64,000 nt of DNA. Origin: Limisphaerales bacterium (lineage in GTDB: Bacteria > Verrucomicrobiota > Verrucomicrobiia > Limisphaerales > AAA164-E04). The stretch is taken from positions 2,766,692 through 2,830,691 of the forward strand of contig OZ251460.1 in NCBI GenBank assembly GCA_965242585.1, written 5' to 3'. The notes beneath the pieces were generated by a model. It did not search any database. It saw only the letters and a program-made list of their open reading frames with translations, and was not told the origin of the DNA. Each line of letters starts with the position of its first letter. Positions within the stretch are counted from its first letter, which is position 1. Positions 1-64,000 of the stretch are shown here, in pieces. The position numbers were made by a program, and so were the translations under genes.

Positions 1-236
1 TTCAAGTTCGATCAGAACGATGTGCATCGGGCGGATTATCAGGGCGGCGGCTTTCTCAAAGCGAATGAAAATTTTCTTCGGAGCAGTTTGGGCCGGTCGG
101 CGCAATCTTTGGATCGCCTAGGTTTTTTCCACCGGGTTCAATCTTTCCGCAAAGCGCCAATTTTCCACGGTTGCCAAGCAGGGAGAAGGCGGTATATTGC
201 GTTTGGCGCCGAGCGCAATGGCAGAGGGCGCGTATT

Positions 237-1679
237 ATGCAGATATTAAATTTTATTTTTATCCTTTTGGAAGTTCTGGTGCTTTTCAACTTGATCATCA
301 TTGTGCATGAGCTGGGACACTTTTGGGCGGCGAAATGGCGGGGATTGCACGTGGAACGATTCGGGATTTGGTTTGGCAAGCCGCTTTGGGAGCGGACTTT
401 CGGCGGGGTAAAATACTCTTTGGGATGCATTCCGGCGGGCGGTTTTGTTGCGTTGCCGCAACTGGCTCCGATGGAAGCCATAGAAGGAGAAAGCGAAGTG
501 AAGTACGCGGACTTGCCTAAGATTAAGGCGATGGACAAGATTATCGTCGCCTTTGCCGGACCCTTGTTCAGCTTCGGGCTGGCAATCATGATTGCCTGCA
601 TTGTTTGGGGTATCGGACGGCCGGTAAGCCAAAAGGAAACCACAACAGTGGTGGGTTATGTGTTTCCGAAATCGCCGGCCGAGCAGGCGGGCCTTCTTCC
701 CGGTGACAAGATTCTGGAAGTCGACGGGAGTCCAGTGGAACGATGGTCAGGTATCGGTAATGCGGTCACTTGGCGAATCGTGAGCAGTGTTGGAGAAATG
801 ATAACCATTAAAGTGGATCGCGATGGAGAGACCAAAGAATTAGCTGCCACGCCTACCCGTGAGGAGACCAAGGCCTGGGAACGCGCGAGCCTGCGGCAAA
901 TCAAGATGCTTCCGCTACAGACGCCCATCGTCGCCGGAGTGCAAAAGAATAGTCCGGCTGAGCGAGCGGGGATTCAAGTCAACGACATCATCGCCGCCGT
1001 GAATTCGATCAAACTCTATAATCCGCGGAGATTAAGCCGCTACATTCAAGATAATCCGGACATCGATCTAGTCTTGGATATTGTCCGTGATGATAAGCCG
1101 ATCCAGGTAAATCTTCGGCCGGAAATGCCGGTTTATCCGGAAGACTACGAAGAAGAGAAACAAGTGATGATCGGTGTCGTGTGGGATTTGTCGGGCGATA
1201 TCACCATCGCTCATCCCGGCCCGTGGGAGCAGGTTCAGAAAAGTGTAATGATGATGGTAAATACCTTTGAAGCATTGTTCACGAGAAAGTCGGATATTAG
1301 GGCGCAGCATTTGAGTGGGCCCATTGGGATCATGCGGATCTACTATCTCCTGTTTGAGAGTGAATTTGGTTGGCGCTTGGCCTTGTGGTTTAGCGTGTTG
1401 CTTAATGTCAATTTGGCGATTTTGAATCTGTTGCCCATTCCGGTTCTTGATGGCGGCCATATTGTGATGGCGATGACAGAAGGTCTGTTCCGTCGGCCCA
1501 TACCCTATTGGATTCTCAATTATGTTCAGAACGGCTGCGCTTTGTTAATCATCGGTTACATGCTCTACATTACCTTTTTCGATGTTCAGGATTTACGCAC
1601 GGAAAAATCGCCAAAGATTTATTTTGCCGCTCCTGAAGCCAAAGTCTCTCCGGCAATAGAACCCGCTCACTCTCCGTAA
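237..1679 (+). CDS. rseP: RIP zinc metalloprotease RseP (site-2 protease, M50 family)
   Basis: Lies in ORF 171..1679. The ATG at 237 gives a hydrophobic N-terminus (MQILNFIFILLEVLVLF). It has the HExxH motif HELGH in the first TM segment. Two PDZ-like stretches are present (LPGDKILEVDG, GIQVNDIIAAVNS). The C-terminal NLLPIPVLDGGH motif is typical of M50 proteases. Confidence 0.9.
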   Translation: MQILNFIFILLEVLVLFNLIIIVHELGHFWAAKWRGLHVERFGIWFGKPLWERTFGGVKYSLGCIPAGGFVALPQLAPMEAIEGESEVKYADLPKIKAMDKIIVAFAGPLFSFGLAIMIACIVWGIGRPVSQKETTTVVGYVFPKSPAEQAGLLPGDKILEVDGSPVERWSGIGNAVTWRIVSSVGEMITIKVDRDGETKELAATPTREETKAWERASLRQIKMLPLQTPIVAGVQKNSPAERAGIQVNDIIAAVNSIKLYNPRRLSRYIQDNPDIDLVLDIVRDDKPIQVNLRPEMPVYPEDYEEEKQVMIGVVWDLSGDITIAHPGPWEQVQKSVMMMVNTFEALFTRKSDIRAQHLSGPIGIMRIYYLLFESEFGWRLALWFSVLLNVNLAILNLLPIPVLDGGHIVMAMTEGLFRRPIPYWILNYVQNGCALLIIGYMLYITFFDVQDLRTEKSPKIYFAAPEAKVSPAIEPAHSP

Positions 1680-1684
1680 TCTCC

Positions 1685-3490
1685 ATGCGCTATTGTTCTT
1701 CTCCTTATCGCTTCTGTCGGCGGAAAACTCGCGAGGTGAGAATTGGGGATCCGTCCAACGGCGGCGTCGTTATCGGCGGCGATCATTCGGTTGTGCGGCA
1801 GTCCATGCTCACTTGCGACACTTTGGACACGGAAACCTGCGTGCGGCAAACTAAGGACTTGACAAGGGCGGGTTGCCAGCTTGTGCGTATTACGGCGCAA
1901 ACCGTGCGGCACGCCGCAAACCTAAAACACATCGCATCCCGGCTTCGGGACGAAGGATGTAGGACGCCGATTGTAGCGGATATTCACTTCAAACCCGAAG
2001 CCGCTATGGAAGCGGCGAAGTGGGTTGAGGCAGTGAGGATCAATCCGGGGAATTATGCAGACAGCAAAAAATTCGCAGTGCGGGAATATACGGACGCCGA
2101 ATACGCCGAGGAGATTGCGCGGCTCGAAGCGAAGTTTGTTCCTTTGGTGAAGCGTTGCCAAGATTGGGGACGGGCGATGCGAATTGGCGCCAATCATGGT
2201 TCGTTGAGCGATCGAATCATGAATCGTTTTGGCGACACCCCGCTGGGAATGGTTGAGAGCGCGTTGGAGTTTGCCCGAATCGCCCGCAGTTTGGATTTTC
2301 ACAATTTCAAATTCTCGATGAAGTCCAGCAATCCAAAAGTGATGATCGAGTGCTACCGCCTCTTGGCGGCGCGGCTTGAGTCCTTGGGAACGGACTGGAA
2401 CTACCCGCTTCACTTGGGCGTGACGGAGGCGGGGGACGGAGAGGACGGCCGCATCAAAAGCGCTGTTGGAATTGGCTCGCTACTTTGCGATGGTTTGGGA
2501 GATACGATTCGGGTTTCGTTGACCGAAGATTCTCCAAAGGAAATCGCCGTCTGCAACGACTTGTTGGCAGAAATTCCGAGTTTGACTTCAGCGGAAGCAC
2601 CGGCCTTCGACCTTCAAACAAGCTACGATCCGTTCGCTTATTGCCGCCGCACAACGCCTGAGATCGAGTTGGCCGAAAACGTCGCCGCCGGAGCGGAGCA
2701 ACCCATTCGAGTCGTGGTAACGCAATCCACTTGGGACACGATCGCGCCGAAGCTTCGTCCCTTCGAGGACGTCCGACCGGAGGCGATTTATGAAGACTTG
2801 AATCTTTTGGAAGTCGATCCCCGCCGGGAGTTTGCCGTGCAGTGCGACGTGCAGTTGACGACGGTCGCCGACGGAGTGGAGTTGCCGGCGATTCCGGCCT
2901 TTCGGCTTCTTGCCGCCAAGATCCGAAGGCTTGGATGGAACAATCCGATTCTGTTAAAAGACACATTGTTCCCTCCCGATCCGCTGTTGCCGTCCCGGAT
3001 TGCGTTGTTGCGCAGCGCGACGGTTATCGGGTCGTTGTTGGCGGACGGCATTGGCGACGCCGTTATGATTCGCAACGAGTCCAATCCCGCCGCGTCGCTG
3101 CGTCTCGCCTACAACATTCTTCAAGCGGCGGGCTGTCGTTCGTTCAAAACCGACTACGTAGCTTGCCCTTCTTGCGGCCGAACGCTCTTCGACCTCCAAA
3201 CCGTCACCGCCAAAATCCGACGCCGAACCGAGCATCTCCAAGGCGTGAAAATCGCCGTGATGGGGTGCATTGTCAACGGGCCGGGAGAAATGGCCGATGC
3301 GGATTTTGGATACGTGGGCGGCGCTCCCGGAAAGATTAACCTTTATGTTGGAAAAAAACCGGTGCAATTTCACATCCCTGAAGCGGAGGCCGTCGAGCGC
3401 TTAATCGACCTCATCCGCGAACACGGCAAGTGGCAAGAGGCGAAGCCGAACTCAATGGAAGAGGCGCCAGCAGCGGTTGTTTTCTCATAA
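1685..3490 (+). CDS. ispG: 4-hydroxy-3-methylbut-2-enyl diphosphate synthase IspG (GcpE), long form
   Basis: The ATG lies 5 nt after the rseP stop. The N-terminal TIM-barrel region has RRKTREVRIGD, VVRQSM and RINPGN. The C-terminal Fe-S domain has CPSCGRT and GCIVNGPGEMADADFGYVGG. At 601 aa it has an insert of roughly 200 aa between the two domains. Confidence 0.93.
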   Translation: MRYCSSPYRFCRRKTREVRIGDPSNGGVVIGGDHSVVRQSMLTCDTLDTETCVRQTKDLTRAGCQLVRITAQTVRHAANLKHIASRLRDEGCRTPIVADIHFKPEAAMEAAKWVEAVRINPGNYADSKKFAVREYTDAEYAEEIARLEAKFVPLVKRCQDWGRAMRIGANHGSLSDRIMNRFGDTPLGMVESALEFARIARSLDFHNFKFSMKSSNPKVMIECYRLLAARLESLGTDWNYPLHLGVTEAGDGEDGRIKSAVGIGSLLCDGLGDTIRVSLTEDSPKEIAVCNDLLAEIPSLTSAEAPAFDLQTSYDPFAYCRRTTPEIELAENVAAGAEQPIRVVVTQSTWDTIAPKLRPFEDVRPEAIYEDLNLLEVDPRREFAVQCDVQLTTVADGVELPAIPAFRLLAAKIRRLGWNNPILLKDTLFPPDPLLPSRIALLRSATVIGSLLADGIGDAVMIRNESNPAASLRLAYNILQAAGCRSFKTDYVACPSCGRTLFDLQTVTAKIRRRTEHLQGVKIAVMGCIVNGPGEMADADFGYVGGAPGKINLYVGKKPVQFHIPEAEAVERLIDLIREHGKWQEAKPNSMEEAPAAVVFS

Positions 3491-3500
3491 AACTTTTTCA

Positions 3501-3524
3501 AAGAGTTCACTTTCTCGAACTCTT
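3501..3524 (+). terminator. Possible hairpin terminator after ispG
   Basis: Perfect 8-bp inverted repeat, aagagttc (3501-3508) and gaactctt (3517-3524), around an 8-nt loop, starting 11 nt after the ispG stop. There is no clean U-tract; the following sequence is gcctttggatttt. Confidence 0.35.
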
Positions 3525-3645
3525 GCCTTTGGATTTTGCCATTTTTCTTCGATTTTTCCGTTGAATATTAATTTGAGGAAATGAATGATTGCTTTTTTTA
3601 GCGGATTGGGCATTGTTCACAAAGTTTCTCAACTTTATTTCAGTT

Positions 3646-5025
3646 ATGTCAAAAAATAAGACTTCTTCGTTGACAGGTTCTCGGCGGCAATTCATTCGCC
3701 GGGCAACGGGTGCCTCAGCGGCAGTGTTGGGGTTTCCTCAAATTGTGCCGTCCTCCGTGTTGGGATTGCAGGGAGCAGTGGCGCCGAGCAATCGGATTGT
3801 CGTAGGAATCATTGGAACTGGAAATCAGGGAACCAATGACATGAGACAATTCTTGAGGGATTCGCGAGTGCAAGTCGTCGCAGTCTGCGACGTCAACAAA
3901 AAAGGCGCGGGCTATTGGAATGGAAAAACTGCCGGGCGCGACCCAGCGCGGGAAATTGCCGAGGCGCATTACGCGGAAAAATCAGCCTCCGGCAGTTATC
4001 GAGGATGCGCCAGCTATCGGGATTTTCGAGACTTGCTGGACCGTCCGGACATTGACGCCGTGGAAGTCGCCACTCCAGACCATTGGCACGCCATTCCAAC
4101 CATCCTGGCCGCCAAAGCGGGCAAAGACGTTTACTGCCAAAAACCCCTCTCGCTGACAATCGTCGAAGGCCGGGCAATGAGCGACGCAATAAAACGTTAC
4201 AAACGAGTGTTCCAAACGGGAAGCCAACAACGTTCGGACAAACGCTTCCTCCACGGTTGCGAATTAGTGCGAAACGGGCGGATCGGAAAACTCCGCGAAG
4301 TAGAGTGCGGATTGCCCGGAGGACGCCCCGACATCGGCAAAAACGGAGACCGCAAGGCGCCGGAACCCGTTCCGGCAGGATTCGACTATGACTTCTGGTT
4401 GGGGCCGGCGCCCCACGCGCCTTATGCGCCGGCGCGAGTGGGCGTAAACTTCCGTTGGAACTACGACTACTCCGGAGGACAACTCACAGACTGGGGCGGA
4501 CATCACCCAGACATCGCTCAATGGGGAATGGGAACCACGCACACCGGCCCCGTCAAAATCAAAAACGCCAAAGGCGTCTGGCCGGAAGACCCCTTGTGGA
4601 ACACGGCAACCGAATACTCCTTCGAAGCCCATTATCGCTCCGGAGTCGTGATGAAAATTTCGGACAAATTCCGCATGGGCGTCACTTTCAAAGGCACAGA
4701 AGGCTGGGTCTACGTCAATCGAGGACGAATCGACGCCAACCCCAAGTCTTTGTTGGACGAAAAGTTCGATCCATCGGACCTTCGCCTACCGGCCAGCGAC
4801 AACCACTTCCGTAACTTCATCGACTGCGTTTACTCCCGCAAAGAACCCGTAGCCCCCGTAGAACAAGCGCACCGATCCATTTCCATTTGCCACCTTGGAA
4901 ACATCGCCATGTTGCTGGGACGAGACTTGACTTGGGACCCCGATCGAGAACAAGTCGTCGGCGATCACGTAGCGCACTCGCTACTGAACCGGCCTTACCG
5001 AGCGCCTTGGGTCTTGCCGAGTTGA
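3646..5025 (+). CDS. Gfo/Idh/MocA family oxidoreductase with Tat signal
   Basis: Lies in ORF 3589..5025. The ATG at 3646 gives MSKNKTSSLTGSRRQFIRRATGASAAVLG, a twin-arginine signal. A Rossmann motif VGIIGTGNQGTND follows. The layout is typical of periodically abundant PVC-type periplasmic dehydrogenases. Confidence 0.85.
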   Translation: MSKNKTSSLTGSRRQFIRRATGASAAVLGFPQIVPSSVLGLQGAVAPSNRIVVGIIGTGNQGTNDMRQFLRDSRVQVVAVCDVNKKGAGYWNGKTAGRDPAREIAEAHYAEKSASGSYRGCASYRDFRDLLDRPDIDAVEVATPDHWHAIPTILAAKAGKDVYCQKPLSLTIVEGRAMSDAIKRYKRVFQTGSQQRSDKRFLHGCELVRNGRIGKLREVECGLPGGRPDIGKNGDRKAPEPVPAGFDYDFWLGPAPHAPYAPARVGVNFRWNYDYSGGQLTDWGGHHPDIAQWGMGTTHTGPVKIKNAKGVWPEDPLWNTATEYSFEAHYRSGVVMKISDKFRMGVTFKGTEGWVYVNRGRIDANPKSLLDEKFDPSDLRLPASDNHFRNFIDCVYSRKEPVAPVEQAHRSISICHLGNIAMLLGRDLTWDPDREQVVGDHVAHSLLNRPYRAPWVLPS

Positions 5026-5096
5026 AAGAAAAAGGCCTTTGCCCTCGTAAAGTTTTGCATAACATTCGAGAGATGGCCGCTTAATTAGGAGTACTT

Positions 5097-5255
5097 ATGA
5101 CAAAGCAAGAAACCAAAAAGAAGATGAGGAAGACGGACAAAGAACTCAAACAGGAAATGGGGTGGATCGAAGGAGACCACCACGGAAACCTACAGAGAGG
5201 GTTTGCGCACCTGCGCATGTTAATGGACATGAAACGACGAGGACTGCTGGATTAA
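5097..5255 (+). CDS. Small hypothetical protein (52 aa, Lys/Arg-rich)
   Basis: Not in the ORF track because it is under 60 aa. The ATG at 5097 is preceded by AGGAG (5087-5091). Translation is MTKQETKKKMRKTDKELKQEMGWIEGDHHGNLQRGFAHLRMLMDMKRRGLLD. It opens the AT-rich islet. Confidence 0.35.
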   Translation: MTKQETKKKMRKTDKELKQEMGWIEGDHHGNLQRGFAHLRMLMDMKRRGLLD

Positions 5256-5319
5256 GAAAGGAAGAGTGAGCGCGGGCGACGACCGCCTGCTTTGAAAACA
5301 ATCAAAATCAATAAAAACT

Positions 5320-6135
5320 ATGGCAAACAAGTTAATAAACAACTACGGTGGAGACACAGACGTGTCGAAGGAAATCAGAAAGAGATGCTTCAATTGGTTT
5401 GAAGCGGCGTTTATAGCTGAAGAGCGAGATGATCAGTCGTTTGCGAGAATTGCTGACAACATGCTCGTCATTCTTGGTGGTCAGGCTCGCAGGAAGGATG
5501 CAATTCGGATTGCTCTTTACTATTATCAAAACGAGGTTTGCAATCTTTGTGGACAGCGGTTTCCGATTCAAATCTTTCACATTGACCACATTGAGGCAAA
5601 GACACGTAATCAGAACAACAAGTTGTCAAACTTGCAGGTGCTTTGCTCTGCATGCAACGGATTCAAGAGCGACCGTCCAATGCACAAGGTTAGGGATCTC
5701 AGAAGAAAGGCTGGCTTGACAATCTTCGAACCCCGCTACTACTTCGAGAAGGATCAAAATAAGCTTTACAAAACGCCAAAGCATGTCAAAAAAGCAGTCT
5801 TGAAGCCACCTGTCAAAGCAGATAGGAATGGACATGCCAAATTGAATGGGAAAAAAGAAACTGACATTGATTTGATAATCAGGATTTCGAAAGAGCATTC
5901 CAGTAAAGAATCACCAATGTTGATAAAGGAAATTACAGACAAATGCGATGAACGTGTCGATAGGCTTGCAGGAGAAAAGGGAATTTCTTTGAAAGATGCA
6001 AGGCTTCAAGTGACCAAAAACTTTGTTTCCCTGGTAAACAGACACAAGGGTAAGGATGTGCCTTTTGAAACATACAAAGCAAGAGTCAACAACAGAGGGC
6101 CGTCCAAGTTGCACATTTATTACACGGGCAGATAA
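5320..6135 (+). CDS. HNH endonuclease domain protein
   Basis: HNH/zinc-finger signature CNLCGQRF..IFHIDHIEAKTRNQNNKLSNLQVLCSACNGFKSD. The gene is visibly AT-richer than its flanks. Confidence 0.7.
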   Translation: MANKLINNYGGDTDVSKEIRKRCFNWFEAAFIAEERDDQSFARIADNMLVILGGQARRKDAIRIALYYYQNEVCNLCGQRFPIQIFHIDHIEAKTRNQNNKLSNLQVLCSACNGFKSDRPMHKVRDLRRKAGLTIFEPRYYFEKDQNKLYKTPKHVKKAVLKPPVKADRNGHAKLNGKKETDIDLIIRISKEHSSKESPMLIKEITDKCDERVDRLAGEKGISLKDARLQVTKNFVSLVNRHKGKDVPFETYKARVNNRGPSKLHIYYTGR

Positions 6136-6140
6136 ACAAA

Positions 6141-6245
6141 ATGCCAGAGACAATACATCAATGCTCAGTAGAAGAGCTGATTGGAAAGGTTGAAAAAGGG
6201 TCTGTTGACCTGATACTCACCGACCCTCCTCAGAAGGCGACTTTA
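6141..6245 (+). pseudogene. N-terminal fragment of a DNA methyltransferase (N6A/N4C type), truncated
   Basis: The ORF starts MPETIHQCSVEELIGKVEKGSVDLILTDPPQ. This is the usual N-terminus up to the (D/S)PPY motif, but the Tyr and everything downstream are missing. The reading frame then runs antisense into the 3' end of asd. Confidence 0.45.
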
Positions 6246-7250
6246 GAGTTTCAGCAACTCCTCGGCAATCTGAACAGCGTTCAAGGCCGCGCCTTTGAGC
6301 AACTGATCGCCGGAAACCCAAAAACATAATCCATTATCCAAAGCGCAGTCCTTCCGAAGCCGTCCAACCGCACAGTTGTCCTTTCCTGAAACGTCCAACG
6401 GCATGGGATAATCATTCGTTTCGGGAGCATCGACAACGTCAACTCCGGGCGCATCCTCAAGCGCCTGCCGCGCCGCGCTGATATTCATAGGTTTTTCAAA
6501 CTCCGCCGAGACGGCAATGGAATGAGCGCGGTATATCGGCACGCGGACGCAAGTGACACTAGCCCGGAAACTATTGTGATGCAGAATGCGCCGCCCTTCC
6601 CTTTCCAACTTCATCTCCTCCTTCGTATAGCCGGAATCCAGAAAAACATCGACTTGCGGCAGAACGTTGAACGCAATTTGATGGGGATAAATCTCTTTGA
6701 CAACAACCTCCCCGCGTTCGATTTGACGAGCCTGATTCCTCAATTCTTCCATCGCCTTAGCGCCAGAACCGGAGACCGCCTGATAGCTCGAAGCAAACAC
6801 GCGGACAACGCCGAACGCCCGGTGTAAAGGATGCAACGCCATCAAAACGACCGCCGTCGTGCAATTCGGATTCGCCAAAATCCCTCGATGATTTCGGACA
6901 TCCTCGCCATTGATTTCTGGAATCACCAACGGCACATCGGGTTTCAAACGAAATGCGCTGGAATTATCCACCGCCACGGCGCCGGACCGCACTGCAACAG
7001 GCACAAATCGTTTGCTGATCCCGCTTCCGGCGCTAAAAAGAGCAACGTCGATTCCTTGGAACGCATCCTCCGTCAATTCTCTGACCGAGACCTCCCTGCC
7101 GGCAAATGCCAGCGTCTTCCCCGCCGACCTTGCGGAAGCTAACAACCTTATCTCTCCAACCGGAAACCGACGCCGTTCCAGAGTCCGCAACATTTCCTCG
7201 CCAACAGCCCCGGTAGCGCCCACAATGGCGATGTGAGGTTTCGAATTCAT
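6243..7250 (-). CDS. asd: Aspartate-semialdehyde dehydrogenase
   Basis: ORF 6243..7265 begins at a TTG. The first ATG (7250) gives MNSKPHIAIVGATGAVG, a GxxGxxG motif. The active-site region ILANPNCTT and the SSYQAVSGSG motif are present. Confidence 0.93.
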   Translation of the reverse strand: MNSKPHIAIVGATGAVGEEMLRTLERRRFPVGEIRLLASARSAGKTLAFAGREVSVRELTEDAFQGIDVALFSAGSGISKRFVPVAVRSGAVAVDNSSAFRLKPDVPLVIPEINGEDVRNHRGILANPNCTTAVVLMALHPLHRAFGVVRVFASSYQAVSGSGAKAMEELRNQARQIERGEVVVKEIYPHQIAFNVLPQVDVFLDSGYTKEEMKLEREGRRILHHNSFRASVTCVRVPIYRAHSIAVSAEFEKPMNISAARQALEDAPGVDVVDAPETNDYPMPLDVSGKDNCAVGRLRKDCALDNGLCFWVSGDQLLKGAALNAVQIAEELLKL

Positions 7251-7455
7251 CAGGGCAGAATACAAGAGCTAATTGCAGACGTCAATTGTTCTCACAACTT
7301 GCGGCCGTTTTGTCGCAAAACTTATGCTTTAGACAAGTAGCGATAGTTATTAGAAGAGGCTTTGCTTGGAAACTGTTTAGAGACATTTCTAGACTTATAT
7401 AGGTGTTAAGGTTGTGTTGTTTTTTGAGGATTGTATTTGAAGACGGCTTACATCT

Positions 7456-8781
7456 TCAAGGAAGAGGAAAAGGTTTTCTTTTGAGGGGGAGCGATCTGTT
7501 CAAGGGAAAGAGGTAGCCGGCGTTTCGCTCGGACAGTCGCTCTTTTTTGGTAAAGAGCCGAATTATCCCGGGCTTCCCATCATAGCCGGCTTCGCGAAGA
7601 ACTTCCCCCTGCCGCATCCGGCGCAACGCCTCGGCCAAGAGTGAAGAACAGGCTTTCTCCACCTCGTCCAGCGGCGCCGAGCTAAGAACAAACATTTCAG
7701 AACCTAGTGCGCCCAATACTTTTTCATAGATGCGTTGAACTTTTTTGCTGTTCGTGCCCGCGCCCTCGATTTCTGAAAGAATTTCGACAAGAGGAACTAA
7801 ACTTGAAAAACCCGGCTCCTTCGGCAGAAGCATCGACTGACTGCGATCCGCCAACTCCTCGACACGGCTCATAACGCCGACAGTGACCGGCTTGCCGCAA
7901 CCCGTACAATGATCGCCGCAGGCTTCGGTTTCCTCCGGGCGGAGCCGAATGCCGCAATGCCGACAGCCGTCCAGATGATATTTGCCTTCTTCCGGAAAGA
8001 ATTCAGCAGTGCCGCCAAACCCCTCTTTGGTTTGCAATGCTTTCATTATGGCGGGATAACTCATTTCCGTGTGAAAGACGGTGGCCTCGCGGCCAACTTT
8101 CCCCGGCGAGTGCGCATCCGAGTTCGACACTAGCGCAAATCGATCCAGAGACGACACCCTGCGATTCATCAACGGATCCGAAGACAGTCCGGTTTCAATA
8201 GCAAAAATATGCGGCGCAAGGTCGCCGTAGCATTCCTCAATCGCGTCAAATCCCGACTTCGATCCCAGTGCGGAAAACCACGGCGTCCAAACGTGCGCCG
8301 GGACAAGATGACAACCGTCACCGCTTTGCAACGTGATTTCCAACAAATCACGCGAGTCCAAGCCCAAAATCGGACGGCCGTCAGCCTGAAGATTGCCAAT
8401 CTTTGCCAGCCGAGCCACAAGCCGATCAGCCTTCTCCCAATCGGGAGCGTAGAGTAGATGGTGAACCTTGCGGGTCTTACTCCCCATTTTGTAGATAGTG
8501 GAAACCTCCACTTCGAGCAGGAAGCGCGCGGATTTTCCCGGAGGCATTGCATATTGTCGTTCCAACGACTTCTGAATTTCCTCCCGAAGTTTAAAAAGAC
8601 CGGGTTCAGCGGGAATAAGTTTTTCCTTCAGCTCCGCTCTCCAAGCCGGGTGCGTAAAATCACCAGTGCCTAATACTTGAACGCCCTTTTTCTTTGCCCA
8701 TAAGAAAAGGTGTTCCAAATCTAAATCGCGGCTTGTCGCTCGGGAGTACTTAGAATGAAGATGTAGATCAGCATAAAACAT
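7456..8781 (-). CDS. Endonuclease Q-like PHP-domain nuclease
   Basis: The N-terminus MFYADLHLHSKYSRATS is a PHP metal site. It also has GTGDFTHP, VPAHVWTPWFS, VSNSDAHSPGKVGREATVF and GKYHLDGCRHCG, then a CxxC pair (CGDHCTGCGKP). This matches my recollection of archaeal EndoQ blocks (GPAHAFTPW, SNSDAHSP, GKYHLTAC). Confidence 0.8.
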   Translation of the reverse strand: MFYADLHLHSKYSRATSRDLDLEHLFLWAKKKGVQVLGTGDFTHPAWRAELKEKLIPAEPGLFKLREEIQKSLERQYAMPPGKSARFLLEVEVSTIYKMGSKTRKVHHLLYAPDWEKADRLVARLAKIGNLQADGRPILGLDSRDLLEITLQSGDGCHLVPAHVWTPWFSALGSKSGFDAIEECYGDLAPHIFAIETGLSSDPLMNRRVSSLDRFALVSNSDAHSPGKVGREATVFHTEMSYPAIMKALQTKEGFGGTAEFFPEEGKYHLDGCRHCGIRLRPEETEACGDHCTGCGKPVTVGVMSRVEELADRSQSMLLPKEPGFSSLVPLVEILSEIEGAGTNSKKVQRIYEKVLGALGSEMFVLSSAPLDEVEKACSSLLAEALRRMRQGEVLREAGYDGKPGIIRLFTKKERLSERNAGYLFPLNRSLPLKRKPFPLP

Positions 8782-8826
8782 ACAAAGTCACTATCCTCTC
8801 ATTAAAATTATGTTTTTCGGCCACGT

Positions 8827-9727
8827 TCATATAGTTATTTCAATAATTTTCATAGTGTCGTTGCCGAAGATGTCGACTACTTTGACCGCTAACTTGCGCC
8901 GGCCGGACAACACGGCTCGCGGCGCACTCACTAACTCCAACCGCCGCTCCGGCCTCGTCCGAAAACTCTGCCACTCATTCTCAAACACATAATCCCCCGT
9001 CCACTGCTCCTCCCACTTCCCCGTCTCCGCATCCTGTTCCCATATCATCTCCTTCTTGCTCTCAAACTCATAATCTACCGCCCAATAATCTATCCAATCG
9101 GTCCACTCCTTAGTCAACACTTCCCGCCGCAACACTCCCTGCCAGTCCTTCGTCACCCTCACCATCCGCCCGCTGTCCACGATTATCTTGCTCCCGCTTC
9201 GCTTCTTCTCCAACGCCAGCTCCGCATTCGCTATCGAATCCTGCGTCCAATACACCGAAAAGTCCGCCAACTCCACCGCCACCGTCGCCATCTTCCCCGC
9301 CTTCCACAATATGCGGACTGAGCCCCATATACGCCATATCGTGGAACACCACCTAATGCTTTTCCACCGCCCGCCGGTCAAACACATCGCGCGGAATATA
9401 CTTCGGCGTCAACGCAACGCCTTGGGACTTGGCCGCTTCTAGCGCGTGGGGAAACAAACCCATCTCAAACTCAAAACCTAAGACATCCACTTTGGTGCCC
9501 CCATATTTGCGGCACTCTGCAATCGCCGCTTCTATATCTAGCCTGTTGACCGGCAGGTCAATGGGGCCGACGACTACCATCCGATCATACTTTTTGCCGT
9601 GAAAGACGCGGCATTGTTCCACTTGCCGCCGATTGCCGGAGAACAATCGCCAACGATATTTATCCGGCAACGGCTCATCCCGCTCAATCCGCCGAATAAT
9701 CTCCTGCTTTTCCCGCTCGCTTAGCAT
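8827..9727 (-). pseudogene. Relic of a site-specific DNA methyltransferase (catalytic core deleted, at least 2 frameshifts)
   Basis: Three frames must be joined. ORF 9353..9727 reads EKQEIIRRIERDEPLPDKYRWRLF ... IPRDVFDRRAVEKH. The frame of ORF 9110..9352 then opens with VVFHDMAYMGLSP. ORF 8827..9387 reads ...IDYWAVDYEFES...RKLAVKVVDIFGNDTMKIIEITI. These resemble the N-terminal leader and C-terminal module of long adenine methylases. No SAM-binding or (D/S)PPY block is present. Confidence 0.5.
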
Positions 9728-9982
9728 GGGTTTGGCGGGAAAGAATTATGGATAGGCAGGAGGCGCGAGGAGGCGTGGCCGGCTGGCTCTTTTGCGGAGC
9801 GGTTGCTAGGGATGCGGCGATGTTTTGGATGCCGTTGTTTTCTTTTCATTGCGCAAAATGGATTGGCAAACTACCAAATCTTTCGCACCAAGGCAAAAGG
9901 AAATGTGAGCGAAACGGGAGGGGAATGGTTGCGCCGGGAGAAAATAGATGTTTTACTGGCCTTGAGGAGGTTTTGACTGGCT

Positions 9983-10723
9983 ATGCAACGGAAGCGCAAG
10001 ATTTCTTTTGTCGTCCCCGCTTTTAACGAGGAGAAGCTGCTTCCTTTGTGTTTGGCGTCTATTGGCGAGGCGGCAGCGGTTTTTGCCGAAGGCGGTTGGG
10101 AATGGGAGGTGATTGTGTGCGACAACAATTCTAGTGATGGGACGGCTCAGGTGGCGCGGGAGGCTGGGGCTGGCGTGGTTTTTGAGGGGGAGAATCAAAT
10201 TGCCCGGGCTCGCAATCGAGGGGCTTCTGCGGCCAGCGGGGATTGGCTGGTGTTTGTGGACGCGGATTCTTTGGTTTCGCGGGGATTGCTGGAAGATCTT
10301 CGCCAAGTGATTTGCAGCGATCAAGCGATTGGTGGAAGCTGTTGTCTGGCTTGCCGAGGAGTTTCCAGTGCAAGGATGCAGTGGATGTTTCATATATGGA
10401 ATCGGATTAGCTGTTTTTTTCGCTGGGCGGCCGGCTCGTTTTTGTTTTGTCGCCGGGATGTTTTTGAAAGGTTGGGCGGGTTTAGTTTGCGGTATTTTGC
10501 CGCCGAGGATGTGGAGTTGGGGCGGCGGATGAAACGAGCGGCTCGTCGGGAGGGGAAGTCGGTGGTTATTCTCGACAAACATCCTTTGTTGACTTCTGCC
10601 CGAAAGCTGGAGTTGTATTCTTTTGCTGAATTTATCATTACTTTGGTTAAATTGACGCTTTGTCATCGGTGGATGGTGCGAAGCCGCAAGACTTGTTTTT
10701 ACTGGTATGACGGGAGGCGTTGA
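9983..10723 (+). CDS. Family 2 glycosyltransferase
   Basis: ISFVVPAFNEEKLLPLCLASI, VCDNNSSDGTAQVAREAGA and ARNRGASAASGDWLVFVDADS (a DxD-like motif). GGAGG lies upstream of the ATG. Confidence 0.8.
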   Translation: MQRKRKISFVVPAFNEEKLLPLCLASIGEAAAVFAEGGWEWEVIVCDNNSSDGTAQVAREAGAGVVFEGENQIARARNRGASAASGDWLVFVDADSLVSRGLLEDLRQVICSDQAIGGSCCLACRGVSSARMQWMFHIWNRISCFFRWAAGSFLFCRRDVFERLGGFSLRYFAAEDVELGRRMKRAARREGKSVVILDKHPLLTSARKLELYSFAEFIITLVKLTLCHRWMVRSRKTCFYWYDGRR

Positions 10724-10728
10724 TAGTT

Positions 10729-12192
10729 TTAGACGGCGCAAGGGGCGAGGATTGCGTCTCGCATGCCGTGGAGGATTTTTTTGTCGGCTGGACAGATGGT
10801 GGCGAGGCAACCGCTTAGTTCCGCTTTGGCGCGGTCTTTCTCGCCGCTTACGAAGTAGTAAGGGCAAAGCCGCGCCCTTCCCGTCATTGGTTGTAAAGTT
10901 CCGTTCTCGAAGTTCGCCCATCGGCTTTTTACGATTTTCGGTTTTGTAAATCGTTGGAGGATGTAGGGGTTTTTGCCAAAAAGGTTAATCGCTTGCTCTA
11001 CAACCCGGCTCCAATCTTCTGCGGATAGATCGCTGCCCAAATGCACGCCACGCGCGCCCCAGGCTTCCGGCGCAAAACCCGATATTTTTAAAATAAGGCG
11101 GCGGTCTTTCTGGGAGAGGTTTTTGAGTTGGCGCCAATCGGTCAGGCCAAGTTCTGGGTAGGCGGCGTGAGGGGGCAAAGGGGTTGGATCCAGCGTCCAA
11201 GTATAAGGAATGCGGGTTTGCAGTTTGCGAAAGAATCCTTCCCCCAATTCTTGGCGCCAAAAGGCGCGCAAATTGCGGTTCCACAGAAGCGCGAAGAGCA
11301 TTTTTTCTTCAAAAACGTATTTGGGAGGCGGGGTGAGGGAGATGGATTTTTGGATGGCTAAGTCGAAAATACGGGCGGCGTTGGGAACGTTTTTGAGATC
11401 GAACAGTTCGAAAAATCGATACACGGCGTCGCCTGGGACAAACTCGTCAAAGTTGGACGTTCGAACAGCGCACGAATTGCCAACCGAGTTGCCGACGGAA
11501 ACTTGCGCGGCCAACCATTCCATTTCGGGACGGTACGAAGCGGATTCTTCGGAAACAACTAAGTGAATGCGGTGGGAATCTGCAAAAATGCTACGAAACC
11601 CATCAACGGGTCCCAAACGGCCGCCGATCATCGATTTGCCCTGCCAAAGCGTTTCCCCAGCGGCTGTTTCGGGCGAGGCCGCGTCCGGTTTTGAGAGTGC
11701 TGTTTTTTCCGCTTCTCGTGCTAGCAGATCGTAGGATTGATGGAGCCAGCCGATCAGCCCGATACCTCCGGGAACGCTGTCCAGTTCCGTGATGGAAAAG
11801 CCTTCTTCGGCAAGGATTATATCCGGGCGGATCACGCGGGGGACTTGTTGCTTGAAGGCTGGGTTGCGCTGGAGTTGCACTAACCATTCGGGCTTGCCTT
11901 GATCCAACAAGGCCGCAATCCACGACGGGAGTTTTCCCGCCGCGCTTTTTCGATAGAGCAAGTCACTCGCTTTATAAAACCGCAACAGCATCCGCCCCAG
12001 TTGGCGAAGTTCTTCGGCGAGACGCGGCGCTAAAAGAAAGGGATCGGGAGAAATTCTCCATTCTTGTCCGGCAAACAGGCCGCCGCTGGGCAAGCAGGAT
12101 CGAAGGAATTCGGCTCGCTCCATCGGGCTTGGCGACGGCGCAAACGGAGGCATCGCTCTTCTGTCGAGGGACACTGACGGCGAGGCGGACAT
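10729..12192 (-). CDS. Hypothetical protein, possibly an ATP-grasp-like ligase (glutathione-synthase-like fold)
   Basis: 487-aa ORF starting 12 nt downstream of the proA stop on the same strand. Patterns reminiscent of ATP-grasp or circularly permuted ATP-grasp ligases are VIRPDIILAEEGFSITELDSVPGGIG, YVFEEKMLFALLWN, LILKISGFAPEAWGARGVHLG and PYILQRF. The family assignment is from memory only. Confidence 0.45.
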   Translation of the reverse strand: MSASPSVSLDRRAMPPFAPSPSPMERAEFLRSCLPSGGLFAGQEWRISPDPFLLAPRLAEELRQLGRMLLRFYKASDLLYRKSAAGKLPSWIAALLDQGKPEWLVQLQRNPAFKQQVPRVIRPDIILAEEGFSITELDSVPGGIGLIGWLHQSYDLLAREAEKTALSKPDAASPETAAGETLWQGKSMIGGRLGPVDGFRSIFADSHRIHLVVSEESASYRPEMEWLAAQVSVGNSVGNSCAVRTSNFDEFVPGDAVYRFFELFDLKNVPNAARIFDLAIQKSISLTPPPKYVFEEKMLFALLWNRNLRAFWRQELGEGFFRKLQTRIPYTWTLDPTPLPPHAAYPELGLTDWRQLKNLSQKDRRLILKISGFAPEAWGARGVHLGSDLSAEDWSRVVEQAINLFGKNPYILQRFTKPKIVKSRWANFENGTLQPMTGRARLCPYYFVSGEKDRAKAELSGCLATICPADKKILHGMRDAILAPCAV

Positions 12193-12204
12193 TGCGTTCG
12201 TTCT

Positions 12205-13491
12205 TCAATGACGCACTTGGCCTTGGCCAAATCCAAGCCACTTGTAACTGGTCAACTCTTCCAAGCCCATCGGGCCTCGGGCGCCAATTTTGTCGGTGCT
12301 GATGCCGATTTCCGCGCCCATGCCGAACTCGCCGCCATCTGTAAACCGAGTGGAAGCGTTCCAGTAAACGGTTGAAGCGTCCACTTCGTTCATAAATTTC
12401 CGGGCGGTGCTTTCGTTTCTGGTAGCGATGGCTTCGGCGTTTCCCGACCCAAATTCGTTGATGTGTTGGATCGCCTCTTGAACGCCGTCGACGATCTTGA
12501 CCGAGAGAATCAAATCCAGATATTCGGTTTTCCAATCGTCTTCCGAAGCCGTCTCCAGTTTGGCTCCTTGGGGGCGAGTTTGTCCGTCAACGGCCTGAAG
12601 GAGTTTTGCGTCTCCGCGGATTTCCACGCCGCGTTCCCAAAGATTTCGGACGACAAGAGGGGCAAACTCGCTTTTAATGGGATCGTCAATGAGAAGGGTT
12701 TCGACGGCATTGCAGACGCCCGGTCGTTGGGTTTTTGCATTGACGACAATGGCCGCAGCTTGGTCAAAATCGGCGTCGCGATCTACATAGACATGACAGA
12801 TTCCTTTGTAGTGCTTGATCACGGGAACGCGGGAACATTCTACCACGGCGCGAATCAATCCTTCTCCGCCTCTGGGCATGCACAAGTCGATATGCTCGGT
12901 CAACGAAAGGAGCGCGGGAATCGCTTGCCGATCGGGAGTTGGGATCACTTGTATAGCGTGCGGCGGAAATCCCGGACACCGCTTCCGAGCGGCCTCGTTC
13001 ATCACTTCGGCAAGAATTCGATTCGAGTGAATCGCTTCCTTGCCGCCGCGCAAAATGACGGCGTTGCCCGACTTCAAACACAGGCCGGCAGCGTCCGCCG
13101 TGACGTTCGGCCGAGATTCGTAAATAATCAAAATCACGCCGATCGGCGTCGAAACTTTCCGCAACCTAAGCCCATTAGGACGCACGCGCTCTTCCAAAAT
13201 CCGGCCGACCGGATCCGGCAAATCCGCCGCTTCCCGCAAACCGCGGCTCATCCCCGCAATTCGTTTGTCCGTCAACTCCAACCGATCCAACAACGCGCCA
13301 GAAAGCCCCCTTTGCCGGCCAAACTCCATATCCTTCCGGTTCTCCGCCTGAATAGCCTCGCTCTTTGCGTCAATCGCCTCTCCCATGCTTCTGAGACAAG
13401 CATTCCGATCCCCCGCCGAAAGCCGAGCCAAAGAGCGAGAATCCGCCTTGGACCGACGGGCGATTTCCGTCATTTCTTTCTGCAACAACAT
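12205..13491 (-). CDS. proA: Glutamate-5-semialdehyde dehydrogenase (gamma-glutamyl phosphate reductase)
   Basis: ORF 12205..13716, but the homology starts at the ATG at 13491 (MLLQKEMTEIARRSKADSRSLARLS). It has an aldehyde-dehydrogenase-like core with VCNAVETLLID (catalytic Cys) and STRFTDGGEFGMGAEIGIST. Confidence 0.92.
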   Translation of the reverse strand: MLLQKEMTEIARRSKADSRSLARLSAGDRNACLRSMGEAIDAKSEAIQAENRKDMEFGRQRGLSGALLDRLELTDKRIAGMSRGLREAADLPDPVGRILEERVRPNGLRLRKVSTPIGVILIIYESRPNVTADAAGLCLKSGNAVILRGGKEAIHSNRILAEVMNEAARKRCPGFPPHAIQVIPTPDRQAIPALLSLTEHIDLCMPRGGEGLIRAVVECSRVPVIKHYKGICHVYVDRDADFDQAAAIVVNAKTQRPGVCNAVETLLIDDPIKSEFAPLVVRNLWERGVEIRGDAKLLQAVDGQTRPQGAKLETASEDDWKTEYLDLILSVKIVDGVQEAIQHINEFGSGNAEAIATRNESTARKFMNEVDASTVYWNASTRFTDGGEFGMGAEIGISTDKIGARGPMGLEELTSYKWLGFGQGQVRH

Positions 13492-13634
13492 AACGACATC
13501 ATAAATGCCGCTTCGGAAGTTTTGAAACAGCAAAATTCCCCGCCGTCCCGCCTCTTCCCATCCACCAACGAGAAAACGACAACCCGGAAAATCCAAACGC
13601 AACCGGCCCCTCCATCCCGTCGGCAACGCAGTCC

Positions 13635-14432
13635 ATGATTTCCACCGAACAACACAACCAATGGGCATGGGACAATCTCGCTCGGCAAGGTTCCGGCTTT
13701 GCCCGGCCGGCAACAAACGAAGACTTCCAACATCCAGAACGAGTGATCAATCCCTTTGGCTGGATTCCCGGAACAGTCGCTGGAAAACAAGTGCTTTGTC
13801 TAGCGGCCGGCGGCGGCAGACACGGACCGATCTTCGCTTCCCAACAAGCGGACGTCACCGTAGTCGACCTAAGCGAGACAATGCTAAGACTGGACCGAGA
13901 AATCGCCCGCCGGGAAAAAGTGCCTCTAAAAACTATAAAAACCTCAATGAACAATCTCAGCGCCTTGGGCAACGGAATTTTCGACATCGTCCTGCAACCC
14001 GTTAGCACTTGCTACATAGAAAACATTCAGACGGTCTACAAGGAAGTGGCGCGAGTAATAAAAACAGGAGGCATTTACATTTCCCAACACAAACAACCAA
14101 TCAGCCTTCAAGCCGCCGCCAAACCCTCCGCCAACGGCGTCTACAACATCCAAGAGTCTTACTACCGCTCCGGCCCGCTCCCCTCTGTAATCAACTCCGA
14201 ACATCGAGAAGCAAACACAAAAGAATTTCTCCACCCACTCGAAGCCATACTAGGAGGAATGTGTGCGCAAGGCTTTGCCATCAACGATGTAAAAGAGCCA
14301 AGACACGCCGACCCCTCGGCAACCAAAGGAAGCTTCCAAGAACGTTGCCTCTACGTGCCACCTTATATCGCCGTCAAAGCAACCCTCACCACCCCGAACA
14401 CCCCACAATCCTCACTTTGGACGCCTAGTTAA
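13635..14432 (+). CDS. Class I SAM-dependent methyltransferase
   Basis: Motif I VLCLAAGGGRHGP, the acidic post-I residue in VTVVDLSETML, and FDIVLQPVS. It is divergent from proA with about 143 nt between the starts. Confidence 0.75.
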   Translation: MISTEQHNQWAWDNLARQGSGFARPATNEDFQHPERVINPFGWIPGTVAGKQVLCLAAGGGRHGPIFASQQADVTVVDLSETMLRLDREIARREKVPLKTIKTSMNNLSALGNGIFDIVLQPVSTCYIENIQTVYKEVARVIKTGGIYISQHKQPISLQAAAKPSANGVYNIQESYYRSGPLPSVINSEHREANTKEFLHPLEAILGGMCAQGFAINDVKEPRHADPSATKGSFQERCLYVPPYIAVKATLTTPNTPQSSLWTPS

Positions 14433-15093
14433 ATCCACAATAATTTTAAATCTTCTATTCAATTCCACTTTTACAAAGAATGGGTTTGACATTAGAAAAC
14501 CTCCAAAAAAAAGCCAAAAGGAACCTCTCCAAACTTTCACAACCTTTCCTAAACCTTCCGCATCGACCACAGTTTGAATTCCCAACATAACACCTCGTCC
14601 AGCGCTTTTCTTATCTCTCGTTTTCCTCAAACCGTCCATTGACGGCAACACGACAACTTCTCAGCGAGACTACCAAACCACCAAAACCGCCTTCATCTCT
14701 GATCTCTTTTCAGCGTTGATCTATCTGGAGGTTGTTTAGTTTGGAGGCGCATGTAGTTTTAGAACATTATTCAGCTAACACAAACTTTGAAAATCCCTTG
14801 CGATCAAAAGAGTTTAGAGGAAAGGCTTCGTTTTCTCCAACACAATCGGAATCGGCAATCCAGCTTGGTTTATCGAGGTGAGTTGGATGGAGAGCGCTTG
14901 ACTGGCCGGAATGGATTGTTTGAGGATCAAAAGAGTTATTTGTCTTTGGGCTGGTTGGTTGCGGAGGATTGGGAATGGTGGTTAGATTACAAGGGAGGCG
15001 TTTTAGGATTGTTGCTGGCGCTGGTGGTTTTCTAGTATTGAGGGGCAGGTGTTTTTGGGGTGTTTGTCTTGGGGTTGATTGTAGTTGTGGGGG

Positions 15094-15900
15094 TTAGATT
15101 ATGAGGGATGTGTTTTGGGGGCGTTGTTTGCCGCCATGAACGGATGGCTCGGCGCACCACTTGGCGGCGAGTTGGCGGACGGCATCATAAATATCTTCGC
15201 CAAAATCAAGCCATTCGCAGATTACTTTTTTGTCTAACAATTTACGAGTATCATCTTCATAAGCAATATAAGCAGGCAAGAATCGCTTGTTTCGAAACTG
15301 CTCAAAGATGCGTTTGGCTTGATCCAACTAATCTTTAAAGATTGGCTAGTAGTTGATTTCAAGGATTTGTTCCAAGCGTTCAAAGTAGCGTCTTTGCGGT
15401 TGCGCACAAAGCGGCCGCAAACCCGATTGATAGGGAGGATGTGATTATTAGCACCGGTGATGCATTCATGGAAGATGAGGGCGTTGACAATGACGGCGCA
15501 AGTCGTCGGCGGTTCGATCAGAGGTGCTTTTCCGAACGTCGACTAAATGGATGAGGTCGGTCAAATTGCTGACAGAACCTTTCAGCCAGCCGGTTTTAGG
15601 AAAGCGGTCGTTGTTTGGATAAACGGCGTAATACGACAAATGGGAGGGCTTCTAATGCCTTCTCCATATTGTCGGCCTGCGCTAGCGACCGGATAGCGCG
15701 CGGCGGTGACCGCTTCAATCGGATGCGTCTGGTTGCGAACCTTCAGGCTAACTCGCTCATCGGCTTCTTTTTCGACGTTGGGAGTGGTCGTATTCGGCTT
15801 CGATGATCACCGGCGACCGGCCTTCGCCGGTAATCGAAATGTCCGGCCGTTTGCCAGGTTTTTTTGGAGATAACGTCGGTGTTTTCTATCGGACCATTAC
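15094..15900 (-). pseudogene. Multi-frameshifted relic of a PD-(D/E)xK-type nuclease-like gene
   Basis: No long ORF exists here. Minus-strand pieces in different frames read KRPDISITGEGRSPVIIEAEYDHS (a PD..E.E/K-like core), then NVEKEADERVSLKVRNQTHPIEAVTAARYP, AVIVNALIFHECITG, and finally ORF 15094..15327. It lies directly downstream of the R-M pair. Confidence 0.3.
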
Positions 15901-16095
15901 CATTCGGCAACATTTATGTGAGCAAATTTTTCTAATTCGGTGTTGGCTAATTATTCCGATTGAGTTGGGCAGAGAAAATTCGCAATACTCAGTTACACGT
16001 GTTAAGTCGCCAGTCGAGATATTTGCAACATGTGAAGGAAAAAGAGCGTAAAGATTATCGAAATTTTCTATGGGTGACAATCCAAAGGAGAGACT

Positions 16096-17187
16096 TTATG
16101 TTTGCACGACCTCGTTCCAAGCATCTTTTAACTGGAAACTCACTGACAAATCGCTCTCTAAACCGGAGACATACTTATGCACAAATGCGCTTGTGTCTCG
16201 AGTTAAACGGAGGTAATACTTCAACGTGTGACTAACACCATTTGCTATTAACTGACAACCATGCGCTCGAGCAATTTGTTGAATATCCGATTTAAATTTA
16301 GAATAATCGCCGTGTGGATAAGTTGTTAGAATATAAAACCTTTTAACTGGGGTTTTTTGCAATTTCTCGAAAGAATTCTGAATCAAGCCCGAAGTAATCG
16401 GTATATTATGCTTAATTTCATAGCCTTCAAACAAGGTGTTATCGGAATCTACAATATGCACATCGCCAATCAATTCCGTCCGCCGATCAGCGGTATTATG
16501 GTGTTCGACAGGCAAAACAGCGCAATTGTTATAGCGCCCTACTTCCCGTACCAATACACTTAAAATAGCATGTACTACCAACACCGGCAATCGTGCTACT
16601 CCTTGCAATTGAACGCTATAATGTCGACTTATTCGATCCACTACTTCATCGACAGAAAGATTGACCGGTCGGGAAAGAACAAGATTTACATTGTCGTCTC
16701 TGAATCGAATCAAGCCAATGAATATGGCGATCATGATATTTTCAGCCGACAATCCGTGACATTGCACTCCGTTGACGAGTTTGAGAAATGCATTTTTGAC
16801 CGCAGCCGGCTTCATGTTCCCCGGATAGTGCAAGTCATAAGGCCGGGCTTGCTCCAGTGATCTGGTTAGCCACCCTGAACCGCTCTGCATATGTGGAAAG
16901 CTTTTTTCCTTTAGGAAAGGAGTAACTACTCGCGAGTCTAATCCTCTGCCGCTGAATCCTCCGCTCATTCCCGATTGGTGCAGTCTGATATCCTGGATTG
17001 GATTCATTAGTTTCTTCAGCAACAATGTAGTCAAGACAGCCAGAATGGCCTTGCTTTGTTCCTGATGATCTATAATAATTCGGCAGTATAGATCATAGGG
17101 ATTTGATAGTTTTGGAAGTGTTTTCTGGTTCGAATGTAAAGCCAACGCCCGATTGTACAGTTCACTAATTCTTTGTTTTTCGTTCAT
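16096..17187 (-). CDS. Putative type II restriction endonuclease (cognate to the adjacent methylase)
   Basis: 363-aa ORF starting 39 nt downstream of the methylase stop on the same strand. It is AT-rich. A candidate PD-(D/E)xK core is present in IGDVHIVDSDNTLFEGYEIKH. I recognise no other family signature. Confidence 0.5.
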   Translation of the reverse strand: MNEKQRISELYNRALALHSNQKTLPKLSNPYDLYCRIIIDHQEQSKAILAVLTTLLLKKLMNPIQDIRLHQSGMSGGFSGRGLDSRVVTPFLKEKSFPHMQSGSGWLTRSLEQARPYDLHYPGNMKPAAVKNAFLKLVNGVQCHGLSAENIMIAIFIGLIRFRDDNVNLVLSRPVNLSVDEVVDRISRHYSVQLQGVARLPVLVVHAILSVLVREVGRYNNCAVLPVEHHNTADRRTELIGDVHIVDSDNTLFEGYEIKHNIPITSGLIQNSFEKLQKTPVKRFYILTTYPHGDYSKFKSDIQQIARAHGCQLIANGVSHTLKYYLRLTRDTSAFVHKYVSGLESDLSVSFQLKDAWNEVVQT

Positions 17188-17225
17188 AGTGTCATTTTTT
17201 TGCTATTGGATTCGCAAAATGTGAG

Positions 17226-18296
17226 TCAGAGTAATTTGGGTTGGCCCGGATTTTGAGACATTCGTTCCAAAGCGGCGGCGCAGTAGTTTGGGCTGATGTC
17301 GATTCCCATGCAGCTTCTGTCTTCTATGGAAGCGGCGATCATAGTGGAACCACTGCCCAGATACGGGTCAAGCACCAATCCTTTCGGTGGGCACAGCAGG
17401 CGGATCATCTCCCGGATTATACGAACGGGAAATATTGCCGGGTGACCGTTTCCGGGGAGGTTTTCTACGGGACTTTCAATGATGTCTCGCTTCATTGGTT
17501 GACCGGAGATGCGGATGATGGTAAATCCATCTCGATCGATGTGCATTTTGCGCCCGCCCGCTTGCCCGCCGTAAGCCGGGGCGTGAATGCCTCGGATTTT
17601 CATTCGGAAGCTGTGAATGGCGCCGCTACGAACCTCGTCAATAGCCTGATCTAATGCTGTGTGAGCCATAGCTCGCTCTTTGGAATTTAGGGCGGCAGTT
17701 TTGAGGAGTTTTCTATAGCGGTTTCCTAGTTTGTCTGTGGGAGTGCGTCGGCGAGGCTCTTCTTTGCTTGGTTGAAAGGAGGCTCGGTTATGGTAGTAGT
17801 TAGCGCCAAGGGCGAAGTGAAAGAATGGTTCCGTGCTGTTGGTCAATCGTCGGGTGAATTGGTGGGGCGCCGGGTTTTGTTTTATCCAAGTAACGTCATT
17901 GACAAGCCTTAGGCCGAGCTCGTTGACGGTTCTGAGGGCGAATTGGTAGGGGATGAGTTGCAGGCTTCCGGCAATGATTTTATCGCCTATGTTGTATACG
18001 ATGTTGCCTGTAGGTTTTGTCACTCGTATGACTTCCCCGAGTGTTGCGATAATGTTGTCTAGATATTCGCCGATTGTGTTTTCATTGCCTTGCCCGGAAG
18101 ACGAGTATTCTCGCTGTTGGAAGTAAGGGGGCGAGGTAATGGTTAGGTCAACGAAGTTCGGAGGAAGGTTGGGGAGAACGTCTAAGTTGTCTCCGCAGCT
18201 TATGGTGTATTTTTCCTTTATAGTGTTGGCGGCGGCGGGGTGTGGGTTGTGTTTGGCTGTTTGAGGAGCAATGGGAGGCTTTTTGGTGTAGCGCAT
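17226..18296 (-). CDS. DNA methyltransferase, beta class (motif IV before motif I), likely N4-cytosine or N6-adenine
   Basis: DLTITSPPYFQQREY (motif IV, SPPY) is near the N-terminus. LVLDPYLGSGSTMIAA (motif I) is near the C-terminus. The ATG is at 18294-18296. Confidence 0.85.
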   Translation of the reverse strand: MRYTKKPPIAPQTAKHNPHPAAANTIKEKYTISCGDNLDVLPNLPPNFVDLTITSPPYFQQREYSSSGQGNENTIGEYLDNIIATLGEVIRVTKPTGNIVYNIGDKIIAGSLQLIPYQFALRTVNELGLRLVNDVTWIKQNPAPHQFTRRLTNSTEPFFHFALGANYYHNRASFQPSKEEPRRRTPTDKLGNRYRKLLKTAALNSKERAMAHTALDQAIDEVRSGAIHSFRMKIRGIHAPAYGGQAGGRKMHIDRDGFTIIRISGQPMKRDIIESPVENLPGNGHPAIFPVRIIREMIRLLCPPKGLVLDPYLGSGSTMIAASIEDRSCMGIDISPNYCAAALERMSQNPGQPKLL

Positions 18297-18338
18297 TTTT
18301 CTATTAACACGGTTTATTGCTTTCGTCGTGAGGGAGTT

Positions 18339-20069
18339 TTAAGGGAGTATGGAGGCGTGTAGGCGGTTGTTTTGCGGGAGGTTTTTTTCTTCGAATTCGC
18401 CGCACCAACCTTTGATTTCCGCGTCGTTGAAGATTTTGCCGATGACGCGCCGCAACAGTCCTTTGAGGCTGGCATTTTCGAGTTCGCGCAGGGATCGGAT
18501 GGCTTCTTCTTGGTAGGATTGTAGCAATTCTTCGGCGCGTTGGATGGCGCCAAGTTTTCGGCAGAGGGCTTCGATTTCCTCTGAGTTGGGCGGCTCGGCT
18601 TGCCTTCGCCAGATTTTTTCGAGCAAGGTTTTTTCGTTGCCGTGCGCGTTTTGGTAGGCGATGGCGAGTGGCAGGCTGGGGCGCAGTCCGGCGATGTCGT
18701 TGGTGTCGCTGCCGGCGCTTAGGTCGTTCAAGTCGTCTCGGATTTGGTAGGCGATTCCCAAAGCTTCGCTGTAGCGGGACAAGGTTTTTTGCACTGCTTT
18801 GTATTCTTTGATTCCGGCGGAGATTACTCCCAGTTGCAGGGCGACTTCGAAGGCGGGCGCGGTTTTGCGGCGGAAGATGTCCAGCACGGTTTTGGTGGAA
18901 AGTGGTTCGGGTTGCCGCGCCCAGCATAGTTCCGCTCCTTGTCCTTGGCATAGGCGGCGTTGGCCTTCAGCGGCAACTTGCAGCATCAAGGCGCGTTGTT
19001 CGACGGAGGCGTTGCTGGAGGCCAAGAGCCGATAGCCTTCGCCGATGAGCAGGTCTCCGGCGTTGATGGCCACGGGGACGCCGTGTTCTTCGTGCAGGGT
19101 TTTTTCTCCGTAACGTAGTGCGTCGTTGTCTTCGATGTCGTCGTGGATGAGAGAGGCTTTGTGGAAGCACTCGACGGCGACGCCGATTTTGCGGATGCGG
19201 GGTGGCAAGTCTGCGCCGGGTTCTGCTTGGAGGGATTGGAATGCGGCGGCGGCGAGGAAGGGTCGCCAGCGTTTGCCGGCCCGCATTAGCCAGTTGCGGG
19301 AGAGGATTTCCGTCCGGCCGTCGGCGTTCCCCATAGTGAGGTCTATGGTGGCGGGGCTGAACCAAAATTCGACGTCTTCCCGCAAGTCGCCCAGGTTCAT
19401 TCGGCGGGTGCGGTCGTCGCCGGACAAGTGGATGTAGTCCCAAATCCAATCCAAATCCACGGTGGTGTCGATGCAATCGTCTTGGAGCAGGGGGATGGCC
19501 ACTCCGGGAATGGCCGCCGCTTCCATGTAGGGGAAGGCTCGTTCGAGAACGCTGATGCAGCTGACGCCGACGATGGCCTCGATTTTGCCGGTTTGAATGA
19601 GCGACATCACGATGGCCGATCCTTCGGCAACCAGAACCGCATATCCCAGTCGTTCTGCTTCTGTCTGTAGGTCTTGAATGGAGCATAGGCCGCAGGATTT
19701 GCAGAGCAGTCCGAATTCGTCGAAGGGCGCCGGGCAGCGGCTTTCGACCCGCAGGCACTTTGGCAGGAGGAGCAGGCGGCGATGGTAGGGAACGGCGGCG
19801 AGGGGTTCTCGCCACATCTCGTTGTTGATTAGAACGCCGAGGTAGTCGCGGTAAACGGGATTGAGCTGGTTTTCCCGAATCAGCCGGTCGGCGTGCTTTT
19901 TCAAGTCTTCCACCGGCAGGGGAGGCACCGGGTTCTGCTCGGCCACATAACGGCGGACCGCCAAAAGCGCTTGGTTCCGTTCTTCCGGGGTTTGGGGCAG
20001 GTTTTTCTTGGGCGGCCTGAATTTTTGTGGCGCCGCCGAACGGGGCAGGATTAATTCCGTGGAAGACAT
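18339..20069 (-). CDS. Fusion protein: Cys-rich DUF116-like N-terminal module plus trans-polyprenyl diphosphate synthase
   Basis: The N-terminal half has LLLLPKCLRVESRCPAPFDEFGLLCKSCGLCSI and GVSCISVLERAF. The C-terminal half has both Asp-rich motifs (LIHDDIEDNDALRYG and YQIRDDLNDL). Its start overlaps the upstream radical-SAM gene by 19 nt. Confidence 0.8.
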   Translation of the reverse strand: MSSTELILPRSAAPQKFRPPKKNLPQTPEERNQALLAVRRYVAEQNPVPPLPVEDLKKHADRLIRENQLNPVYRDYLGVLINNEMWREPLAAVPYHRRLLLLPKCLRVESRCPAPFDEFGLLCKSCGLCSIQDLQTEAERLGYAVLVAEGSAIVMSLIQTGKIEAIVGVSCISVLERAFPYMEAAAIPGVAIPLLQDDCIDTTVDLDWIWDYIHLSGDDRTRRMNLGDLREDVEFWFSPATIDLTMGNADGRTEILSRNWLMRAGKRWRPFLAAAAFQSLQAEPGADLPPRIRKIGVAVECFHKASLIHDDIEDNDALRYGEKTLHEEHGVPVAINAGDLLIGEGYRLLASSNASVEQRALMLQVAAEGQRRLCQGQGAELCWARQPEPLSTKTVLDIFRRKTAPAFEVALQLGVISAGIKEYKAVQKTLSRYSEALGIAYQIRDDLNDLSAGSDTNDIAGLRPSLPLAIAYQNAHGNEKTLLEKIWRRQAEPPNSEEIEALCRKLGAIQRAEELLQSYQEEAIRSLRELENASLKGLLRRVIGKIFNDAEIKGWCGEFEEKNLPQNNRLHASILP

Positions 20070-21328
20070 TTGAGTTCTTGAGGTGAGGTTTTACGATTTC
20101 GTGGCAACTGGCTTGCGGGCGCATTCGCCGTCAAATTCCGATAGGCTTGAAAGTCGTTGAACCAAAAGCGTTTCGCCCAGCGATACATCCAGTGTCGTTC
20201 GGGAATCTCTTCGCCGGGAAGCCATTGGCTGAAGCGCGGTTCCATTGCTTCCAGTTCTCGCATGGCGGTTCCCCGGACGGTGGTATCTTTGGCGCCGTGT
20301 TTCTTCACCAGCGACTTGACCAAGTCCGGCCGTTCCAACACAACACAACCCCGCGTGGCTTCGGCGGATAGTTTGCGGAAGTCGGACAAGAATGCCGAAT
20401 CGCGGATGGTTTCGTAGATGCCCCGACGGTCGTGTATGGAATCGGCGGCAAATTGGATGATGGGACACGGTTCGATGTCGCCTCGCGGGCTGACGTGATG
20501 GCTGACTCCGTTGGACATAGGACACAAGGCCCGCCCTTGGTCGTCGTAGTAGGCGTCAATGATTCCGATCGGCATCTTCGCCCGCATTTCCACAATGAAG
20601 CGTCGGACGTCGATCAACTGCTGTCGTGTCAAGCCCAGTTGGTCGTTCCGCTCAGGACCTACCGGACGATAGCTGTGAAACCAAACATAATGAACGCCGC
20701 GGCGGATTAATTCTTCAAGCCAGGCTTCTTGAAGCAGGTCGTCAATGTTTGATTGGCAGACGCTGGTGGCCACGCCGGTCAGCAGTTTGTGTCGGAGAGC
20801 GTTTTCCAATCCGCGAAGCGTTTGGTTTAGGACGCCCTTTTTGCCTCGTCGTTGGTCGCTGACCGTTTCACTGCCTTCGATGCTGATCAGCGGAGTGGCG
20901 TTTCCCAATGCCCGCAGCCGGGTCGCCGCTTTGTCGCTAATAAACTGGCCGTTGGTGAAAATCTGAAAGTAGCAATCCGGGTGCGCAGCCAGAAGGTCGA
21001 ACAACTCCGAGTGCAGAAACGGCTCTCCGCCCAGAATTCCGAAGAAGACGTTGCCGTGTTTTTTGGCCTCGCCAATTGTTTGATTCATGGTTTTCAGATC
21101 TAATTGACTGCGGGGCGCCGTGACGTCCACCCAACAACCTTGGCAACGAAGGTTGCAACTGTTGAGGATGGAAAGGTAAAGAAACGGAGGAAAATACTCG
21201 CCTTTCTTGAGCCGTCGTTTGAACCGCTCCACAGAAAGCATCCCGCGGACGCCGAAGTGCCAGGCGAATTTCCACAGACACTTTGCGTCCGCGGTGCGCA
21301 GGATGCGAAAGGCAAGTTGAGGCAACAT
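20051..21328 (-). CDS. Radical SAM protein (with C-terminal auxiliary Cys-rich region)
   Basis: CX3CX2C motif in LSILNSCNLRCQGCWVD, then GGEPFLH. A downstream Cys stretch, CPMSNGVSHHVSPRGDIEPCP, resembles a twitch/SPASM-type segment. Confidence 0.85.
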   Translation of the reverse strand: MLPQLAFRILRTADAKCLWKFAWHFGVRGMLSVERFKRRLKKGEYFPPFLYLSILNSCNLRCQGCWVDVTAPRSQLDLKTMNQTIGEAKKHGNVFFGILGGEPFLHSELFDLLAAHPDCYFQIFTNGQFISDKAATRLRALGNATPLISIEGSETVSDQRRGKKGVLNQTLRGLENALRHKLLTGVATSVCQSNIDDLLQEAWLEELIRRGVHYVWFHSYRPVGPERNDQLGLTRQQLIDVRRFIVEMRAKMPIGIIDAYYDDQGRALCPMSNGVSHHVSPRGDIEPCPIIQFAADSIHDRRGIYETIRDSAFLSDFRKLSAEATRGCVVLERPDLVKSLVKKHGAKDTTVRGTAMRELEAMEPRFSQWLPGEEIPERHWMYRWAKRFWFNDFQAYRNLTANAPASQLPRNRKTSPQELKCLPRN

Positions 21329-21369
21329 AGGCGGAATTTATCTTGCGGTTCTGGGTTTTTGCAATGGAT

Positions 21370-21894
21370 TCACGCGGAGCGCCGTTTCAGCCAGAGATCG
21401 GCGGCCGATTCCGCCGCGCGCAGGCCGGCGGCGATTTTTCTCAAGTCGATGGTGCGGTCGCGCCAAGAAAACTGCAACACTTCGGGGTCTAAACTTCGCA
21501 GGAAAACGTCCTGCCGATACGCGGAGGTGGATCCTCGAGGCATGATGTTCATGCCGATAAAGTGAAAGTGGTCTAAGCCATCCAGCCAGAGGCGGAACTG
21601 CGCGGCGCCAGATTCAGCAAAGGCGGCCAAACCGGAGGTTTTCAAGGCCGAGTCTTCGGGGATTTTTAGCGCTTTGCGCAGAGCTTCGCTGTCTTCGGCG
21701 GCATCGGACGGGACGGCCGGCCAAAGAAACTGCGCCGTTTGATGCGCCCGATCCAGCAGGGCGTGGACGTAGAAAAAAGTCTTTTCCAAGTCCATGCCGT
21801 TCAAACCGGCCCGCAAACTTTGCCACGCAATTTTGCCAAACCGGCATTGCTGGCGAACTTCTTCCACGATTTTGGCGAGGCGTTGCTGCTCCAT
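21370..21894 (-). CDS. Hypothetical protein (about 174 aa)
   Basis: Lies in ORF 21370..22296, but that ORF's N-terminal 134 codons overlap the upstream ferredoxin gene out of frame. The ATG at 21894 (MEQQRLAKIVEEV) lies 5 nt after that gene's stop. I recognise no motif. Confidence 0.5.
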   Translation of the reverse strand: MEQQRLAKIVEEVRQQCRFGKIAWQSLRAGLNGMDLEKTFFYVHALLDRAHQTAQFLWPAVPSDAAEDSEALRKALKIPEDSALKTSGLAAFAESGAAQFRLWLDGLDHFHFIGMNIMPRGSTSAYRQDVFLRSLDPEVLQFSWRDRTIDLRKIAAGLRAAESAADLWLKRRSA

Positions 21895-21899
21895 ACGGG

Positions 21900-22775
21900 T
21901 CAAATTTTCTCTTCCGGCAGATGGTTGGCCGCCATCCGGGCGGCTTCCGCTTTGGCGGACGCTTCTTCGGCGCGGCGCTGAATTTCTTCTGGCGACGGAA
22001 GCGACATCAACACTTCTTCCGGCACGTCTCCTGCTTGCGCCAACTTTACGAGGCATTTTTTCCGCTCGTTGAGGGCTTTGTCGGGGTTTCGCTCTTTGGA
22101 AAACCGGGACTTCGCCTTCTCGCTCCGGTCTCGCAACATTTGATACACGTCGCCGCCGAGAAGGGAAGAGATGTCGATTTTCATTTTCTCGCGATTCAAG
22201 TCGGCGGGGTTGACGCGGTCGCCGTTGATTGGCCCGCTCCGATATTTGGGAAACATGATCGCCGCTTCCGGGCATACCCGCGAACAAGCCGGGCAATTAG
22301 TCTTGCAACTGTCGTTGTTTTGCACTTGCAGCCGGTTGTCGCCATCCACGCCGTAAACGCCGAACAAACAAAAACTAAGGCACTGCATGCAGTTGGTGCA
22401 ACGCTCGTAGTCGATTACCGGAAACCAAGGCTTCCAAGCGCCGTGATGAAAGGCGCCCAGCTCTTCCCGCTTCGAGCGGACTATGGACGCAACGGTTTCA
22501 GGGTTTTGATCGCCGATGTCCGCCGCGCCCGCTTCCGCCGCCTTGGCGCCTTCTGAAACAAAGGTCGGCGGCACGCCATCTTGGAATCTGCCCAGCACAA
22601 AAAGCGCCGACCGTCCATCCGGCGCCATCGCAGACCGTTCATTCGTCCGCGTCACGGCAAACCCCTCCGCCAACAGCGCCGACACGGTTTGGTAACAAAA
22701 CTCCGCGTCCAGCGGCTTGCTCCCTTTGCCTTCGTAGAGAACTACCCGCAACAACCGACTCTCAACCAGACTCAT
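21900..22775 (-). CDS. Ferredoxin-type 2x[4Fe-4S] domain protein with charged C-terminal tail
   Basis: Cys clusters CTNCMQCLSFC and CKTNCPACSRVCPEAAI. The ATG at 22773-22775 overlaps the upstream ORF by 14 nt. Confidence 0.75.
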   Translation of the reverse strand: MSLVESRLLRVVLYEGKGSKPLDAEFCYQTVSALLAEGFAVTRTNERSAMAPDGRSALFVLGRFQDGVPPTFVSEGAKAAEAGAADIGDQNPETVASIVRSKREELGAFHHGAWKPWFPVIDYERCTNCMQCLSFCLFGVYGVDGDNRLQVQNNDSCKTNCPACSRVCPEAAIMFPKYRSGPINGDRVNPADLNREKMKIDISSLLGGDVYQMLRDRSEKAKSRFSKERNPDKALNERKKCLVKLAQAGDVPEEVLMSLPSPEEIQRRAEEASAKAEAARMAANHLPEEKI

Positions 22776-23175
22776 GCGCTTCCTTTCCTGAATTATTGGA
22801 ACCCGCTGTCGGCGGGCGGTTGTCTTCCGGCAAGTTCGGACGCAGAGGACCGCTCAGCAAAGCGGCCGCCGCTTCCTCCGCCGACTCCGTCCGCATGTTG
22901 ACGACTTGCGTTTGCTCCGGTGGCAATGCGGCGTTTCCCGCCGCAAACAACCATTTTACTGCGCGGGGAAAGCAGGCGGCAATTTTTACCGGACTTCCGC
23001 CCGCCAAGCGCAACAGCATCGGGTCTTTCCGGGCAGACATCTCGCACAAGTCGGCCACGGCGTCAAAAGAGACGCCCGAGTCGCACAACTTCCGAAGCAC
23101 GTTTTCCTTCGTGCTTCGGGGAACCACTTGGGCGTAAGCGCAGTTGCAATACAAAATTCTCGTGTCTTCAGCCAT
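22762..23175 (-). CDS. Small Cys-containing hypothetical protein
   Basis: MAEDTRILYCNCAYAQVVP..LCDSGVSFDAVADLCEM..IAACFPRAV. It is translationally coupled to the ferredoxin gene. Confidence 0.5.
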   Translation of the reverse strand: MAEDTRILYCNCAYAQVVPRSTKENVLRKLCDSGVSFDAVADLCEMSARKDPMLLRLAGGSPVKIAACFPRAVKWLFAAGNAALPPEQTQVVNMRTESAEEAAAALLSGPLRPNLPEDNRPPTAGSNNSGKEAHESG

Positions 23176-23238
23176 GTGCCGTGCGGGACAATATGAAGGA
23201 AAAATCGCCGGATGCCAATCTTTTGCTTCGCTTTGGCG

Positions 23239-24396
23239 TCAAAGACTTGCGGAAACCAAACGATCTCGATGCGTCGGCTTCGGCCTGCTCGGCCGAAATC
23301 GCTCTAAATCTTCCACCTCCAGCGCGATCCCGCACTTTTGCCCAACCGTTTTCAAAGCGGAGCGTGCAATGTTTTCAATCGTTTCCGGCGCCGTCTCCGC
23401 CCGCAGATTCAAAATTAACTGCCCCGATTGCATCGCGCCTTCCAACTGTTGTCCCAGCTCGGGGACGACGTCGTTCCGCACTACGTGGATCGCGGCCAGA
23501 TTATTCCAATCGGCGGCCGGCGCCAAAGTTATCTTGAGATGGGCAACTTCAGCCGCTGCATTCCGCAACCGTCCCTGCATCTCTTCCGCGATTTCCCGCA
23601 ACAAATTGTTGCCGTCAAATTCTTCCCCGGAGCGAACCGCAATCGTTGCGTTCAGCCAACCCAACAACGCCTCTCCATCCGCGTAAACGTCGTAGTCTAG
23701 TTCCATCGTCGGCTCGTCGGGTTGGACTTCGCCGGTCACAATTTCGAACCACTCCCTCAAGCCCGATCCCTGCCGGGCAGAGACGGCCAGCACTCGCGCC
23801 CGCGGAAATTCTTCTCCCAAACGTTCCTTCAACCGTTGCAAAGCGCCGGCCTCCAGCAAGTCGGTTTTGTTCACCACAATCAGGTTGGCTTCCTCCAGCT
23901 GTTTCCGATAGATATAGACGACCTTTGAGGAAAAACAGCCTCCATCGGCCAAGCCCAACACTCGCTGCGCCCGAATCGGATCCACAAGCGTCGAAAGCGG
24001 CGCAATCTGAAAATTGTCGCCGTAAATGCGCCGCAGCGGATACGCCACCGTTGCCGCCAGATCCGTGCAACTGCCCACTGGCTCCGCCACAAACACTTCC
24101 GGCCGAGTCGACTCAGTCAAACGCTTGGCCGCCTCCAACAATGAGTCGAATCGGCAGCAAAAACAGCCCCCCGGAATCTCCTCCGTGGCGTATCCCGCAG
24201 CGCGCAAGGCCGCGGTGTCCACCAGTCCGCTTCCTTGATCGTTGGTAATCAGTCCCGCCTTGCATCCGCGGGCGGCCAGATATTTTGCCAATTGAGACAC
24301 CGCCGTTGTCTTGCCGGCGCCCAGAAAGCCCCCAATCATAATATACCGCGCCGCCGGACTTGCCGAAGAATGCCCCCAATCCGTCATCGTCGTCAT
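23239..24396 (-). CDS. CobW/HypB/UreG-class (COG0523-like) P-loop GTPase, putative metallochaperone
   Basis: Walker A IGGFLGAGKTTAV, a GGCFCC motif (the CxCC metal site typical of the CobW family), and VVNKTDLL (an NKxD-like motif). Its start lies 3 nt after the stop of the upstream GcvH-like ORF. Confidence 0.85.
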   Translation of the reverse strand: MTTMTDWGHSSASPAARYIMIGGFLGAGKTTAVSQLAKYLAARGCKAGLITNDQGSGLVDTAALRAAGYATEEIPGGCFCCRFDSLLEAAKRLTESTRPEVFVAEPVGSCTDLAATVAYPLRRIYGDNFQIAPLSTLVDPIRAQRVLGLADGGCFSSKVVYIYRKQLEEANLIVVNKTDLLEAGALQRLKERLGEEFPRARVLAVSARQGSGLREWFEIVTGEVQPDEPTMELDYDVYADGEALLGWLNATIAVRSGEEFDGNNLLREIAEEMQGRLRNAAAEVAHLKITLAPAADWNNLAAIHVVRNDVVPELGQQLEGAMQSGQLILNLRAETAPETIENIARSALKTVGQKCGIALEVEDLERFRPSRPKPTHRDRLVSASL

Positions 24397-24399
24397 TGC

Positions 24400-24873
24400 T
24401 TACTGCTTTTCCTCTAACTTTTGCTTTTCCAGCATCTTGTCGATAGTCGCGTCCAAAACGCCCGAATACGCCGCCGCGTCCAAACACCGCGCGTCCGGTT
24501 CGCCTCGAACCTCATATAGCCAGCCTTCTCCATAAGGTTGGCTCGATACCAGCGAAATCTCCTCCCGCAAGCGCGGATTGCTCCGCACAAACTCCCCCCG
24601 AGCAATGGCGTAAACGTCCGAAATCGCCTTAAATCCTTCCACCCAGCCCAAAATCTGTCCCGGCTCCACCGCCGCTCCCGCCTTCGCTTCAAACTTATGA
24701 TCTACCATCTCCCCCAACATCCGCGTGGCAAACTTCGTGAACCCCACACGACAAAGTCCTTCGCCAAGTTGCCGCGCCCAACTGTGCGATGGACTGAACA
24801 CCGCCTCCGCCGGCAGATGCGTCGCAAAATGAGAGCGCTTGTAAAAAATCGTTTTGCCAGACTTCAAAGCCAC
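24400..24873 (-). CDS. Glycine-cleavage H-protein-like (lipoyl/biotinyl-attachment fold) protein
   Basis: The C-terminal 157 codons of ORF 24400..25968 read ...HSWARQLGEGLCRVGFTKFA...GQILGWVEGFKAISDVYAI...GEGWLYEV, a GcvH-like pattern with a candidate lipoyl Lys in EGFKA. There is no in-frame ATG. GTG at 24873 (or TTG two codons later) is the proposed start, and it is uncertain. Confidence 0.65.
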   Translation of the reverse strand: MALKSGKTIFYKRSHFATHLPAEAVFSPSHSWARQLGEGLCRVGFTKFATRMLGEMVDHKFEAKAGAAVEPGQILGWVEGFKAISDVYAIARGEFVRSNPRLREEISLVSSQPYGEGWLYEVRGEPDARCLDAAAYSGVLDATIDKMLEKQKLEEKQ

Positions 24874-25011
24874 TCTTCCAAAAACTACTCGCCATTCTGC
24901 AAAAAGGGAAAGCCCAATCTTGCTTCCCCTCGATGATTTCCGACGCCTCCCCAAACAAAAAGTCTTGATTTCAGAACCAAAATTCGCAATACAAAACCCC
25001 CAAAAAGAACC

Positions 25012-25344
25012 ATGCCAACATACGAATATCTCTGCGGCAAATGCGGCCGTGAATTCGAAGTCTTCCAATCCATGAAAGACAAAGCCCTCGCCATCTGCCC
25101 AAAAACCGTTTGCCGCCAAAAACCCTGGGGACAAGGCCCGGTCAAACGCGCCATCAGCGCCGGCGCCGGACTCCTCTTCAAAGGAAGCGGCTTTTACATC
25201 ACCGACTACCGAAGCGAAGGCTATAAAAAAGCCGCCAAAAAAGACTCCGAAACCGCCCAACCCAAAACCGCTGCCAAAAAATCCAAATCCGGCAAAAAAG
25301 CCGCCCCGTCCGCCGCCAAAAAAACCAACGTTTCCAATGCCTAA
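25012..25344 (+). CDS. FmdB-family zinc-ribbon protein
   Basis: MPTYEYLCGKCGREFEVFQSM..ICPK..C, the CxxC...CxxC FmdB signature, followed by a Lys/Ala-rich tail. Confidence 0.85.
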   Translation: MPTYEYLCGKCGREFEVFQSMKDKALAICPKTVCRQKPWGQGPVKRAISAGAGLLFKGSGFYITDYRSEGYKKAAKKDSETAQPKTAAKKSKSGKKAAPSAAKKTNVSNA

Positions 25345-26734
25345 TCCCAACTTCGGCCGGCACCGCTTCTTTCCCGCCTCCCGCCGTGCCGCCGCAATAA
25401 TCTTACCTCTACTCCCCGCGCTTTGCCTAGCCTTACCCCCATCCGCCGCCGCCGACTTCCGCACCATCGAAAGCCGCTCCGGCCAATTCCTCGTCCGCTG
25501 CCGCGAACCCTTCTCCCCCCCCTCTCTGCGCGAAGATGAAAAAGCCGCCGGCCTCATCACCCTCACCCCCGAACTCGCCGCCATTTCCGCCGAGCGCATC
25601 AAAGAAAGCCTCTTGCAACTTCTCGGCGCCCCAGACCGCTGGCGCGGTAAAATCCGCTTCCACTTCCACCCCGGCAAACCCAACCCCGACCTCTTCCAAG
25701 TCCGCTCCGCCCGCTTCTCCAACGGTTGGACATACCAAGTTTCCCTCAGCCCCAAAATCCGCCGCCAAACATGGCTCCGAAACTGCGTCGCCCTCCTGCT
25801 CCTCGAAATAGGCAACCGCCTTGCCGGCGAACAATCCGTCGAAATCCCCTTCTGGCTCGTCGACGGCATCGCCACAGAACTGCGACACTCCGCCCCCCTC
25901 GAGCTCAGCCCCAGCCACGCCGAACGCCTCCGACTCGGCGGTGCCAACTCCAAACCCGTCTTCCCCAATCAACTCTACCAAGACGCCCTCCTCTCCACCC
26001 GCCGCTGGCTCTCCCAAAACCCGCCAGCCAGCGCCTCCGAACTCTTCTTCCCCGAAGACCAACACTTGCGCGGCAGCAAAAAACGCCTCTTCGCACACTC
26101 CGCTCACCTCTTCTTTCGCCGCCTCCTCGACCTCCGCGCCGGCAAAGCCAGCCTCCGCCAGTTCCTCAGCGCCCTCCCCACACGCCTCAACTGGCAACAA
26201 GCCTTCTTCCCCAGCTTCGAACCCCACTTCCAAAAAATGCTCGACGTCGAAAAATGGTGGGCCGTCACCCTAACCGACTTCCTCACAAACCCCTACTCCG
26301 CCCCGCTCGATCCCCAAAAATTTGAAATCGGCTCCCGCCCCCCCAAAGAAACCCTCAACCAACTCGACCAACTCTTCTCCCTGCCCGCCCTCGTCGGACA
26401 CAAAAGAAACCAAATCACCCAACGCAAACGCTTCTCCCTCCAACAAGCCATCGCCCAATGGGACTACGCCGACCAAAAACCAGCTCTTGAACAAATCGTC
26501 CACCGCCTCGACATCCTCGCCATATACGCCCATCCCCAACTCACCCCCCTCATCCGCGACTATCAAAAAACCCTCCACAACTACCTTTCCCAACGCAACC
26601 AATCCGGCCGCCAACTCTCCACCAAACGCCCCCTTCAAATGCGCCGCCGACCCCAACACATCGCCCAAAAAACCCAACAAAAACTCAACCAACTAGACGC
26701 CCAACGCCGCCAACTCTCCACCTCGCCAACATAA
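25337..26734 (+). CDS. Hypothetical secreted protein (465 aa)
   Basis: The ATG overlaps the FmdB stop (ATGCCTAA, an 8-nt overlap). It has a signal-like N-terminus, RRAAAIILPLLPALCLALPPSAAAD. The coding strand is strongly G-poor, so every other frame is also open. The frame was chosen by the coupling and the signal peptide. Confidence 0.6.
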   Translation: MPNPNFGRHRFFPASRRAAAIILPLLPALCLALPPSAAADFRTIESRSGQFLVRCREPFSPPSLREDEKAAGLITLTPELAAISAERIKESLLQLLGAPDRWRGKIRFHFHPGKPNPDLFQVRSARFSNGWTYQVSLSPKIRRQTWLRNCVALLLLEIGNRLAGEQSVEIPFWLVDGIATELRHSAPLELSPSHAERLRLGGANSKPVFPNQLYQDALLSTRRWLSQNPPASASELFFPEDQHLRGSKKRLFAHSAHLFFRRLLDLRAGKASLRQFLSALPTRLNWQQAFFPSFEPHFQKMLDVEKWWAVTLTDFLTNPYSAPLDPQKFEIGSRPPKETLNQLDQLFSLPALVGHKRNQITQRKRFSLQQAIAQWDYADQKPALEQIVHRLDILAIYAHPQLTPLIRDYQKTLHNYLSQRNQSGRQLSTKRPLQMRRRPQHIAQKTQQKLNQLDAQRRQLSTSPT

Positions 26735-26867
26735 ACAAAAGAATCCCAAACCCCCACTCGTTAAAACAAACAAAAACGACTCCTCCACAACTTTGACAAA
26801 ACAACCCCGCAATAACCCTTTACATCTTCGCAATCCTATCCACTTCTCTAAAAGCCCACAACACGGC

Positions 26868-27167
26868 CTAGCGAATCGCCTGAGCAAGACTACTCTCGCA
26901 TTTAATCAAGAGAATCGGTTCACGCATTCCTCGAAACCGAATTTTATTCTTCTCTTCCTGAAGTAAATTTCTTTCATACTTACGAATTCTGCCATAAGTA
27001 GCCACAAGAAGAAATCTAACCTTCTCATTCTTAGGAACGACCTTCTCCGCACCCTTCGCGCCGGCTTGAAGTTGCGGCATAACCCAGCTTTTGCCTTCCA
27101 CTTCCCCAACAAAAAGAAAGTTGCACCGCTTGTCGTGTTTCTCCACCAGCAATTCCAGATGATCCAT
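26868..27167 (-). CDS. Small hypothetical protein downstream of the ATPase
   Basis: Lies in ORF 26868..27242. The ATG at 27167 gives MDHLELLVEKHDKRCNFLFVGEVEGKS. It is on the same strand as the ATPase gene and 45-120 nt downstream of it. No family recognised. Confidence 0.35.
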   Translation of the reverse strand: MDHLELLVEKHDKRCNFLFVGEVEGKSWVMPQLQAGAKGAEKVVPKNEKVRFLLVATYGRIRKYERNLLQEEKNKIRFRGMREPILLIKCESSLAQAIR

Positions 27168-27287
27168 GTTAATCAAAAACACGCGGACGACACTCCCTCG
27201 GAAGAGGCACTTTGCATCCTTCTTTCTTGCACAACTTATCACAACACGATTCCGAAACCTTCGCCCGAACCACTTTCACAAGGTCGC

Positions 27288-28905
27288 TCATCGTCTCCGC
27301 CTCGCTTCCAAACGGCTCTCTATCTTTGCCCAACGATTATGAAGATCGGCAGCAACATCGTCGTAGCCGGCGGCAAACGTTCCCGACTCCACATCCAAAG
27401 AAATCTCCCGCACCACTGAACCCTTCGGTCGTTCCTTAGGCTGAAACAACCAAGTCCCTACCTCGTGCGGTTCCAACGCAATGCCGCCGCTAATATCTTT
27501 GCGCTCCGCTTCGGAAGGCCCCGAAATCCGCACCAAATTGGCCAGCTCTTCCAATATCCACTCGCTGTGCGTAGTGGCAATTACTCTCACCCCAGCCTTG
27601 ACGGCGGCAGCCAGCTGTCTCGTGAACTCCACTTGCATCGCCGGATGCAAGTGTGCCTCCGGCTCTTCAATGATTAACACGTCCCCAGGCCTTACAACAT
27701 GCCGCAAATACAACACCACCGGCGCCGACTCCGACACCATCGACGAAACATTCATCAACGGCAGATTTTGATCATCCTTCCAACCGCTTGGAAGATAGGA
27801 AAACACGGGATACGACGCACCCGTCTTGGCGATTGCCTCGCTACGCACCGAACCATGCAACATGGCTTTCTCAATCTCTAAGGCAATATATCTCGCGTGG
27901 CCTCTCTTTTTGTAGGGAACGTCATTCAATGAGATCAACCGTCCAAGAAAATCCGCCAAAACACCCGACAGCATGAGCGTCGGCATCTCCCGGCGAATGC
28001 CGACGCTCGTCGCCCGTTCCACCAAAGCGCTTACCACCGTCCGATGCGCATGCATCACACCGGCGCGATCCGCCGGTAAATAATGCGCCGGTCGACTAAC
28101 ATGGCCTACAACATAAGGAAAAATAATTTCCAATAGTTCATCCATGAGCATCGACAACCACCACCATGGGAACAATCCTTCAGACTCTCTCAACCGTCTT
28201 CTAATCTCAGTGATAATAGGCAACAGACTTATCCATGGCGAATCCGTGAATCCGCTTGCGATCCTCAACGAATTGCTCTTTGGAATCGAAGCGGTAAAAC
28301 TCCGCGACGTTCCTAGACGCAGCTCATACACAAAAGGTTCTTTACAATCAGCATCCTCGCCGACGTGCCTCCGCAGAACAACCTTGGCATTCTTCGCGCC
28401 CGGAATCCGAATCAACTGAGAAGCCGAATCAATGCCAAAACAGCGGGCAATGTTCCCGACGACATGCTTGCCTGAACCGTCTATCGGATGGAACAAAGGG
28501 CGAATTAGAGCGGCAATTTTCTCCGGTAAAGGATTTTGAGATTTGCTTGAAAGATTTCCCCCCTTTCGGAAATGTTTGTTTTATCCAATTAAACAAAATT
28601 TCAATACTCTCTTCCGGGAGTTTCGTAGATTTTCCTCCCCGCCTCAATTGTCGATATCCATGACGGGTGCCAAAAATTACGGGAAAATCGACTCCAAAAC
28701 CTCCGGTGATGTGCCTCAACCTCCGACTATAACCGGCTCCAAAAAGGCGATGCAATGCGTAGATCAAAACGGCCAAATACGACTTGCCCGTGTTGCTTGG
28801 TCCCACAAAAAGTGTGAACGGCCGCAGATCCACCTTCACCTCAACAATAGGACCGAAGTTCTTTACCTCCGACTCTATCAATCTTTTAGAATTTGTTTTA
28901 CCCAT
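27288..28905 (-). pseudogene. ABC/AAA_15-21-type ATPase (OLD/PARIS-AriA/Septu-PtuA-like class), split by a 1-nt frameshift
   Basis: The N-terminal ORF 28429..28950 (ATG at 28905, MGKTNSKRLIESEVKNFGPIV) carries Walker A FTLFVGPSNTGKSY. The C-terminal ORF 27288..28496 carries Walker B and the D-loop, GDVLIIEEPEAHLHPAMQ and IATTHSEWILEEL. The two frames fuse if the C6 run at 28558-28563 is one base shorter. Confidence 0.7.
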
Positions 28906-28909
28906 AAAT

Positions 28910-29113
28910 TTACTTTCGTTCAATTTGATTTTTCTCAACGGCGGTGCCACAGCCGTAGAAGATGAGGCATAATACTCGATCGTTTTCGTTCGGCAAGCAT
29001 TTTCTCAAAGATAGGTGACGATTTTCCCACTTTCTATAAGCTGTTACAATTTCCTTCGAACAGTCCGCAAGAATGACGTCAACATCTGCGTCTGTAAGTG
29101 CAAAGCTTTTCAC
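28910..29113 (-). CDS. Small hypothetical protein (67 aa)
   Basis: The ORF lies immediately upstream of the ATPase gene on the same strand. No motif recognised. Confidence 0.25.
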   Translation of the reverse strand: MKSFALTDADVDVILADCSKEIVTAYRKWENRHLSLRKCLPNENDRVLCLIFYGCGTAVEKNQIERK

Positions 29114-29150
29114 TCAGAATTGAGATCGCGATCAGGTTGACGGAGGAGTT

Positions 29151-29444
29151 TCACCCTCGGAACCCTTTTGAGGCTTTATCGTCGAGGTGGTAGATCACTT
29201 TGACGGCAATGCGTCCGGAGGATGGCTGGACAAAAGAGCGCAAAGTGTCACTGCGCAAACTGGCCCACACCTCTCTGTTTATCTCCGCCTTCAAACTGGT
29301 CCGCAACGCCTTATACGACTCGTTTGCCCCCCAAAATACGCCGGCCGCACAAAGAAACTTTCCTATTGTAATCCGTGTCCCCAAACCAACACGCAATCCC
29401 AGCGGACTTATTGCTCCGAACCTGCCCTTGTTCGGATCATACAC
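29151..29444 (-). CDS. Small hypothetical protein (97 aa)
   Basis: The ORF is upstream of the ATPase module on the same strand. It has one hydrophobic stretch (FLCAAGVFWGA). No motif recognised. Confidence 0.3.
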   Translation of the reverse strand: MYDPNKGRFGAISPLGLRVGLGTRITIGKFLCAAGVFWGANESYKALRTSLKAEINREVWASLRSDTLRSFVQPSSGRIAVKVIYHLDDKASKGFRG

Positions 29445-30364
29445 ATCTTCTATCTAACAAGCGGTTGTTGGAAGCGGGTTCGCGGAAAAGCAACAAGTAT
29501 TGGGACGAGAACTTCTCTGGCTTGTGTTGACGCAAATTACCAAAGTGCGCTTCCAGCTAACACAACATCAAGAAACGCCCAAAACCAAACCATCCAAGGG
29601 AACTTTTCCTTTCCCAGCCGCCCATGCGGCGAATAGCCTTAGCTTGGAGAACGACCAATCTTTCTTCTTTGTCAACATCCCCTTCTTCGCATTGGGCGAA
29701 TCCGTCTTGTCCGCTTCGCTTTCGCTAAGATGGAGGCGGCCATCCTCAAAGAACAATGGATTGAGGATTTTATGAATGCATCAACACGGCCGAGCGCTTG
29801 GCGGGCGTTAGTGTTGGTGTTGGTGGTCGAACTCTTGGGGGGAGGGGAGGTTGTCGCCATGGAAGGCGGCGGGCCAGGCGGGATATTGATTAGGCTAGCC
29901 CAAGTGCCAAGGGTCGTCGGCTTGACCGTCCCCATCTCAAGCTACTTTCCAAGTTTCCAAGATTCCCTCATAGCCTAACACATTTTGCCCGGCGCTGGGT
30001 GTTTGGCTAGGCGCCTCTTCTTGCCCGCGGGACCTCGCCCTCGCCATATTGGCTGTGCCTCTCACTCTTTCGCCAACTCCGCAAACGCCTTTTCGACCTA
30101 AGAAAGCTGATGCCAGAGGAAAAGACCTACATGCAGGCGTCCCAAACCCGTGCGGGAGATCGCGGTTTCTTTGCACCCCGCCGTCAATTTTCTACTTGCG
30201 CCACAGAACCGCTAATCCAACCTACTAACCAACCAACATGAGCTGACCCGCTCACTTCCACCACCGCATAACTCTGCCCAATGATGCCGATAGTGGGATT
30301 GATACCCAACTACTCCGCCGGCTAAGGTTGCGCTTTCCGCTTTGTCCTTGCGCACAACCGGTCT

Positions 30365-33300
30365 TTAGCGAGCCGGGGTTCCTAAACCGACTAAGTCGCC
30401 GGCACTGGTTGCGCCATTCACTCTCCCTTGCGCCGAACTGGACTCGATAGAACCACCAACATTCCACCCCACGAAGACGCTAACGCCGATAACGCCGCTC
30501 ACTTCTGCGTTGACGAAGCTGTGCGCAATGTTCCCAAAGTTATGTCCAACTAGGCCGCCGACGCTGTTCGAGCCCACCACTTGCCCGCTCACCGAACAAT
30601 GGCTGATGCTTCCTTGACTCAACCCGGCGATGGCGCCGACCCAGTTCACACCTTTTATATCCACCTCTTCTAATCCTAAGCCAACCACTTGCCCGCGATT
30701 GCCAATAGCTCCAAACAAGCCACTGGGTTTCCCGGCAAACCGGGAGGCATCGCTCTGGTCTTGGAACAAGCCGACAATCTTATGTTCGTTGCCTTTTAAC
30801 ACGGCTTGGAAGGGGTGGGAGAACAGGCCGATGGACTGCCAGCCGTGGCCCTTGTTCCAAAAGGCGTCTGCTTCCTCGGCGTGGCCGTTGTGGTTGGTAT
30901 CGAAGTCAAGATCGCTGGTGAGTTCGTAGCCTTGGGCTGGGGCGTTGTTGGGAATGCCCATGTTGGCAATGGCGCTGGGGAAGGCTTGGCTGTAAGCGTC
31001 GGCGAATGCTTCTTGGTCCGGTTGGCCGTCGCCGTCCAAATCCCAACGAATGGCGTTCAGTTGGGCTAGGTTGCTAACCTCAATCAAGCCGTCATCGTCC
31101 GCATCGTAATCGGTGGGAGGCACCTGCACTTGTTGAACAGGTTGGCGGTCGGTTGGTGGTTCGGGGGTTTCTTTCTCTGCTTCCACGACGGTGTGAGCAA
31201 GGGTGACTAAGACAGTCCCCGCATTGTTGTTGGCGATGAAGCCTTCGCTGCCGGGAATGGAATGCCGAATGGAAGCCTGCTCGTTGGTGTCCGCCGCGGT
31301 TGCGCCGGCAGTCACGGTCACGGTTTGGTAGGTCTGCCAAGTGTTTTGGTTGAAGACCAATCTATTAGGATTGACGGTGATTCCAGTGTGCGTCGTGGCT
31401 AGGTTGACCACCATTTCTCTCTCTTGGGAAGAAGTGGACCGAACTTGGTAAGTGGTAGAGCCGCTTTCGCTCAAGGACAAACTGGTTGGTCTGAACATGA
31501 GCGAGGACGAAACCGATCCGCCGTTTTGCGAGAGGTGCGGGACGATTATCGGAGTCACGCCGCCGCCGTTGTTTACGTTGACTGGGGGAGGGAGCGGTTC
31601 TTGGTCGTCGTTGACAATTTCGATGCGGGCGGTGCTGGGCTGGATAACGGCGTTAGTAGGGTTGCTGAGGAGGAGATTGAAGTATTCGTTGGGTTCAAAG
31701 TCGGTGTCTCCCAAGATGGGAATGGAGATGGTTTGGGTGAGGTTGGTAGTGAAGGCGGGGAAGGTGATCGTGCCTTCAGTGGTGACGTAGTCTTCACCGG
31801 CGGTGGCCGTGCCGTCGTCTTGGGTGTCGTAGTCGACGGTGACGTCTTTGTCGGGAACGCCATTCAACAATTGAACATTGAGCGAGGCGTCTGTCCTGCC
31901 TTCGTCGCCTTCAAGGATGGAAAGAAAAGCAGTCTGCGAAAAATTGACGATGAGAGGCGGCAGAGGTTCAAGGTTGGCTTCGATGTATATTCGTAGCGTA
32001 TCGTTAGCTTCGTCGAGGTGGGCATTTACTGGATTGCTGAGGTCAAGGCGAAAATATTCGAGCTCTTCATGTTGGTTGTCATCCAGAATGGAAACCGAAA
32101 AGGTTTGAACAGTGGTGCCGGCGGGGAAAGTGAGGGTGCCGCTGGTGCCGACGTAGTCTTGGCCGGCTTCGGCCGAGCCGTCTTGGGTGGCGTAGTCGAC
32201 GGTGACAGGGAGTTGGTAAGCATGACTCAATTGAACTTGAAGGTCAACAGTGGTTGCGTCTCCCTCGCGTACGAACAAGCGCGAATCTGATCTAAACTTG
32301 ACGATTAGCGAGGATGGCGGAGGTGGCGGAGAATCATCATCTCGAATGTAGACGGAGGCCAAATTAGAACCAGACAAAACAGCGTTTTCTGGGGATTGTA
32401 ATTGTAAACGAAATACTTCTCGGGTTCTGCCTTCATTTAAAGAGTCGTCCAGAATGGTAACCGGGATTCTTTGAACGAGGTTGGTCGTGTCGGCAGGAAA
32501 AATAAGCGTGCCTTCAGTGTCGACGTAGTCTTGGCCGGCGGTGGCTGTGTAATCTTGCGTGGAGTAGCCGACGGTAACACGACGGGAGATAGATTCGCTC
32601 AAGGAAACTGAAATAAGAAGTGTTCCTTGATCTTCCGTAACACTATGATAAGTATTCTCAAAAGAAACCGATGGATAATGAATTAAATATCCATACTGAC
32701 TTGCAAAATCATTATCGGGGATTCTATCAAATATTCCCACCGGCAAGGAAGTAAGTGCGTTGTTGCCGCTAAGATCCAGCGTTCGCAGGTTCACCAGCTT
32801 GTCAAATATTCTCACCGGCAAGGAAGTAAGTTCGTTGTCGCTGAGATCCAGCGTTCGCAGGTTCACCAGCTTGTCAAATATTCTCACCGGCAAAGAAGAT
32901 ATCTGAAGGTTATCGCTAAGATCCAGTGTTCGCAGGTTCACCAGATTGTCGAATATCCTCGTAGGCAATTCGTCCCCTCTCAACGAGTTGCTGCTAAGAT
33001 CCAGTGTTTGTAGGTTAGTGAGGCTGTTAAATATCCCCAACGGAAGGCGTATAATTTCATCAGTGTGACCGCTAAGATCCAGGGTTTGCAGGTTGGTGAG
33101 GCGGTTAAATATCCCCGAAGGCAAGGATTTATCATCTGGCAGATCATCAATTACAGGTATCAGCTTTAGACTTTGCAGCTCGGGGAGTTCGTCGTTGACA
33201 ACCTTCATCACATTCGTGAAAGAGGAATCGGTTCCGTCGTATTTAAATTGGAAAGACAGTTCTAAACTGCGAACGTTGGTGAGGCTGTTAAAGTCGCCTG

Positions 33301-33607
33301 CTTGGAGAAAGTTCACAGTAAGACCCATACGGGAGACACTACTGAGCTGGCCGAGGTCGGTGACTTGGTCGTATTCGGTGATGCCGGGCAGTTGACTTAG
33401 GATGGCGTCGGCCACTGCTGTTGTCCGGCCGTGGAGGACGGAGTCGGGGTCGTCCACGGTGCCGTCCGGCGGCGGAGTGGTTTGCGCCGTTGATGTTTGC
33501 TGAGCAAGGATAGCGGCCAGCATGCCGATGGCTAGCAACGAATGGATTCGAGTTTGGTGCGTATTGGTCATGATCGTGTCTCCAAAAGGAATGTTAAATG
33601 TTTTCAT
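30365..33607 (-). CDS. Large secreted surface protein: LRR region, 3 Calx-beta domains, GLUG-motif C-terminal region
   Basis: Lies in ORF 30365..33652. The likely start is the ATG at 33607 or 33571 (MTNTHQTRIHSLLAIGMLAAILAQQTSTAQ signal). It has LRRs (LTNLQTLDLSGH, LVNLRTLDLSDNELTSLP). Three Calx-beta-like units are present (TATAGQDYVDTEGTLIFPA, SAEAGQDYVGTSGTLTFPA, TATAGEDYVTTEGTITFPA). GLUG-like repeats are present (GLFGAIGNRGQVVGLGL, VGGLVGHNFGNIAHS). Confidence 0.85.
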   Translation of the reverse strand: MKTFNIPFGDTIMTNTHQTRIHSLLAIGMLAAILAQQTSTAQTTPPPDGTVDDPDSVLHGRTTAVADAILSQLPGITEYDQVTDLGQLSSVSRMGLTVNFLQAGDFNSLTNVRSLELSFQFKYDGTDSSFTNVMKVVNDELPELQSLKLIPVIDDLPDDKSLPSGIFNRLTNLQTLDLSGHTDEIIRLPLGIFNSLTNLQTLDLSSNSLRGDELPTRIFDNLVNLRTLDLSDNLQISSLPVRIFDKLVNLRTLDLSDNELTSLPVRIFDKLVNLRTLDLSGNNALTSLPVGIFDRIPDNDFASQYGYLIHYPSVSFENTYHSVTEDQGTLLISVSLSESISRRVTVGYSTQDYTATAGQDYVDTEGTLIFPADTTNLVQRIPVTILDDSLNEGRTREVFRLQLQSPENAVLSGSNLASVYIRDDDSPPPPPSSLIVKFRSDSRLFVREGDATTVDLQVQLSHAYQLPVTVDYATQDGSAEAGQDYVGTSGTLTFPAGTTVQTFSVSILDDNQHEELEYFRLDLSNPVNAHLDEANDTLRIYIEANLEPLPPLIVNFSQTAFLSILEGDEGRTDASLNVQLLNGVPDKDVTVDYDTQDDGTATAGEDYVTTEGTITFPAFTTNLTQTISIPILGDTDFEPNEYFNLLLSNPTNAVIQPSTARIEIVNDDQEPLPPPVNVNNGGGVTPIIVPHLSQNGGSVSSSLMFRPTSLSLSESGSTTYQVRSTSSQEREMVVNLATTHTGITVNPNRLVFNQNTWQTYQTVTVTAGATAADTNEQASIRHSIPGSEGFIANNNAGTVLVTLAHTVVEAEKETPEPPTDRQPVQQVQVPPTDYDADDDGLIEVSNLAQLNAIRWDLDGDGQPDQEAFADAYSQAFPSAIANMGIPNNAPAQGYELTSDLDFDTNHNGHAEEADAFWNKGHGWQSIGLFSHPFQAVLKGNEHKIVGLFQDQSDASRFAGKPSGLFGAIGNRGQVVGLGLEEVDIKGVNWVGAIAGLSQGSISHCSVSGQVVGSNSVGGLVGHNFGNIAHSFVNAEVSGVIGVSVFVGWNVGGSIESSSAQGRVNGATSAGDLVGLGTPAR
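32731..32950 (-). repeat. Near-identical 72-75-nt tandem repeats encoding consecutive LRR units
   Basis: The unit atattctcaccggcaaggaagtaagt..gatccagcgttcgcaggttcaccagcttgtcaa recurs at 32731, 32806 and 32878 with few mismatches. More diverged copies continue to about 33130. Confidence 0.85.
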
Positions 33608-33694
33608 AGCAACTCCATATTTCTTCTGATTTCTAAACTTCTCAACTTCCACTAAAATTTCTTGCGTCGTTTTTTCTTTGGTTCCGGGATTTTT

Positions 33695-36600
33695 TTAGCG
33701 TTGCGGCGTCAAGCGAAGGAAGCGTTGTTTTCCTGCCGCTTTCGGCAAAATTATGGCCAGTCGATCTGGTCCGGCACCGGAGGATTCGCGCAGGATTTTG
33801 ACTTCATCGTCCGGCAATGTCCTCCAAGTTTCTCCCAGCAAATCGACGGTTTCTTCTACCGCGAACTCTTCCGCAGAGACAACAAACACGAATCGGACTC
33901 CGCCGTCCAGCAGAGGCTCGGCAAAAATTAAACGACTCTTCCATTCTTCGAGTCCGGCGGAGGAACTCGCCGATGGATTGTTGCCAACCGATGCCGATTG
34001 GAAGGCGGGCAACGGCCCGCCCGAAACCGGCGGCGCTTCGGCCTTCGTCACTTCAACGAGATAAGTCTGAATGCTCCCATTCTCGGCAGTGACGTCCACG
34101 GCGATAATGTTGTATCCTTCTTTCAAGGAAACCTGAGGTCCTCGATTGGCGGTGTGGATGGTGTCCGCTAGGTTGCTCGACCATAAAATATCCACGGTAG
34201 CCCCCGAATCGTTGGGCGAGGCCGTCACCGTCGTCGAAGCGACGGTGTGATCCACGAGCGCCGTGTAAAACAAATGGTCGGGGAAAAAGGCGGGGAGCAG
34301 AGTCACTCCGCTCAATTTCAAATCTTTCAACGTGGAATCCTCGGAGTCGTCGGATTGGGTGGAAGCACCCGGCTGCGGCAGGTTGTAGGCATAGAGTTTT
34401 CTTCCCTTCGCCACCCACATGGTTGTGCCATCCGACCATATCCCGCGATCTGTTTGGTTTCTCTCGAGTCTGCCGATGTCGATGTCTTTGTGCTGGTCGT
34501 GTGCTCCGTCCCACACCGTGTTTCCTTGATCGTTTACTTTACGCATGTTGTAGGCGTAAATTCTTTGCGAGTCCTCCACCCACATGGTCGTTCCATCCGA
34601 CCATAACTCCCTGGGATTTGTATTAAAGAAATAGGTATCAGAGCTCTTAGGCTTGTACTTGCCGTCTAACGTGATGTTATTGGCAGGTTTGGGGTCCAAT
34701 CTTGTGCCGCTTGCGTCATTGACAATGGTATAGGCGTAAATCTTCCGCTCCGGGGGTGTACCGATGGCGCCTTCATTTGCTACCCATATTGTTGTTCCAT
34801 TCGACCAAAGCCCCCTAGGTAGATGTTGACTAGCTCTGTTGGCTCCGGGAGGTCTCGGTATACTGGCTATTTTATCATTGTCTCCATTTTTAATTGGATT
34901 CATCGATAAATTATAGAAGTAAATCTTTTTGGACACATTGTCCGTTACCCTAATTTCTGTTTCATTGTTTGACCAGAGTCCTTGAGGATGTGCGTTGCCG
35001 GTGCTTAATGAAGACGAAGTCACAGAATTTGCGCCATTATAGACGTAAATTTTCCCGTTGGCGTCGGCCACTCGCCAAGTTGTTCCATCCAACCAGATAG
35101 CGCGAGGCTGGGTGTTCTCCATTGCCAAATTGAAGTCTTTAACTGAGGTGCGCCCGCCGGATTTCCGGGTAACGTTGACGGTGTATTGTTTGGCGTCTTT
35201 GTTTTCGGCAACGACGGTGATGGAGATCGTGTTGTCGCCTTCGGCCAAAGTCACCTGATGGTTGGGAGTATTAGGATCTGCGTCGGGCGGCTGGATATTG
35301 AATACGGCGCTAGAATCACTCAGCGTAGGCTCAACCGTCGTCGAAGTCGTCGAATAAACCACATAGGCATCATTGTAACGAACATCAGAAGTCGTATAAT
35401 GGGGAGCATCTCTTGAAAAAGCCTCTGAAAAAAGGTTGGTGCTGATATAGACGCCGCTCAACTTCAAGCTTTTTAACGAAGCGTTTCCAGAGAGCGGCTG
35501 GTTGTAGGCATACAACTTCTTATCCTCTGAGTCCAAAACCCACATGGTTGTGCCGTCCGACCAGAGTCCCCACGGGTCGGTGTTTCCGACGGCTTTTAGG
35601 GTGTTGAAGTCTTTGCCCGGTTCTGGACAATTCTCCGACAATTTATAGGCGTATAGCTTTGCGTCTTCTTTGTCCGCCACCCACATGGTTGCGCCGTCTG
35701 ACCAGATGCCGGTAGGCGAGGAATTGTCCAACGCTAAATCAATGTCCTTGCTTGGATTGCCTCTTTCGTCGAGATAGCGGCTTTTGTTCGACATTTTGTA
35801 GGCGTAAATCTTCCTTTTTCTCGAGTCCGCCGCCCACATGGTCGTTCCGTCCGACCAGATGCCTTGCGGCTCAGTATTATCGGCGTGCAAGTTGAAATCG
35901 TCGGTGGGATTGAGAGGCTGTCTATTAGTCAAACCGTAGGCGTGAATTTTTCCGCCAGCGTCCGCCACATACATCGTCGTCTTGTCCGACCAAAGGCCGC
36001 GCGGCGCGTCGTTCTCTGATACTAAATTAAAATTCTTGTTGGGGTTGGGTTGTTTGGTCGTCCAATTATAGGCTAAAATCTTTCTGTACTCATTGTCATT
36101 CTCATTCGTAAAAGTAGTGCCAGAGTCTGCCACCCACATGGTCGTGTCGTTGACCCAAATATCCCGAAGCATGGAGGATGTCGAAGTCAAAACAATATCC
36201 TTTGTCGGATCATTAAAGGTGAAGAATTCTCGTTTGACGTTAACGGTATAAGTTCGGGTTCGAGGGAGGCTGTTTGCCAGAGCATTCGTAACCGTAATTT
36301 CGATCTCGTTAACACCGATATTCAAGGCGACTTGATGTCCAGTAGTTGTCGCGTCGGCGTCGGTAGGCAAAATGGACACCGTGGTGGAGTTAGTATAAAG
36401 AGCTGTCGGCGAAATCGTAAAGTTGGTAGATGCATAAGGAACGGAAGCAGTATATCGGGCGGTGCCGCCGTCAAAAGCGGGATTTAACAAGGTGGCGGAT
36501 CCGGTGCTGATCGAGGGAATTTTGCTCGTCAAATTTAAGGCAATCAAGCTGGCCGCATCCGACAGGCGATAGGCGTAAATTTTGTCGTCCTGTGAGTCGG

Positions 36601-38182
36601 TTACCCACATCGTCGTGCCGTCCGACCAGAGACCTCGAGGTTGAATGTTTTCCGCCGCGTTCAAGGTGTCGAAGTCTTTCGTCGCGGCGCGCGTCTTCGC
36701 CAACAGATTGAATGCGTATATCTTGCTGTTGCGGTTTGTGCTGGCATCATAATCTGCCGCCCATAGTGTCGTGCCGTCCGACCAAATGCCTTGAATGTAG
36801 CGGCTTCCGATGACGCTTCGAGGGATGTCTTTGGAATTATCTCGAGTCTTGTCGCTTATTTTGTAGGCAAAGATTATATCCGCCGTGTCCGAAACCCACA
36901 TGGTCGTTCCATCGGACCAGATGCCGGTCGGATTGATGTTCCCCGCGGCTTTCAAGGTGTCGAAGTCTTTGGCGGAATCGTGTGTCTTATCCGACATTTT
37001 ATAGGCGTAGAGTTTGTCGTCCTCCCAATCGACTACCCACATCGTCGTTTTGTCAGACCAAAGGCCGATTGGATGAGTGTTTCCAGCGGCTTTCAGAGTG
37101 TCGAAGTCTTTGCCATAATCACGCTGTTTAGTGGCTAAATCGTAGGCGTAAAGCTTGCCGTCTCCCGCGTCGGCCACCCACAGCGTTTGCTCGTCGCTCC
37201 ACATACCGCGGGGAGCGTTGTTTCCGGCAGCGTTGAGGGCGTCGAAGTCTTGGACGGGGTTGCGAGAGGCGAAGAATAACGCGTGGTAGGCGTAAATCTT
37301 GTTGTCCGTTTGATCCGCAACCCACATCGTCTTCCCGTCGGACCAGATGCCGCGAGCTTTGTCATTCCCCGCAGCGTTCAAAGTGTTGAAATCCTTGGCA
37401 GCCTCCCGACTTTTGGTTTTCAGATTGTAGGCGTAGATCTTGTTTTCCTCGTGGTCCTCTATTCCTTGAAAATCGGACACCCACAGAGTCGTTCCATCCG
37501 ACCAAATGCCCTGAGGAAATCTGTTCCCGTCAGCGCTCAAAGTTTGGGGGTTAAAGTCTTTGGTGGCATCGCGGCTCTCGTCGCTCATTTTATAGGCGTA
37601 AAGTTTGCCGCCTTGGCTGTCCGCTATCCAAATCGTTGTTCCATCGGACCAGATTCCCGTTGGATTGGTGTTTCCGGCGGCTTTCAAGGTGTCGAAGTCT
37701 TTGACGGCATCGCGGCTTTTGGCGGCTAAATTGTAAGCGTAAAGTTTGTCGTCGTCCCAGTCAGATACCCACATCGTCGTGCCGTCCGACCAAATCCCGG
37801 AAGGATTAGCATTCTCGGCGTCCAAAGGGAAGTCTTGGGCGAGATCGCGTTGTTTGGTGGCCAAATTGTAGGCGTAAAGTTTCCCGTCTGAATTGTCGGC
37901 CACCCACATCGTTTTGCCGTCGGACCAGATTCCTTTCAGATTGTTGTTTCCAGCGACGCTAAGGGTGTTGAAGTCTTGGTTGGAATGGCGGTGAGTGGTG
38001 GATTGGGCCATTGCGGCTGGAAGGGAAAGGATCAACAGGGCGAGCGCGATTCCGAGAGAGAAGCTCGTCGCAACGCGCCAGCGGCGCAAAGAAACGACAA
38101 AAGGGAAAAAGGAAAAGAGAGCTTCGCCTTGCTTAGGAGAGTTTGTTGGGCGGGCGTCTCGGGATGCGTTGGACGTCTTCAT
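33695..38182 (-). CDS. Giant secreted repeat protein: about 20 'WSDGTTMWV..KIYAY' blades interleaved with 3 cadherin-like beta-sandwich domains
   Basis: Lies in ORF 33695..38536. The ATG at 38182 gives MKTSNASRD...SFSLGIALALLILSLPAAMAQ (signal). The repeat GIWSDG(T/K)TMWV(A/S)D...K(L/I)YAY has a 45-52 aa period. Three domains of the type LKSLKLSGV...YT..V...TTV.. (cadherin-like beta sandwich) are present. The stop lies 42 nt upstream of the LRR protein ORF. Confidence 0.85.
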   Translation of the reverse strand: MKTSNASRDARPTNSPKQGEALFSFFPFVVSLRRWRVATSFSLGIALALLILSLPAAMAQSTTHRHSNQDFNTLSVAGNNNLKGIWSDGKTMWVADNSDGKLYAYNLATKQRDLAQDFPLDAENANPSGIWSDGTTMWVSDWDDDKLYAYNLAAKSRDAVKDFDTLKAAGNTNPTGIWSDGTTIWIADSQGGKLYAYKMSDESRDATKDFNPQTLSADGNRFPQGIWSDGTTLWVSDFQGIEDHEENKIYAYNLKTKSREAAKDFNTLNAAGNDKARGIWSDGKTMWVADQTDNKIYAYHALFFASRNPVQDFDALNAAGNNAPRGMWSDEQTLWVADAGDGKLYAYDLATKQRDYGKDFDTLKAAGNTHPIGLWSDKTTMWVVDWEDDKLYAYKMSDKTHDSAKDFDTLKAAGNINPTGIWSDGTTMWVSDTADIIFAYKISDKTRDNSKDIPRSVIGSRYIQGIWSDGTTLWAADYDASTNRNSKIYAFNLLAKTRAATKDFDTLNAAENIQPRGLWSDGTTMWVTDSQDDKIYAYRLSDAASLIALNLTSKIPSISTGSATLLNPAFDGGTARYTASVPYASTNFTISPTALYTNSTTVSILPTDADATTTGHQVALNIGVNEIEITVTNALANSLPRTRTYTVNVKREFFTFNDPTKDIVLTSTSSMLRDIWVNDTTMWVADSGTTFTNENDNEYRKILAYNWTTKQPNPNKNFNLVSENDAPRGLWSDKTTMYVADAGGKIHAYGLTNRQPLNPTDDFNLHADNTEPQGIWSDGTTMWAADSRKRKIYAYKMSNKSRYLDERGNPSKDIDLALDNSSPTGIWSDGATMWVADKEDAKLYAYKLSENCPEPGKDFNTLKAVGNTDPWGLWSDGTTMWVLDSEDKKLYAYNQPLSGNASLKSLKLSGVYISTNLFSEAFSRDAPHYTTSDVRYNDAYVVYSTTSTTVEPTLSDSSAVFNIQPPDADPNTPNHQVTLAEGDNTISITVVAENKDAKQYTVNVTRKSGGRTSVKDFNLAMENTQPRAIWLDGTTWRVADANGKIYVYNGANSVTSSSLSTGNAHPQGLWSNNETEIRVTDNVSKKIYFYNLSMNPIKNGDNDKIASIPRPPGANRASQHLPRGLWSNGTTIWVANEGAIGTPPERKIYAYTIVNDASGTRLDPKPANNITLDGKYKPKSSDTYFFNTNPRELWSDGTTMWVEDSQRIYAYNMRKVNDQGNTVWDGAHDQHKDIDIGRLERNQTDRGIWSDGTTMWVAKGRKLYAYNLPQPGASTQSDDSEDSTLKDLKLSGVTLLPAFFPDHLFYTALVDHTVASTTVTASPNDSGATVDILWSSNLADTIHTANRGPQVSLKEGYNIIAVDVTAENGSIQTYLVEVTKAEAPPVSGGPLPAFQSASVGNNPSASSSAGLEEWKSRLIFAEPLLDGGVRFVFVVSAEEFAVEETVDLLGETWRTLPDDEVKILRESSGAGPDRLAIILPKAAGKQRFLRLTPQR
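34380..37960 (-). repeat. Coding tandem-repeat region of the giant protein
   Basis: A recurrent DNA motif, cacccacatggt(c/t)gt(g/t)cc(a/g)tc(c/g)gaccag (encoding WSDGTTMWV on the minus strand), appears about every 140-150 nt. Confidence 0.8.
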
Positions 38183-39099
38183 AAGATTTTGAAAATGCGG
38201 AATATGAACTTGTGAACAAAACTTTGGGTGAAGTTTGGCCGCCAAATGGGATGGTGTCAAGATTTTTTCATCTTTTTTGCGAAAGGCGGCGGATGGTGCG
38301 CGATTCTGGAGAAGAGAAGTCACTCGTTCTCGGGGGAGGGGGGGCAGAAGTTGGCCTTGGCGGGTTTTGGCCGTCTTTCGCGTTTCTGCAAATAAATTCC
38401 TCATAAATCCCCTCAAATTTTCAGCATTTTGACCATTTGTTACCGTCCAAAAAAAGGAAAGATAAATTGGATTGAAACAGAACGCAAGCTTCTTTCCAAG
38501 TTTTTTTGAGGAGGGAATTTTTGGGTTCTTTTTCAACGGTTTTGGCGGTTGCTTGCAGGATTTGTTGCGGGTTGCTGAATTTATGCGAAGGGCGGTTGGG
38601 TTGGATAGGTTTTTGCGGAGGATTTCTTCGGCTGTTTTTTGTCAACGAGCCGTTGGCTTTGGAAAATTTTGGGATTGCCCAGCAATCGCTCGGCAAAAGT
38701 ACGTAAGTGGGTGGGATTGAGTTCTCTTTTCGCGCCGAACGCATTTTTCCAGCAAAAATCTACCTTTTCAGCAGACGATAATGGCGCGGCCGCAGCATTG
38801 GTCTCCCATGGAAGCAACCGAGAAAATCAAGCTCGGCGAACTCCGGGCAATCCAGGATCGTTGGCGAGTTGGGGAGGCGTCAAGGAAGAGAAACCGACGC
38901 CAAAAAATGGCCGAGCAAGACCGGACTATTGGAGAGTGGAAGAAGATGGACACAGATATTCGTGGCAACGGAAAAGTAGGCCTGAATGCTGGGTTGGTCT
39001 TTTTAGAAAAGTGAAAGAACTGGTTCTAGGAGGTAATTGCGGTATAAACAAGCAACTGCTTTATTAGGCGCTTTCTTCATTCATTATTTTTCGCTAATA

Positions 39100-39900
39100 G
39101 AAAGATTGATGGAGGTCAGACCTGTCGGTTAAGTTCAGCTTTGGTTGCGAGCCTCCGAGTTTTGGCTTGGGGGTGGGTGGTTGGGAATTTATGCTGTTCC
39201 TCGCAGAGCCAGATCTAACTAAGGGCGCCCTATTTGCTGGCGCAACCCGGGACGAGGCTGGTTGCCAACCGGCTAAGGCTCCTTGCCCTCTGCTCCATAA
39301 ATACCGGAGCAAGGTTGCTGAGGGAAACGCTTGCCCCCTCACTTCGACTAGGGGAATACTATGGACCGGCACAAGAACCCTTAGACCAAGAAGGGACTCC
39401 TCCCCTAAGGGTGGGGAACCGGGAAAGCCGCTCCGGGACGCTCGGCCAGAGAAGCAGGCTAGGGACTGCCCTCTCGCATAAAGGCTCCTCCTCTCCCCCA
39501 ATGGAATCGGCGCCCGCAGCAGCAACCGCCCGCCATCCCGCAGACAGCTCCGCAGCAGCAGCAGCAGCAGCGGGACTGCCCCGCTTCCTCTGCTGGCGAC
39601 CAAGAAGAATTCCGACCGAGCCAAGCGCTCTGGCGCATGGAGCGAGCGGAGGAGGGCGACCAGAACCGCCCACCAGCCCCAACCCTCAGAAGAAAGCCCG
39701 CAGGGCCGCCCCAAAACAGCCGGCTCTCCTTCCCGGAAAGGAAACCCGGCTGGAGAGCGATAGCAGAAACGCAACCCAGCCGAGCGGCCGGTCTGGCGCG
39801 GGACAGGCTATTTTGGCCCCGAACCTTCTCCCGCCAGAACAACCAGAACCTTATATTCATCCGGCTCATCGCACTCGCAATCATCTGCGAAATGCTCCAT
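39100..39900. other. GC-rich block without a credible CDS (candidate structured RNA or decayed DNA)
   Basis: Long mutually overlapping ORFs lie on both strands (39094..39774 minus, 39234..39920 plus), both giving low-complexity Arg/Pro/Ala/Leu-rich translations. Local hairpins are visible, for example tgctcc-ataaatacc-ggagca (about 39291-39311), cccct-cacttcgact-agggg (about 39335-39354) and gctctcc...ggagagc (about 39723-39758). Confidence 0.3.
39553..39570. repeat. (CAG)6 microsatellite
   Basis: cagcagcagcagcagcag inside the GC-rich block. A further (CAG)2 lies about 30 nt upstream. Confidence 0.9.
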
Positions 39901-40059
39901 TACCACCCGACACGAACTAGTCGATCAAGCGTTTGGGGCGGAGTTCGTATTGAGAAGCCGGGCCTTCATGTCTCTGCACTGCAAAATCGCGGGGATGGAC
40001 GAAGGAGATTTTTAATCGCGGCGGTTTCTTTTTCAAAAAAATGGGGAGGCGGTTTGCGC

Positions 40060-40089
40060 TTGACTCTTTGGATCGCCTTCTCGTTTAAT
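40060..40089 (+). promoter_or_regulatory. Candidate sigma70-like promoter for xylA
   Basis: TTGACT (40060-40065), an 18-nt spacer, then TTTAAT (40084-40089). The xylA ATG follows at 40107, implying a very short leader with no obvious Shine-Dalgarno sequence. Confidence 0.3.
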
Positions 40090-40106
40090 CCTCGCCGAAT
40101 TAACTC

Positions 40107-41423
40107 ATGGCTACAACTGCATTTCCGAAAATCGAAAAGATTCGCTACGAGGGCGCCAAGTCCAAAAACCCTCTTTCGTTCAAACATTACGACGAAAACG
40201 AAGTGATTGAAGGCAAGACGATGAAGGAACACTTGCGCTTTTCCGTGGTCTATTGGCACTCATTCCGCAATCCTCTTTCCGATCCCTTTGGCGCCGGAAC
40301 CGCTCTTCGCCCTTGGGACGATGGCTCGGATTCAATCAAAAACGCCCAAAACCGCGCCCGCGCCGCCTTTGAGTTTTTTGAGAAACTGGGCGCTCCGTTT
40401 TACGCTTTTCACGACAGAGACGTCGCGCCGGAAGGCGACAGCCTGCGCCAATCCAACCAAAATCTGGACTCGGTAGTCCAAGTGTTGCAGGCCGAACAAG
40501 AGCGCAGCGGCGTCAAACTGCTTTGGGGAACGGCCTGCTTGTTCACCCATCCGCGCTTTGTTCACGGCGCCGCCACCAGCTGCAACGCTGATGCCTTTGC
40601 CTTTGCCGCCGCCCAAGTGAAAAAGGCTTTGGAAGTCACTCTGGAACTGCAAGGCGAAGGCTACGTGTTTTGGGGCGGGCGGGAAGGCTATTCCACACTT
40701 TGGAACACCAATCTGAAACGAGAGTTGGACAACTTGGCGCGTTTCCTGCATATGGCGGTGGATTACAAAAAGGAAATCGGCTTTTCCGGGCAATTTTACA
40801 TTGAGCCCAAGCCAAAGGAACCCACTAAGCATCAATACGACTCGGATGCGGCGGCTTGTTTGAACTTTCTGCGAGAATACGACTTGCTGGATGAATTCAA
40901 GTTGAACGTGGAGACCAATCACGCAACGCTGGCCGGCCACACAATGCAACACGAGCTGGAAGTGGCGGCGGCGGCCAACGCATTAGGATCCATCGACGCC
41001 AACTCCGGCGACTTGCTGCTGGGCTGGGACACCGACCAGTTTCCAACGGATATTTACCTAACAACCCAATGCATGTTGGCCATTCTCAAAAAAGGCGGGA
41101 TCACGCCCGGCGGGGTCAACTTCGACGCCAAAGTGCGGCGAGAAAGCTTTGCGCCGGAGGATTTGTTTCACGGACACATTGTGGGGATGGACTCCTTTGC
41201 GCGGGGGCTTCGAACAGCGGCGGCCATTCGAGCGGACGGACGACTGGAAGAATTTGTGCGCAACCGCTATGCGTCTTGGGACAAGGGAATCGGCGCCCGC
41301 ATCGAATCCGGCCAAGCCTCTTTCGCAGAACTAGAAGCCTACATCCTCCAAAAGACCAAGCCGATCCAAAACCAAAGCGGACGGCAAGAATGGCTGGAAG
41401 GCTTGATCAACGAGTTCATCTAA
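40107..41423 (+). CDS. xylA: Xylose isomerase
   Basis: 438 aa. It has [50 protein letters not shown] and [11 protein letters not shown], all classic XylA blocks. Confidence 0.95.
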
Positions 41424-41467
41424 GCCCGCGCAAACGACTTGCCAATGCGACGAAACGGAGTCCGAAG

Positions 41468-41662
41468 ATGAATGATCCAGAAATCATCGAATACTTGCAA
41501 GGCAGGATCAAAGAACTGGAAAAAGAAGCGAAGGAATCCATACCTATTTACGGCATGCCTTCTTATCCACTCCACAGGTGCTACAGCCGAATTAACGCAT
41601 TGGAAGAAGAGATTAAAATTCTAGCGAATAAAGGACGAAAACAAAGGCAAAAAAACACTTGA
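41468..41662 (+). CDS. Small hypothetical coiled-coil protein (64 aa)
   Basis: An ATG within ORF 41069..41662 gives MNDPEIIEYLQGRIKELEKEAKES... No family recognised. Confidence 0.25.
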   Translation: MNDPEIIEYLQGRIKELEKEAKESIPIYGMPSYPLHRCYSRINALEEEIKILANKGRKQRQKNT

Positions 41663-41892
41663 ATCAAAACCGAAGGCATGCCGTCAAACAGCCCCTCGGT
41701 GTCTGTCTCCGCAAATCCGTCGACCACTTGCGCCACATCGCGAAGCCATAACTGCGTTCCATCGCGGCGACTCCGAAGCAGAATGCCTTCAAAGTCCGCG
41801 CCCCGATAAGCCTGCCCCTTAGTTCGCAACAAAATCTCGCCGCCTTCCGTCTTCACCGAGCCGCCGGGCAAATCAAAAGAACGGCGCCGCAC
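41660..41892 (-). pseudogene. Fragment of an RND (AcrB-type) efflux transporter
   Basis: DLPGGSVKTEGGEILLRTKGQAYRGADFEGILLRSRRDGTQLWLRDVAQVVDGFAETDTEGLFDGMPSVLIQV matches the periplasmic porter subdomain pattern of RND pumps. Only about 75 aa are present. Confidence 0.6.
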
Positions 41893-41905
41893 CGCCGCCG
41901 CTACT

Positions 41906-42364
41906 TTATCGAGGAGGTGGGCGCGACGGACCTAAAGCGTCTGATAGGTGATGCGCTTGCTGAATCTTCTCTTCAGGAATTTCCAACTGTCGAAGGGCTT
42001 CATCATACTGCTGTCGCGCTTCTTCGCGCGCTTGCTTTTCCGCTTCTTTGCGGGCTTGTTCCTGCAAATTCAAAATCCTTGTTGCCTCTTCCTCTTTGCG
42101 CCTTTCTATCTGTCGACGAAAAAAATCTCCTGCACTCATGAGACCAAATACACTCCAATCTACTGCTTGATAAGCGAACCAAACGATAAGAACCGATGCG
42201 AATATTCTTTCTCCTGCGGCAAGAACAAACGAATCCCAATCTTTCCGCTCCAATCGAGCAATGTTCCATCCTCCGAAAATAAGCAGAACCGTATAGAACC
42301 AAATCTCATGCTTTTTTCGAATTCCCCATATCGCCTGCCTCTCTTTGTCCTCATCCTCGGCCAT
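41906..42364 (-). CDS. Hypothetical membrane protein with charged coiled-coil tail
   Basis: Two hydrophobic segments (IWFYTVLLIFGGW, IFASVLIVWFAY) are followed by RRKEEEATRILNLQEQARKEAEKQAREEARQQ. Confidence 0.4.
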   Translation of the reverse strand: MAEDEDKERQAIWGIRKKHEIWFYTVLLIFGGWNIARLERKDWDSFVLAAGERIFASVLIVWFAYQAVDWSVFGLMSAGDFFRRQIERRKEEEATRILNLQEQARKEAEKQAREEARQQYDEALRQLEIPEEKIQQAHHLSDALGPSRPPPR

Positions 42365-42372
42365 CTTCTTTC

Positions 42373-42657
42373 TTATCGGCCATATATCCGTCTATTTGTT
42401 TCTCTAACGATACTCTTCATTTGCGAGTCAAGCTGTCTAAATCGCAACTGACGCTGCTGAATCTCTAATTGCTTGCGCTCATGCCTTTCCTTGTTCAGCA
42501 AAGCCTGCAGTGCCGCGCCTTTCTCATCGCCAGACGCTCTGCGCTCTTCCACCGTCATTCCATCATCGTAAATGGGAATATCTGCAATTTCTTTTCCGGT
42601 GGACGCGCAACCAACCGCGAAAACCACCACCGCTAAATACAGCAATTCTTTTTTCAT
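42373..42657 (-). CDS. Small lipoprotein
   Basis: MKKELLYLAVVVFAVGCAS is a lipobox. Its stop lies 8 nt upstream of the start of the following membrane protein gene. Confidence 0.5.
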   Translation of the reverse strand: MKKELLYLAVVVFAVGCASTGKEIADIPIYDDGMTVEERRASGDEKGAALQALLNKERHERKQLEIQQRQLRFRQLDSQMKSIVRETNRRIYGR

Positions 42658-42782
42658 TTCTACTCTCCAAATCTTTTTTCTCGGTAGACTTTCCCACCGT
42701 TAATTGTCCGCAAGGTTGTAGTGCATATTTTTGTGAACAATACGACTCGATTCCCGGTTTGTCAAAAACTTTTTCAATTTTT

Positions 42783-42989
42783 TCAACCCGCTTGAAACCC
42801 GACAAAAGCGCAGACGAGATGAACGAAAGCCATGAAAGTTTTCGCCAGTTTGTCGTAGCGAGTGGCAATGCGGCGGAATTCCTTGATTCGACAAAAGAAC
42901 CGCTCCACCTTCTGCCGCCTCTGACCCGCCGGTCGTTTCTTTGAATCGTATTGCAACTTGGCTCGCTTATGCTGGCGTTTGGGAATGGG
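42783..42989 (-). mobile_element. C-terminal fragment of an IS5-family DDE transposase
   Basis: IPKRQHKRAKLQYDSKKRPAGQRRQKVERFFCRIKEFRRIATRYDKLAKTFMAFVHLVCAFVGF. The ERFF..K.FRRIATRYDK block is the hallmark C-terminus of IS5-family transposases. The N-terminal about 250 aa are absent. It abuts and overlaps the histidine-kinase stop. Confidence 0.7.
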
Positions 42990-44772
42990 CATCGCGGGAG
43001 CGGATGGCTTTAACGGGGACTGACAGATTCGGAGACGAGTCTTGCGCAATCGGCAATACAATGGTGATGGCGGAGCCTTCCCCGACGGCCGAGCGGAGCT
43101 TGATTTGCCCGGAATGGGCTTCGACAATGCGCCGCACGATGGCAAGCCCCAGTCCGGCGCCGGCGGGTTTCTGGCTTCCTAAAACCGAACCGAACGCCCG
43201 CACTAATGTTTGCCCGGCCATGCCTTCGCCGGTGTCTTTGAATTGGACGGCGATTTGCCGATGGTTGGTTTTGGAATGCCGCTCTTTCAACGGCCAAGTG
43301 CTTATGGTCAAGCGGCCTCCCCGCAGCATGGCTTCGACGGCGTTAAGCGCCAGGTTGAGGAAGGCTTGCTCCAATTGGCCGGGATCTGCCTGTATGGGCG
43401 GAGTTTGGGGATTGAGTTCGTAGCGCAACTCTATGCCGTGTTTGTTGAGTTTGTGGCGAACGAGAAGCCGCAGGTCTTCCAAAAGCGCGTTGGGGCGAAC
43501 TTGTTGCCAAGCGGGTTCGCTACGGCGGGCGTAGGCTAAGATGCGTTCCAAGATGCGGTTCAAACGATCAATGGTCTGGCCGAGTATGCGGGCGTCCTCG
43601 GAACGGGGATCCTTTTCCTCAAACTGCAAATCCAAGGCATGGTAAATCATCTTAATCACGGTCAAGGGATTGCGAATTTCGTGCGCCATCTCCGCCGCCA
43701 AAAGCCCAAGTGCGGAAAGTTTCTCGTTGTGACGGAGCTTTTCTTCGAGTTCGCGCAAGTGTTCGTAGAGGCGGGCCCGCTCAATGGCGGCCGCAGCGGC
43801 GGAGGCAAATACGGCCAAAACGCGGATTTCTTCGTCGGAAAAGTTGTGTCGCTTGCCGGTGTAGAGATTGAGAACGCCGATGCAGTGTTGCCGATGGATC
43901 AAGGGAGCGCAAAGAAGGGAAACCAGCCCCTCCACTTCGGCCACGGCGGTATGTCGATAGATGCCCGAAGCGCGAACATCAAGGACTTGCACGGCGCGGC
44001 GGCTTCTTACAACGGTTCCGGCTAGGCTTTCGCGCAAATCTAAGCAGGGTTTTCCCAAGTAGTTTTGTCCGGCGCCATCGGCGGAGCAAAGTTCCAAGCG
44101 CCCGCCGGTTGCATCCAAAAGAAGCAGGGAACAGAGTTTGGCCGACATCAGCTTGCGCGCTTCGCGAGTCACGGCGTCCAACGCTTCGTTCAGGTTGACG
44201 GCGGACTGCACAACCTGATTGACGGCGGCCAAAGACTCGAACATCCGCGCCTTGAATCGAAGCTGCTCGTGAAGCCAAGTGTTCTGCATCACTTTGGCCG
44301 CTTGAAGAGCCAGTTCTTCCAGAACGGCTTGATCTCCCGCGGTGAAAGCGTGTTTCTCATCCGAATCCACGTTGAGAACCCCTCGCACTTTGTCCCCCAC
44401 GTCCAACGGCGCCGCCAACTCAGAGTTCACCCCGCTGCGCACGGGAACGTATCGAGGATCGATCGTGACATCGCCGCTTCGCGCCGACTGGCCCGTGCGC
44501 GCCACCCATCCAGTAATCCCCTGCCCCACCCGCAAGCAAAACCCGCGCGAATCCGCCGGCAAACCGCACCCCGCCTCAATCTCCAACAGTCCGGTCGTCG
44601 GATTCACCAACGAAACCGAAGCCGAGTTGGCGCGCGTCAACTTCATCGCCTGCTCCAAAATAATGTCCAGAGCCGTCCCAATCTCCAACGAAGAATGCAG
44701 AACCTTGCCCACCTCATAAAGCCGCCTCAACTGCTCATACTTCACCGCCAAATCATCCGATGCATCACTCAC
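42967..44772 (-). CDS. Sensor histidine kinase with two GAF domains (no adjacent response regulator)
   Basis: Two GAF-like domains are present (..GQGITGWVARTGQSARSGDV.. and ..LAGTVVRSRRAVQVLDV..). It has the H-box AAEMAHEIRNPL, N-box LNLALNAVEAM, G1 KDTGEGM and G2 GAGLGLAIV. The ORF extends to 45054, but that would overlap the helicase start. GTG at 44772 (MSDASDDLAVKYEQ) is proposed, and the start is uncertain. Confidence 0.8.
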   Translation of the reverse strand: MSDASDDLAVKYEQLRRLYEVGKVLHSSLEIGTALDIILEQAMKLTRANSASVSLVNPTTGLLEIEAGCGLPADSRGFCLRVGQGITGWVARTGQSARSGDVTIDPRYVPVRSGVNSELAAPLDVGDKVRGVLNVDSDEKHAFTAGDQAVLEELALQAAKVMQNTWLHEQLRFKARMFESLAAVNQVVQSAVNLNEALDAVTREARKLMSAKLCSLLLLDATGGRLELCSADGAGQNYLGKPCLDLRESLAGTVVRSRRAVQVLDVRASGIYRHTAVAEVEGLVSLLCAPLIHRQHCIGVLNLYTGKRHNFSDEEIRVLAVFASAAAAAIERARLYEHLRELEEKLRHNEKLSALGLLAAEMAHEIRNPLTVIKMIYHALDLQFEEKDPRSEDARILGQTIDRLNRILERILAYARRSEPAWQQVRPNALLEDLRLLVRHKLNKHGIELRYELNPQTPPIQADPGQLEQAFLNLALNAVEAMLRGGRLTISTWPLKERHSKTNHRQIAVQFKDTGEGMAGQTLVRAFGSVLGSQKPAGAGLGLAIVRRIVEAHSGQIKLRSAVGEGSAITIVLPIAQDSSPNLSVPVKAIRSRDAHSQTPA

Positions 44773-44892
44773 AACGACAACAAACAAACACCAAACCAAG
44801 CCAACCCGCAAACAAGACTTTTTCCTTTTCAAAAACCCGCCCTTCCCGTACAAAAACCAGTTTGACGCCGACAGGAAAAACAGTTTGCTCCC

Positions 44893-47800
44893 ATGCCTGA
44901 AGACAAAGAGAACAACGAACCAACCGAAAACACAGCGCAAGAAGCCCTGCGAAAAATGCGTGACAAACTGCTCGACCTCACGGCGAGAAATCCCTTGCTC
45001 CACTTGCGCCATACCAGAACCAGCCTGCGAGTTGTCGACGAACTGCCCAATCAACTAGCCGAAACCCTGCTCAATGAAACAGAAATGCGTTTCTTGCCGA
45101 TGCCGAATCCCATCGAAGAGGAATGGATGGAAGAAGGTTGCGGCAAGAAACCCACAGCCGAAGAATGGGCCAAACACTTAGGACAGACTACGGACTACGA
45201 AGCGCCAGAATTGTCACCAGAGGAATGGCGCCGACGTCATACGGACAACGAAATTCAAACACTCTTCTATCCCGCCGAATTGGAAAAACGTCTCAAAACT
45301 CTGTTTCAAAAAGCCAACTTGGCCATTGAAGAAATGGGAACTAACATCCTCTACCTCGCCTTAGGCTTCCTAGAATGGTACGAATCAGACGACAGCAAAG
45401 TTCCCCGCCTGGCGCCCTTGTTTCTGCTCCCTCTCCAATTGACCAAGGGAAGTCTGGACGCCAAAACATCCACTTATAGATACACAATTAAATACTCCGG
45501 GGAGGACATCATGCCCAACCTCTCCCTGCGCGAAAAACTCGGCGCCGACTTCAGTATGAAACTGCCTGGGCTCGACGAAAACAAAATCCCCGAAGCCTAC
45601 TTTGAAGAAGTTCAGGAAATGATTGCGAAAAACAAACCGCGCTGGAAAGTGCGCCGCTATGTGACCGTCGCCTTGCTCAACTTCAACAAATTGTTGATGT
45701 ATCTTGATATGGACCCGGAGGAGTCCAACATCCTTGATCATCCGCTGGCAAAACAATTCCTTGGCGAAGCTGACGAAAAGCAAGAGAAAAACCAATCAGG
45801 CGACGGCGTTAACTTCAGCAAAGAGCATCCCATTGACGAAACACCCAACATTCATGACAACTACCCTTTGATTGACGACGCGGACAGCTCTCAACATAGC
45901 GCCTTAATTGACGCTATAGATGGAAAGAATTTAGTCATTGAAGGGCCTCCGGGAACCGGCAAATCCCAAACCATCACCAACTTGATTGCCGCCGCTCTGT
46001 TCAATGGCAAGAAAGTCCTTTTCGTCGCCGAAAAACTGGCCGCATTGGAAGTCGTGCAACGACGGCTGGAACAAGCCGGATTGGGTGAGTTTTGTCTAGA
46101 ACTACACAGCCACAAATCTCAAAAGCAAAAAGTGCTTGGAGAAATTGAAAAACGAATGAACACCCACTATCGATCAACATACCTTCCAACAGCCGACATA
46201 GTGGACATTGAAGCGAACATCCAACACTATGAAGAACTAAAAGAGAAACTAAAAAGCCACGCCGAACACATCAACCAACCGTGGAAACAAACCAAAAAGA
46301 CGCCTCACGAAATCTTTGCAGCGGCGACTCGCTATCGCAAAGCCATCAATCCCATTCCTTTGGAAAAACTGCACCCCGAAGGATATCATGGCGGCAACTA
46401 TGATCTTGGCGCCCAACTCCGCCATGAAGGCCAAGTGAAAGCCTTTCGCAAAGTCTGGGAAGGAGTCGCCGCTCAACTTGACGAAGGAATGAACCTGGAG
46501 TCCCATCCTTGGTACGGAGTTTGCAATGTTAATCTGCTCCCCATAGATATGGATAAAGTGAAAAGCTTGCTAGAAACATGGCAACAAAGTTTGCAGAACT
46601 TGCGAGAACAAAGAGCGGCAATCATCCGAATGTCCAGTTGCGAATCGGACGGTTTTACGGAGACTTTGAAAGGTCTTTCGGACTTGTTGACCGATTGGGA
46701 AAACCTGCTCAAAAGCCTACCTCCAATACAAGACAATGAACTGTTAGAATGTCTGCCCAAGTTGCGTGGAGAGACGTTGCAAAGAGCGCGACGCTTTCGT
46801 CAATTGTCCAGTGACCTTCAAGGGCGTTACGCATCTCTCGCCCAGAAGGGGACTCAAGCAATTTTGCAAGACCTCTCCGTCGTTGACGGCCTGCTAGACG
46901 GTATCAAGCAATTAAAACAATGGGTTGGCAAAACGGTCACTCTATACGATTTATCAAAAGCAATCGAGGATTTGAAAACCATTCAAGATGCATTGAACCA
47001 ATTGAAAGAACCCTTGCAAGGGTTCGTCGAATCCTTCCCTCAGGCAATCCAAACCAAATACTTTCCTTATACTAAGGTAGGACTTGTCGATAAGGTGGAA
47101 CTTGTCGAGTTTAAAACCGCCATTAAGATCATTGCCAGCTTGGATCCCGTTCTCTGGAAATATACGAACCCATCCTTCGATAATGAAGAACTGGACGCAC
47201 TGCTCCCTAAACTGCGGAAGGAGTTGGAAAAAATGTGGTTTCAAAAAATTCCGCAAGAAGTGCTTCCGCCGGAAAATTTGCCCGATGATATAAAGGAACT
47301 GCGAAAGATGCTAAGCACACTCAACACAGGCGGAATTTTCCGCTCCTTGAGTCCCAGTTTCTGGAAGGCGCGCAAGCAACTATTGCGTTGCGCATCCAAC
47401 TTGCCCGCTTGGGAATCATTGCGCCATTGGTATCGCAAAGTGCGACAGGAATATGGATTCGGTTTTAGTTCCAGAGTTGCTTTGGGCGAAGCCATCCTGA
47501 ACCTGCCTGTGAATATTTTCCAAGCCATGCGGTCGTTGTCTCATAAAAAAGCGCCGCAACAATTGGCGGATTTGCTGGAGAAACTCGAAAACCTGAGGAT
47601 GATATTTTCTCCAGTTCCAGAATGGAAAGACGACAACGCTTTGCTTATCGGGAAGGATGGTATTGTGTCGCATACTTTGGCGCAAGTGCAATCAGCGATT
47701 GAGAACTGCGGCATTAACGAGACTATTGCCCAAGTGACAGACGATGATACAACTACGGTGGCGGATATAGTCGATCTTATTGAAAAACTCGGATTGCTCA

Positions 47801-49947
47801 AGCGCAAGGTTGAGGAATGGAAAAAGGAATACGCTCAATTAAATAAAGAAGTATTTCAAGACCGTCTGGACTTGCCGATTGGTCCAGATGCGGACAACAG
47901 CGGGAGATTGGCCGCGCTGGCAAACATTTTGGAGGTTGCCGATTGTCTGAACAAAATGGACGCTGAGCACATACTAATTGGATACATCTACAAGCGACCA
48001 TCTGCTAAAACTTTTCAATCCCTGAAAACCGATGCCGCGCAATTGAGAAAATCCCTTGATGCACAAGAGAATTCTTTTGACGCATTTAAAGAGCGAACTC
48101 AACTAGACGAAAACAGATGGAATCAATGGCGGGGCGATTCCATCCATAATCTAATAAAACGAAATCAAAGCGCGCTCAATAATGTCGCGTCATTGCTAAG
48201 TTGGCTTGCCTACTTGCGAGAGAGAGAACGCACGAACAAAGAGGGTTTAGGAAAACTGGTCAACTGTGTCGAGCAAGGGGATATTGAAGTTTCCCAAGTG
48301 GAATCTGCTTATCAAGTGGGAATCTTTGACTTGTTGTCCCGCGAGATATTTCGGGAAGATTCTGAACTGGCGCGCTTTTCCGGCCTTTCGCAGAAAGCAC
48401 GGCAAGATGCATTCAAGAAGTGTGACAAGCGCCTCATGAAACTGCAACGCAAGCGAATTGCCGAGGGAATTCGTGAGCAAGCGAAAGTTCCCGAGGGTAA
48501 CAGATCTGGCAGGGTTGGAACTTGGACGGATCTTGCATTACTCAAACGCGAGTGCGAAAAGAAAACAAGACACATTCCCATCCGTCAGTTAATTCGGCGA
48601 GCGGGGAACGCTCTAGTTGCTTTAAAGCCTTGCTTTATGATGGGGCCGATGTCCGTTGCTCAGTATCTAGAGCCGGGCAAGTTTCAATTCGATATGGTAG
48701 TGATGGACGAGGCATCGCAGATCAAGCCGGAAGACGCGTTGGGAGCCATCGCCAGAGGGAAGCAGTTGGTAGTAGTTGGTGATACCAAGCAATTGCCTCC
48801 CACTGCTTTTTTCCAAAAATTGGCTGGAGACGACGATGATGACGAAGGAACGGTCATTGAAAGTTCGGAGAGCATCTTGGAAACCGCCCAGTCGATTTTC
48901 CCCAAGCCGTCCCCGCGTCGCCTGCGTTGGCACTATCGATCGCGGCATGAGAGTCTGATCGCCTTTTCCAACCACTTCTTCTACAATGATGATTTGGTGA
49001 TTTTTCCTTCGCCGAACGAAGAAATGGATGATCTCGGCATTCGATACCAACGGGTAAAAAATGGCTGTTTCGTAAGTCAACAAAATAAGGAAGAGGCAAA
49101 GGTGATTGCCCAAGCGGTCCGCGAACACTTTGAAAAACGCCCGAATGAAACCTTGGGCGTCGCCGCTATGAGCGCCAAGCAACGAGATCAAATTGAAAAC
49201 GAGATCGAAATGCTGGCCAAAAAAGACGGTCTTTTCGCAACTCGGTTGAGTAAGGACGCAAAGAGGGCGGAATCCTTGTTTATTAAGAATCTAGAGAACG
49301 TCCAAGGGGATGAGAGAGATGTGATCTTTATTTCTATGACTTACGGCCCGCAACAGCCCGGCGGAAAAGTGCCTCAGCGGTTTGGCCCGATCAACTTAGA
49401 GCATGGTTGGCGGCGCTTGAACGTGCTGTTCACTCGTTCCAAGAAGCGGATGCGCGTTTTTAGTTCTATGGATTCGGGAGATATTCTTATCGAACCAAAT
49501 GCAAAAAAGCGCGGTGTTCGCGCTCTACGTAATTTTTTGAAGTATTGTGAGACGGGCAATCTTCCTCAAAAGAATGAGTCCGGTGCAAACCGGGAACCAG
49601 ACAGCGATTTTGAGATTGCCGTAATGGAGGCGTTGCAACGAAAAGGATTCGAATGTGTTCCTCAAGTGGGTACTGCTGGTTACTTTATTGACGTGGGAGT
49701 CAAGGATCCGGGCAAACCGGGCCGTTATCTAATGGGCATTGAATGCGATGGCGCAATGTATCATTCGGCAAATTCGGTTCGGGATCGAGATCGGCTTCGA
49801 CAACAAATCTTGGAAGGTCTTGGTTGGACGATTCGACGGATTTGGTCCACCGATTGGTTTCACGATCCGAATGCCGAAATCAAGCGCATTGTTAACGAGT
49901 TGCACAAGTTGAAAACAGACGATACAACGCCCGACAATGACGATTGA
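44893..49947 (+). CDS. Giant Upf1/DNA2-like SF1 helicase with DUF4011-like N-terminus and C-terminal DUF559/Vsr-like endonuclease domain
   Basis: The N-terminus has KLLDLTARNPLLHLRH. Walker A is VIEGPPGTGKSQT. About 900 aa of helical spacer follow. Then come motif II/III (VVMDEASQ, VVVGDTKQLPPT), LRWHYRSRHESLI, NVQGDERDVIF and LNVLFTRSKKRM. The C-terminus has DSDFEIAVMEAL..GYFIDVGV..GIECDGAMYHS..RDRDRLRQQILEGLGWTIRRIWSTDW. Confidence 0.9.
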   Translation: MPEDKENNEPTENTAQEALRKMRDKLLDLTARNPLLHLRHTRTSLRVVDELPNQLAETLLNETEMRFLPMPNPIEEEWMEEGCGKKPTAEEWAKHLGQTTDYEAPELSPEEWRRRHTDNEIQTLFYPAELEKRLKTLFQKANLAIEEMGTNILYLALGFLEWYESDDSKVPRLAPLFLLPLQLTKGSLDAKTSTYRYTIKYSGEDIMPNLSLREKLGADFSMKLPGLDENKIPEAYFEEVQEMIAKNKPRWKVRRYVTVALLNFNKLLMYLDMDPEESNILDHPLAKQFLGEADEKQEKNQSGDGVNFSKEHPIDETPNIHDNYPLIDDADSSQHSALIDAIDGKNLVIEGPPGTGKSQTITNLIAAALFNGKKVLFVAEKLAALEVVQRRLEQAGLGEFCLELHSHKSQKQKVLGEIEKRMNTHYRSTYLPTADIVDIEANIQHYEELKEKLKSHAEHINQPWKQTKKTPHEIFAAATRYRKAINPIPLEKLHPEGYHGGNYDLGAQLRHEGQVKAFRKVWEGVAAQLDEGMNLESHPWYGVCNVNLLPIDMDKVKSLLETWQQSLQNLREQRAAIIRMSSCESDGFTETLKGLSDLLTDWENLLKSLPPIQDNELLECLPKLRGETLQRARRFRQLSSDLQGRYASLAQKGTQAILQDLSVVDGLLDGIKQLKQWVGKTVTLYDLSKAIEDLKTIQDALNQLKEPLQGFVESFPQAIQTKYFPYTKVGLVDKVELVEFKTAIKIIASLDPVLWKYTNPSFDNEELDALLPKLRKELEKMWFQKIPQEVLPPENLPDDIKELRKMLSTLNTGGIFRSLSPSFWKARKQLLRCASNLPAWESLRHWYRKVRQEYGFGFSSRVALGEAILNLPVNIFQAMRSLSHKKAPQQLADLLEKLENLRMIFSPVPEWKDDNALLIGKDGIVSHTLAQVQSAIENCGINETIAQVTDDDTTTVADIVDLIEKLGLLKRKVEEWKKEYAQLNKEVFQDRLDLPIGPDADNSGRLAALANILEVADCLNKMDAEHILIGYIYKRPSAKTFQSLKTDAAQLRKSLDAQENSFDAFKERTQLDENRWNQWRGDSIHNLIKRNQSALNNVASLLSWLAYLRERERTNKEGLGKLVNCVEQGDIEVSQVESAYQVGIFDLLSREIFREDSELARFSGLSQKARQDAFKKCDKRLMKLQRKRIAEGIREQAKVPEGNRSGRVGTWTDLALLKRECEKKTRHIPIRQLIRRAGNALVALKPCFMMGPMSVAQYLEPGKFQFDMVVMDEASQIKPEDALGAIARGKQLVVVGDTKQLPPTAFFQKLAGDDDDDEGTVIESSESILETAQSIFPKPSPRRLRWHYRSRHESLIAFSNHFFYNDDLVIFPSPNEEMDDLGIRYQRVKNGCFVSQQNKEEAKVIAQAVREHFEKRPNETLGVAAMSAKQRDQIENEIEMLAKKDGLFATRLSKDAKRAESLFIKNLENVQGDERDVIFISMTYGPQQPGGKVPQRFGPINLEHGWRRLNVLFTRSKKRMRVFSSMDSGDILIEPNAKKRGVRALRNFLKYCETGNLPQKNESGANREPDSDFEIAVMEALQRKGFECVPQVGTAGYFIDVGVKDPGKPGRYLMGIECDGAMYHSANSVRDRDRLRQQILEGLGWTIRRIWSTDWFHDPNAEIKRIVNELHKLKTDDTTPDNDD

Positions 49948-50081
49948 GAAATAGAAGAAGAAAAACCAACTGAATTTTCCGCAAATCTAACAACTATATG
50001 ATGTTCATTAAAAACAAGGAGATTCTTGAGTTTGGGTAAAAGTGGAGAAGATATAAAAAGTTTTCTATAAGATTTGGTGGT

Positions 50082-50573
50082 TTAGCGGAGTTCGTGGCGT
50101 TGGGGTGTGCGGGTGCGGGTGTCGATGGTGACAAAGGTAGAAGTTCCAGTGAGACCGCCAAAGATTTCGCCGGGGTTGACGAGAATGGTTTTGTTGGTTT
50201 GAGAGATTTCGAATTGGTGGTTGTGGCCGAAGCAGACGACATCATAGCGGCCGGATTGGGCAAAGACCCGGCCAACGTTGTCGTAGTGAGTTAAACCGAA
50301 TCGGCAGCCGTCGATGGCAATTTCCGCCATTTCGCCATGGAGTTGTATATGAGGAAAGGCGCGGCTGTTTTGCGTGATGCGAAAGAGATCGCCGTCGTTA
50401 TTGCCAAAGACGATGTGGATGTCGCGGGAGTAGTTCTGGCCAAGTTCATTGACGATGAAGGGGGAGCAGAGGTCGCCGCAACAAAGGAGAGCGTGGGTAT
50501 GTTGGAGTTGTTCTAATGCTCGGCGGAGGGCGCCGATATTGTCGTGAATGTCTGACAGGATGCCGACTTGCAT
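50082..50573 (-). CDS. YfcE/MJ0936-family metallophosphoesterase
   Basis: MQVGILSDIHDN, CCGDLCSP, VFGNNDGD, GHNHQ. Confidence 0.85.
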   Translation of the reverse strand: MQVGILSDIHDNIGALRRALEQLQHTHALLCCGDLCSPFIVNELGQNYSRDIHIVFGNNDGDLFRITQNSRAFPHIQLHGEMAEIAIDGCRFGLTHYDNVGRVFAQSGRYDVVCFGHNHQFEISQTNKTILVNPGEIFGGLTGTSTFVTIDTRTRTPQRHELR

Positions 50574-50606
50574 GGTTGTGTTGAGGGGAGTTGTCCGCCG
50601 GGAAAT

Positions 50607-52076
50607 TCAGAGAGCGAGGTTTTCGGGGATGTTGACCAGTGTGTAGTAGATTTCTTCGTGCAGGAGGGGGATGCCGTTGTGGTTGGTTAGGTTTTTGAGG
50701 CGGAGTTCGTGAACATAGCCGGCGCGGAGAGCGTCAACGGCGAGGACGACGCTTTTGGCGTCTGGAGAAACCGTTGCGGCCATGATTTTGAGTTGTTTTT
50801 TGTCGGCTTCGGGGCCGCCGTAGCGGCTTTCGAGTTTGTAAGTGTAGCTTTCGCCGGAGTAGTTGGCGGGATTGCCGGCTTTGGCGGGGTCTGCGGGCTG
50901 GGTAAAGGCAAGTTTGAATCCGTTTGGTTGCGCCTGAACGGAATGGACTTCAAAAGGGATTTTGCCGGTCCAGCGGAGTCGTTGGAGGCCCCAAGGACGA
51001 TTGCCCCGCCCGCCCCAGCCGGCGTTGGACTGGCCGACGAAGAGGGAGTGGTCTTTGCCGAAGCAGATGCGGATGATGCCGCATTGAAAGCCTTCGCGGA
51101 AGGGGATGCAGGCGCCTTGCCAGTGGCCGCCTACTTTTTCCAGCACGACGCGCATAACGCTGGCGTGATGTTGGTCGGCGACAAAGAGTTGCCCGGCGAA
51201 GGGTCCGAAGCCTCCTTCGGTCAAGTCCCACTTCATTCCGCTGGGACTTTTGCCCATTTTGTCGTAGGGAAACCAGACGGCGGGCATTTTGAAGTGCGGA
51301 TTTTGCAGGCGCATGTCCTTCATAAAAGTGCCGGAGACGGGTTGGGGAAAGTCGTTGAAGGGCGGCCCGGCGAGATTTTTGGTGATGAGTCCGTGTGGAT
51401 GGCCGTGGTAGTCGCCAAATTGGAGGTGGGAGAGTTTGGAGGCGTTGCACCATTCGCCTTGGTTGTCGGTGTAAAACATGTCGCCCCAAGGGCTGTTTTC
51501 GATGCCGGCGGGCGAGCGCAGTCCGGCGGAAACGGGAAGCATTTTGCCGGTTTTGGGGTCGATGCGGACGGCCCAGCCTCGCCAATGGGCGCGGCCATAA
51601 GGTTCACCGCCAAAGGGTTTGTTGGTGGCGACCCAAAGCAAGCCTTCGGGGCCGAGCCGAGGTCCGAAGTTGTATTCGTGGTAGTTGCCGCTGATTTCCC
51701 AGTCATCGCAGACGGTCTCGAAAAGGTCGCATTGATCATCGCCGTCGACGTCTTTCATGCGGGTGAGCTCGCCGCGTTGCGCGGTGTAAATCCAGCCTTC
51801 GTGTTCTAAAAGTCCGAGAGGTTGCGCAATTCCCCGCGCCCAGAGTTTGAAGGAGGCTTTTTCTGGCGAACCATAGGCGTTTTCGATGAGGTAAATTTCT
51901 CCGGTGCGCGTGCCGACCATCATGCGTCCGTCTGGCCGAAGCATCATGGCGCCGACTTCCATGCGAAGATGATCCGCCGGCAAGGTGTCGATGTGGTAGA
52001 ATTCGGATTCCTCCGCCGAGACGGCCAAAGCGAGACCGACCGGCAAAATTGCGGTGTAAGTTTTCAATCGTAGCAT
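50607..52076 (-). CDS. Beta-propeller dehydrogenase-like protein (Pirellula/Verrucomicrobium 'membrane-bound dehydrogenase' type)
   Basis: Lies in ORF 50607..52121. The first 15 codons fall inside the helicase relic, so the ATG at 52076 (MLRLKTYTAILPVGLALAVSA signal) is preferred. It has repeated aromatic/Gly propeller-like segments. It is adjacent to a multi-heme partner, as is common for this family. Confidence 0.65.
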   Translation of the reverse strand: MLRLKTYTAILPVGLALAVSAEESEFYHIDTLPADHLRMEVGAMMLRPDGRMMVGTRTGEIYLIENAYGSPEKASFKLWARGIAQPLGLLEHEGWIYTAQRGELTRMKDVDGDDQCDLFETVCDDWEISGNYHEYNFGPRLGPEGLLWVATNKPFGGEPYGRAHWRGWAVRIDPKTGKMLPVSAGLRSPAGIENSPWGDMFYTDNQGEWCNASKLSHLQFGDYHGHPHGLITKNLAGPPFNDFPQPVSGTFMKDMRLQNPHFKMPAVWFPYDKMGKSPSGMKWDLTEGGFGPFAGQLFVADQHHASVMRVVLEKVGGHWQGACIPFREGFQCGIIRICFGKDHSLFVGQSNAGWGGRGNRPWGLQRLRWTGKIPFEVHSVQAQPNGFKLAFTQPADPAKAGNPANYSGESYTYKLESRYGGPEADKKQLKIMAATVSPDAKSVVLAVDALRAGYVHELRLKNLTNHNGIPLLHEEIYYTLVNIPENLAL

Positions 52077-52099
52077 AGTTTCTATCAAGGTTCGTCTTT

Positions 52100-52648
52100 T
52101 AGGGAAGATTGCCCGTTTCACAATACTTCAAAAAATCACGCAGGGCGTGAACGCCGCGCTTTGTATTTGGTCCGACAAGAATATCTCCCGAATCCATAGA
52201 ACTAAAAACACACATTCGCTTTTTTTGAACGAGTGAACAGCACGTTCAAGCGCCGCCAACCATGCTCTGAGTGGATCGGACCAAATCGCTGAGGCACTTT
52301 TCCGCCGGGCTGTTGCGGGCCGTAAGTCATAGAAATAAAGATCACATCTCGCTCATCCCCTTGAACGTTCTCTAAATTCTTAATGAATAAGGATTCCGAT
52401 TTCGATTTCTTTGCGTCTTTACCTAACCGAGTTGCGAAGAGACCGTCTTCTTTGGCCAACATTTCGATCTCGTTTTCGATTTGATCTCGTTGCTTCAAAC
52501 TCATAGTAGCCACGCCTAAAGTTTCGTCCGGGCGCTTTTGAAAGGGTTCGCGAACCGCCTGAACAATCATGTTTGCCTCTTCCTTATTATGTTGATCCAC
52601 AAAACAGCCATCCTTTACCCGTTGGTATCGAATGTCGAATTCATCCAT
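52100..52648 (-). pseudogene. Relic of a second helicase copy (motif V-VI region only), inverted relative to the intact gene
   Basis: ORF 52202..52648 reads MDEFDIRYQRVKDGCFV...NVQGDERDVIFISMTYGPQQPGGKVPQRFGP..GWRRLNVLFTRSKK. This is collinear with helicase residues encoded at 49024 onward. It frameshifts after TRSKK. Nucleotide similarity continues to about 52100 (..ttttgaagtattgtgaaacgggcaatcttcc). Confidence 0.85.
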
Positions 52649-52671
52649 TTTTAAGTGTCTTTCGTTGTCGT

Positions 52672-55488
52672 TTACCAGGCGATGATTTGGATGAGCGAGG
52701 CGGTTCCGTTTCCCGGTGGGATGGGCACGAGCAGTTGTCTTTTTTCTCCGTCCCGGCGAATGAAGGGCCGGGCTTCTGGGGAAGTTTTCAATTGAATGCG
52801 GATGGCGCCGCCGTTAACTTCGTAGTTTCCTTTTTCTTGGTCGGCCATAGACGCGCCTTGCGCGGCCAGAAAGTAGAGCGCCGGGGCCGCGCCGCCGCGG
52901 ATTTGAAAGGATCGTTTCAAAACGGCGCCGCCGGGTTGCAGGATGGGTTCGGCTTGTTCCTCAATGGTCGCGCCTCCCAGTCGATAGCGAAAGGTGGGGC
53001 GGCGGTCGGCTCCCAAGCGGTAGCCGAGGAAACGGCCGCCGATGTTTCTGCTCGTTTGTTCTGCAACCGGCCAAGACGTGCGCGGCGATTCAAGCCGGGC
53101 AAACGCCGGCCCCGGCGGCAAGTCCAACACGTCTTCGCCGAGTGGCCCAAGGAACTGGTCCGTGCGTCCGCTTTCCACGCCGGAGTGGTCGAAGAAGCGT
53201 CCACGCCAGACTTTGGCCAAGCGGACGACGTTGGCGTCAAAGGCAACGCTCAATTTTTCGGGGAAGCCGGCGAGGATGGCTCTCGGTCCGACGTCTTGCA
53301 TGAAAGTGCGGTGGACGATCGGCGTTTCCACAGGCACGATTTCCATGGCGCCGCCGCCTTCGGGGACTATGCCTTCGGGCAAAGGCAGGGAAGTTTTGAG
53401 CGAAAGATACGACCAGATGGCGTGGATTTGTTTCTTGGCGTTCCCGCCGAGAATGTTCGGGAAAGGAGACTGGCCGCCAAACCAGAATTGCGGCATGCGA
53501 GTGCCCGGTTTGAATCGAGCGGGATGGAGCATAAACTGCTCAAACCAACTGAATTGGATGCGGTCGTAGGTCGTGGCCAGGTCGATGCCTTGAATGGCGA
53601 GAGCGTTTTGGCCGGCGATTTGATGACAAGTGACGCAGGCAAGGCCGGCCCCAATCTTGGTTCCCACAAAGTCCCGGCCAATCCGAGCGGCAGACTCCAA
53701 GAACAGAGGCTCGGAATCGGGTTCAAGACCGCCATCCACAGACCCGATATGCCGAACAAAAGCGGAGAGATTTTCGAGGCCGAAGTTTGGCATTCGCGTT
53801 TTCATGTGAATGCGGCGGACGTGCAGGGCTTGGGAACTGAGGATACTTTGGATGGCGGCGGGCTTTAATTTGGCGCCAACAAAGTCGAGAACAGGCGGCA
53901 CTTTGGCTTCTTCTCCCAAGTCGATGTCTCCGATAGAATGAAAGTATTTGGCGGCGAATTCGGCATCAGGGCCACCAACGCCGCCGCGCCGATGACAGGC
54001 ATAACAGTTGAAAACCGCCAAAGTTTTCCTGACTTGTTCTTCTGCCGGACAGGGTTGGGCAAATTGGCGACGGGATTCCAGAGCGGCAAGCATTTGTCGC
54101 CTCTGTGCTTTGCTGAGTCGGTAATCGGGCAGTCCCCGCCGCACTTTGGTGCTCAAACAACCGTCGTCACTGTTGATGTCCAACTCGTTCAGCGGCTTGG
54201 CCGTAAAAACCGGAGGCGCATTGTCCATCCGGTGGCAAGAAGCGCAACCCAAGGTCTGGAACTTCTGCTTGCCGGCGGCGGCTTTGGAGGCGTCCACTTG
54301 AAATTCGGCGCTTCCCAGCGGCGCCATAGGCAGGCCTCCTGAGCGTCGGAAAACCTCGCGAGGGAGCGGTTGCCATTGCCCGGATTGTTCGGCGGCATCC
54401 CAAAAGACTTGCAGGCCGCCGCCCCCGCCGCCATTGAAATAGACAAGTTCGAATGCATGGGTGCCGGCTTCCAAAGTGCGTTTGCCCTCGCGCCGCCGCA
54501 TGCCGTGGGTTCCATCGTTGTTCACTACAAGCTCGCCATCAATGAACATTGCCGATCCGTCGTCTGAATGAGTCGCAAAGCGGTATTCGCCCTTCTTCGG
54601 CGCAAGGATTTGGCCGTGAAAACGGAGTGCGTAGTGATTGGAGCGGCGGCGGAAGGGAAGATTGAGCGTAACGCTTTCGACAGTTCCCTTTTCGGCAGGT
54701 TCGAGCGCGGCAAAGTCGGGCAGTTTTTGGAGAGAGTCCACTTCGTAGTAATCGACGTTCAATCCCGGAAGCGAAACCGGCGGCGCGTTCCTGGATTGCG
54801 GTGCGTCCAGTTGCTCGCGCAAGAGATATACGCTGATCGCCCGCGCCTCGTCTTCGTCCAGCCAAAGGGAAGGCATACGGCCGGAGGGGCGGATTTCGCG
54901 AGGATTCAGAAGAAACTGCGCCAGCGCGTCGACGGTGGTTTTGGAAGCGAGATCGCCAAGTGGTTTAAATCTCTCCAGCCGAGTGCCTTCTTGGGGTCCG
55001 TGGCAAGCCGCGCAGCCTGTTGTGTGAAAAAGTTCTTCCCCCCGCGCCCGCGCTTCCAAAGTGCCGCCGGTTTGCGAAAACAAAATCGGTCCTCCAAAAG
55101 AAGCTAAAAAATGGGCGAGTTCTTCCGTTGCCCGCTCCCGCTCGGCAGGCGCCGAAGAATGAAAAAGATCCGGCATCGTGGCGCCGGGTTTCACTTCGTG
55201 CGGCGACGCAAGAAACCGGCGAAGATATTGCGGAGTAACGCGGGAACCGACGGCACTCAGGTCGGGAGCCTCCTTACCCCAAAGCCATTTTTGCGCCGCT
55301 TGATGGCATTGAGTGCAGGCCAGTTCTCCAATGAGAATCTCTCCAAGAAAAGCTTCGTCGCCGCCATTGGCAGCGAGATGATCTACGCCGGGAATCACGG
55401 GCGCAGCGTGAAGAACTTCTGAAAACAAAAGAACCGCCGCGATCCCAGCAAACCAACCGCCGGAGCGGGCAACACGAACATACGACAT
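52672..55488 (-). CDS. Multi-heme c-type cytochrome domain protein with PA14 domain
   Basis: It has a signal peptide and five CxxCH motifs (CTQCH, CAACH, CASCH, CYACH, CVTCH). A PA14-like segment is present (LNVDYYEV..YALRFHGQILAPKKGEYRFATHSDDGSAMFIDGELVV). Confidence 0.8.
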   Translation of the reverse strand: MSYVRVARSGGWFAGIAAVLLFSEVLHAAPVIPGVDHLAANGGDEAFLGEILIGELACTQCHQAAQKWLWGKEAPDLSAVGSRVTPQYLRRFLASPHEVKPGATMPDLFHSSAPAERERATEELAHFLASFGGPILFSQTGGTLEARARGEELFHTTGCAACHGPQEGTRLERFKPLGDLASKTTVDALAQFLLNPREIRPSGRMPSLWLDEDEARAISVYLLREQLDAPQSRNAPPVSLPGLNVDYYEVDSLQKLPDFAALEPAEKGTVESVTLNLPFRRRSNHYALRFHGQILAPKKGEYRFATHSDDGSAMFIDGELVVNNDGTHGMRRREGKRTLEAGTHAFELVYFNGGGGGGLQVFWDAAEQSGQWQPLPREVFRRSGGLPMAPLGSAEFQVDASKAAAGKQKFQTLGCASCHRMDNAPPVFTAKPLNELDINSDDGCLSTKVRRGLPDYRLSKAQRRQMLAALESRRQFAQPCPAEEQVRKTLAVFNCYACHRRGGVGGPDAEFAAKYFHSIGDIDLGEEAKVPPVLDFVGAKLKPAAIQSILSSQALHVRRIHMKTRMPNFGLENLSAFVRHIGSVDGGLEPDSEPLFLESAARIGRDFVGTKIGAGLACVTCHQIAGQNALAIQGIDLATTYDRIQFSWFEQFMLHPARFKPGTRMPQFWFGGQSPFPNILGGNAKKQIHAIWSYLSLKTSLPLPEGIVPEGGGAMEIVPVETPIVHRTFMQDVGPRAILAGFPEKLSVAFDANVVRLAKVWRGRFFDHSGVESGRTDQFLGPLGEDVLDLPPGPAFARLESPRTSWPVAEQTSRNIGGRFLGYRLGADRRPTFRYRLGGATIEEQAEPILQPGGAVLKRSFQIRGGAAPALYFLAAQGASMADQEKGNYEVNGGAIRIQLKTSPEARPFIRRDGEKRQLLVPIPPGNGTASLIQIIAW

Positions 55489-55650
55489 AGAACGAATCCT
55501 TGCCCAAATAGAACGTTTTTGTCAACTGGAAGAATGCGCCGAACGCAACAAACCGCCGTCGCAATGAAAACTCGCAAACGCTCCGCCCCGGCAAAGCGCC
55601 GCAAGAGAAAACAACGAGTTGCGAATCCTGCGTAAATATAACATCATAGG

Positions 55651-56556
55651 TTGTCGATGATGAATTCAACCTATTTCAGTAATTCGAAGCGAGGACGAAT
55701 GCCGTCGCCCCACAAGTGGCTGGCAGCGTGTCTGCTATGCGGGATCTCGCAGGCGTTCGGGCAAGACAACGCCGCAGACCAGCTCTACAAACGAACCATC
55801 TCCGCCTACAACGCCGGCATGGTGGACGAAGCGCTGAAACTGGCGAATCAGGCGATTGCCTCCTCTCCAAAAGAGCCAAAACTGTATCTTGCCCGCGGTT
55901 ACATTTATCAATACGAGCGTCGCCATCAAAAGGCAGTCGATGATTTTTCAAAAGCGATCAAGTTGGATCCGGATTCCACCGAAGCCTGGCAACGACGCGG
56001 CGAGGAACACTTCAAACTGGCGCAATTTAAAGAATCTGTCGCCGACTTCGAGCGGGTGATCCAACTCCAACCGCAACGAGCTCCCTACCACTGGCAACTG
56101 GGCATCTCCTATTACTATACCGGCCAACATCAAAAGGGAGTGAGCCTTTTTAAAAAACACCAAACCGTGAACCGCAACGACGTCGAGAACGCGGTCTGGC
56201 ACTACCTTTGTGCGGCCAAGGTTCACGGACTGGACGAAGCAAAGAAACGCCTATTGACTATCTCCAAAGACGCCAGGACGCCGATGATGGAAATCTACGC
56301 CCTCTTTGGCGGATGGGGAACGGAAAAGCAGGTACTCAAACAAGCGCATCAAGGCCGCACCATCGGCGGCGTGCGGGCACGGCAGATTTTTTACGCCCAT
56401 CTCTACTTGGGGCTGTACTACGAAGCGCAAGGAAACGTGGACCAAGCCTACAACTATATTAAAAAAGCAGCGCAACAATACAAAGAACACGGCTATATGG
56501 GGCAGGTGGCCCGCGTCCACCGCCTTTGGCTGGAACGGAAGCGGAAGACGCCTTAG
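55651..56556 (+). CDS. TPR-repeat protein (secreted)
   Basis: Signal-like KWLAACLLCGISQAFGQD, then several TPR units (ALKLANQAIASSPKEPKLYLARGYIY, AVDDFSKAIKLDPDSTEAWQRRG, SVADFERVIQLQP). Confidence 0.75.
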   Translation: MSMMNSTYFSNSKRGRMPSPHKWLAACLLCGISQAFGQDNAADQLYKRTISAYNAGMVDEALKLANQAIASSPKEPKLYLARGYIYQYERRHQKAVDDFSKAIKLDPDSTEAWQRRGEEHFKLAQFKESVADFERVIQLQPQRAPYHWQLGISYYYTGQHQKGVSLFKKHQTVNRNDVENAVWHYLCAAKVHGLDEAKKRLLTISKDARTPMMEIYALFGGWGTEKQVLKQAHQGRTIGGVRARQIFYAHLYLGLYYEAQGNVDQAYNYIKKAAQQYKEHGYMGQVARVHRLWLERKRKTP

Positions 56557-56642
56557 GGTATCTTACAAAAGTAATTGCTTCTCGCTTGAGCGTCTAATAT
56601 AAATATAAATATAATTTTTATTTCATTGTCAACATATAAAAC

Positions 56643-58172
56643 ATGCGGACTTTAGTCATCGGCATAGACAGCGGAACACAATCCACCAAAGCATTGGTAG
56701 TCAATGCGGACACCGGACAAGTTGAGGGTTCCGGCTCCAAAACCTACGGGCTCATCGAAGGATTGCCGCCGGGCGCTAAGGAACAAGACCCGGCAATCTG
56801 GATGGATGCGGCGACGGACGCCGTCCGCCAAGCATTGAGACAGTCCGAAGCCAAGCCCGCAGAAGTGCGCGCCCTAGGGGTGAGCGGACAACAACACGGC
56901 TTTGTGCCTCTGGACAAAAAGGGACGGGTAATCCGAGCGGCAAAGTTGTGGTGTGACACCTCGACAGAATCCGAATGCAGGCAAATCACGGAACGAGTCG
57001 GCGGGTTGAAGGCTGCTCTTCAAGCAGTGGGCAACGCGATTTTGCCGGGCTTTACCGCGCCGAAGATTCTCTGGCTCAAAAATCACGAGCCTCAAAATTA
57101 TCAACAGTTGGCGACGGTTCTCTTGCCCCACGACTACTTGAACTATCGGCTCACCGGCCGGGCGGTAATGGAGTGCGGCGACGCCAGCGGAACGGCCTTG
57201 CTCGACGTGCGGCGGCGGACTTGGAGTGAACCGTTGATTGCAGCCGTCGACGATTCTCTGGCGGCGAAGTTGCCGCCTCTCATTCCCAGCGAAGAACCGG
57301 CCGGACGCCTGCAACCGTCTGCTGCCGAAGAACTGGGACTTACCGAGGAGGTTTTGGTCAGCGCCGGCGGCGGCGACAACATGATGGGGGCAATCGGCAC
57401 TGGAAACACCGAGCCGGGCGTCATCACCGCCAGCTTCGGCACCAGCGGCACCATTTACGCCTGCGCCGCAGAACCCATCGTCGATCCGATTGGCGAAATT
57501 GCCGCTTTTTGCGATTCCACAAACCGCTGGCTTCCGCTTTTGTGCACGATGAACGTCACCTCGGCCACCGAAATGATTCGAAACCACTATCAATGGACGC
57601 ACGACCAATTCGAGAACGCCGCCCGGAATGTTCGCCCGGGAAGCAACGGCTTGCTTCTGCTCCCCTATCTGGAAGGCGAACGAACGCCGGACTTGCCCGA
57701 AGGAACAGGCGTCTGGATGGGCATCAATCACCGCACTTCGAAGCCGGGACACTTTGCGCGAGCGGCAATGGAAGGCGCGACTTTGGGCATGAACTACGGT
57801 CTCGCAAGACTGGAAAAACTCGGTGTCCGGCCCGATCAAATCCGAGCAACGGGCGGCGGCGCCAAATCCAAACTATGGAGACAAATCATGGCCGACGTTT
57901 TCAACACCGAAGTAGTCACCCTGCAAGTGGAGGAAGGCGCCGCCTACGGCGCCGCCTTGCAAGCGCTTTGGTGCTGGCGGTTGCAGCAGGGAGAGGATGT
58001 TTCTATCACCGCGCTGACTCGCCAATTTGTTCAATGCAACCCAAGCCAGAAGGCCATTCCCAACCCAGAAGCCGTTGAACAATATCAAATTTGTCAGGAG
58101 TTGCAAAACGCGACTTCCCTGGCCCTTCGCAAAGTGTTTCCCCAACATCGCTCGTTCATCGCCAAGTCTTAA
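56643..58172 (+). CDS. xylB: Xylulokinase (FGGY family)
   Basis: LVIGIDSGTQSTKALV, GVSGQQHGFVPLD, the tail ATGGGAKSKLWRQIMADVF, and EGAAYGAALQA. Confidence 0.9.
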   Translation: MRTLVIGIDSGTQSTKALVVNADTGQVEGSGSKTYGLIEGLPPGAKEQDPAIWMDAATDAVRQALRQSEAKPAEVRALGVSGQQHGFVPLDKKGRVIRAAKLWCDTSTESECRQITERVGGLKAALQAVGNAILPGFTAPKILWLKNHEPQNYQQLATVLLPHDYLNYRLTGRAVMECGDASGTALLDVRRRTWSEPLIAAVDDSLAAKLPPLIPSEEPAGRLQPSAAEELGLTEEVLVSAGGGDNMMGAIGTGNTEPGVITASFGTSGTIYACAAEPIVDPIGEIAAFCDSTNRWLPLLCTMNVTSATEMIRNHYQWTHDQFENAARNVRPGSNGLLLLPYLEGERTPDLPEGTGVWMGINHRTSKPGHFARAAMEGATLGMNYGLARLEKLGVRPDQIRATGGGAKSKLWRQIMADVFNTEVVTLQVEEGAAYGAALQALWCWRLQQGEDVSITALTRQFVQCNPSQKAIPNPEAVEQYQICQELQNATSLALRKVFPQHRSFIAKS

Positions 58173-58509
58173 CCTCAAGCAGGTTTCCCAGAGACCTCGA
58201 CGGGGGAATCATAACGATTTCTATTTTCCAACCTGCCAAAAAACCAAACTGCCGGCGGAAAAACCAACGAATAGTTTCTGCTCCGTCTGGGAAGTCAAGC
58301 ACCAGCTTTTTTTCATTGCCTTTACATTGGAATCTGCCCGCTGTTCTCTCGTTCCTTTTTCAGCGATGTACTCAACAACGTGAAAGTTTTGACAAAATCC
58401 AGCAGCCGGACGGGCTCTGGAATGCGGAGGAAAATTCCCTGAATAATTTGCGCAACCGCAAGTGGAGGCAAAGACACTTTGCTGGCGGCTGTTTTTTGGA
58501 AAAAGTCGT

Positions 58510-59616
58510 TCACCACGTTTCGACCGGTCCTTTGGGCACGGGAATGCGATCTCGGCGAAAGACCGCCGGCTCGTCTGCAAAGTCGGGTTGCAAAACATCA
58601 GGACGATAGCGGGGCAAAAGTTGTCCGTCGTCGCCGAGAAACGGTCGCCGCCATTCGAGAAATTCCGCCAGAATTTCCTCAAATTCCTCCTTGCTGGAAA
58701 GGCGCACAATCTTTCGATGGAAGGGCTTGGCGGGGCCGAATCGTTTGGAATACCACGGGGCGACTTTGCGAAACCTAAGACAGGCCTTGGCCTCGCCAAA
58801 AACGGCAATCATTCGGTCAAAATGGCGGCGCATAACACGGAGGCGTTCTTCAAAACCGGGTTCGGGTTCCAGTTGGCCGGAAATCAAATAGCTTTGCGTA
58901 TGTTGAAAGATCCAGGGGTTGTAGAAGGCGCCGCGCCCAATGCCCACTCCGGCGCAACCGGTCTCCTCCAGCATGCGTCTGGCGGATTGCGGCGTAGTGA
59001 CATCGCCGTTGCCAATAACCGGCACGCAATGAACAGCGTCTACCACGGCGCGAATGCCGGCCAAATTGACTTTGCCTTCAAATCCTTGCTGCCGGGTTCG
59101 GCCGTGAACAAAGACGGCCGCAACGCCCACATCTTCCAACGCGCGGGCAAGATCGGGCGCCGTGAAATTGTCCGCATCCCAACCCAACCGCATTTTCGCC
59201 GTAACCGGAATGCGCAGAGCTCCAACCATTCCCCGAACCAGCCTCGCAGTTTGACGCAACTCGGTCATCATTGCCGAGCCACCCCCCGTCCGGCAAACTT
59301 TCCTCACCGGACACCCCATGTTGATGTCGACAGCAGCCAGTCCCCCTTCTTGAAGAAAGATCGCAGCTTCCCGCATTTCCTCGGCAACGCTTCCAAAAAG
59401 TTGGACCGCCAAAGGGCGATCCTGAACATCCGTCTCGATCAATTGGAGCGCCTTCGGATTCTTTTCTAAAAGGGAGCGAGCGTTAACAAGATCGGTAGTC
59501 GCTAAATCCAAACCGCCCAACTCGCGAATCGTGAGACGAAAAGGCAAGTTAGTATATCCGGCAAGCGGAGAAAGAAAAAGATTCGACTGAAGCCGCAACG
59601 GTCCAAAAGTCAGCAT
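58510..59616 (-). CDS. dus: tRNA-dihydrouridine synthase
   Basis: LSPLAGYTNLPFR, VQLFG, DINMGCP and RLGWD, then a C-terminal helical domain. Confidence 0.9.
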   Translation of the reverse strand: MLTFGPLRLQSNLFLSPLAGYTNLPFRLTIRELGGLDLATTDLVNARSLLEKNPKALQLIETDVQDRPLAVQLFGSVAEEMREAAIFLQEGGLAAVDINMGCPVRKVCRTGGGSAMMTELRQTARLVRGMVGALRIPVTAKMRLGWDADNFTAPDLARALEDVGVAAVFVHGRTRQQGFEGKVNLAGIRAVVDAVHCVPVIGNGDVTTPQSARRMLEETGCAGVGIGRGAFYNPWIFQHTQSYLISGQLEPEPGFEERLRVMRRHFDRMIAVFGEAKACLRFRKVAPWYSKRFGPAKPFHRKIVRLSSKEEFEEILAEFLEWRRPFLGDDGQLLPRYRPDVLQPDFADEPAVFRRDRIPVPKGPVETW

Positions 59617-60159
59617 GTTTTACGCCTCACCCGCAAAAGATAATCCGACCAGCGCCCCAAACGCAACTTTACAACCAAGCCCGCCAATCTGACACCCCCC
59701 ACTTCTTCTCAAAAGAACAAGCGAGCAAACGCCCGGCAAATGGAACGAAAACTTTCCATCTCAACGCTTTGCGCCCCTACACATCCTCATACACCATCAC
59801 CCCGCTTCCCCAGCCACCCCGAAGATGCATTCATTAATCGTCTGCTCACTTTTCTCCACAAAAACATATCTCTCCGAAGGCTACTCTATATCCACCATAT
59901 AACGATACTCCGCAAAAGCCCGCTACCCTAAACACTTCTACACTCTCATATCCCATGTTGACAAGTTGAGGAAGAAAACTTAACCGCTTTTGCAATCGTG
60001 ATCAACACTTTTTGGAGAAAGTCGGTTTTTTCTTGGTTTTGGATGGGCGGCGGATGGTGAATGGCAAAATCATTGTTTATGGGCGGGGTTAGGTTTGGTG
60101 TTTTAAGAGTGGGTTTTCTTTTTTGAAAAGCGGGGGTATTGCGGCTATCATTTGCGATA

Positions 60160-61302
60160 ATGAGAATGGGGTTTTCAAGCGGTTTTGCGGAGTTTGGCAA
60201 GGAGAATGCTTTGCGTCGTCGGGTTCGTTTCCGAATGCCGGCGGAGTGGGAGTTGCATCGGGGGACTTGGCTGACTTGGCCGAGGGAGGAGGGGGCAAGT
60301 TTTCCCGGGCGGTTTATGCAAATTTGTGAGACTTATCGGCGTTTGGTGGATTGTCTTGCGGGGTGCGAGCCGGTGTTTATCAATGTTTGGGACGAAGAGA
60401 TGGAACGGGAGGCGCGTTTGCGGATTGGGTTGACGGATGGAATTCAGCGCGGGGTTTCGTTTTTTCATCATCCGGCTTACGAGCCTTGGTGTCGAGATCA
60501 CGGGCCGATTTTTGTTCGCAATTGCCGAACTGGGGAGGCGGCCGTAGTGGATTGGGATTACAATGCTTGGGGCAATAAGTATCCGCCTTTTGACTTGGAC
60601 AACGAGGTGCCGAAGCGGGTTGCGGCGCTTCGCGGCGTGGATCGTTTGGAGCCAAAAATGGTTCTGGAAGGCGGGTCGATTGACGTGAACGGGCAAGGGC
60701 TTTTGTTGACGACCGAGAGCTGCCTCTTGAACCCGAACCGCAATCCGCATCTTTCCCGAAAGGAGATCGAGCGGCGCTTGTTCGAATATCTCGGAGCGGA
60801 GGAAATTCTGTGGTTAGGAGAGGGCGTTGTCGGCGATGATACAGACGGCCACGTAGATAATTTGGCGCGATTTGTTTCTGCGGACACTGTGGCGATGGCG
60901 GTGGAAGAGGATCCCGCCGACGCAAACTATTCGGCGTTGCGAGACAATCGGGAACGGCTGCGCGCTTTCAACCAAGGCCGAAGGCGTCCGCTTCGCATTG
61001 TCGAGCTTCCTATGCCGAGTCCGGTGGTTCAGGAGGGCATTCGTTTGCCGGCCAGTTACGCGAATTTTTATTTGGCGAACGATTGGGCGGTTGTGCCGAT
61101 TTTCGGGGATCCGAATGACAAGGTCGCGCTGAAAATTCTGCAAAGCCTTATGCCGAGACGGAAAGTGGTCGGCTTGGACTCGCTGGATTTGATTTGGGGA
61201 TTAGGCTCGTTTCACTGCGTTACTCAGCAGGAGCCTCTGTTTGCGGGGAGGCCGGCTTCGGCAGAGTCGAAGATTGCCGGAGTTGCGGCGGCGTCGGCAT
61301 GA
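60160..61302 (+). CDS. aguA: Agmatine deiminase (PAD_porph family)
   Basis: ORF 60139..61302 begins at a TTG, with ATGs at 60160, 60166 and 60235. It has FRMPAEWELHRGTWLTWP, DTDGHVDN, and the catalytic C-terminus GSFHCVTQQ. The 3' end overlaps the convergent downstream ORF by about 83 nt. Confidence 0.88.
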   Translation: MRMGFSSGFAEFGKENALRRRVRFRMPAEWELHRGTWLTWPREEGASFPGRFMQICETYRRLVDCLAGCEPVFINVWDEEMEREARLRIGLTDGIQRGVSFFHHPAYEPWCRDHGPIFVRNCRTGEAAVVDWDYNAWGNKYPPFDLDNEVPKRVAALRGVDRLEPKMVLEGGSIDVNGQGLLLTTESCLLNPNRNPHLSRKEIERRLFEYLGAEEILWLGEGVVGDDTDGHVDNLARFVSADTVAMAVEEDPADANYSALRDNRERLRAFNQGRRRPLRIVELPMPSPVVQEGIRLPASYANFYLANDWAVVPIFGDPNDKVALKILQSLMPRRKVVGLDSLDLIWGLGSFHCVTQQEPLFAGRPASAESKIAGVAAASA

Positions 61303-63134
61303 AGAGCCGATAGTTGATGAAGTGCGCATCGCTGTTGCCGCCGCTCACGCTAAAGTGGAAATACTTGGCGACTTGTTCAAATGGCGGCAGAGCGGATAGA
61401 AATTCGGCGCCAAAGGGAGATTCTCGGATATCAAAATTGGCCGACGCCTCCAAGCCTTCCACTAGAAAGTTAGGATTCTTGCGGGCAAATTCCCAAAACA
61501 TGCCGATCACTTTGGCGGGGTTGTCGTAGCGGAAGGAGGTCAATTTCTCGGAGCCTAAGGATGCGGTTGCCTGCTTGAGGCCGGGCGTCTCTCGGAGCGG
61601 ACGGTGTGTTTCTGATGGGGGGCGGAGGTAGTTTTTCAGGGTTTGTTCGTCCATAGAGAAAATGAGATAGCCTTCGTCCACCGCCATGTGAAGTCCGACT
61701 TTGGCGCCCGGTTGTCCGCTTTCTATGAACGGCAGACCGGGCATGGTGAAGGAATAAATGGTTTTTCCCTGAAATTCTTTCCTGCTTAGAGAATCTTCTT
61801 CGGACGGGATTAGGCCGGTGGCCTTGACCAGCGTTTGCGCCAAAGCCTTTGGGTTCGGACTGCCCAGGAGAGTCAAGGTTGGGGCGCTTATCAAGTCTTC
61901 CAACCTCGACGAGCGCGGAGAAAAACCAATGACTATCAAGTCGTCGCCCAAGTTTCCGAAGATGTCTTTTCGAATGTTGAAGCCGAGTCCTTGTTCAGTC
62001 TCGCGCAACACGGCGTTCATCATGCCTCCCAGTATTGGTGACAGCTCGGCCACGGATTCTTCGAGATTCTCCCACAACTGGCCGAGATTCAGGCGAACTC
62101 GGCTGAAACTGGCAACATCGGCCGGCACTCGAGACGGTGGCGAGCAATCTTTTTCCGCCAAGTCAATCCATTCAAACAATCCTTGCCGATTTTTCTTTGG
62201 AACGGCCATTGCGAACTCCATCAACGAGCCGCCCTCAAGTTTCCGAAGATGGAGGGACAGGCTTTGCAACTCGTTCAATCCGAGAGATTGGAGCATCTTC
62301 GACGGCGGAGGAATCATGGGATTTTCGGCCAATGGTCGATCCAGATTCCGCACTTGACCTTCGATGATTTTGTAAAGTTTGGCAAAATTGAGCCATCCGT
62401 AAGCATAGGATTGGCGAAGCCTGCGGGAGTGAATTCGGCGAAAGGCTGGCTGACGAGACAGCGAAGCGGCGTCCGCATCTTTGCTGGCGTTGGCCAAAGT
62501 CCGCTCAATTAGGGAGACTTTGGTGGAAGCCAAGAAAAGAGAGTCGGCCTGTCCGAAAACGACTTTGTGCAGGGGCAACGCCGCTCCTTCGGCTTTTGCT
62601 TCGCCGTTCCAACGCAATTGATGGAATGTTCCTTTGGGAAAAGTCATCGGCCTCAGCGTCCAACCGGCGTCGGAAAACTGTTTGCGAAAGTCTGTTAGCC
62701 GGGTTTTCAGTTGGGCGGATTTGGCGCCGCTGTCCAGCGCCAGGAGAACGTCAAAGTCGGGTCGAGGCTTTGTCGGATTTGCATCCAGAAAGAGCGCCAA
62801 AGTGATCTGCCCGTTTAGCCAAGCCCGCATTCTCGTTCAATCGAACGTTCCACTTTTCTTCTATGCCTCGAATCACGACGGCTTCCCACGCCGACTGGAT
62901 TTGCTTGGTAAAGTTCTTCATCGCAGCGTCTTGAAACAAGCGAACATAGGGATCGCTCCAAAAAGCCTCCTTGGCGTCGGGAAAATGCGGGATGGTGAAA
63001 ACGGCAAAGGCGTCTTCCGGCACGAGAGTTTCCGGTTTGGACTCTGCCGCAAGGCCGGAAAGCGTTGCCAAAGAACCCGCGGCCAAAAGGCTCGCCCAAT
63101 ATTTGAAAATCGTTTTTGTTTTATTTGTTTTCAT
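61220..63134 (-). pseudogene. Hypothetical secreted protein split into two overlapping ORFs (frameshift or two genes)
   Basis: ORF 62751..63134 carries the signal peptide (MKTNKTKTIFKYWASLLAAGSLATLSGLAAE). ORF 61220..62830 (536 aa) has no signal and starts inside the first ORF, with an 80-nt overlap. The frame change must lie around 62815-62835. Confidence 0.5.
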
Positions 63135-63332
63135 GGAAAAATCAAAAAATCAGTTCGCTCTTCTATTCTCTTCTATATTCGCGCTTGGGCAACCGTGTTT
63201 CGAGTCCCGTCTGCGCCGCCGAAATCTTGCCATCTTTTTTACCGAGCGCAAGTTAGAAAGAATGATAAAAAGCGTCCAGGCAGTTTCCGCTTTGTTGAGG
63301 TCAAGCTTTCGTGGGTGGATTTGCGTGGTCAT

Positions 63333-63530
63333 TTATCCTTCCATTTCCTGCTTTATTTCCTTGAGGCGGCGGAGGTTTCTTTCAGCTTGTTTTTGGAGTT
63401 TGTCGAGTTGGGCTTGGATGGGGTCCGAGTTTTTGGGTGACTTTTTCGAATTCTTTAATGGCTTCATCATTTTGTAGGCGTCAATGAATTCGTCGCTCGC
63501 TTGCCAGAATGCTTCGGCATCCGCCATCAT
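63333..63530 (-). CDS. Small coiled-coil hypothetical protein
   Basis: 65-aa ORF (..DPIQAQLDKLQKQAERNLRRLKEIKQEMEG). A 38-codon ORF just upstream in another frame (MNTNADEVDRILAQNDEIESQIGKLQEKQEQG) suggests another frameshifted gene. Confidence 0.25.
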   Translation of the reverse strand: MMADAEAFWQASDEFIDAYKMMKPLKNSKKSPKNSDPIQAQLDKLQKQAERNLRRLKEIKQEMEG

Positions 63531-63782
63531 TTTCTCTTGTTTTTCAATGGAGTCGGCTAGAGGTTTATTTCTTCGGTGCCTTGCTCTTGCTTTTCTTGCA
63601 GTTTTCCGATTTGCGATTCGATTTCGTCGTTCTGGGCGAGGATTCGGTCGACTTCGTCGGCGTTCGTGTTCATTCTTTGATCTTTGGTCGGGAGTTATTT
63701 ACTTTTTGATAGCATTCGGCCTGCAGACGCAGCTCGCTGGCGGCGCACTAGACTAGATAAGGAATCATCCACTTCGAAAACT

Positions 63783-64000
63783 CTAAATCGCGCCGAGCTC
63801 GAAACAAGCGATTTTTCCGCAACGAAGCGGCGAGCAATTGTTGACGGCGGCCAAACGTTTCGCTTCCGTCCAATCGTCTTCAGTGTTGATATTGTGAAAC
63901 CGCCATTGATCCGTTTTGGCCACGGAAATCTTCACACTCCGAACCCGCCGAGCCAGTTCCTTCACCGCGCAGAGACCTTGCCGAAGACTTTCCTCCACCG
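63783..64000 (-). CDS. Partial CDS (C-terminus), possibly a MobA-like nucleotidyltransferase
   Basis: The ORF runs off the window end. The tail ..DQWRFHNINTEDDWTEAKRL resembles the F.N.NTPEDL ending of MobA/NTP_transf_3 proteins. This is weak evidence. Confidence 0.3.
   Translation of the reverse strand, partial: VEESLRQGLCAVKELARRVRSVKISVAKTDQWRFHNINTEDDWTEAKRLAAVNNCSPLRCGKIACFELGAI

Follow-up and report, generated by a model that had tools for sequence, protein, structure and literature searches.

Two overlapping genes in a Limisphaerales genome, one for a radical-SAM enzyme and one for a DUF116 domain fused to a polyprenyl diphosphate synthase, raise the question of what the two proteins make. 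An earlier note, made from the sequence alone, proposed an isoprenoid-modifying pair. We analyzed the locus in its 64-kb stretch of DNA (the window) and compared it with relatives at 160 loci. In our reading, to which we give a probability of about one half, the radical-SAM enzyme and the fusion are the front half of a conserved terpenoid cluster for a non-squalene, oxygen-independent pathway. The pair probably helps to make a cyclic terpenoid lipid.

Genes and domains in the window

The radical-SAM gene (425 aa; 20051-21328, minus strand) ends inside the fusion gene (576 aa; 18339-20069, minus strand), with 19 nt shared between the two ORFs (20051-20069). Two sister contigs at 94% identity, L164 and L165, show the same 19-nt overlap; more distant relatives instead leave 11-21 nt between the genes. 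Each protein has thousands of full-length relatives of the same architecture at 70-94% identity, and the start of the fusion lines up with the starts of its relatives. This indicates that both ORFs are genuine genes under selection, as opposed to chance ORFs. The motifs, domains and overlap described in the earlier note are all present in the ORFs and Pfam matches, with PF04055, PF01976 and PF00348 above threshold, and the Cys residues that it quoted are invariant in the alignments.

The radical-SAM protein matches PF04055 with 47.4 bits (Pfam cutoff 29.5). In its CNLRCQGC motif (C58/C62/C65), the CX3CX2C is encoded at 21134-21157, and C58-x3-C62-x2-C65 is invariant or nearly so in alignments of relatives. 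Within GGEPFLH (G100-H106), G100-G101-E102 is invariant. The protein combines this GGE motif with the partial TIM-barrel fold of the radical SAM superfamily. Foldseek matched its AlphaFold2 model (pLDDT 81) to radical-SAM structures with a probability of 1.0, the best matches being SkfB, SuiB, BlsE and anSME, with NifB also among the matches. Toward the C-terminus, CPMSNGVSHHVSPRGDIEPCP spans C269 to C288 (encoded at 20462-20524). C269-x13-G283-x4-C288 and C328 do not vary in the alignments, and C191 is invariant in the close clade. The auxiliary Cys set is perhaps twitch-like, made up of C269/C288, C328 and possibly C191; judged from the sequence, it suffices for one predicted auxiliary cluster and falls short of the full SPASM motif. 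The N-terminal helices 2-12 and 15-41 are modeled with confidence, and the amphipathic termini suggest that the enzyme is seated at the membrane. The earlier note held that membership of a characterized family unrelated to isoprenoids would count against its proposal; the protein reached the curated NCBIfam equivalog cutoff in no family. Among the best 25 of its 48 NCBIfam matches, the weakest of which scored 33 bits, there was no MqnE, MqnC or Tes, and its relative P0256 scored 38 bits against Tes (cutoff 450).

The fusion joins a DUF116 domain (residues 75-212; 19434-19847, minus strand; PF01976, 117.5 bits against a cutoff of 25, 137/155 profile positions) to a trans-prenyl diphosphate synthase domain (residues 261-500; 18570-19289, minus strand; PF00348, 152.5 bits). 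LLLLPKCL, CPAPFDEFGLLCKSCGLC and GVSCISVLERAF are all present in the ORF. The DUF116 domain has seven invariant Cys residues (C105, C112, C123-x2-C126-x2-C129, C171 and C199), a pattern that is retained in fusions at just 40-48% identity (L091, L121), and the domain is near-identical throughout Verrucomicrobiota. Its segment of the AlphaFold2 model is unusable (pLDDT <50), and a PDB relative was not found at E <= 10. For the DUF116 family (COG1852, arCOG02078), Makarova et al. 2015 (PMC5898192) predicted Fe-S or metal binding, a flavodoxin-like fold and a role in electron transfer. In the synthase domain, the FARM DDIED (residues 310-314; 19128-19142, minus strand), the SARM DDLND (residues 445-449; 18723-18737, minus strand), GKRWRP (265-270) and KTAPAFE (402-408) are all invariant. 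The closest solved relatives are the archaeal GGPP synthase 1WY0 and FPP synthases. The FARM context, ECFHKASLIHDD, has Phe at position -8 and Ala at position -5, where 1WY0 has Tyr. The top NCBIfam matches are short-chain synthases, all under cutoff, and no specific prenyl synthase equivalog was reached (at best 130 bits against 450, for the encapsulin cargo type; 109 against 468 for IdsA; 102 against 500 for GGPP synthase). The predicted affinity of the synthase is with C15-C20 enzymes, though the length-limiting position -5 is Ala.

The two genes close a seven-gene run on the minus strand, with intergenic gaps of 3, 63, -14, 5, 44 and -19 nt, which we infer to be an operon. It opens with a GcvH-like protein (~155 aa, start approximate; 24400-24873; PF01597, 73 bits), 76% identical to that of the related locus L001. 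The window protein retains the lipoyl-lysine position (EGFKA), and the lysine is invariant in 32/32 relatives. Next comes a CobW/COG0523-type G3E GTPase (385 aa; 23239-24396; PF02492, 84.8 bits) that has a conserved GCFCC (CxCC) motif and is syntenic in relatives. The following gene encodes s137 (137 aa; 22762-23175), a protein with no Pfam or NCBIfam match, whose five conserved Cys residues form a pattern (YCNC...C...ADLC...AAC) kept in 48 sequences; it probably serves the radical SAM enzyme as an Fe-S or redox partner. Its gene shares 14 nt with that of a 291-aa ferredoxin protein (21900-22775), which has a central PorD/KorD-type 2x[4Fe-4S] domain, matched by Fer4_7, Fer4_6 and similar models, and TIGR02179 as its top NCBIfam match. 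Between the ferredoxin and radical-SAM genes lies a 173-aa ORF (21370-21894) with no Pfam match. It is 55% identical to a 176-aa gene of L001, is otherwise seen only in L004, L006, L022 and L037, and is specific to this lineage.

The gene set in relatives

A set of genes for a small Cys-rich protein (s137), a 2x[4Fe-4S] ferredoxin, the radical SAM enzyme, the DUF116::synthase, an alpha/alpha-toroid protein and an SHC-like cyclase recurs in the 160 loci, and closer relatives add NifS-like, GcvH-like and CobW-type GTPase genes. The cluster is conserved across Verrucomicrobiota and Planctomycetota, and its synteny is seen in complete chromosomes and long contigs. Of the 90 loci whose downstream flank measures at least 3.5 kb, 51 have the fusion on the same strand, starting no more than 3 kb downstream of the radical-SAM gene: 22/54 species-level genome loci and 29/36 metagenome loci. 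The linkage holds in 13 of 15 loci of the clade below 56% identity and extends to a clade that is just 44-50% identical, which keeps s137, ferredoxin, radical SAM, fusion, toroid and cyclase together; GcvH-like, CobW-type and NifS-like genes were not found nearby in that clade. The co-conservation required by the earlier note is borne out. The unit that is conserved, though, comprises six to nine genes, and the word pair fits the adjacency of the two genes and not the extent of the unit. The partners that stay with the radical SAM enzyme most persistently are two proteins encoded upstream, the putative Fe-S protein s137 and the ferredoxin.

At least three gene orders retain the cluster genes together: s137-ferredoxin-radical SAM-fusion, radical SAM-s137-ferredoxin-fusion (L050, L052, L055, L072, L142) and a divergent arrangement (L124). 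One protein, P0245, is a natural s137-ferredoxin-radical-SAM fusion in a single polypeptide, with s137 forming the N-terminal part; the window ferredoxin protein is 52% identical to its residues 121-246. In about 40% of full-flank loci, the radical-SAM gene has no fusion, toroid or cyclase gene within 10 kb (for example L008, L010, L020, L025, L051, L062-64, L070 and L080). In marine Verrucomicrobiales the fusion gene follows sdhCAB-like genes, with the other cluster genes missing from its neighborhood.

The toroid gene (290 aa) occurs in no position other than immediately behind the fusion, with the SHC-like gene next; both are present in 13 to 16 full-flank loci in the two scans. Thus, the fusion, at least, is tied to a terpenoid module. 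The toroid protein is catalytically degenerate. The SHC-like protein, a class II cyclase of 600 aa, matches PF13243 and PF13249 and keeps its DxDD motif, with PDADDSAG conserved in 33 sequences. The isoprenoid context read from the window is therefore matched in relatives, where the fusion is followed by a toroid protein and a class II terpene-cyclase homologue. This cyclase very probably belongs to the SHC-like clade of unknown function.

In the window, a low-GC insert (16096-18296, minus strand; GC 0.46 against 0.57 in the flanks) stands where relatives hold the toroid gene. It encodes an N6/N4 DNA methylase (17226-18296, minus strand; PF01555) and a 363-aa ORF. The insert is also present in L164 and L165, and L166 (84% identity) still has the toroid gene. 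A tblastn search (E <= 10) of the whole 64-kb window found no credible toroid or SHC-like homologue. The cyclase half is absent at this locus because the restriction-modification insert occupies the site; in this genome the cluster is cut short at its 3' end, with the insert as the boundary. Orthologs of four cluster genes (radical SAM, fusion, s137, ferredoxin) are thus in the window, which lacks a cyclase and toroid beside the fusion. These four are 55-79% identical to and collinear with those of L001, whose cluster is complete save for the SHC-like gene.

A candidate pathway and its rivals

The run in the window would be the front part of a terpenoid cluster that continues in relatives with the 290-aa toroid protein and the 600-aa SHC-like cyclase. 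In this pathway, the synthase domain would make an all-trans prenyl diphosphate, and the precursor of the DxDD cyclase would be a regular head-to-tail chain, not squalene. The seven-Cys DUF116 may serve the synthase as an attached redox (Fe-S) module. The radical SAM enzyme, with one twitch-type auxiliary cluster and reduced via its own module of s137 and 2x[4Fe-4S] ferredoxin, may sit at the membrane surface via its amphipathic terminal helices. It could receive the prenyl chain, as the earlier note supposed, and carry out an oxygen-independent radical step on the isoprenoid, either C-H activation or olefin addition. We count against an isoprenoid step that its nearest structural neighbors, NifB aside, mostly modify proteins or peptides, and that the GcvH-like, CobW-type and NifS-like genes of the closer clade are not needed by a simple lipid pathway. 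Likewise, the radical-SAM loci without linkage, the fusion of marine Verrucomicrobiales and the window without a cyclase are counted against the terpenoid-cluster reading. A broader proposal is more tentative, and we regard it as possible but doubtful: PVC bacteria would add a third kind to the polycyclic membrane terpenoids of bacteria, next to the hopanoids and the sterols. They would make it without oxygen: an Fe-S-bearing synthase and a ferredoxin-driven radical SAM enzyme would supply and tailor a head-to-tail precursor other than squalene, to be folded by the SHC-like cyclase.

The earlier note likened the radical SAM enzyme to HpnH. If it were a divergent HpnH, the locus would be a hopanoid side-chain locus, for which the basic/amphipathic leader before the CX3CX2C, a weak match to the HpnH model that starts in this leader (E = 1.6e-10) and the cyclase homologue of relatives could be cited. 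The protein scored 40.5 bits against TIGR03470, however, far below the cutoff of 225.05 (relatives 34-39 bits), and at least ten unrelated SPASM maturase models scored above it; the cyclase of relatives reached 108.8 bits against 431.1 for the hopene cyclase model TIGR01507, and no squalene synthase or HpnCDE-type family recurred in the 160 loci. The resemblance does not hold up: the enzyme is not a member of the HpnH family, and a hopanoid side-chain locus is extremely unlikely.

Two further readings separate the radical SAM enzyme from isoprenoids, and we consider each of them unlikely. It could instead be a maturase that acts on DUF116 or on another cluster protein, so that the synthase receives a modification or a special cofactor of metal and sulfur that it needs. 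Its partners would be s137 and ferredoxin, joined in the closer clade by three more: a cysteine desulfurase of NifS type, a GcvH-like carrier with its lysine and a CobW-type GTPase. The logic is similar to metallocofactor assembly by NifB, or by HydE/HydG/HydF plus H-protein. This would suit the nearest folds, which are SPASM/twitch protein modifiers with NifB among the matches, the syntenic CxCC G3E GTPase and invariant-lysine GcvH-like protein, a class-V aminotransferase gene that adjoins the GcvH-like/CobW-type genes in 16 loci, the nearly unchanged seven-Cys DUF116 and the overlap of the radical-SAM and fusion genes. It is at odds with the 44-50% clade, in which the six-gene set persists without the three accessory genes nearby, with the frequent separation of the radical-SAM gene from the fusion and with the membrane seat suggested by the amphipathic termini. 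The neighbors of archaeal stand-alone DUF116 are sulfite reductase and an ArsA-type ATPase, not such a radical SAM enzyme (PMC5898192). The other reading takes the fusion to be a housekeeping prenyl synthase, for quinone side chains or the supply of FPP/GGPP, and gives the radical SAM enzyme with its ferredoxins an unrelated housekeeping role, so that adjacency is inherited gene order. Both proteins are very strongly conserved (60-80% identity between phyla), their genes are apart in many genomes, the fusion of marine Verrucomicrobiales follows genes like those for succinate dehydrogenase/fumarate reductase, which use quinones, and the lineage of the window keeps both genes intact although the toroid gene is gone from its locus. 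Against inherited order, adjacency outlasts rearrangement into differing orders down to 44% identity, the spacing of the two genes is tight or overlapping, and toroid/cyclase genes always come after the fusion. A role of the two proteins in a shared terpenoid pathway remains our preferred reading.

Comparison with known systems

Recent papers (PMC7306690, PMC12324236) describe the SHC-like cyclases that Planctomycetes and Verrucomicrobia have as an open problem in substrate, product and structure, and their clade as one of unknown function. In our analysis they travel with four components, namely the DUF116-bearing synthase, the degenerate toroid, the radical SAM enzyme and its own ferredoxin module of two proteins. 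Together these are a concrete, minimal set of genes to express, and the reading predicts that a regular polyprenyl chain serves as precursor and that one step is radical-based and oxygen-independent. To our knowledge, the DUF116 family has been without a function since the 1990s, and the terpenoid reading, if true, would give it its first biochemical context. A membrane terpenoid as product would bear on the hopanoid-free membranes of two large environmental phyla and on how terpane biomarkers are read. If the product were a third polycyclic terpenoid, an unassigned geological biomarker could stem from it, and the radical SAM enzyme and DUF116 would each have undescribed isoprenoid chemistry. 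Should the maturase reading be right, the interest would lie in a new system for assembling Fe-S clusters or cofactors.

The earlier note knew of no described pathway with this architecture, which stands in part. A DUF116-polyprenyl-synthetase fusion was noted in 2015 (Psta_0175 of Pirellula staleyi; PMC5898192), and the SHC-like context was flagged by Santana-Molina et al. 2020 (PMC7306690), whose main text describes planctomycete SHC-like proteins with catalytic residues kept and a context pointing to a non-squalene precursor. The main text of a triterpenoid-cyclase phylogeny preprint (PMC12324236) places the clade as sister to epoxy-polyprenyl cyclases, which use head-to-tail substrates. 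In the main texts of the latter two there is no mention of the radical SAM enzyme, DUF116, the ferredoxin module or the natural fusion, though some of the surrounding genes may appear in supplementary figure S10 of PMC7306690. As described there, members of the clade are divergent SHC homologues of 550-700 aa from PVC bacteria with the catalytic motif kept, like the cyclase of our relatives' loci, while the window has none. A Bipolaricaulota cluster holds a DUF116 gene beside IspH, SHC, HpnH and polyprenyl synthetase genes (10.1101/2025.11.21.689855).

The window fusion shares the Pfam family and a Cys pattern including CxxCxxC with DUF116/COG1852/arCOG02078 proteins. The archaeal stand-alone forms have two N-terminal transmembrane helices and other neighbors, whereas the fusion has a soluble 75-residue leader and the fused form a terpenoid/radical-SAM context. 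The radical SAM enzyme has the fold, the CX3CX2C, the GGE motif and the C-terminal CX13GX4C hairpin with one further Cys in common with twitch/SPASM enzymes (SkfB, SuiB, BlsE, anSME, MoaA, NifB). It differs from them in having three or four auxiliary Cys residues instead of the seven of the SPASM set, in TM-scores of ~0.5 at 15-20% identity and in conserved amphipathic segments at both termini, which are unique to it.

Hopanoid (hpn) clusters follow the same logic, with prenyl supply, a class II (DxDD) beta-gamma cyclase, a radical SAM enzyme with an amphipathic N-terminus and a product that is presumably a membrane lipid. Every component is nevertheless of another family (40 against 225 bits for the radical SAM enzyme, 109 against 431 for the cyclase), and the present cluster, unlike hpn clusters, is without a squalene synthase and adds two Fe-S proteins, DUF116 on the synthase and a degenerate toroid. 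In the pathways of Lon15 (longestin), AtoE (atolypenes) and the Bacillus sesquarterpenes (HepS/HepT, YtpB, SqhC), a dedicated synthase makes a head-to-tail chain for a class II cyclase, as we propose here. Chain activation in those pathways, from Actinomycetes and Bacilli, falls to an O2-dependent epoxidase or to an enzyme of class I type, whereas in PVC bacteria the sole candidate tailoring enzyme is an O2-independent radical SAM enzyme with ferredoxins.

A radical-SAM gene overlapping a DUF116-synthase fusion

The two overlapping open reading frames described in the earlier note were recovered on the minus strand of the window. The first (20051-21328) encodes a 425-aa radical-SAM protein (rSAM) and the second (18339-20069) a 576-aa fusion protein, with 19 nt in common (20051-20069), and all the peptide strings quoted previously were found in the two frames. 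Pfam searches matched rSAM to PF04055 (Radical_SAM, 47.4 bits) and the fusion to both PF01976 (DUF116, residues 75-212, 117.5 bits) and PF00348 (polyprenyl_synt, residues 261-500, 152.5 bits). Full-length relatives of rSAM and of the fusion at 70-94% identity number in the thousands, and the two-domain architecture is common to all relatives of the fusion. Alignments of rSAM revealed that the CX3CX2C motif (C58/C62/C65), GGE (100-102), C269, G283, C288 and C328 are invariant or nearly so. Seven cysteine residues are invariant in the DUF116 domain of the fusion (C105, C112, C123, C126, C129, C171 and C199), as are GKRWRP, DDIED (310-314), KTAPAFE and DDLxD (445-449) in the synthase domain.

rSAM did not reach any curated NCBIfam family. 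Its top matches were generic SPASM/twitch maturases and NirJ/Ahb, at around 57 bits against cutoffs of 265-650. The resemblance to HpnH suggested in the earlier note was not borne out, as the HpnH model scored 40.5 bits against a cutoff of 225, and the MqnE, MqnC and Tes models were absent from the best 25 of the 48 NCBIfam matches. HpnH, MqnE and Tes were ruled out on NCBIfam score as the family of rSAM. As an analogy, HpnH suggests radical addition to a terpenoid olefin as one of several possible chemistries. Among 1.84 billion representatives of 50%-identity clusters, only about 11 full-length relatives of rSAM were found at 35-51% identity, beyond which lies a family of around 30% identity with an N-terminal extension; the distant relatives scanned against NCBIfam likewise reached no curated family. 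The AlphaFold2 model of rSAM (pLDDT 81) begins with two confident helices (2-12 and 15-41), has a partial TIM barrel and ends in a hairpin-plus-helix domain. Foldseek matched it to SkfB, SuiB, BlsE, anSME, viperin, MoaA, PqqE and NifB, with TM-scores of about 0.4-0.55. Since it has three or four auxiliary cysteines, we class rSAM as probably twitch-like, with one predicted auxiliary cluster.

The DUF116 domain alone gave no match at E <= 10 in a sequence search of the PDB. The DUF116 part of the AlphaFold2 model of the fusion was unusable, because residues 93-217 have pLDDT below 50; the underlying alignment was shallow, with all sequences above 68% identity. Makarova et al. predicted DUF116 to be a flavodoxin-like, Cys-rich electron-transfer domain and already recorded a DUF116-polyprenyl synthetase fusion in Pirellula staleyi (PMC5898192). 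In a preprint on Bipolaricaulota (10.1101/2025.11.21.689855), DUF116 is encoded next to IspH, SHC, HpnH and a polyprenyl synthetase, a second, weak link between DUF116 and terpenoid clusters. Searches of the literature on DUF116/COG1852, and on radical SAM and polyprenyl proteins in PVC bacteria, found no functional study.

By sequence, the synthase domain is nearest to the archaeal GGPP synthase 1WY0 and to bacterial FPP synthases, and its closest NCBIfam models are short-chain ones, all far under their cutoffs. The FARM context, ECFHKASLIHDD, has Ala at position -5 (Tyr in 1WY0) and Phe at position -8. Two fusions examined at 40-48% identity have the same residues at both positions, in the contexts ECFHKASLVHDD (locus L091) and ESFHKASLVHDD (locus L121). 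Judged from sequence, chain length is not derivable from this pattern.

Gene order in the window and in related loci

Upstream of the rSAM gene, its strand carries five genes at spacings of 3, 63, -14, 5 and 44 nt. These encode a GcvH-like protein (PF01597), a GTPase of the CobW/COG0523 type in which a GCFCC motif is conserved, a 137-aa protein with five conserved cysteines and no family assignment (s137, 22762-23175), a 291-aa ferredoxin protein with a PorD-type 2x[4Fe-4S] domain (21900-22775), and, between the ferredoxin and rSAM genes, a 173-aa ORF without family assignment (21370-21894), homologues of which were found in no more than a few loci of Limisphaerales type (L004, L006, L022 and L037). 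The same upstream order is found on a 10.5-Mb Limisphaerales chromosome and on a 3.3-Mb one. On both of these long contigs, the fusion is followed by a gene for a 285-291-aa PF00432 alpha/alpha-toroid protein.

Downstream of the fusion, the window contains a low-GC insert (16096-18296; GC 0.46 vs 0.57) with an N6/N4 DNA methylase gene (17226-18296) and a 363-aa ORF without a Pfam hit, at exactly the position of the toroid gene in relatives. Over its C-terminal part (16102-16575), this ORF shares 76% identity with a 159-aa gene that stands by itself in L166, an 84%-identical genome. As two 94%-identical contigs, L164 and L165, share the insert and methylase after the fusion, and L166 still has the toroid gene in this place, the cluster ends on its 3' side at the restriction-modification-like insert in the lineage of the window. 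We found no homologue or remnant of the toroid protein or of the SHC-like cyclase of relatives anywhere in the 64-kb window, and no NifS-like class-V aminotransferase gene. The toroid and SHC-like genes may be located in another part of the genome, or they may have been lost. A promoter and terminator scan of 15800-25400 gave counts comparable with those of shuffled sequence, and thus no operon boundary.

Elsewhere in the window, genes for an RseP-like M50 protease (171-1679) and for IspG/GcpE (1685-3490, 601 aa) stand in this order, 15 kb from the locus, in an arrangement that looks ordinary. IspG is the Fe-S enzyme of the MEP route to isoprenoids. At 25012-26734 (+), a divergent pair of genes, for a Zn_ribbon_8 protein of the FmdB type and for a protein of 465 aa without family assignment, is syntenic with the cluster in L001, L002, L164 and L166. 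Very large ORFs of 1095, 1613 and 1684 aa are found at 30365-38536 (-) and 44893-49947 (+).

We scanned genomes at one per species, which gave at least 586 loci, of which the best 80 (59-79% identity) were used; a metagenome scan seeded with distant relatives supplied 80 further loci. Cluster proteins were mapped onto the loci by tblastn, and the non-overlapping ORFs of the loci were clustered into families under a strict coverage rule. The genome loci are labelled mostly Verrucomicrobiota, with a few Planctomycetota and some implausible MAG labels (Akkermansia muciniphila, Bifidobacterium, Klebsiella and Haliangiales), which points to mixed bins or wrong labels. One MAG with the label Akkermansia muciniphila carries, on contigs L009 and L030, two complete copies of the cluster that differ from each other.

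rSAM and the fusion are co-conserved. Where at least 3.5 kb of downstream sequence was available, the fusion begins less than 3 kb downstream of rSAM, on the same strand, in 22 of 54 genome loci and in 29/36 metagenome loci; in a clade below 56% identity this holds for 13/15 loci. As neighbours of rSAM, s137 and the ferredoxin protein are the most persistent, and they are kept even when the order changes, as in Verrucomicrobiales, where the order is rSAM, s137, ferredoxin, fusion (L050, L052, L055 and L072). They also accompany rSAM where the fusion is absent (L056, L058, L066, L067 and L074). One relative, P0245 (675 aa, 49% identical), combines s137, the ferredoxin core and rSAM in one polypeptide, a natural fusion that ties the ferredoxin protein and s137, a probable Fe-S protein, directly to rSAM.

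Loci of a distant clade (L091, L093, L106, L122, L131 and others) carry tandem PQQ/BamB-type beta-propeller paralogues upstream of the ferredoxin gene, some with a MacB/FtsX-type ABC permease, a recurrence which may only reflect the relatedness of the contigs. An MMPL (HpnN-like) transporter gene downstream in L166 was rejected as a cluster member, being conserved in no other locus.

Toroid protein and SHC-like cyclase of relatives

In the related loci mapped, the toroid gene is confined to the position immediately behind the fusion, and is usually followed by a gene for a protein of about 600 aa with PF13249 and PF13243, the N- and C-terminal domains of SHC. This SHC-like protein scored 133 bits with TIGR01787 (cutoff 323) and 109 bits with the hopene cyclase model (cutoff 431), and its PDADDSAG (DxDD) motif is conserved in 33 sequences. 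The toroid profile matches protein prenyltransferase beta subunits and class II cyclases alike. By eye, PDLLSTATAL of the toroid protein falls at the position of PDADDSAGAL in the cyclase. As the acid residues are lost and the alignment contains no invariant Cys or His able to bind zinc, the toroid protein probably lacks catalytic activity or has activity of another kind.

SHC-like proteins were defined by Santana-Molina et al. 2020, who describe those of planctomycetes as keeping the catalytic residues, with a genomic context that suggests non-squalene precursors (PMC7306690). A 2025 preprint lists the SHC-like clade as being of unknown function and present in PVC, FCB, Spirochaetota and Acidobacteriota (PMC12324236). 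In full-text literature searches, no paper was found that connects the SHC-like clade with a radical SAM, with DUF116 or with these ferredoxins.

Possible roles of the cluster

The earlier note proposed an uncharacterised isoprenoid-modifying pair. The gene context lends this proposal partial support; the HpnH resemblance falls on the family score. We give roughly even odds (about 0.5) to a reading in which all of the following hold together: both genes are part of a conserved terpenoid cluster; the synthase domain would make a regular prenyl diphosphate for the DxDD cyclase; rSAM, fed by s137 and the ferredoxin protein, would carry out an oxygen-independent radical step on that isoprenoid; and DUF116 would act as a redox domain. 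Counter-evidence comes from the roughly 40% of full-flank loci in which the rSAM gene lies among unrelated housekeeping genes, and from marine Verrucomicrobiales, in which the fusion follows sdhCAB-like genes without rSAM, toroid or cyclase. One such locus (L167:10132-12287) contains sdhCAB-like genes, the fusion, a 97-aa ORF, a different radical-SAM gene and an LGT gene; this radical-SAM protein is related to TrsS and Tes, with scores under the cutoffs of both (236 bits vs 490 and 183 vs 450, respectively). These arrangements are what would be expected if rSAM and the fusion were merely inherited neighbours with separate housekeeping roles, a rival reading that we rate as less probable but still serious.

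An equally serious rival is a role in maturation, in which rSAM and the NifS-like, GcvH-like and CobW-type proteins would together serve as maturation factors for the Cys-rich DUF116 domain or for a different protein. The class-V aminotransferase, which is NifS-like (cysteine-desulfurase-like), joins the GcvH-like and CobW-type genes in 16 loci, adjoining either their end of the cluster or the cyclase end (L083:15662-16801 and 15 other loci), and the GcvH-like lysine is invariant in 32/32 sequences; the GcvH-like and CobW-type genes are found only in the closer clade of the related loci mapped. Parts of the cluster are already recorded in the literature, which does not establish its function, product or mechanism. 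On the terpenoid reading, the cluster would be a new variant among terpenoid clusters in which a class II cyclase is paired with a tailoring enzyme of the radical-SAM type.
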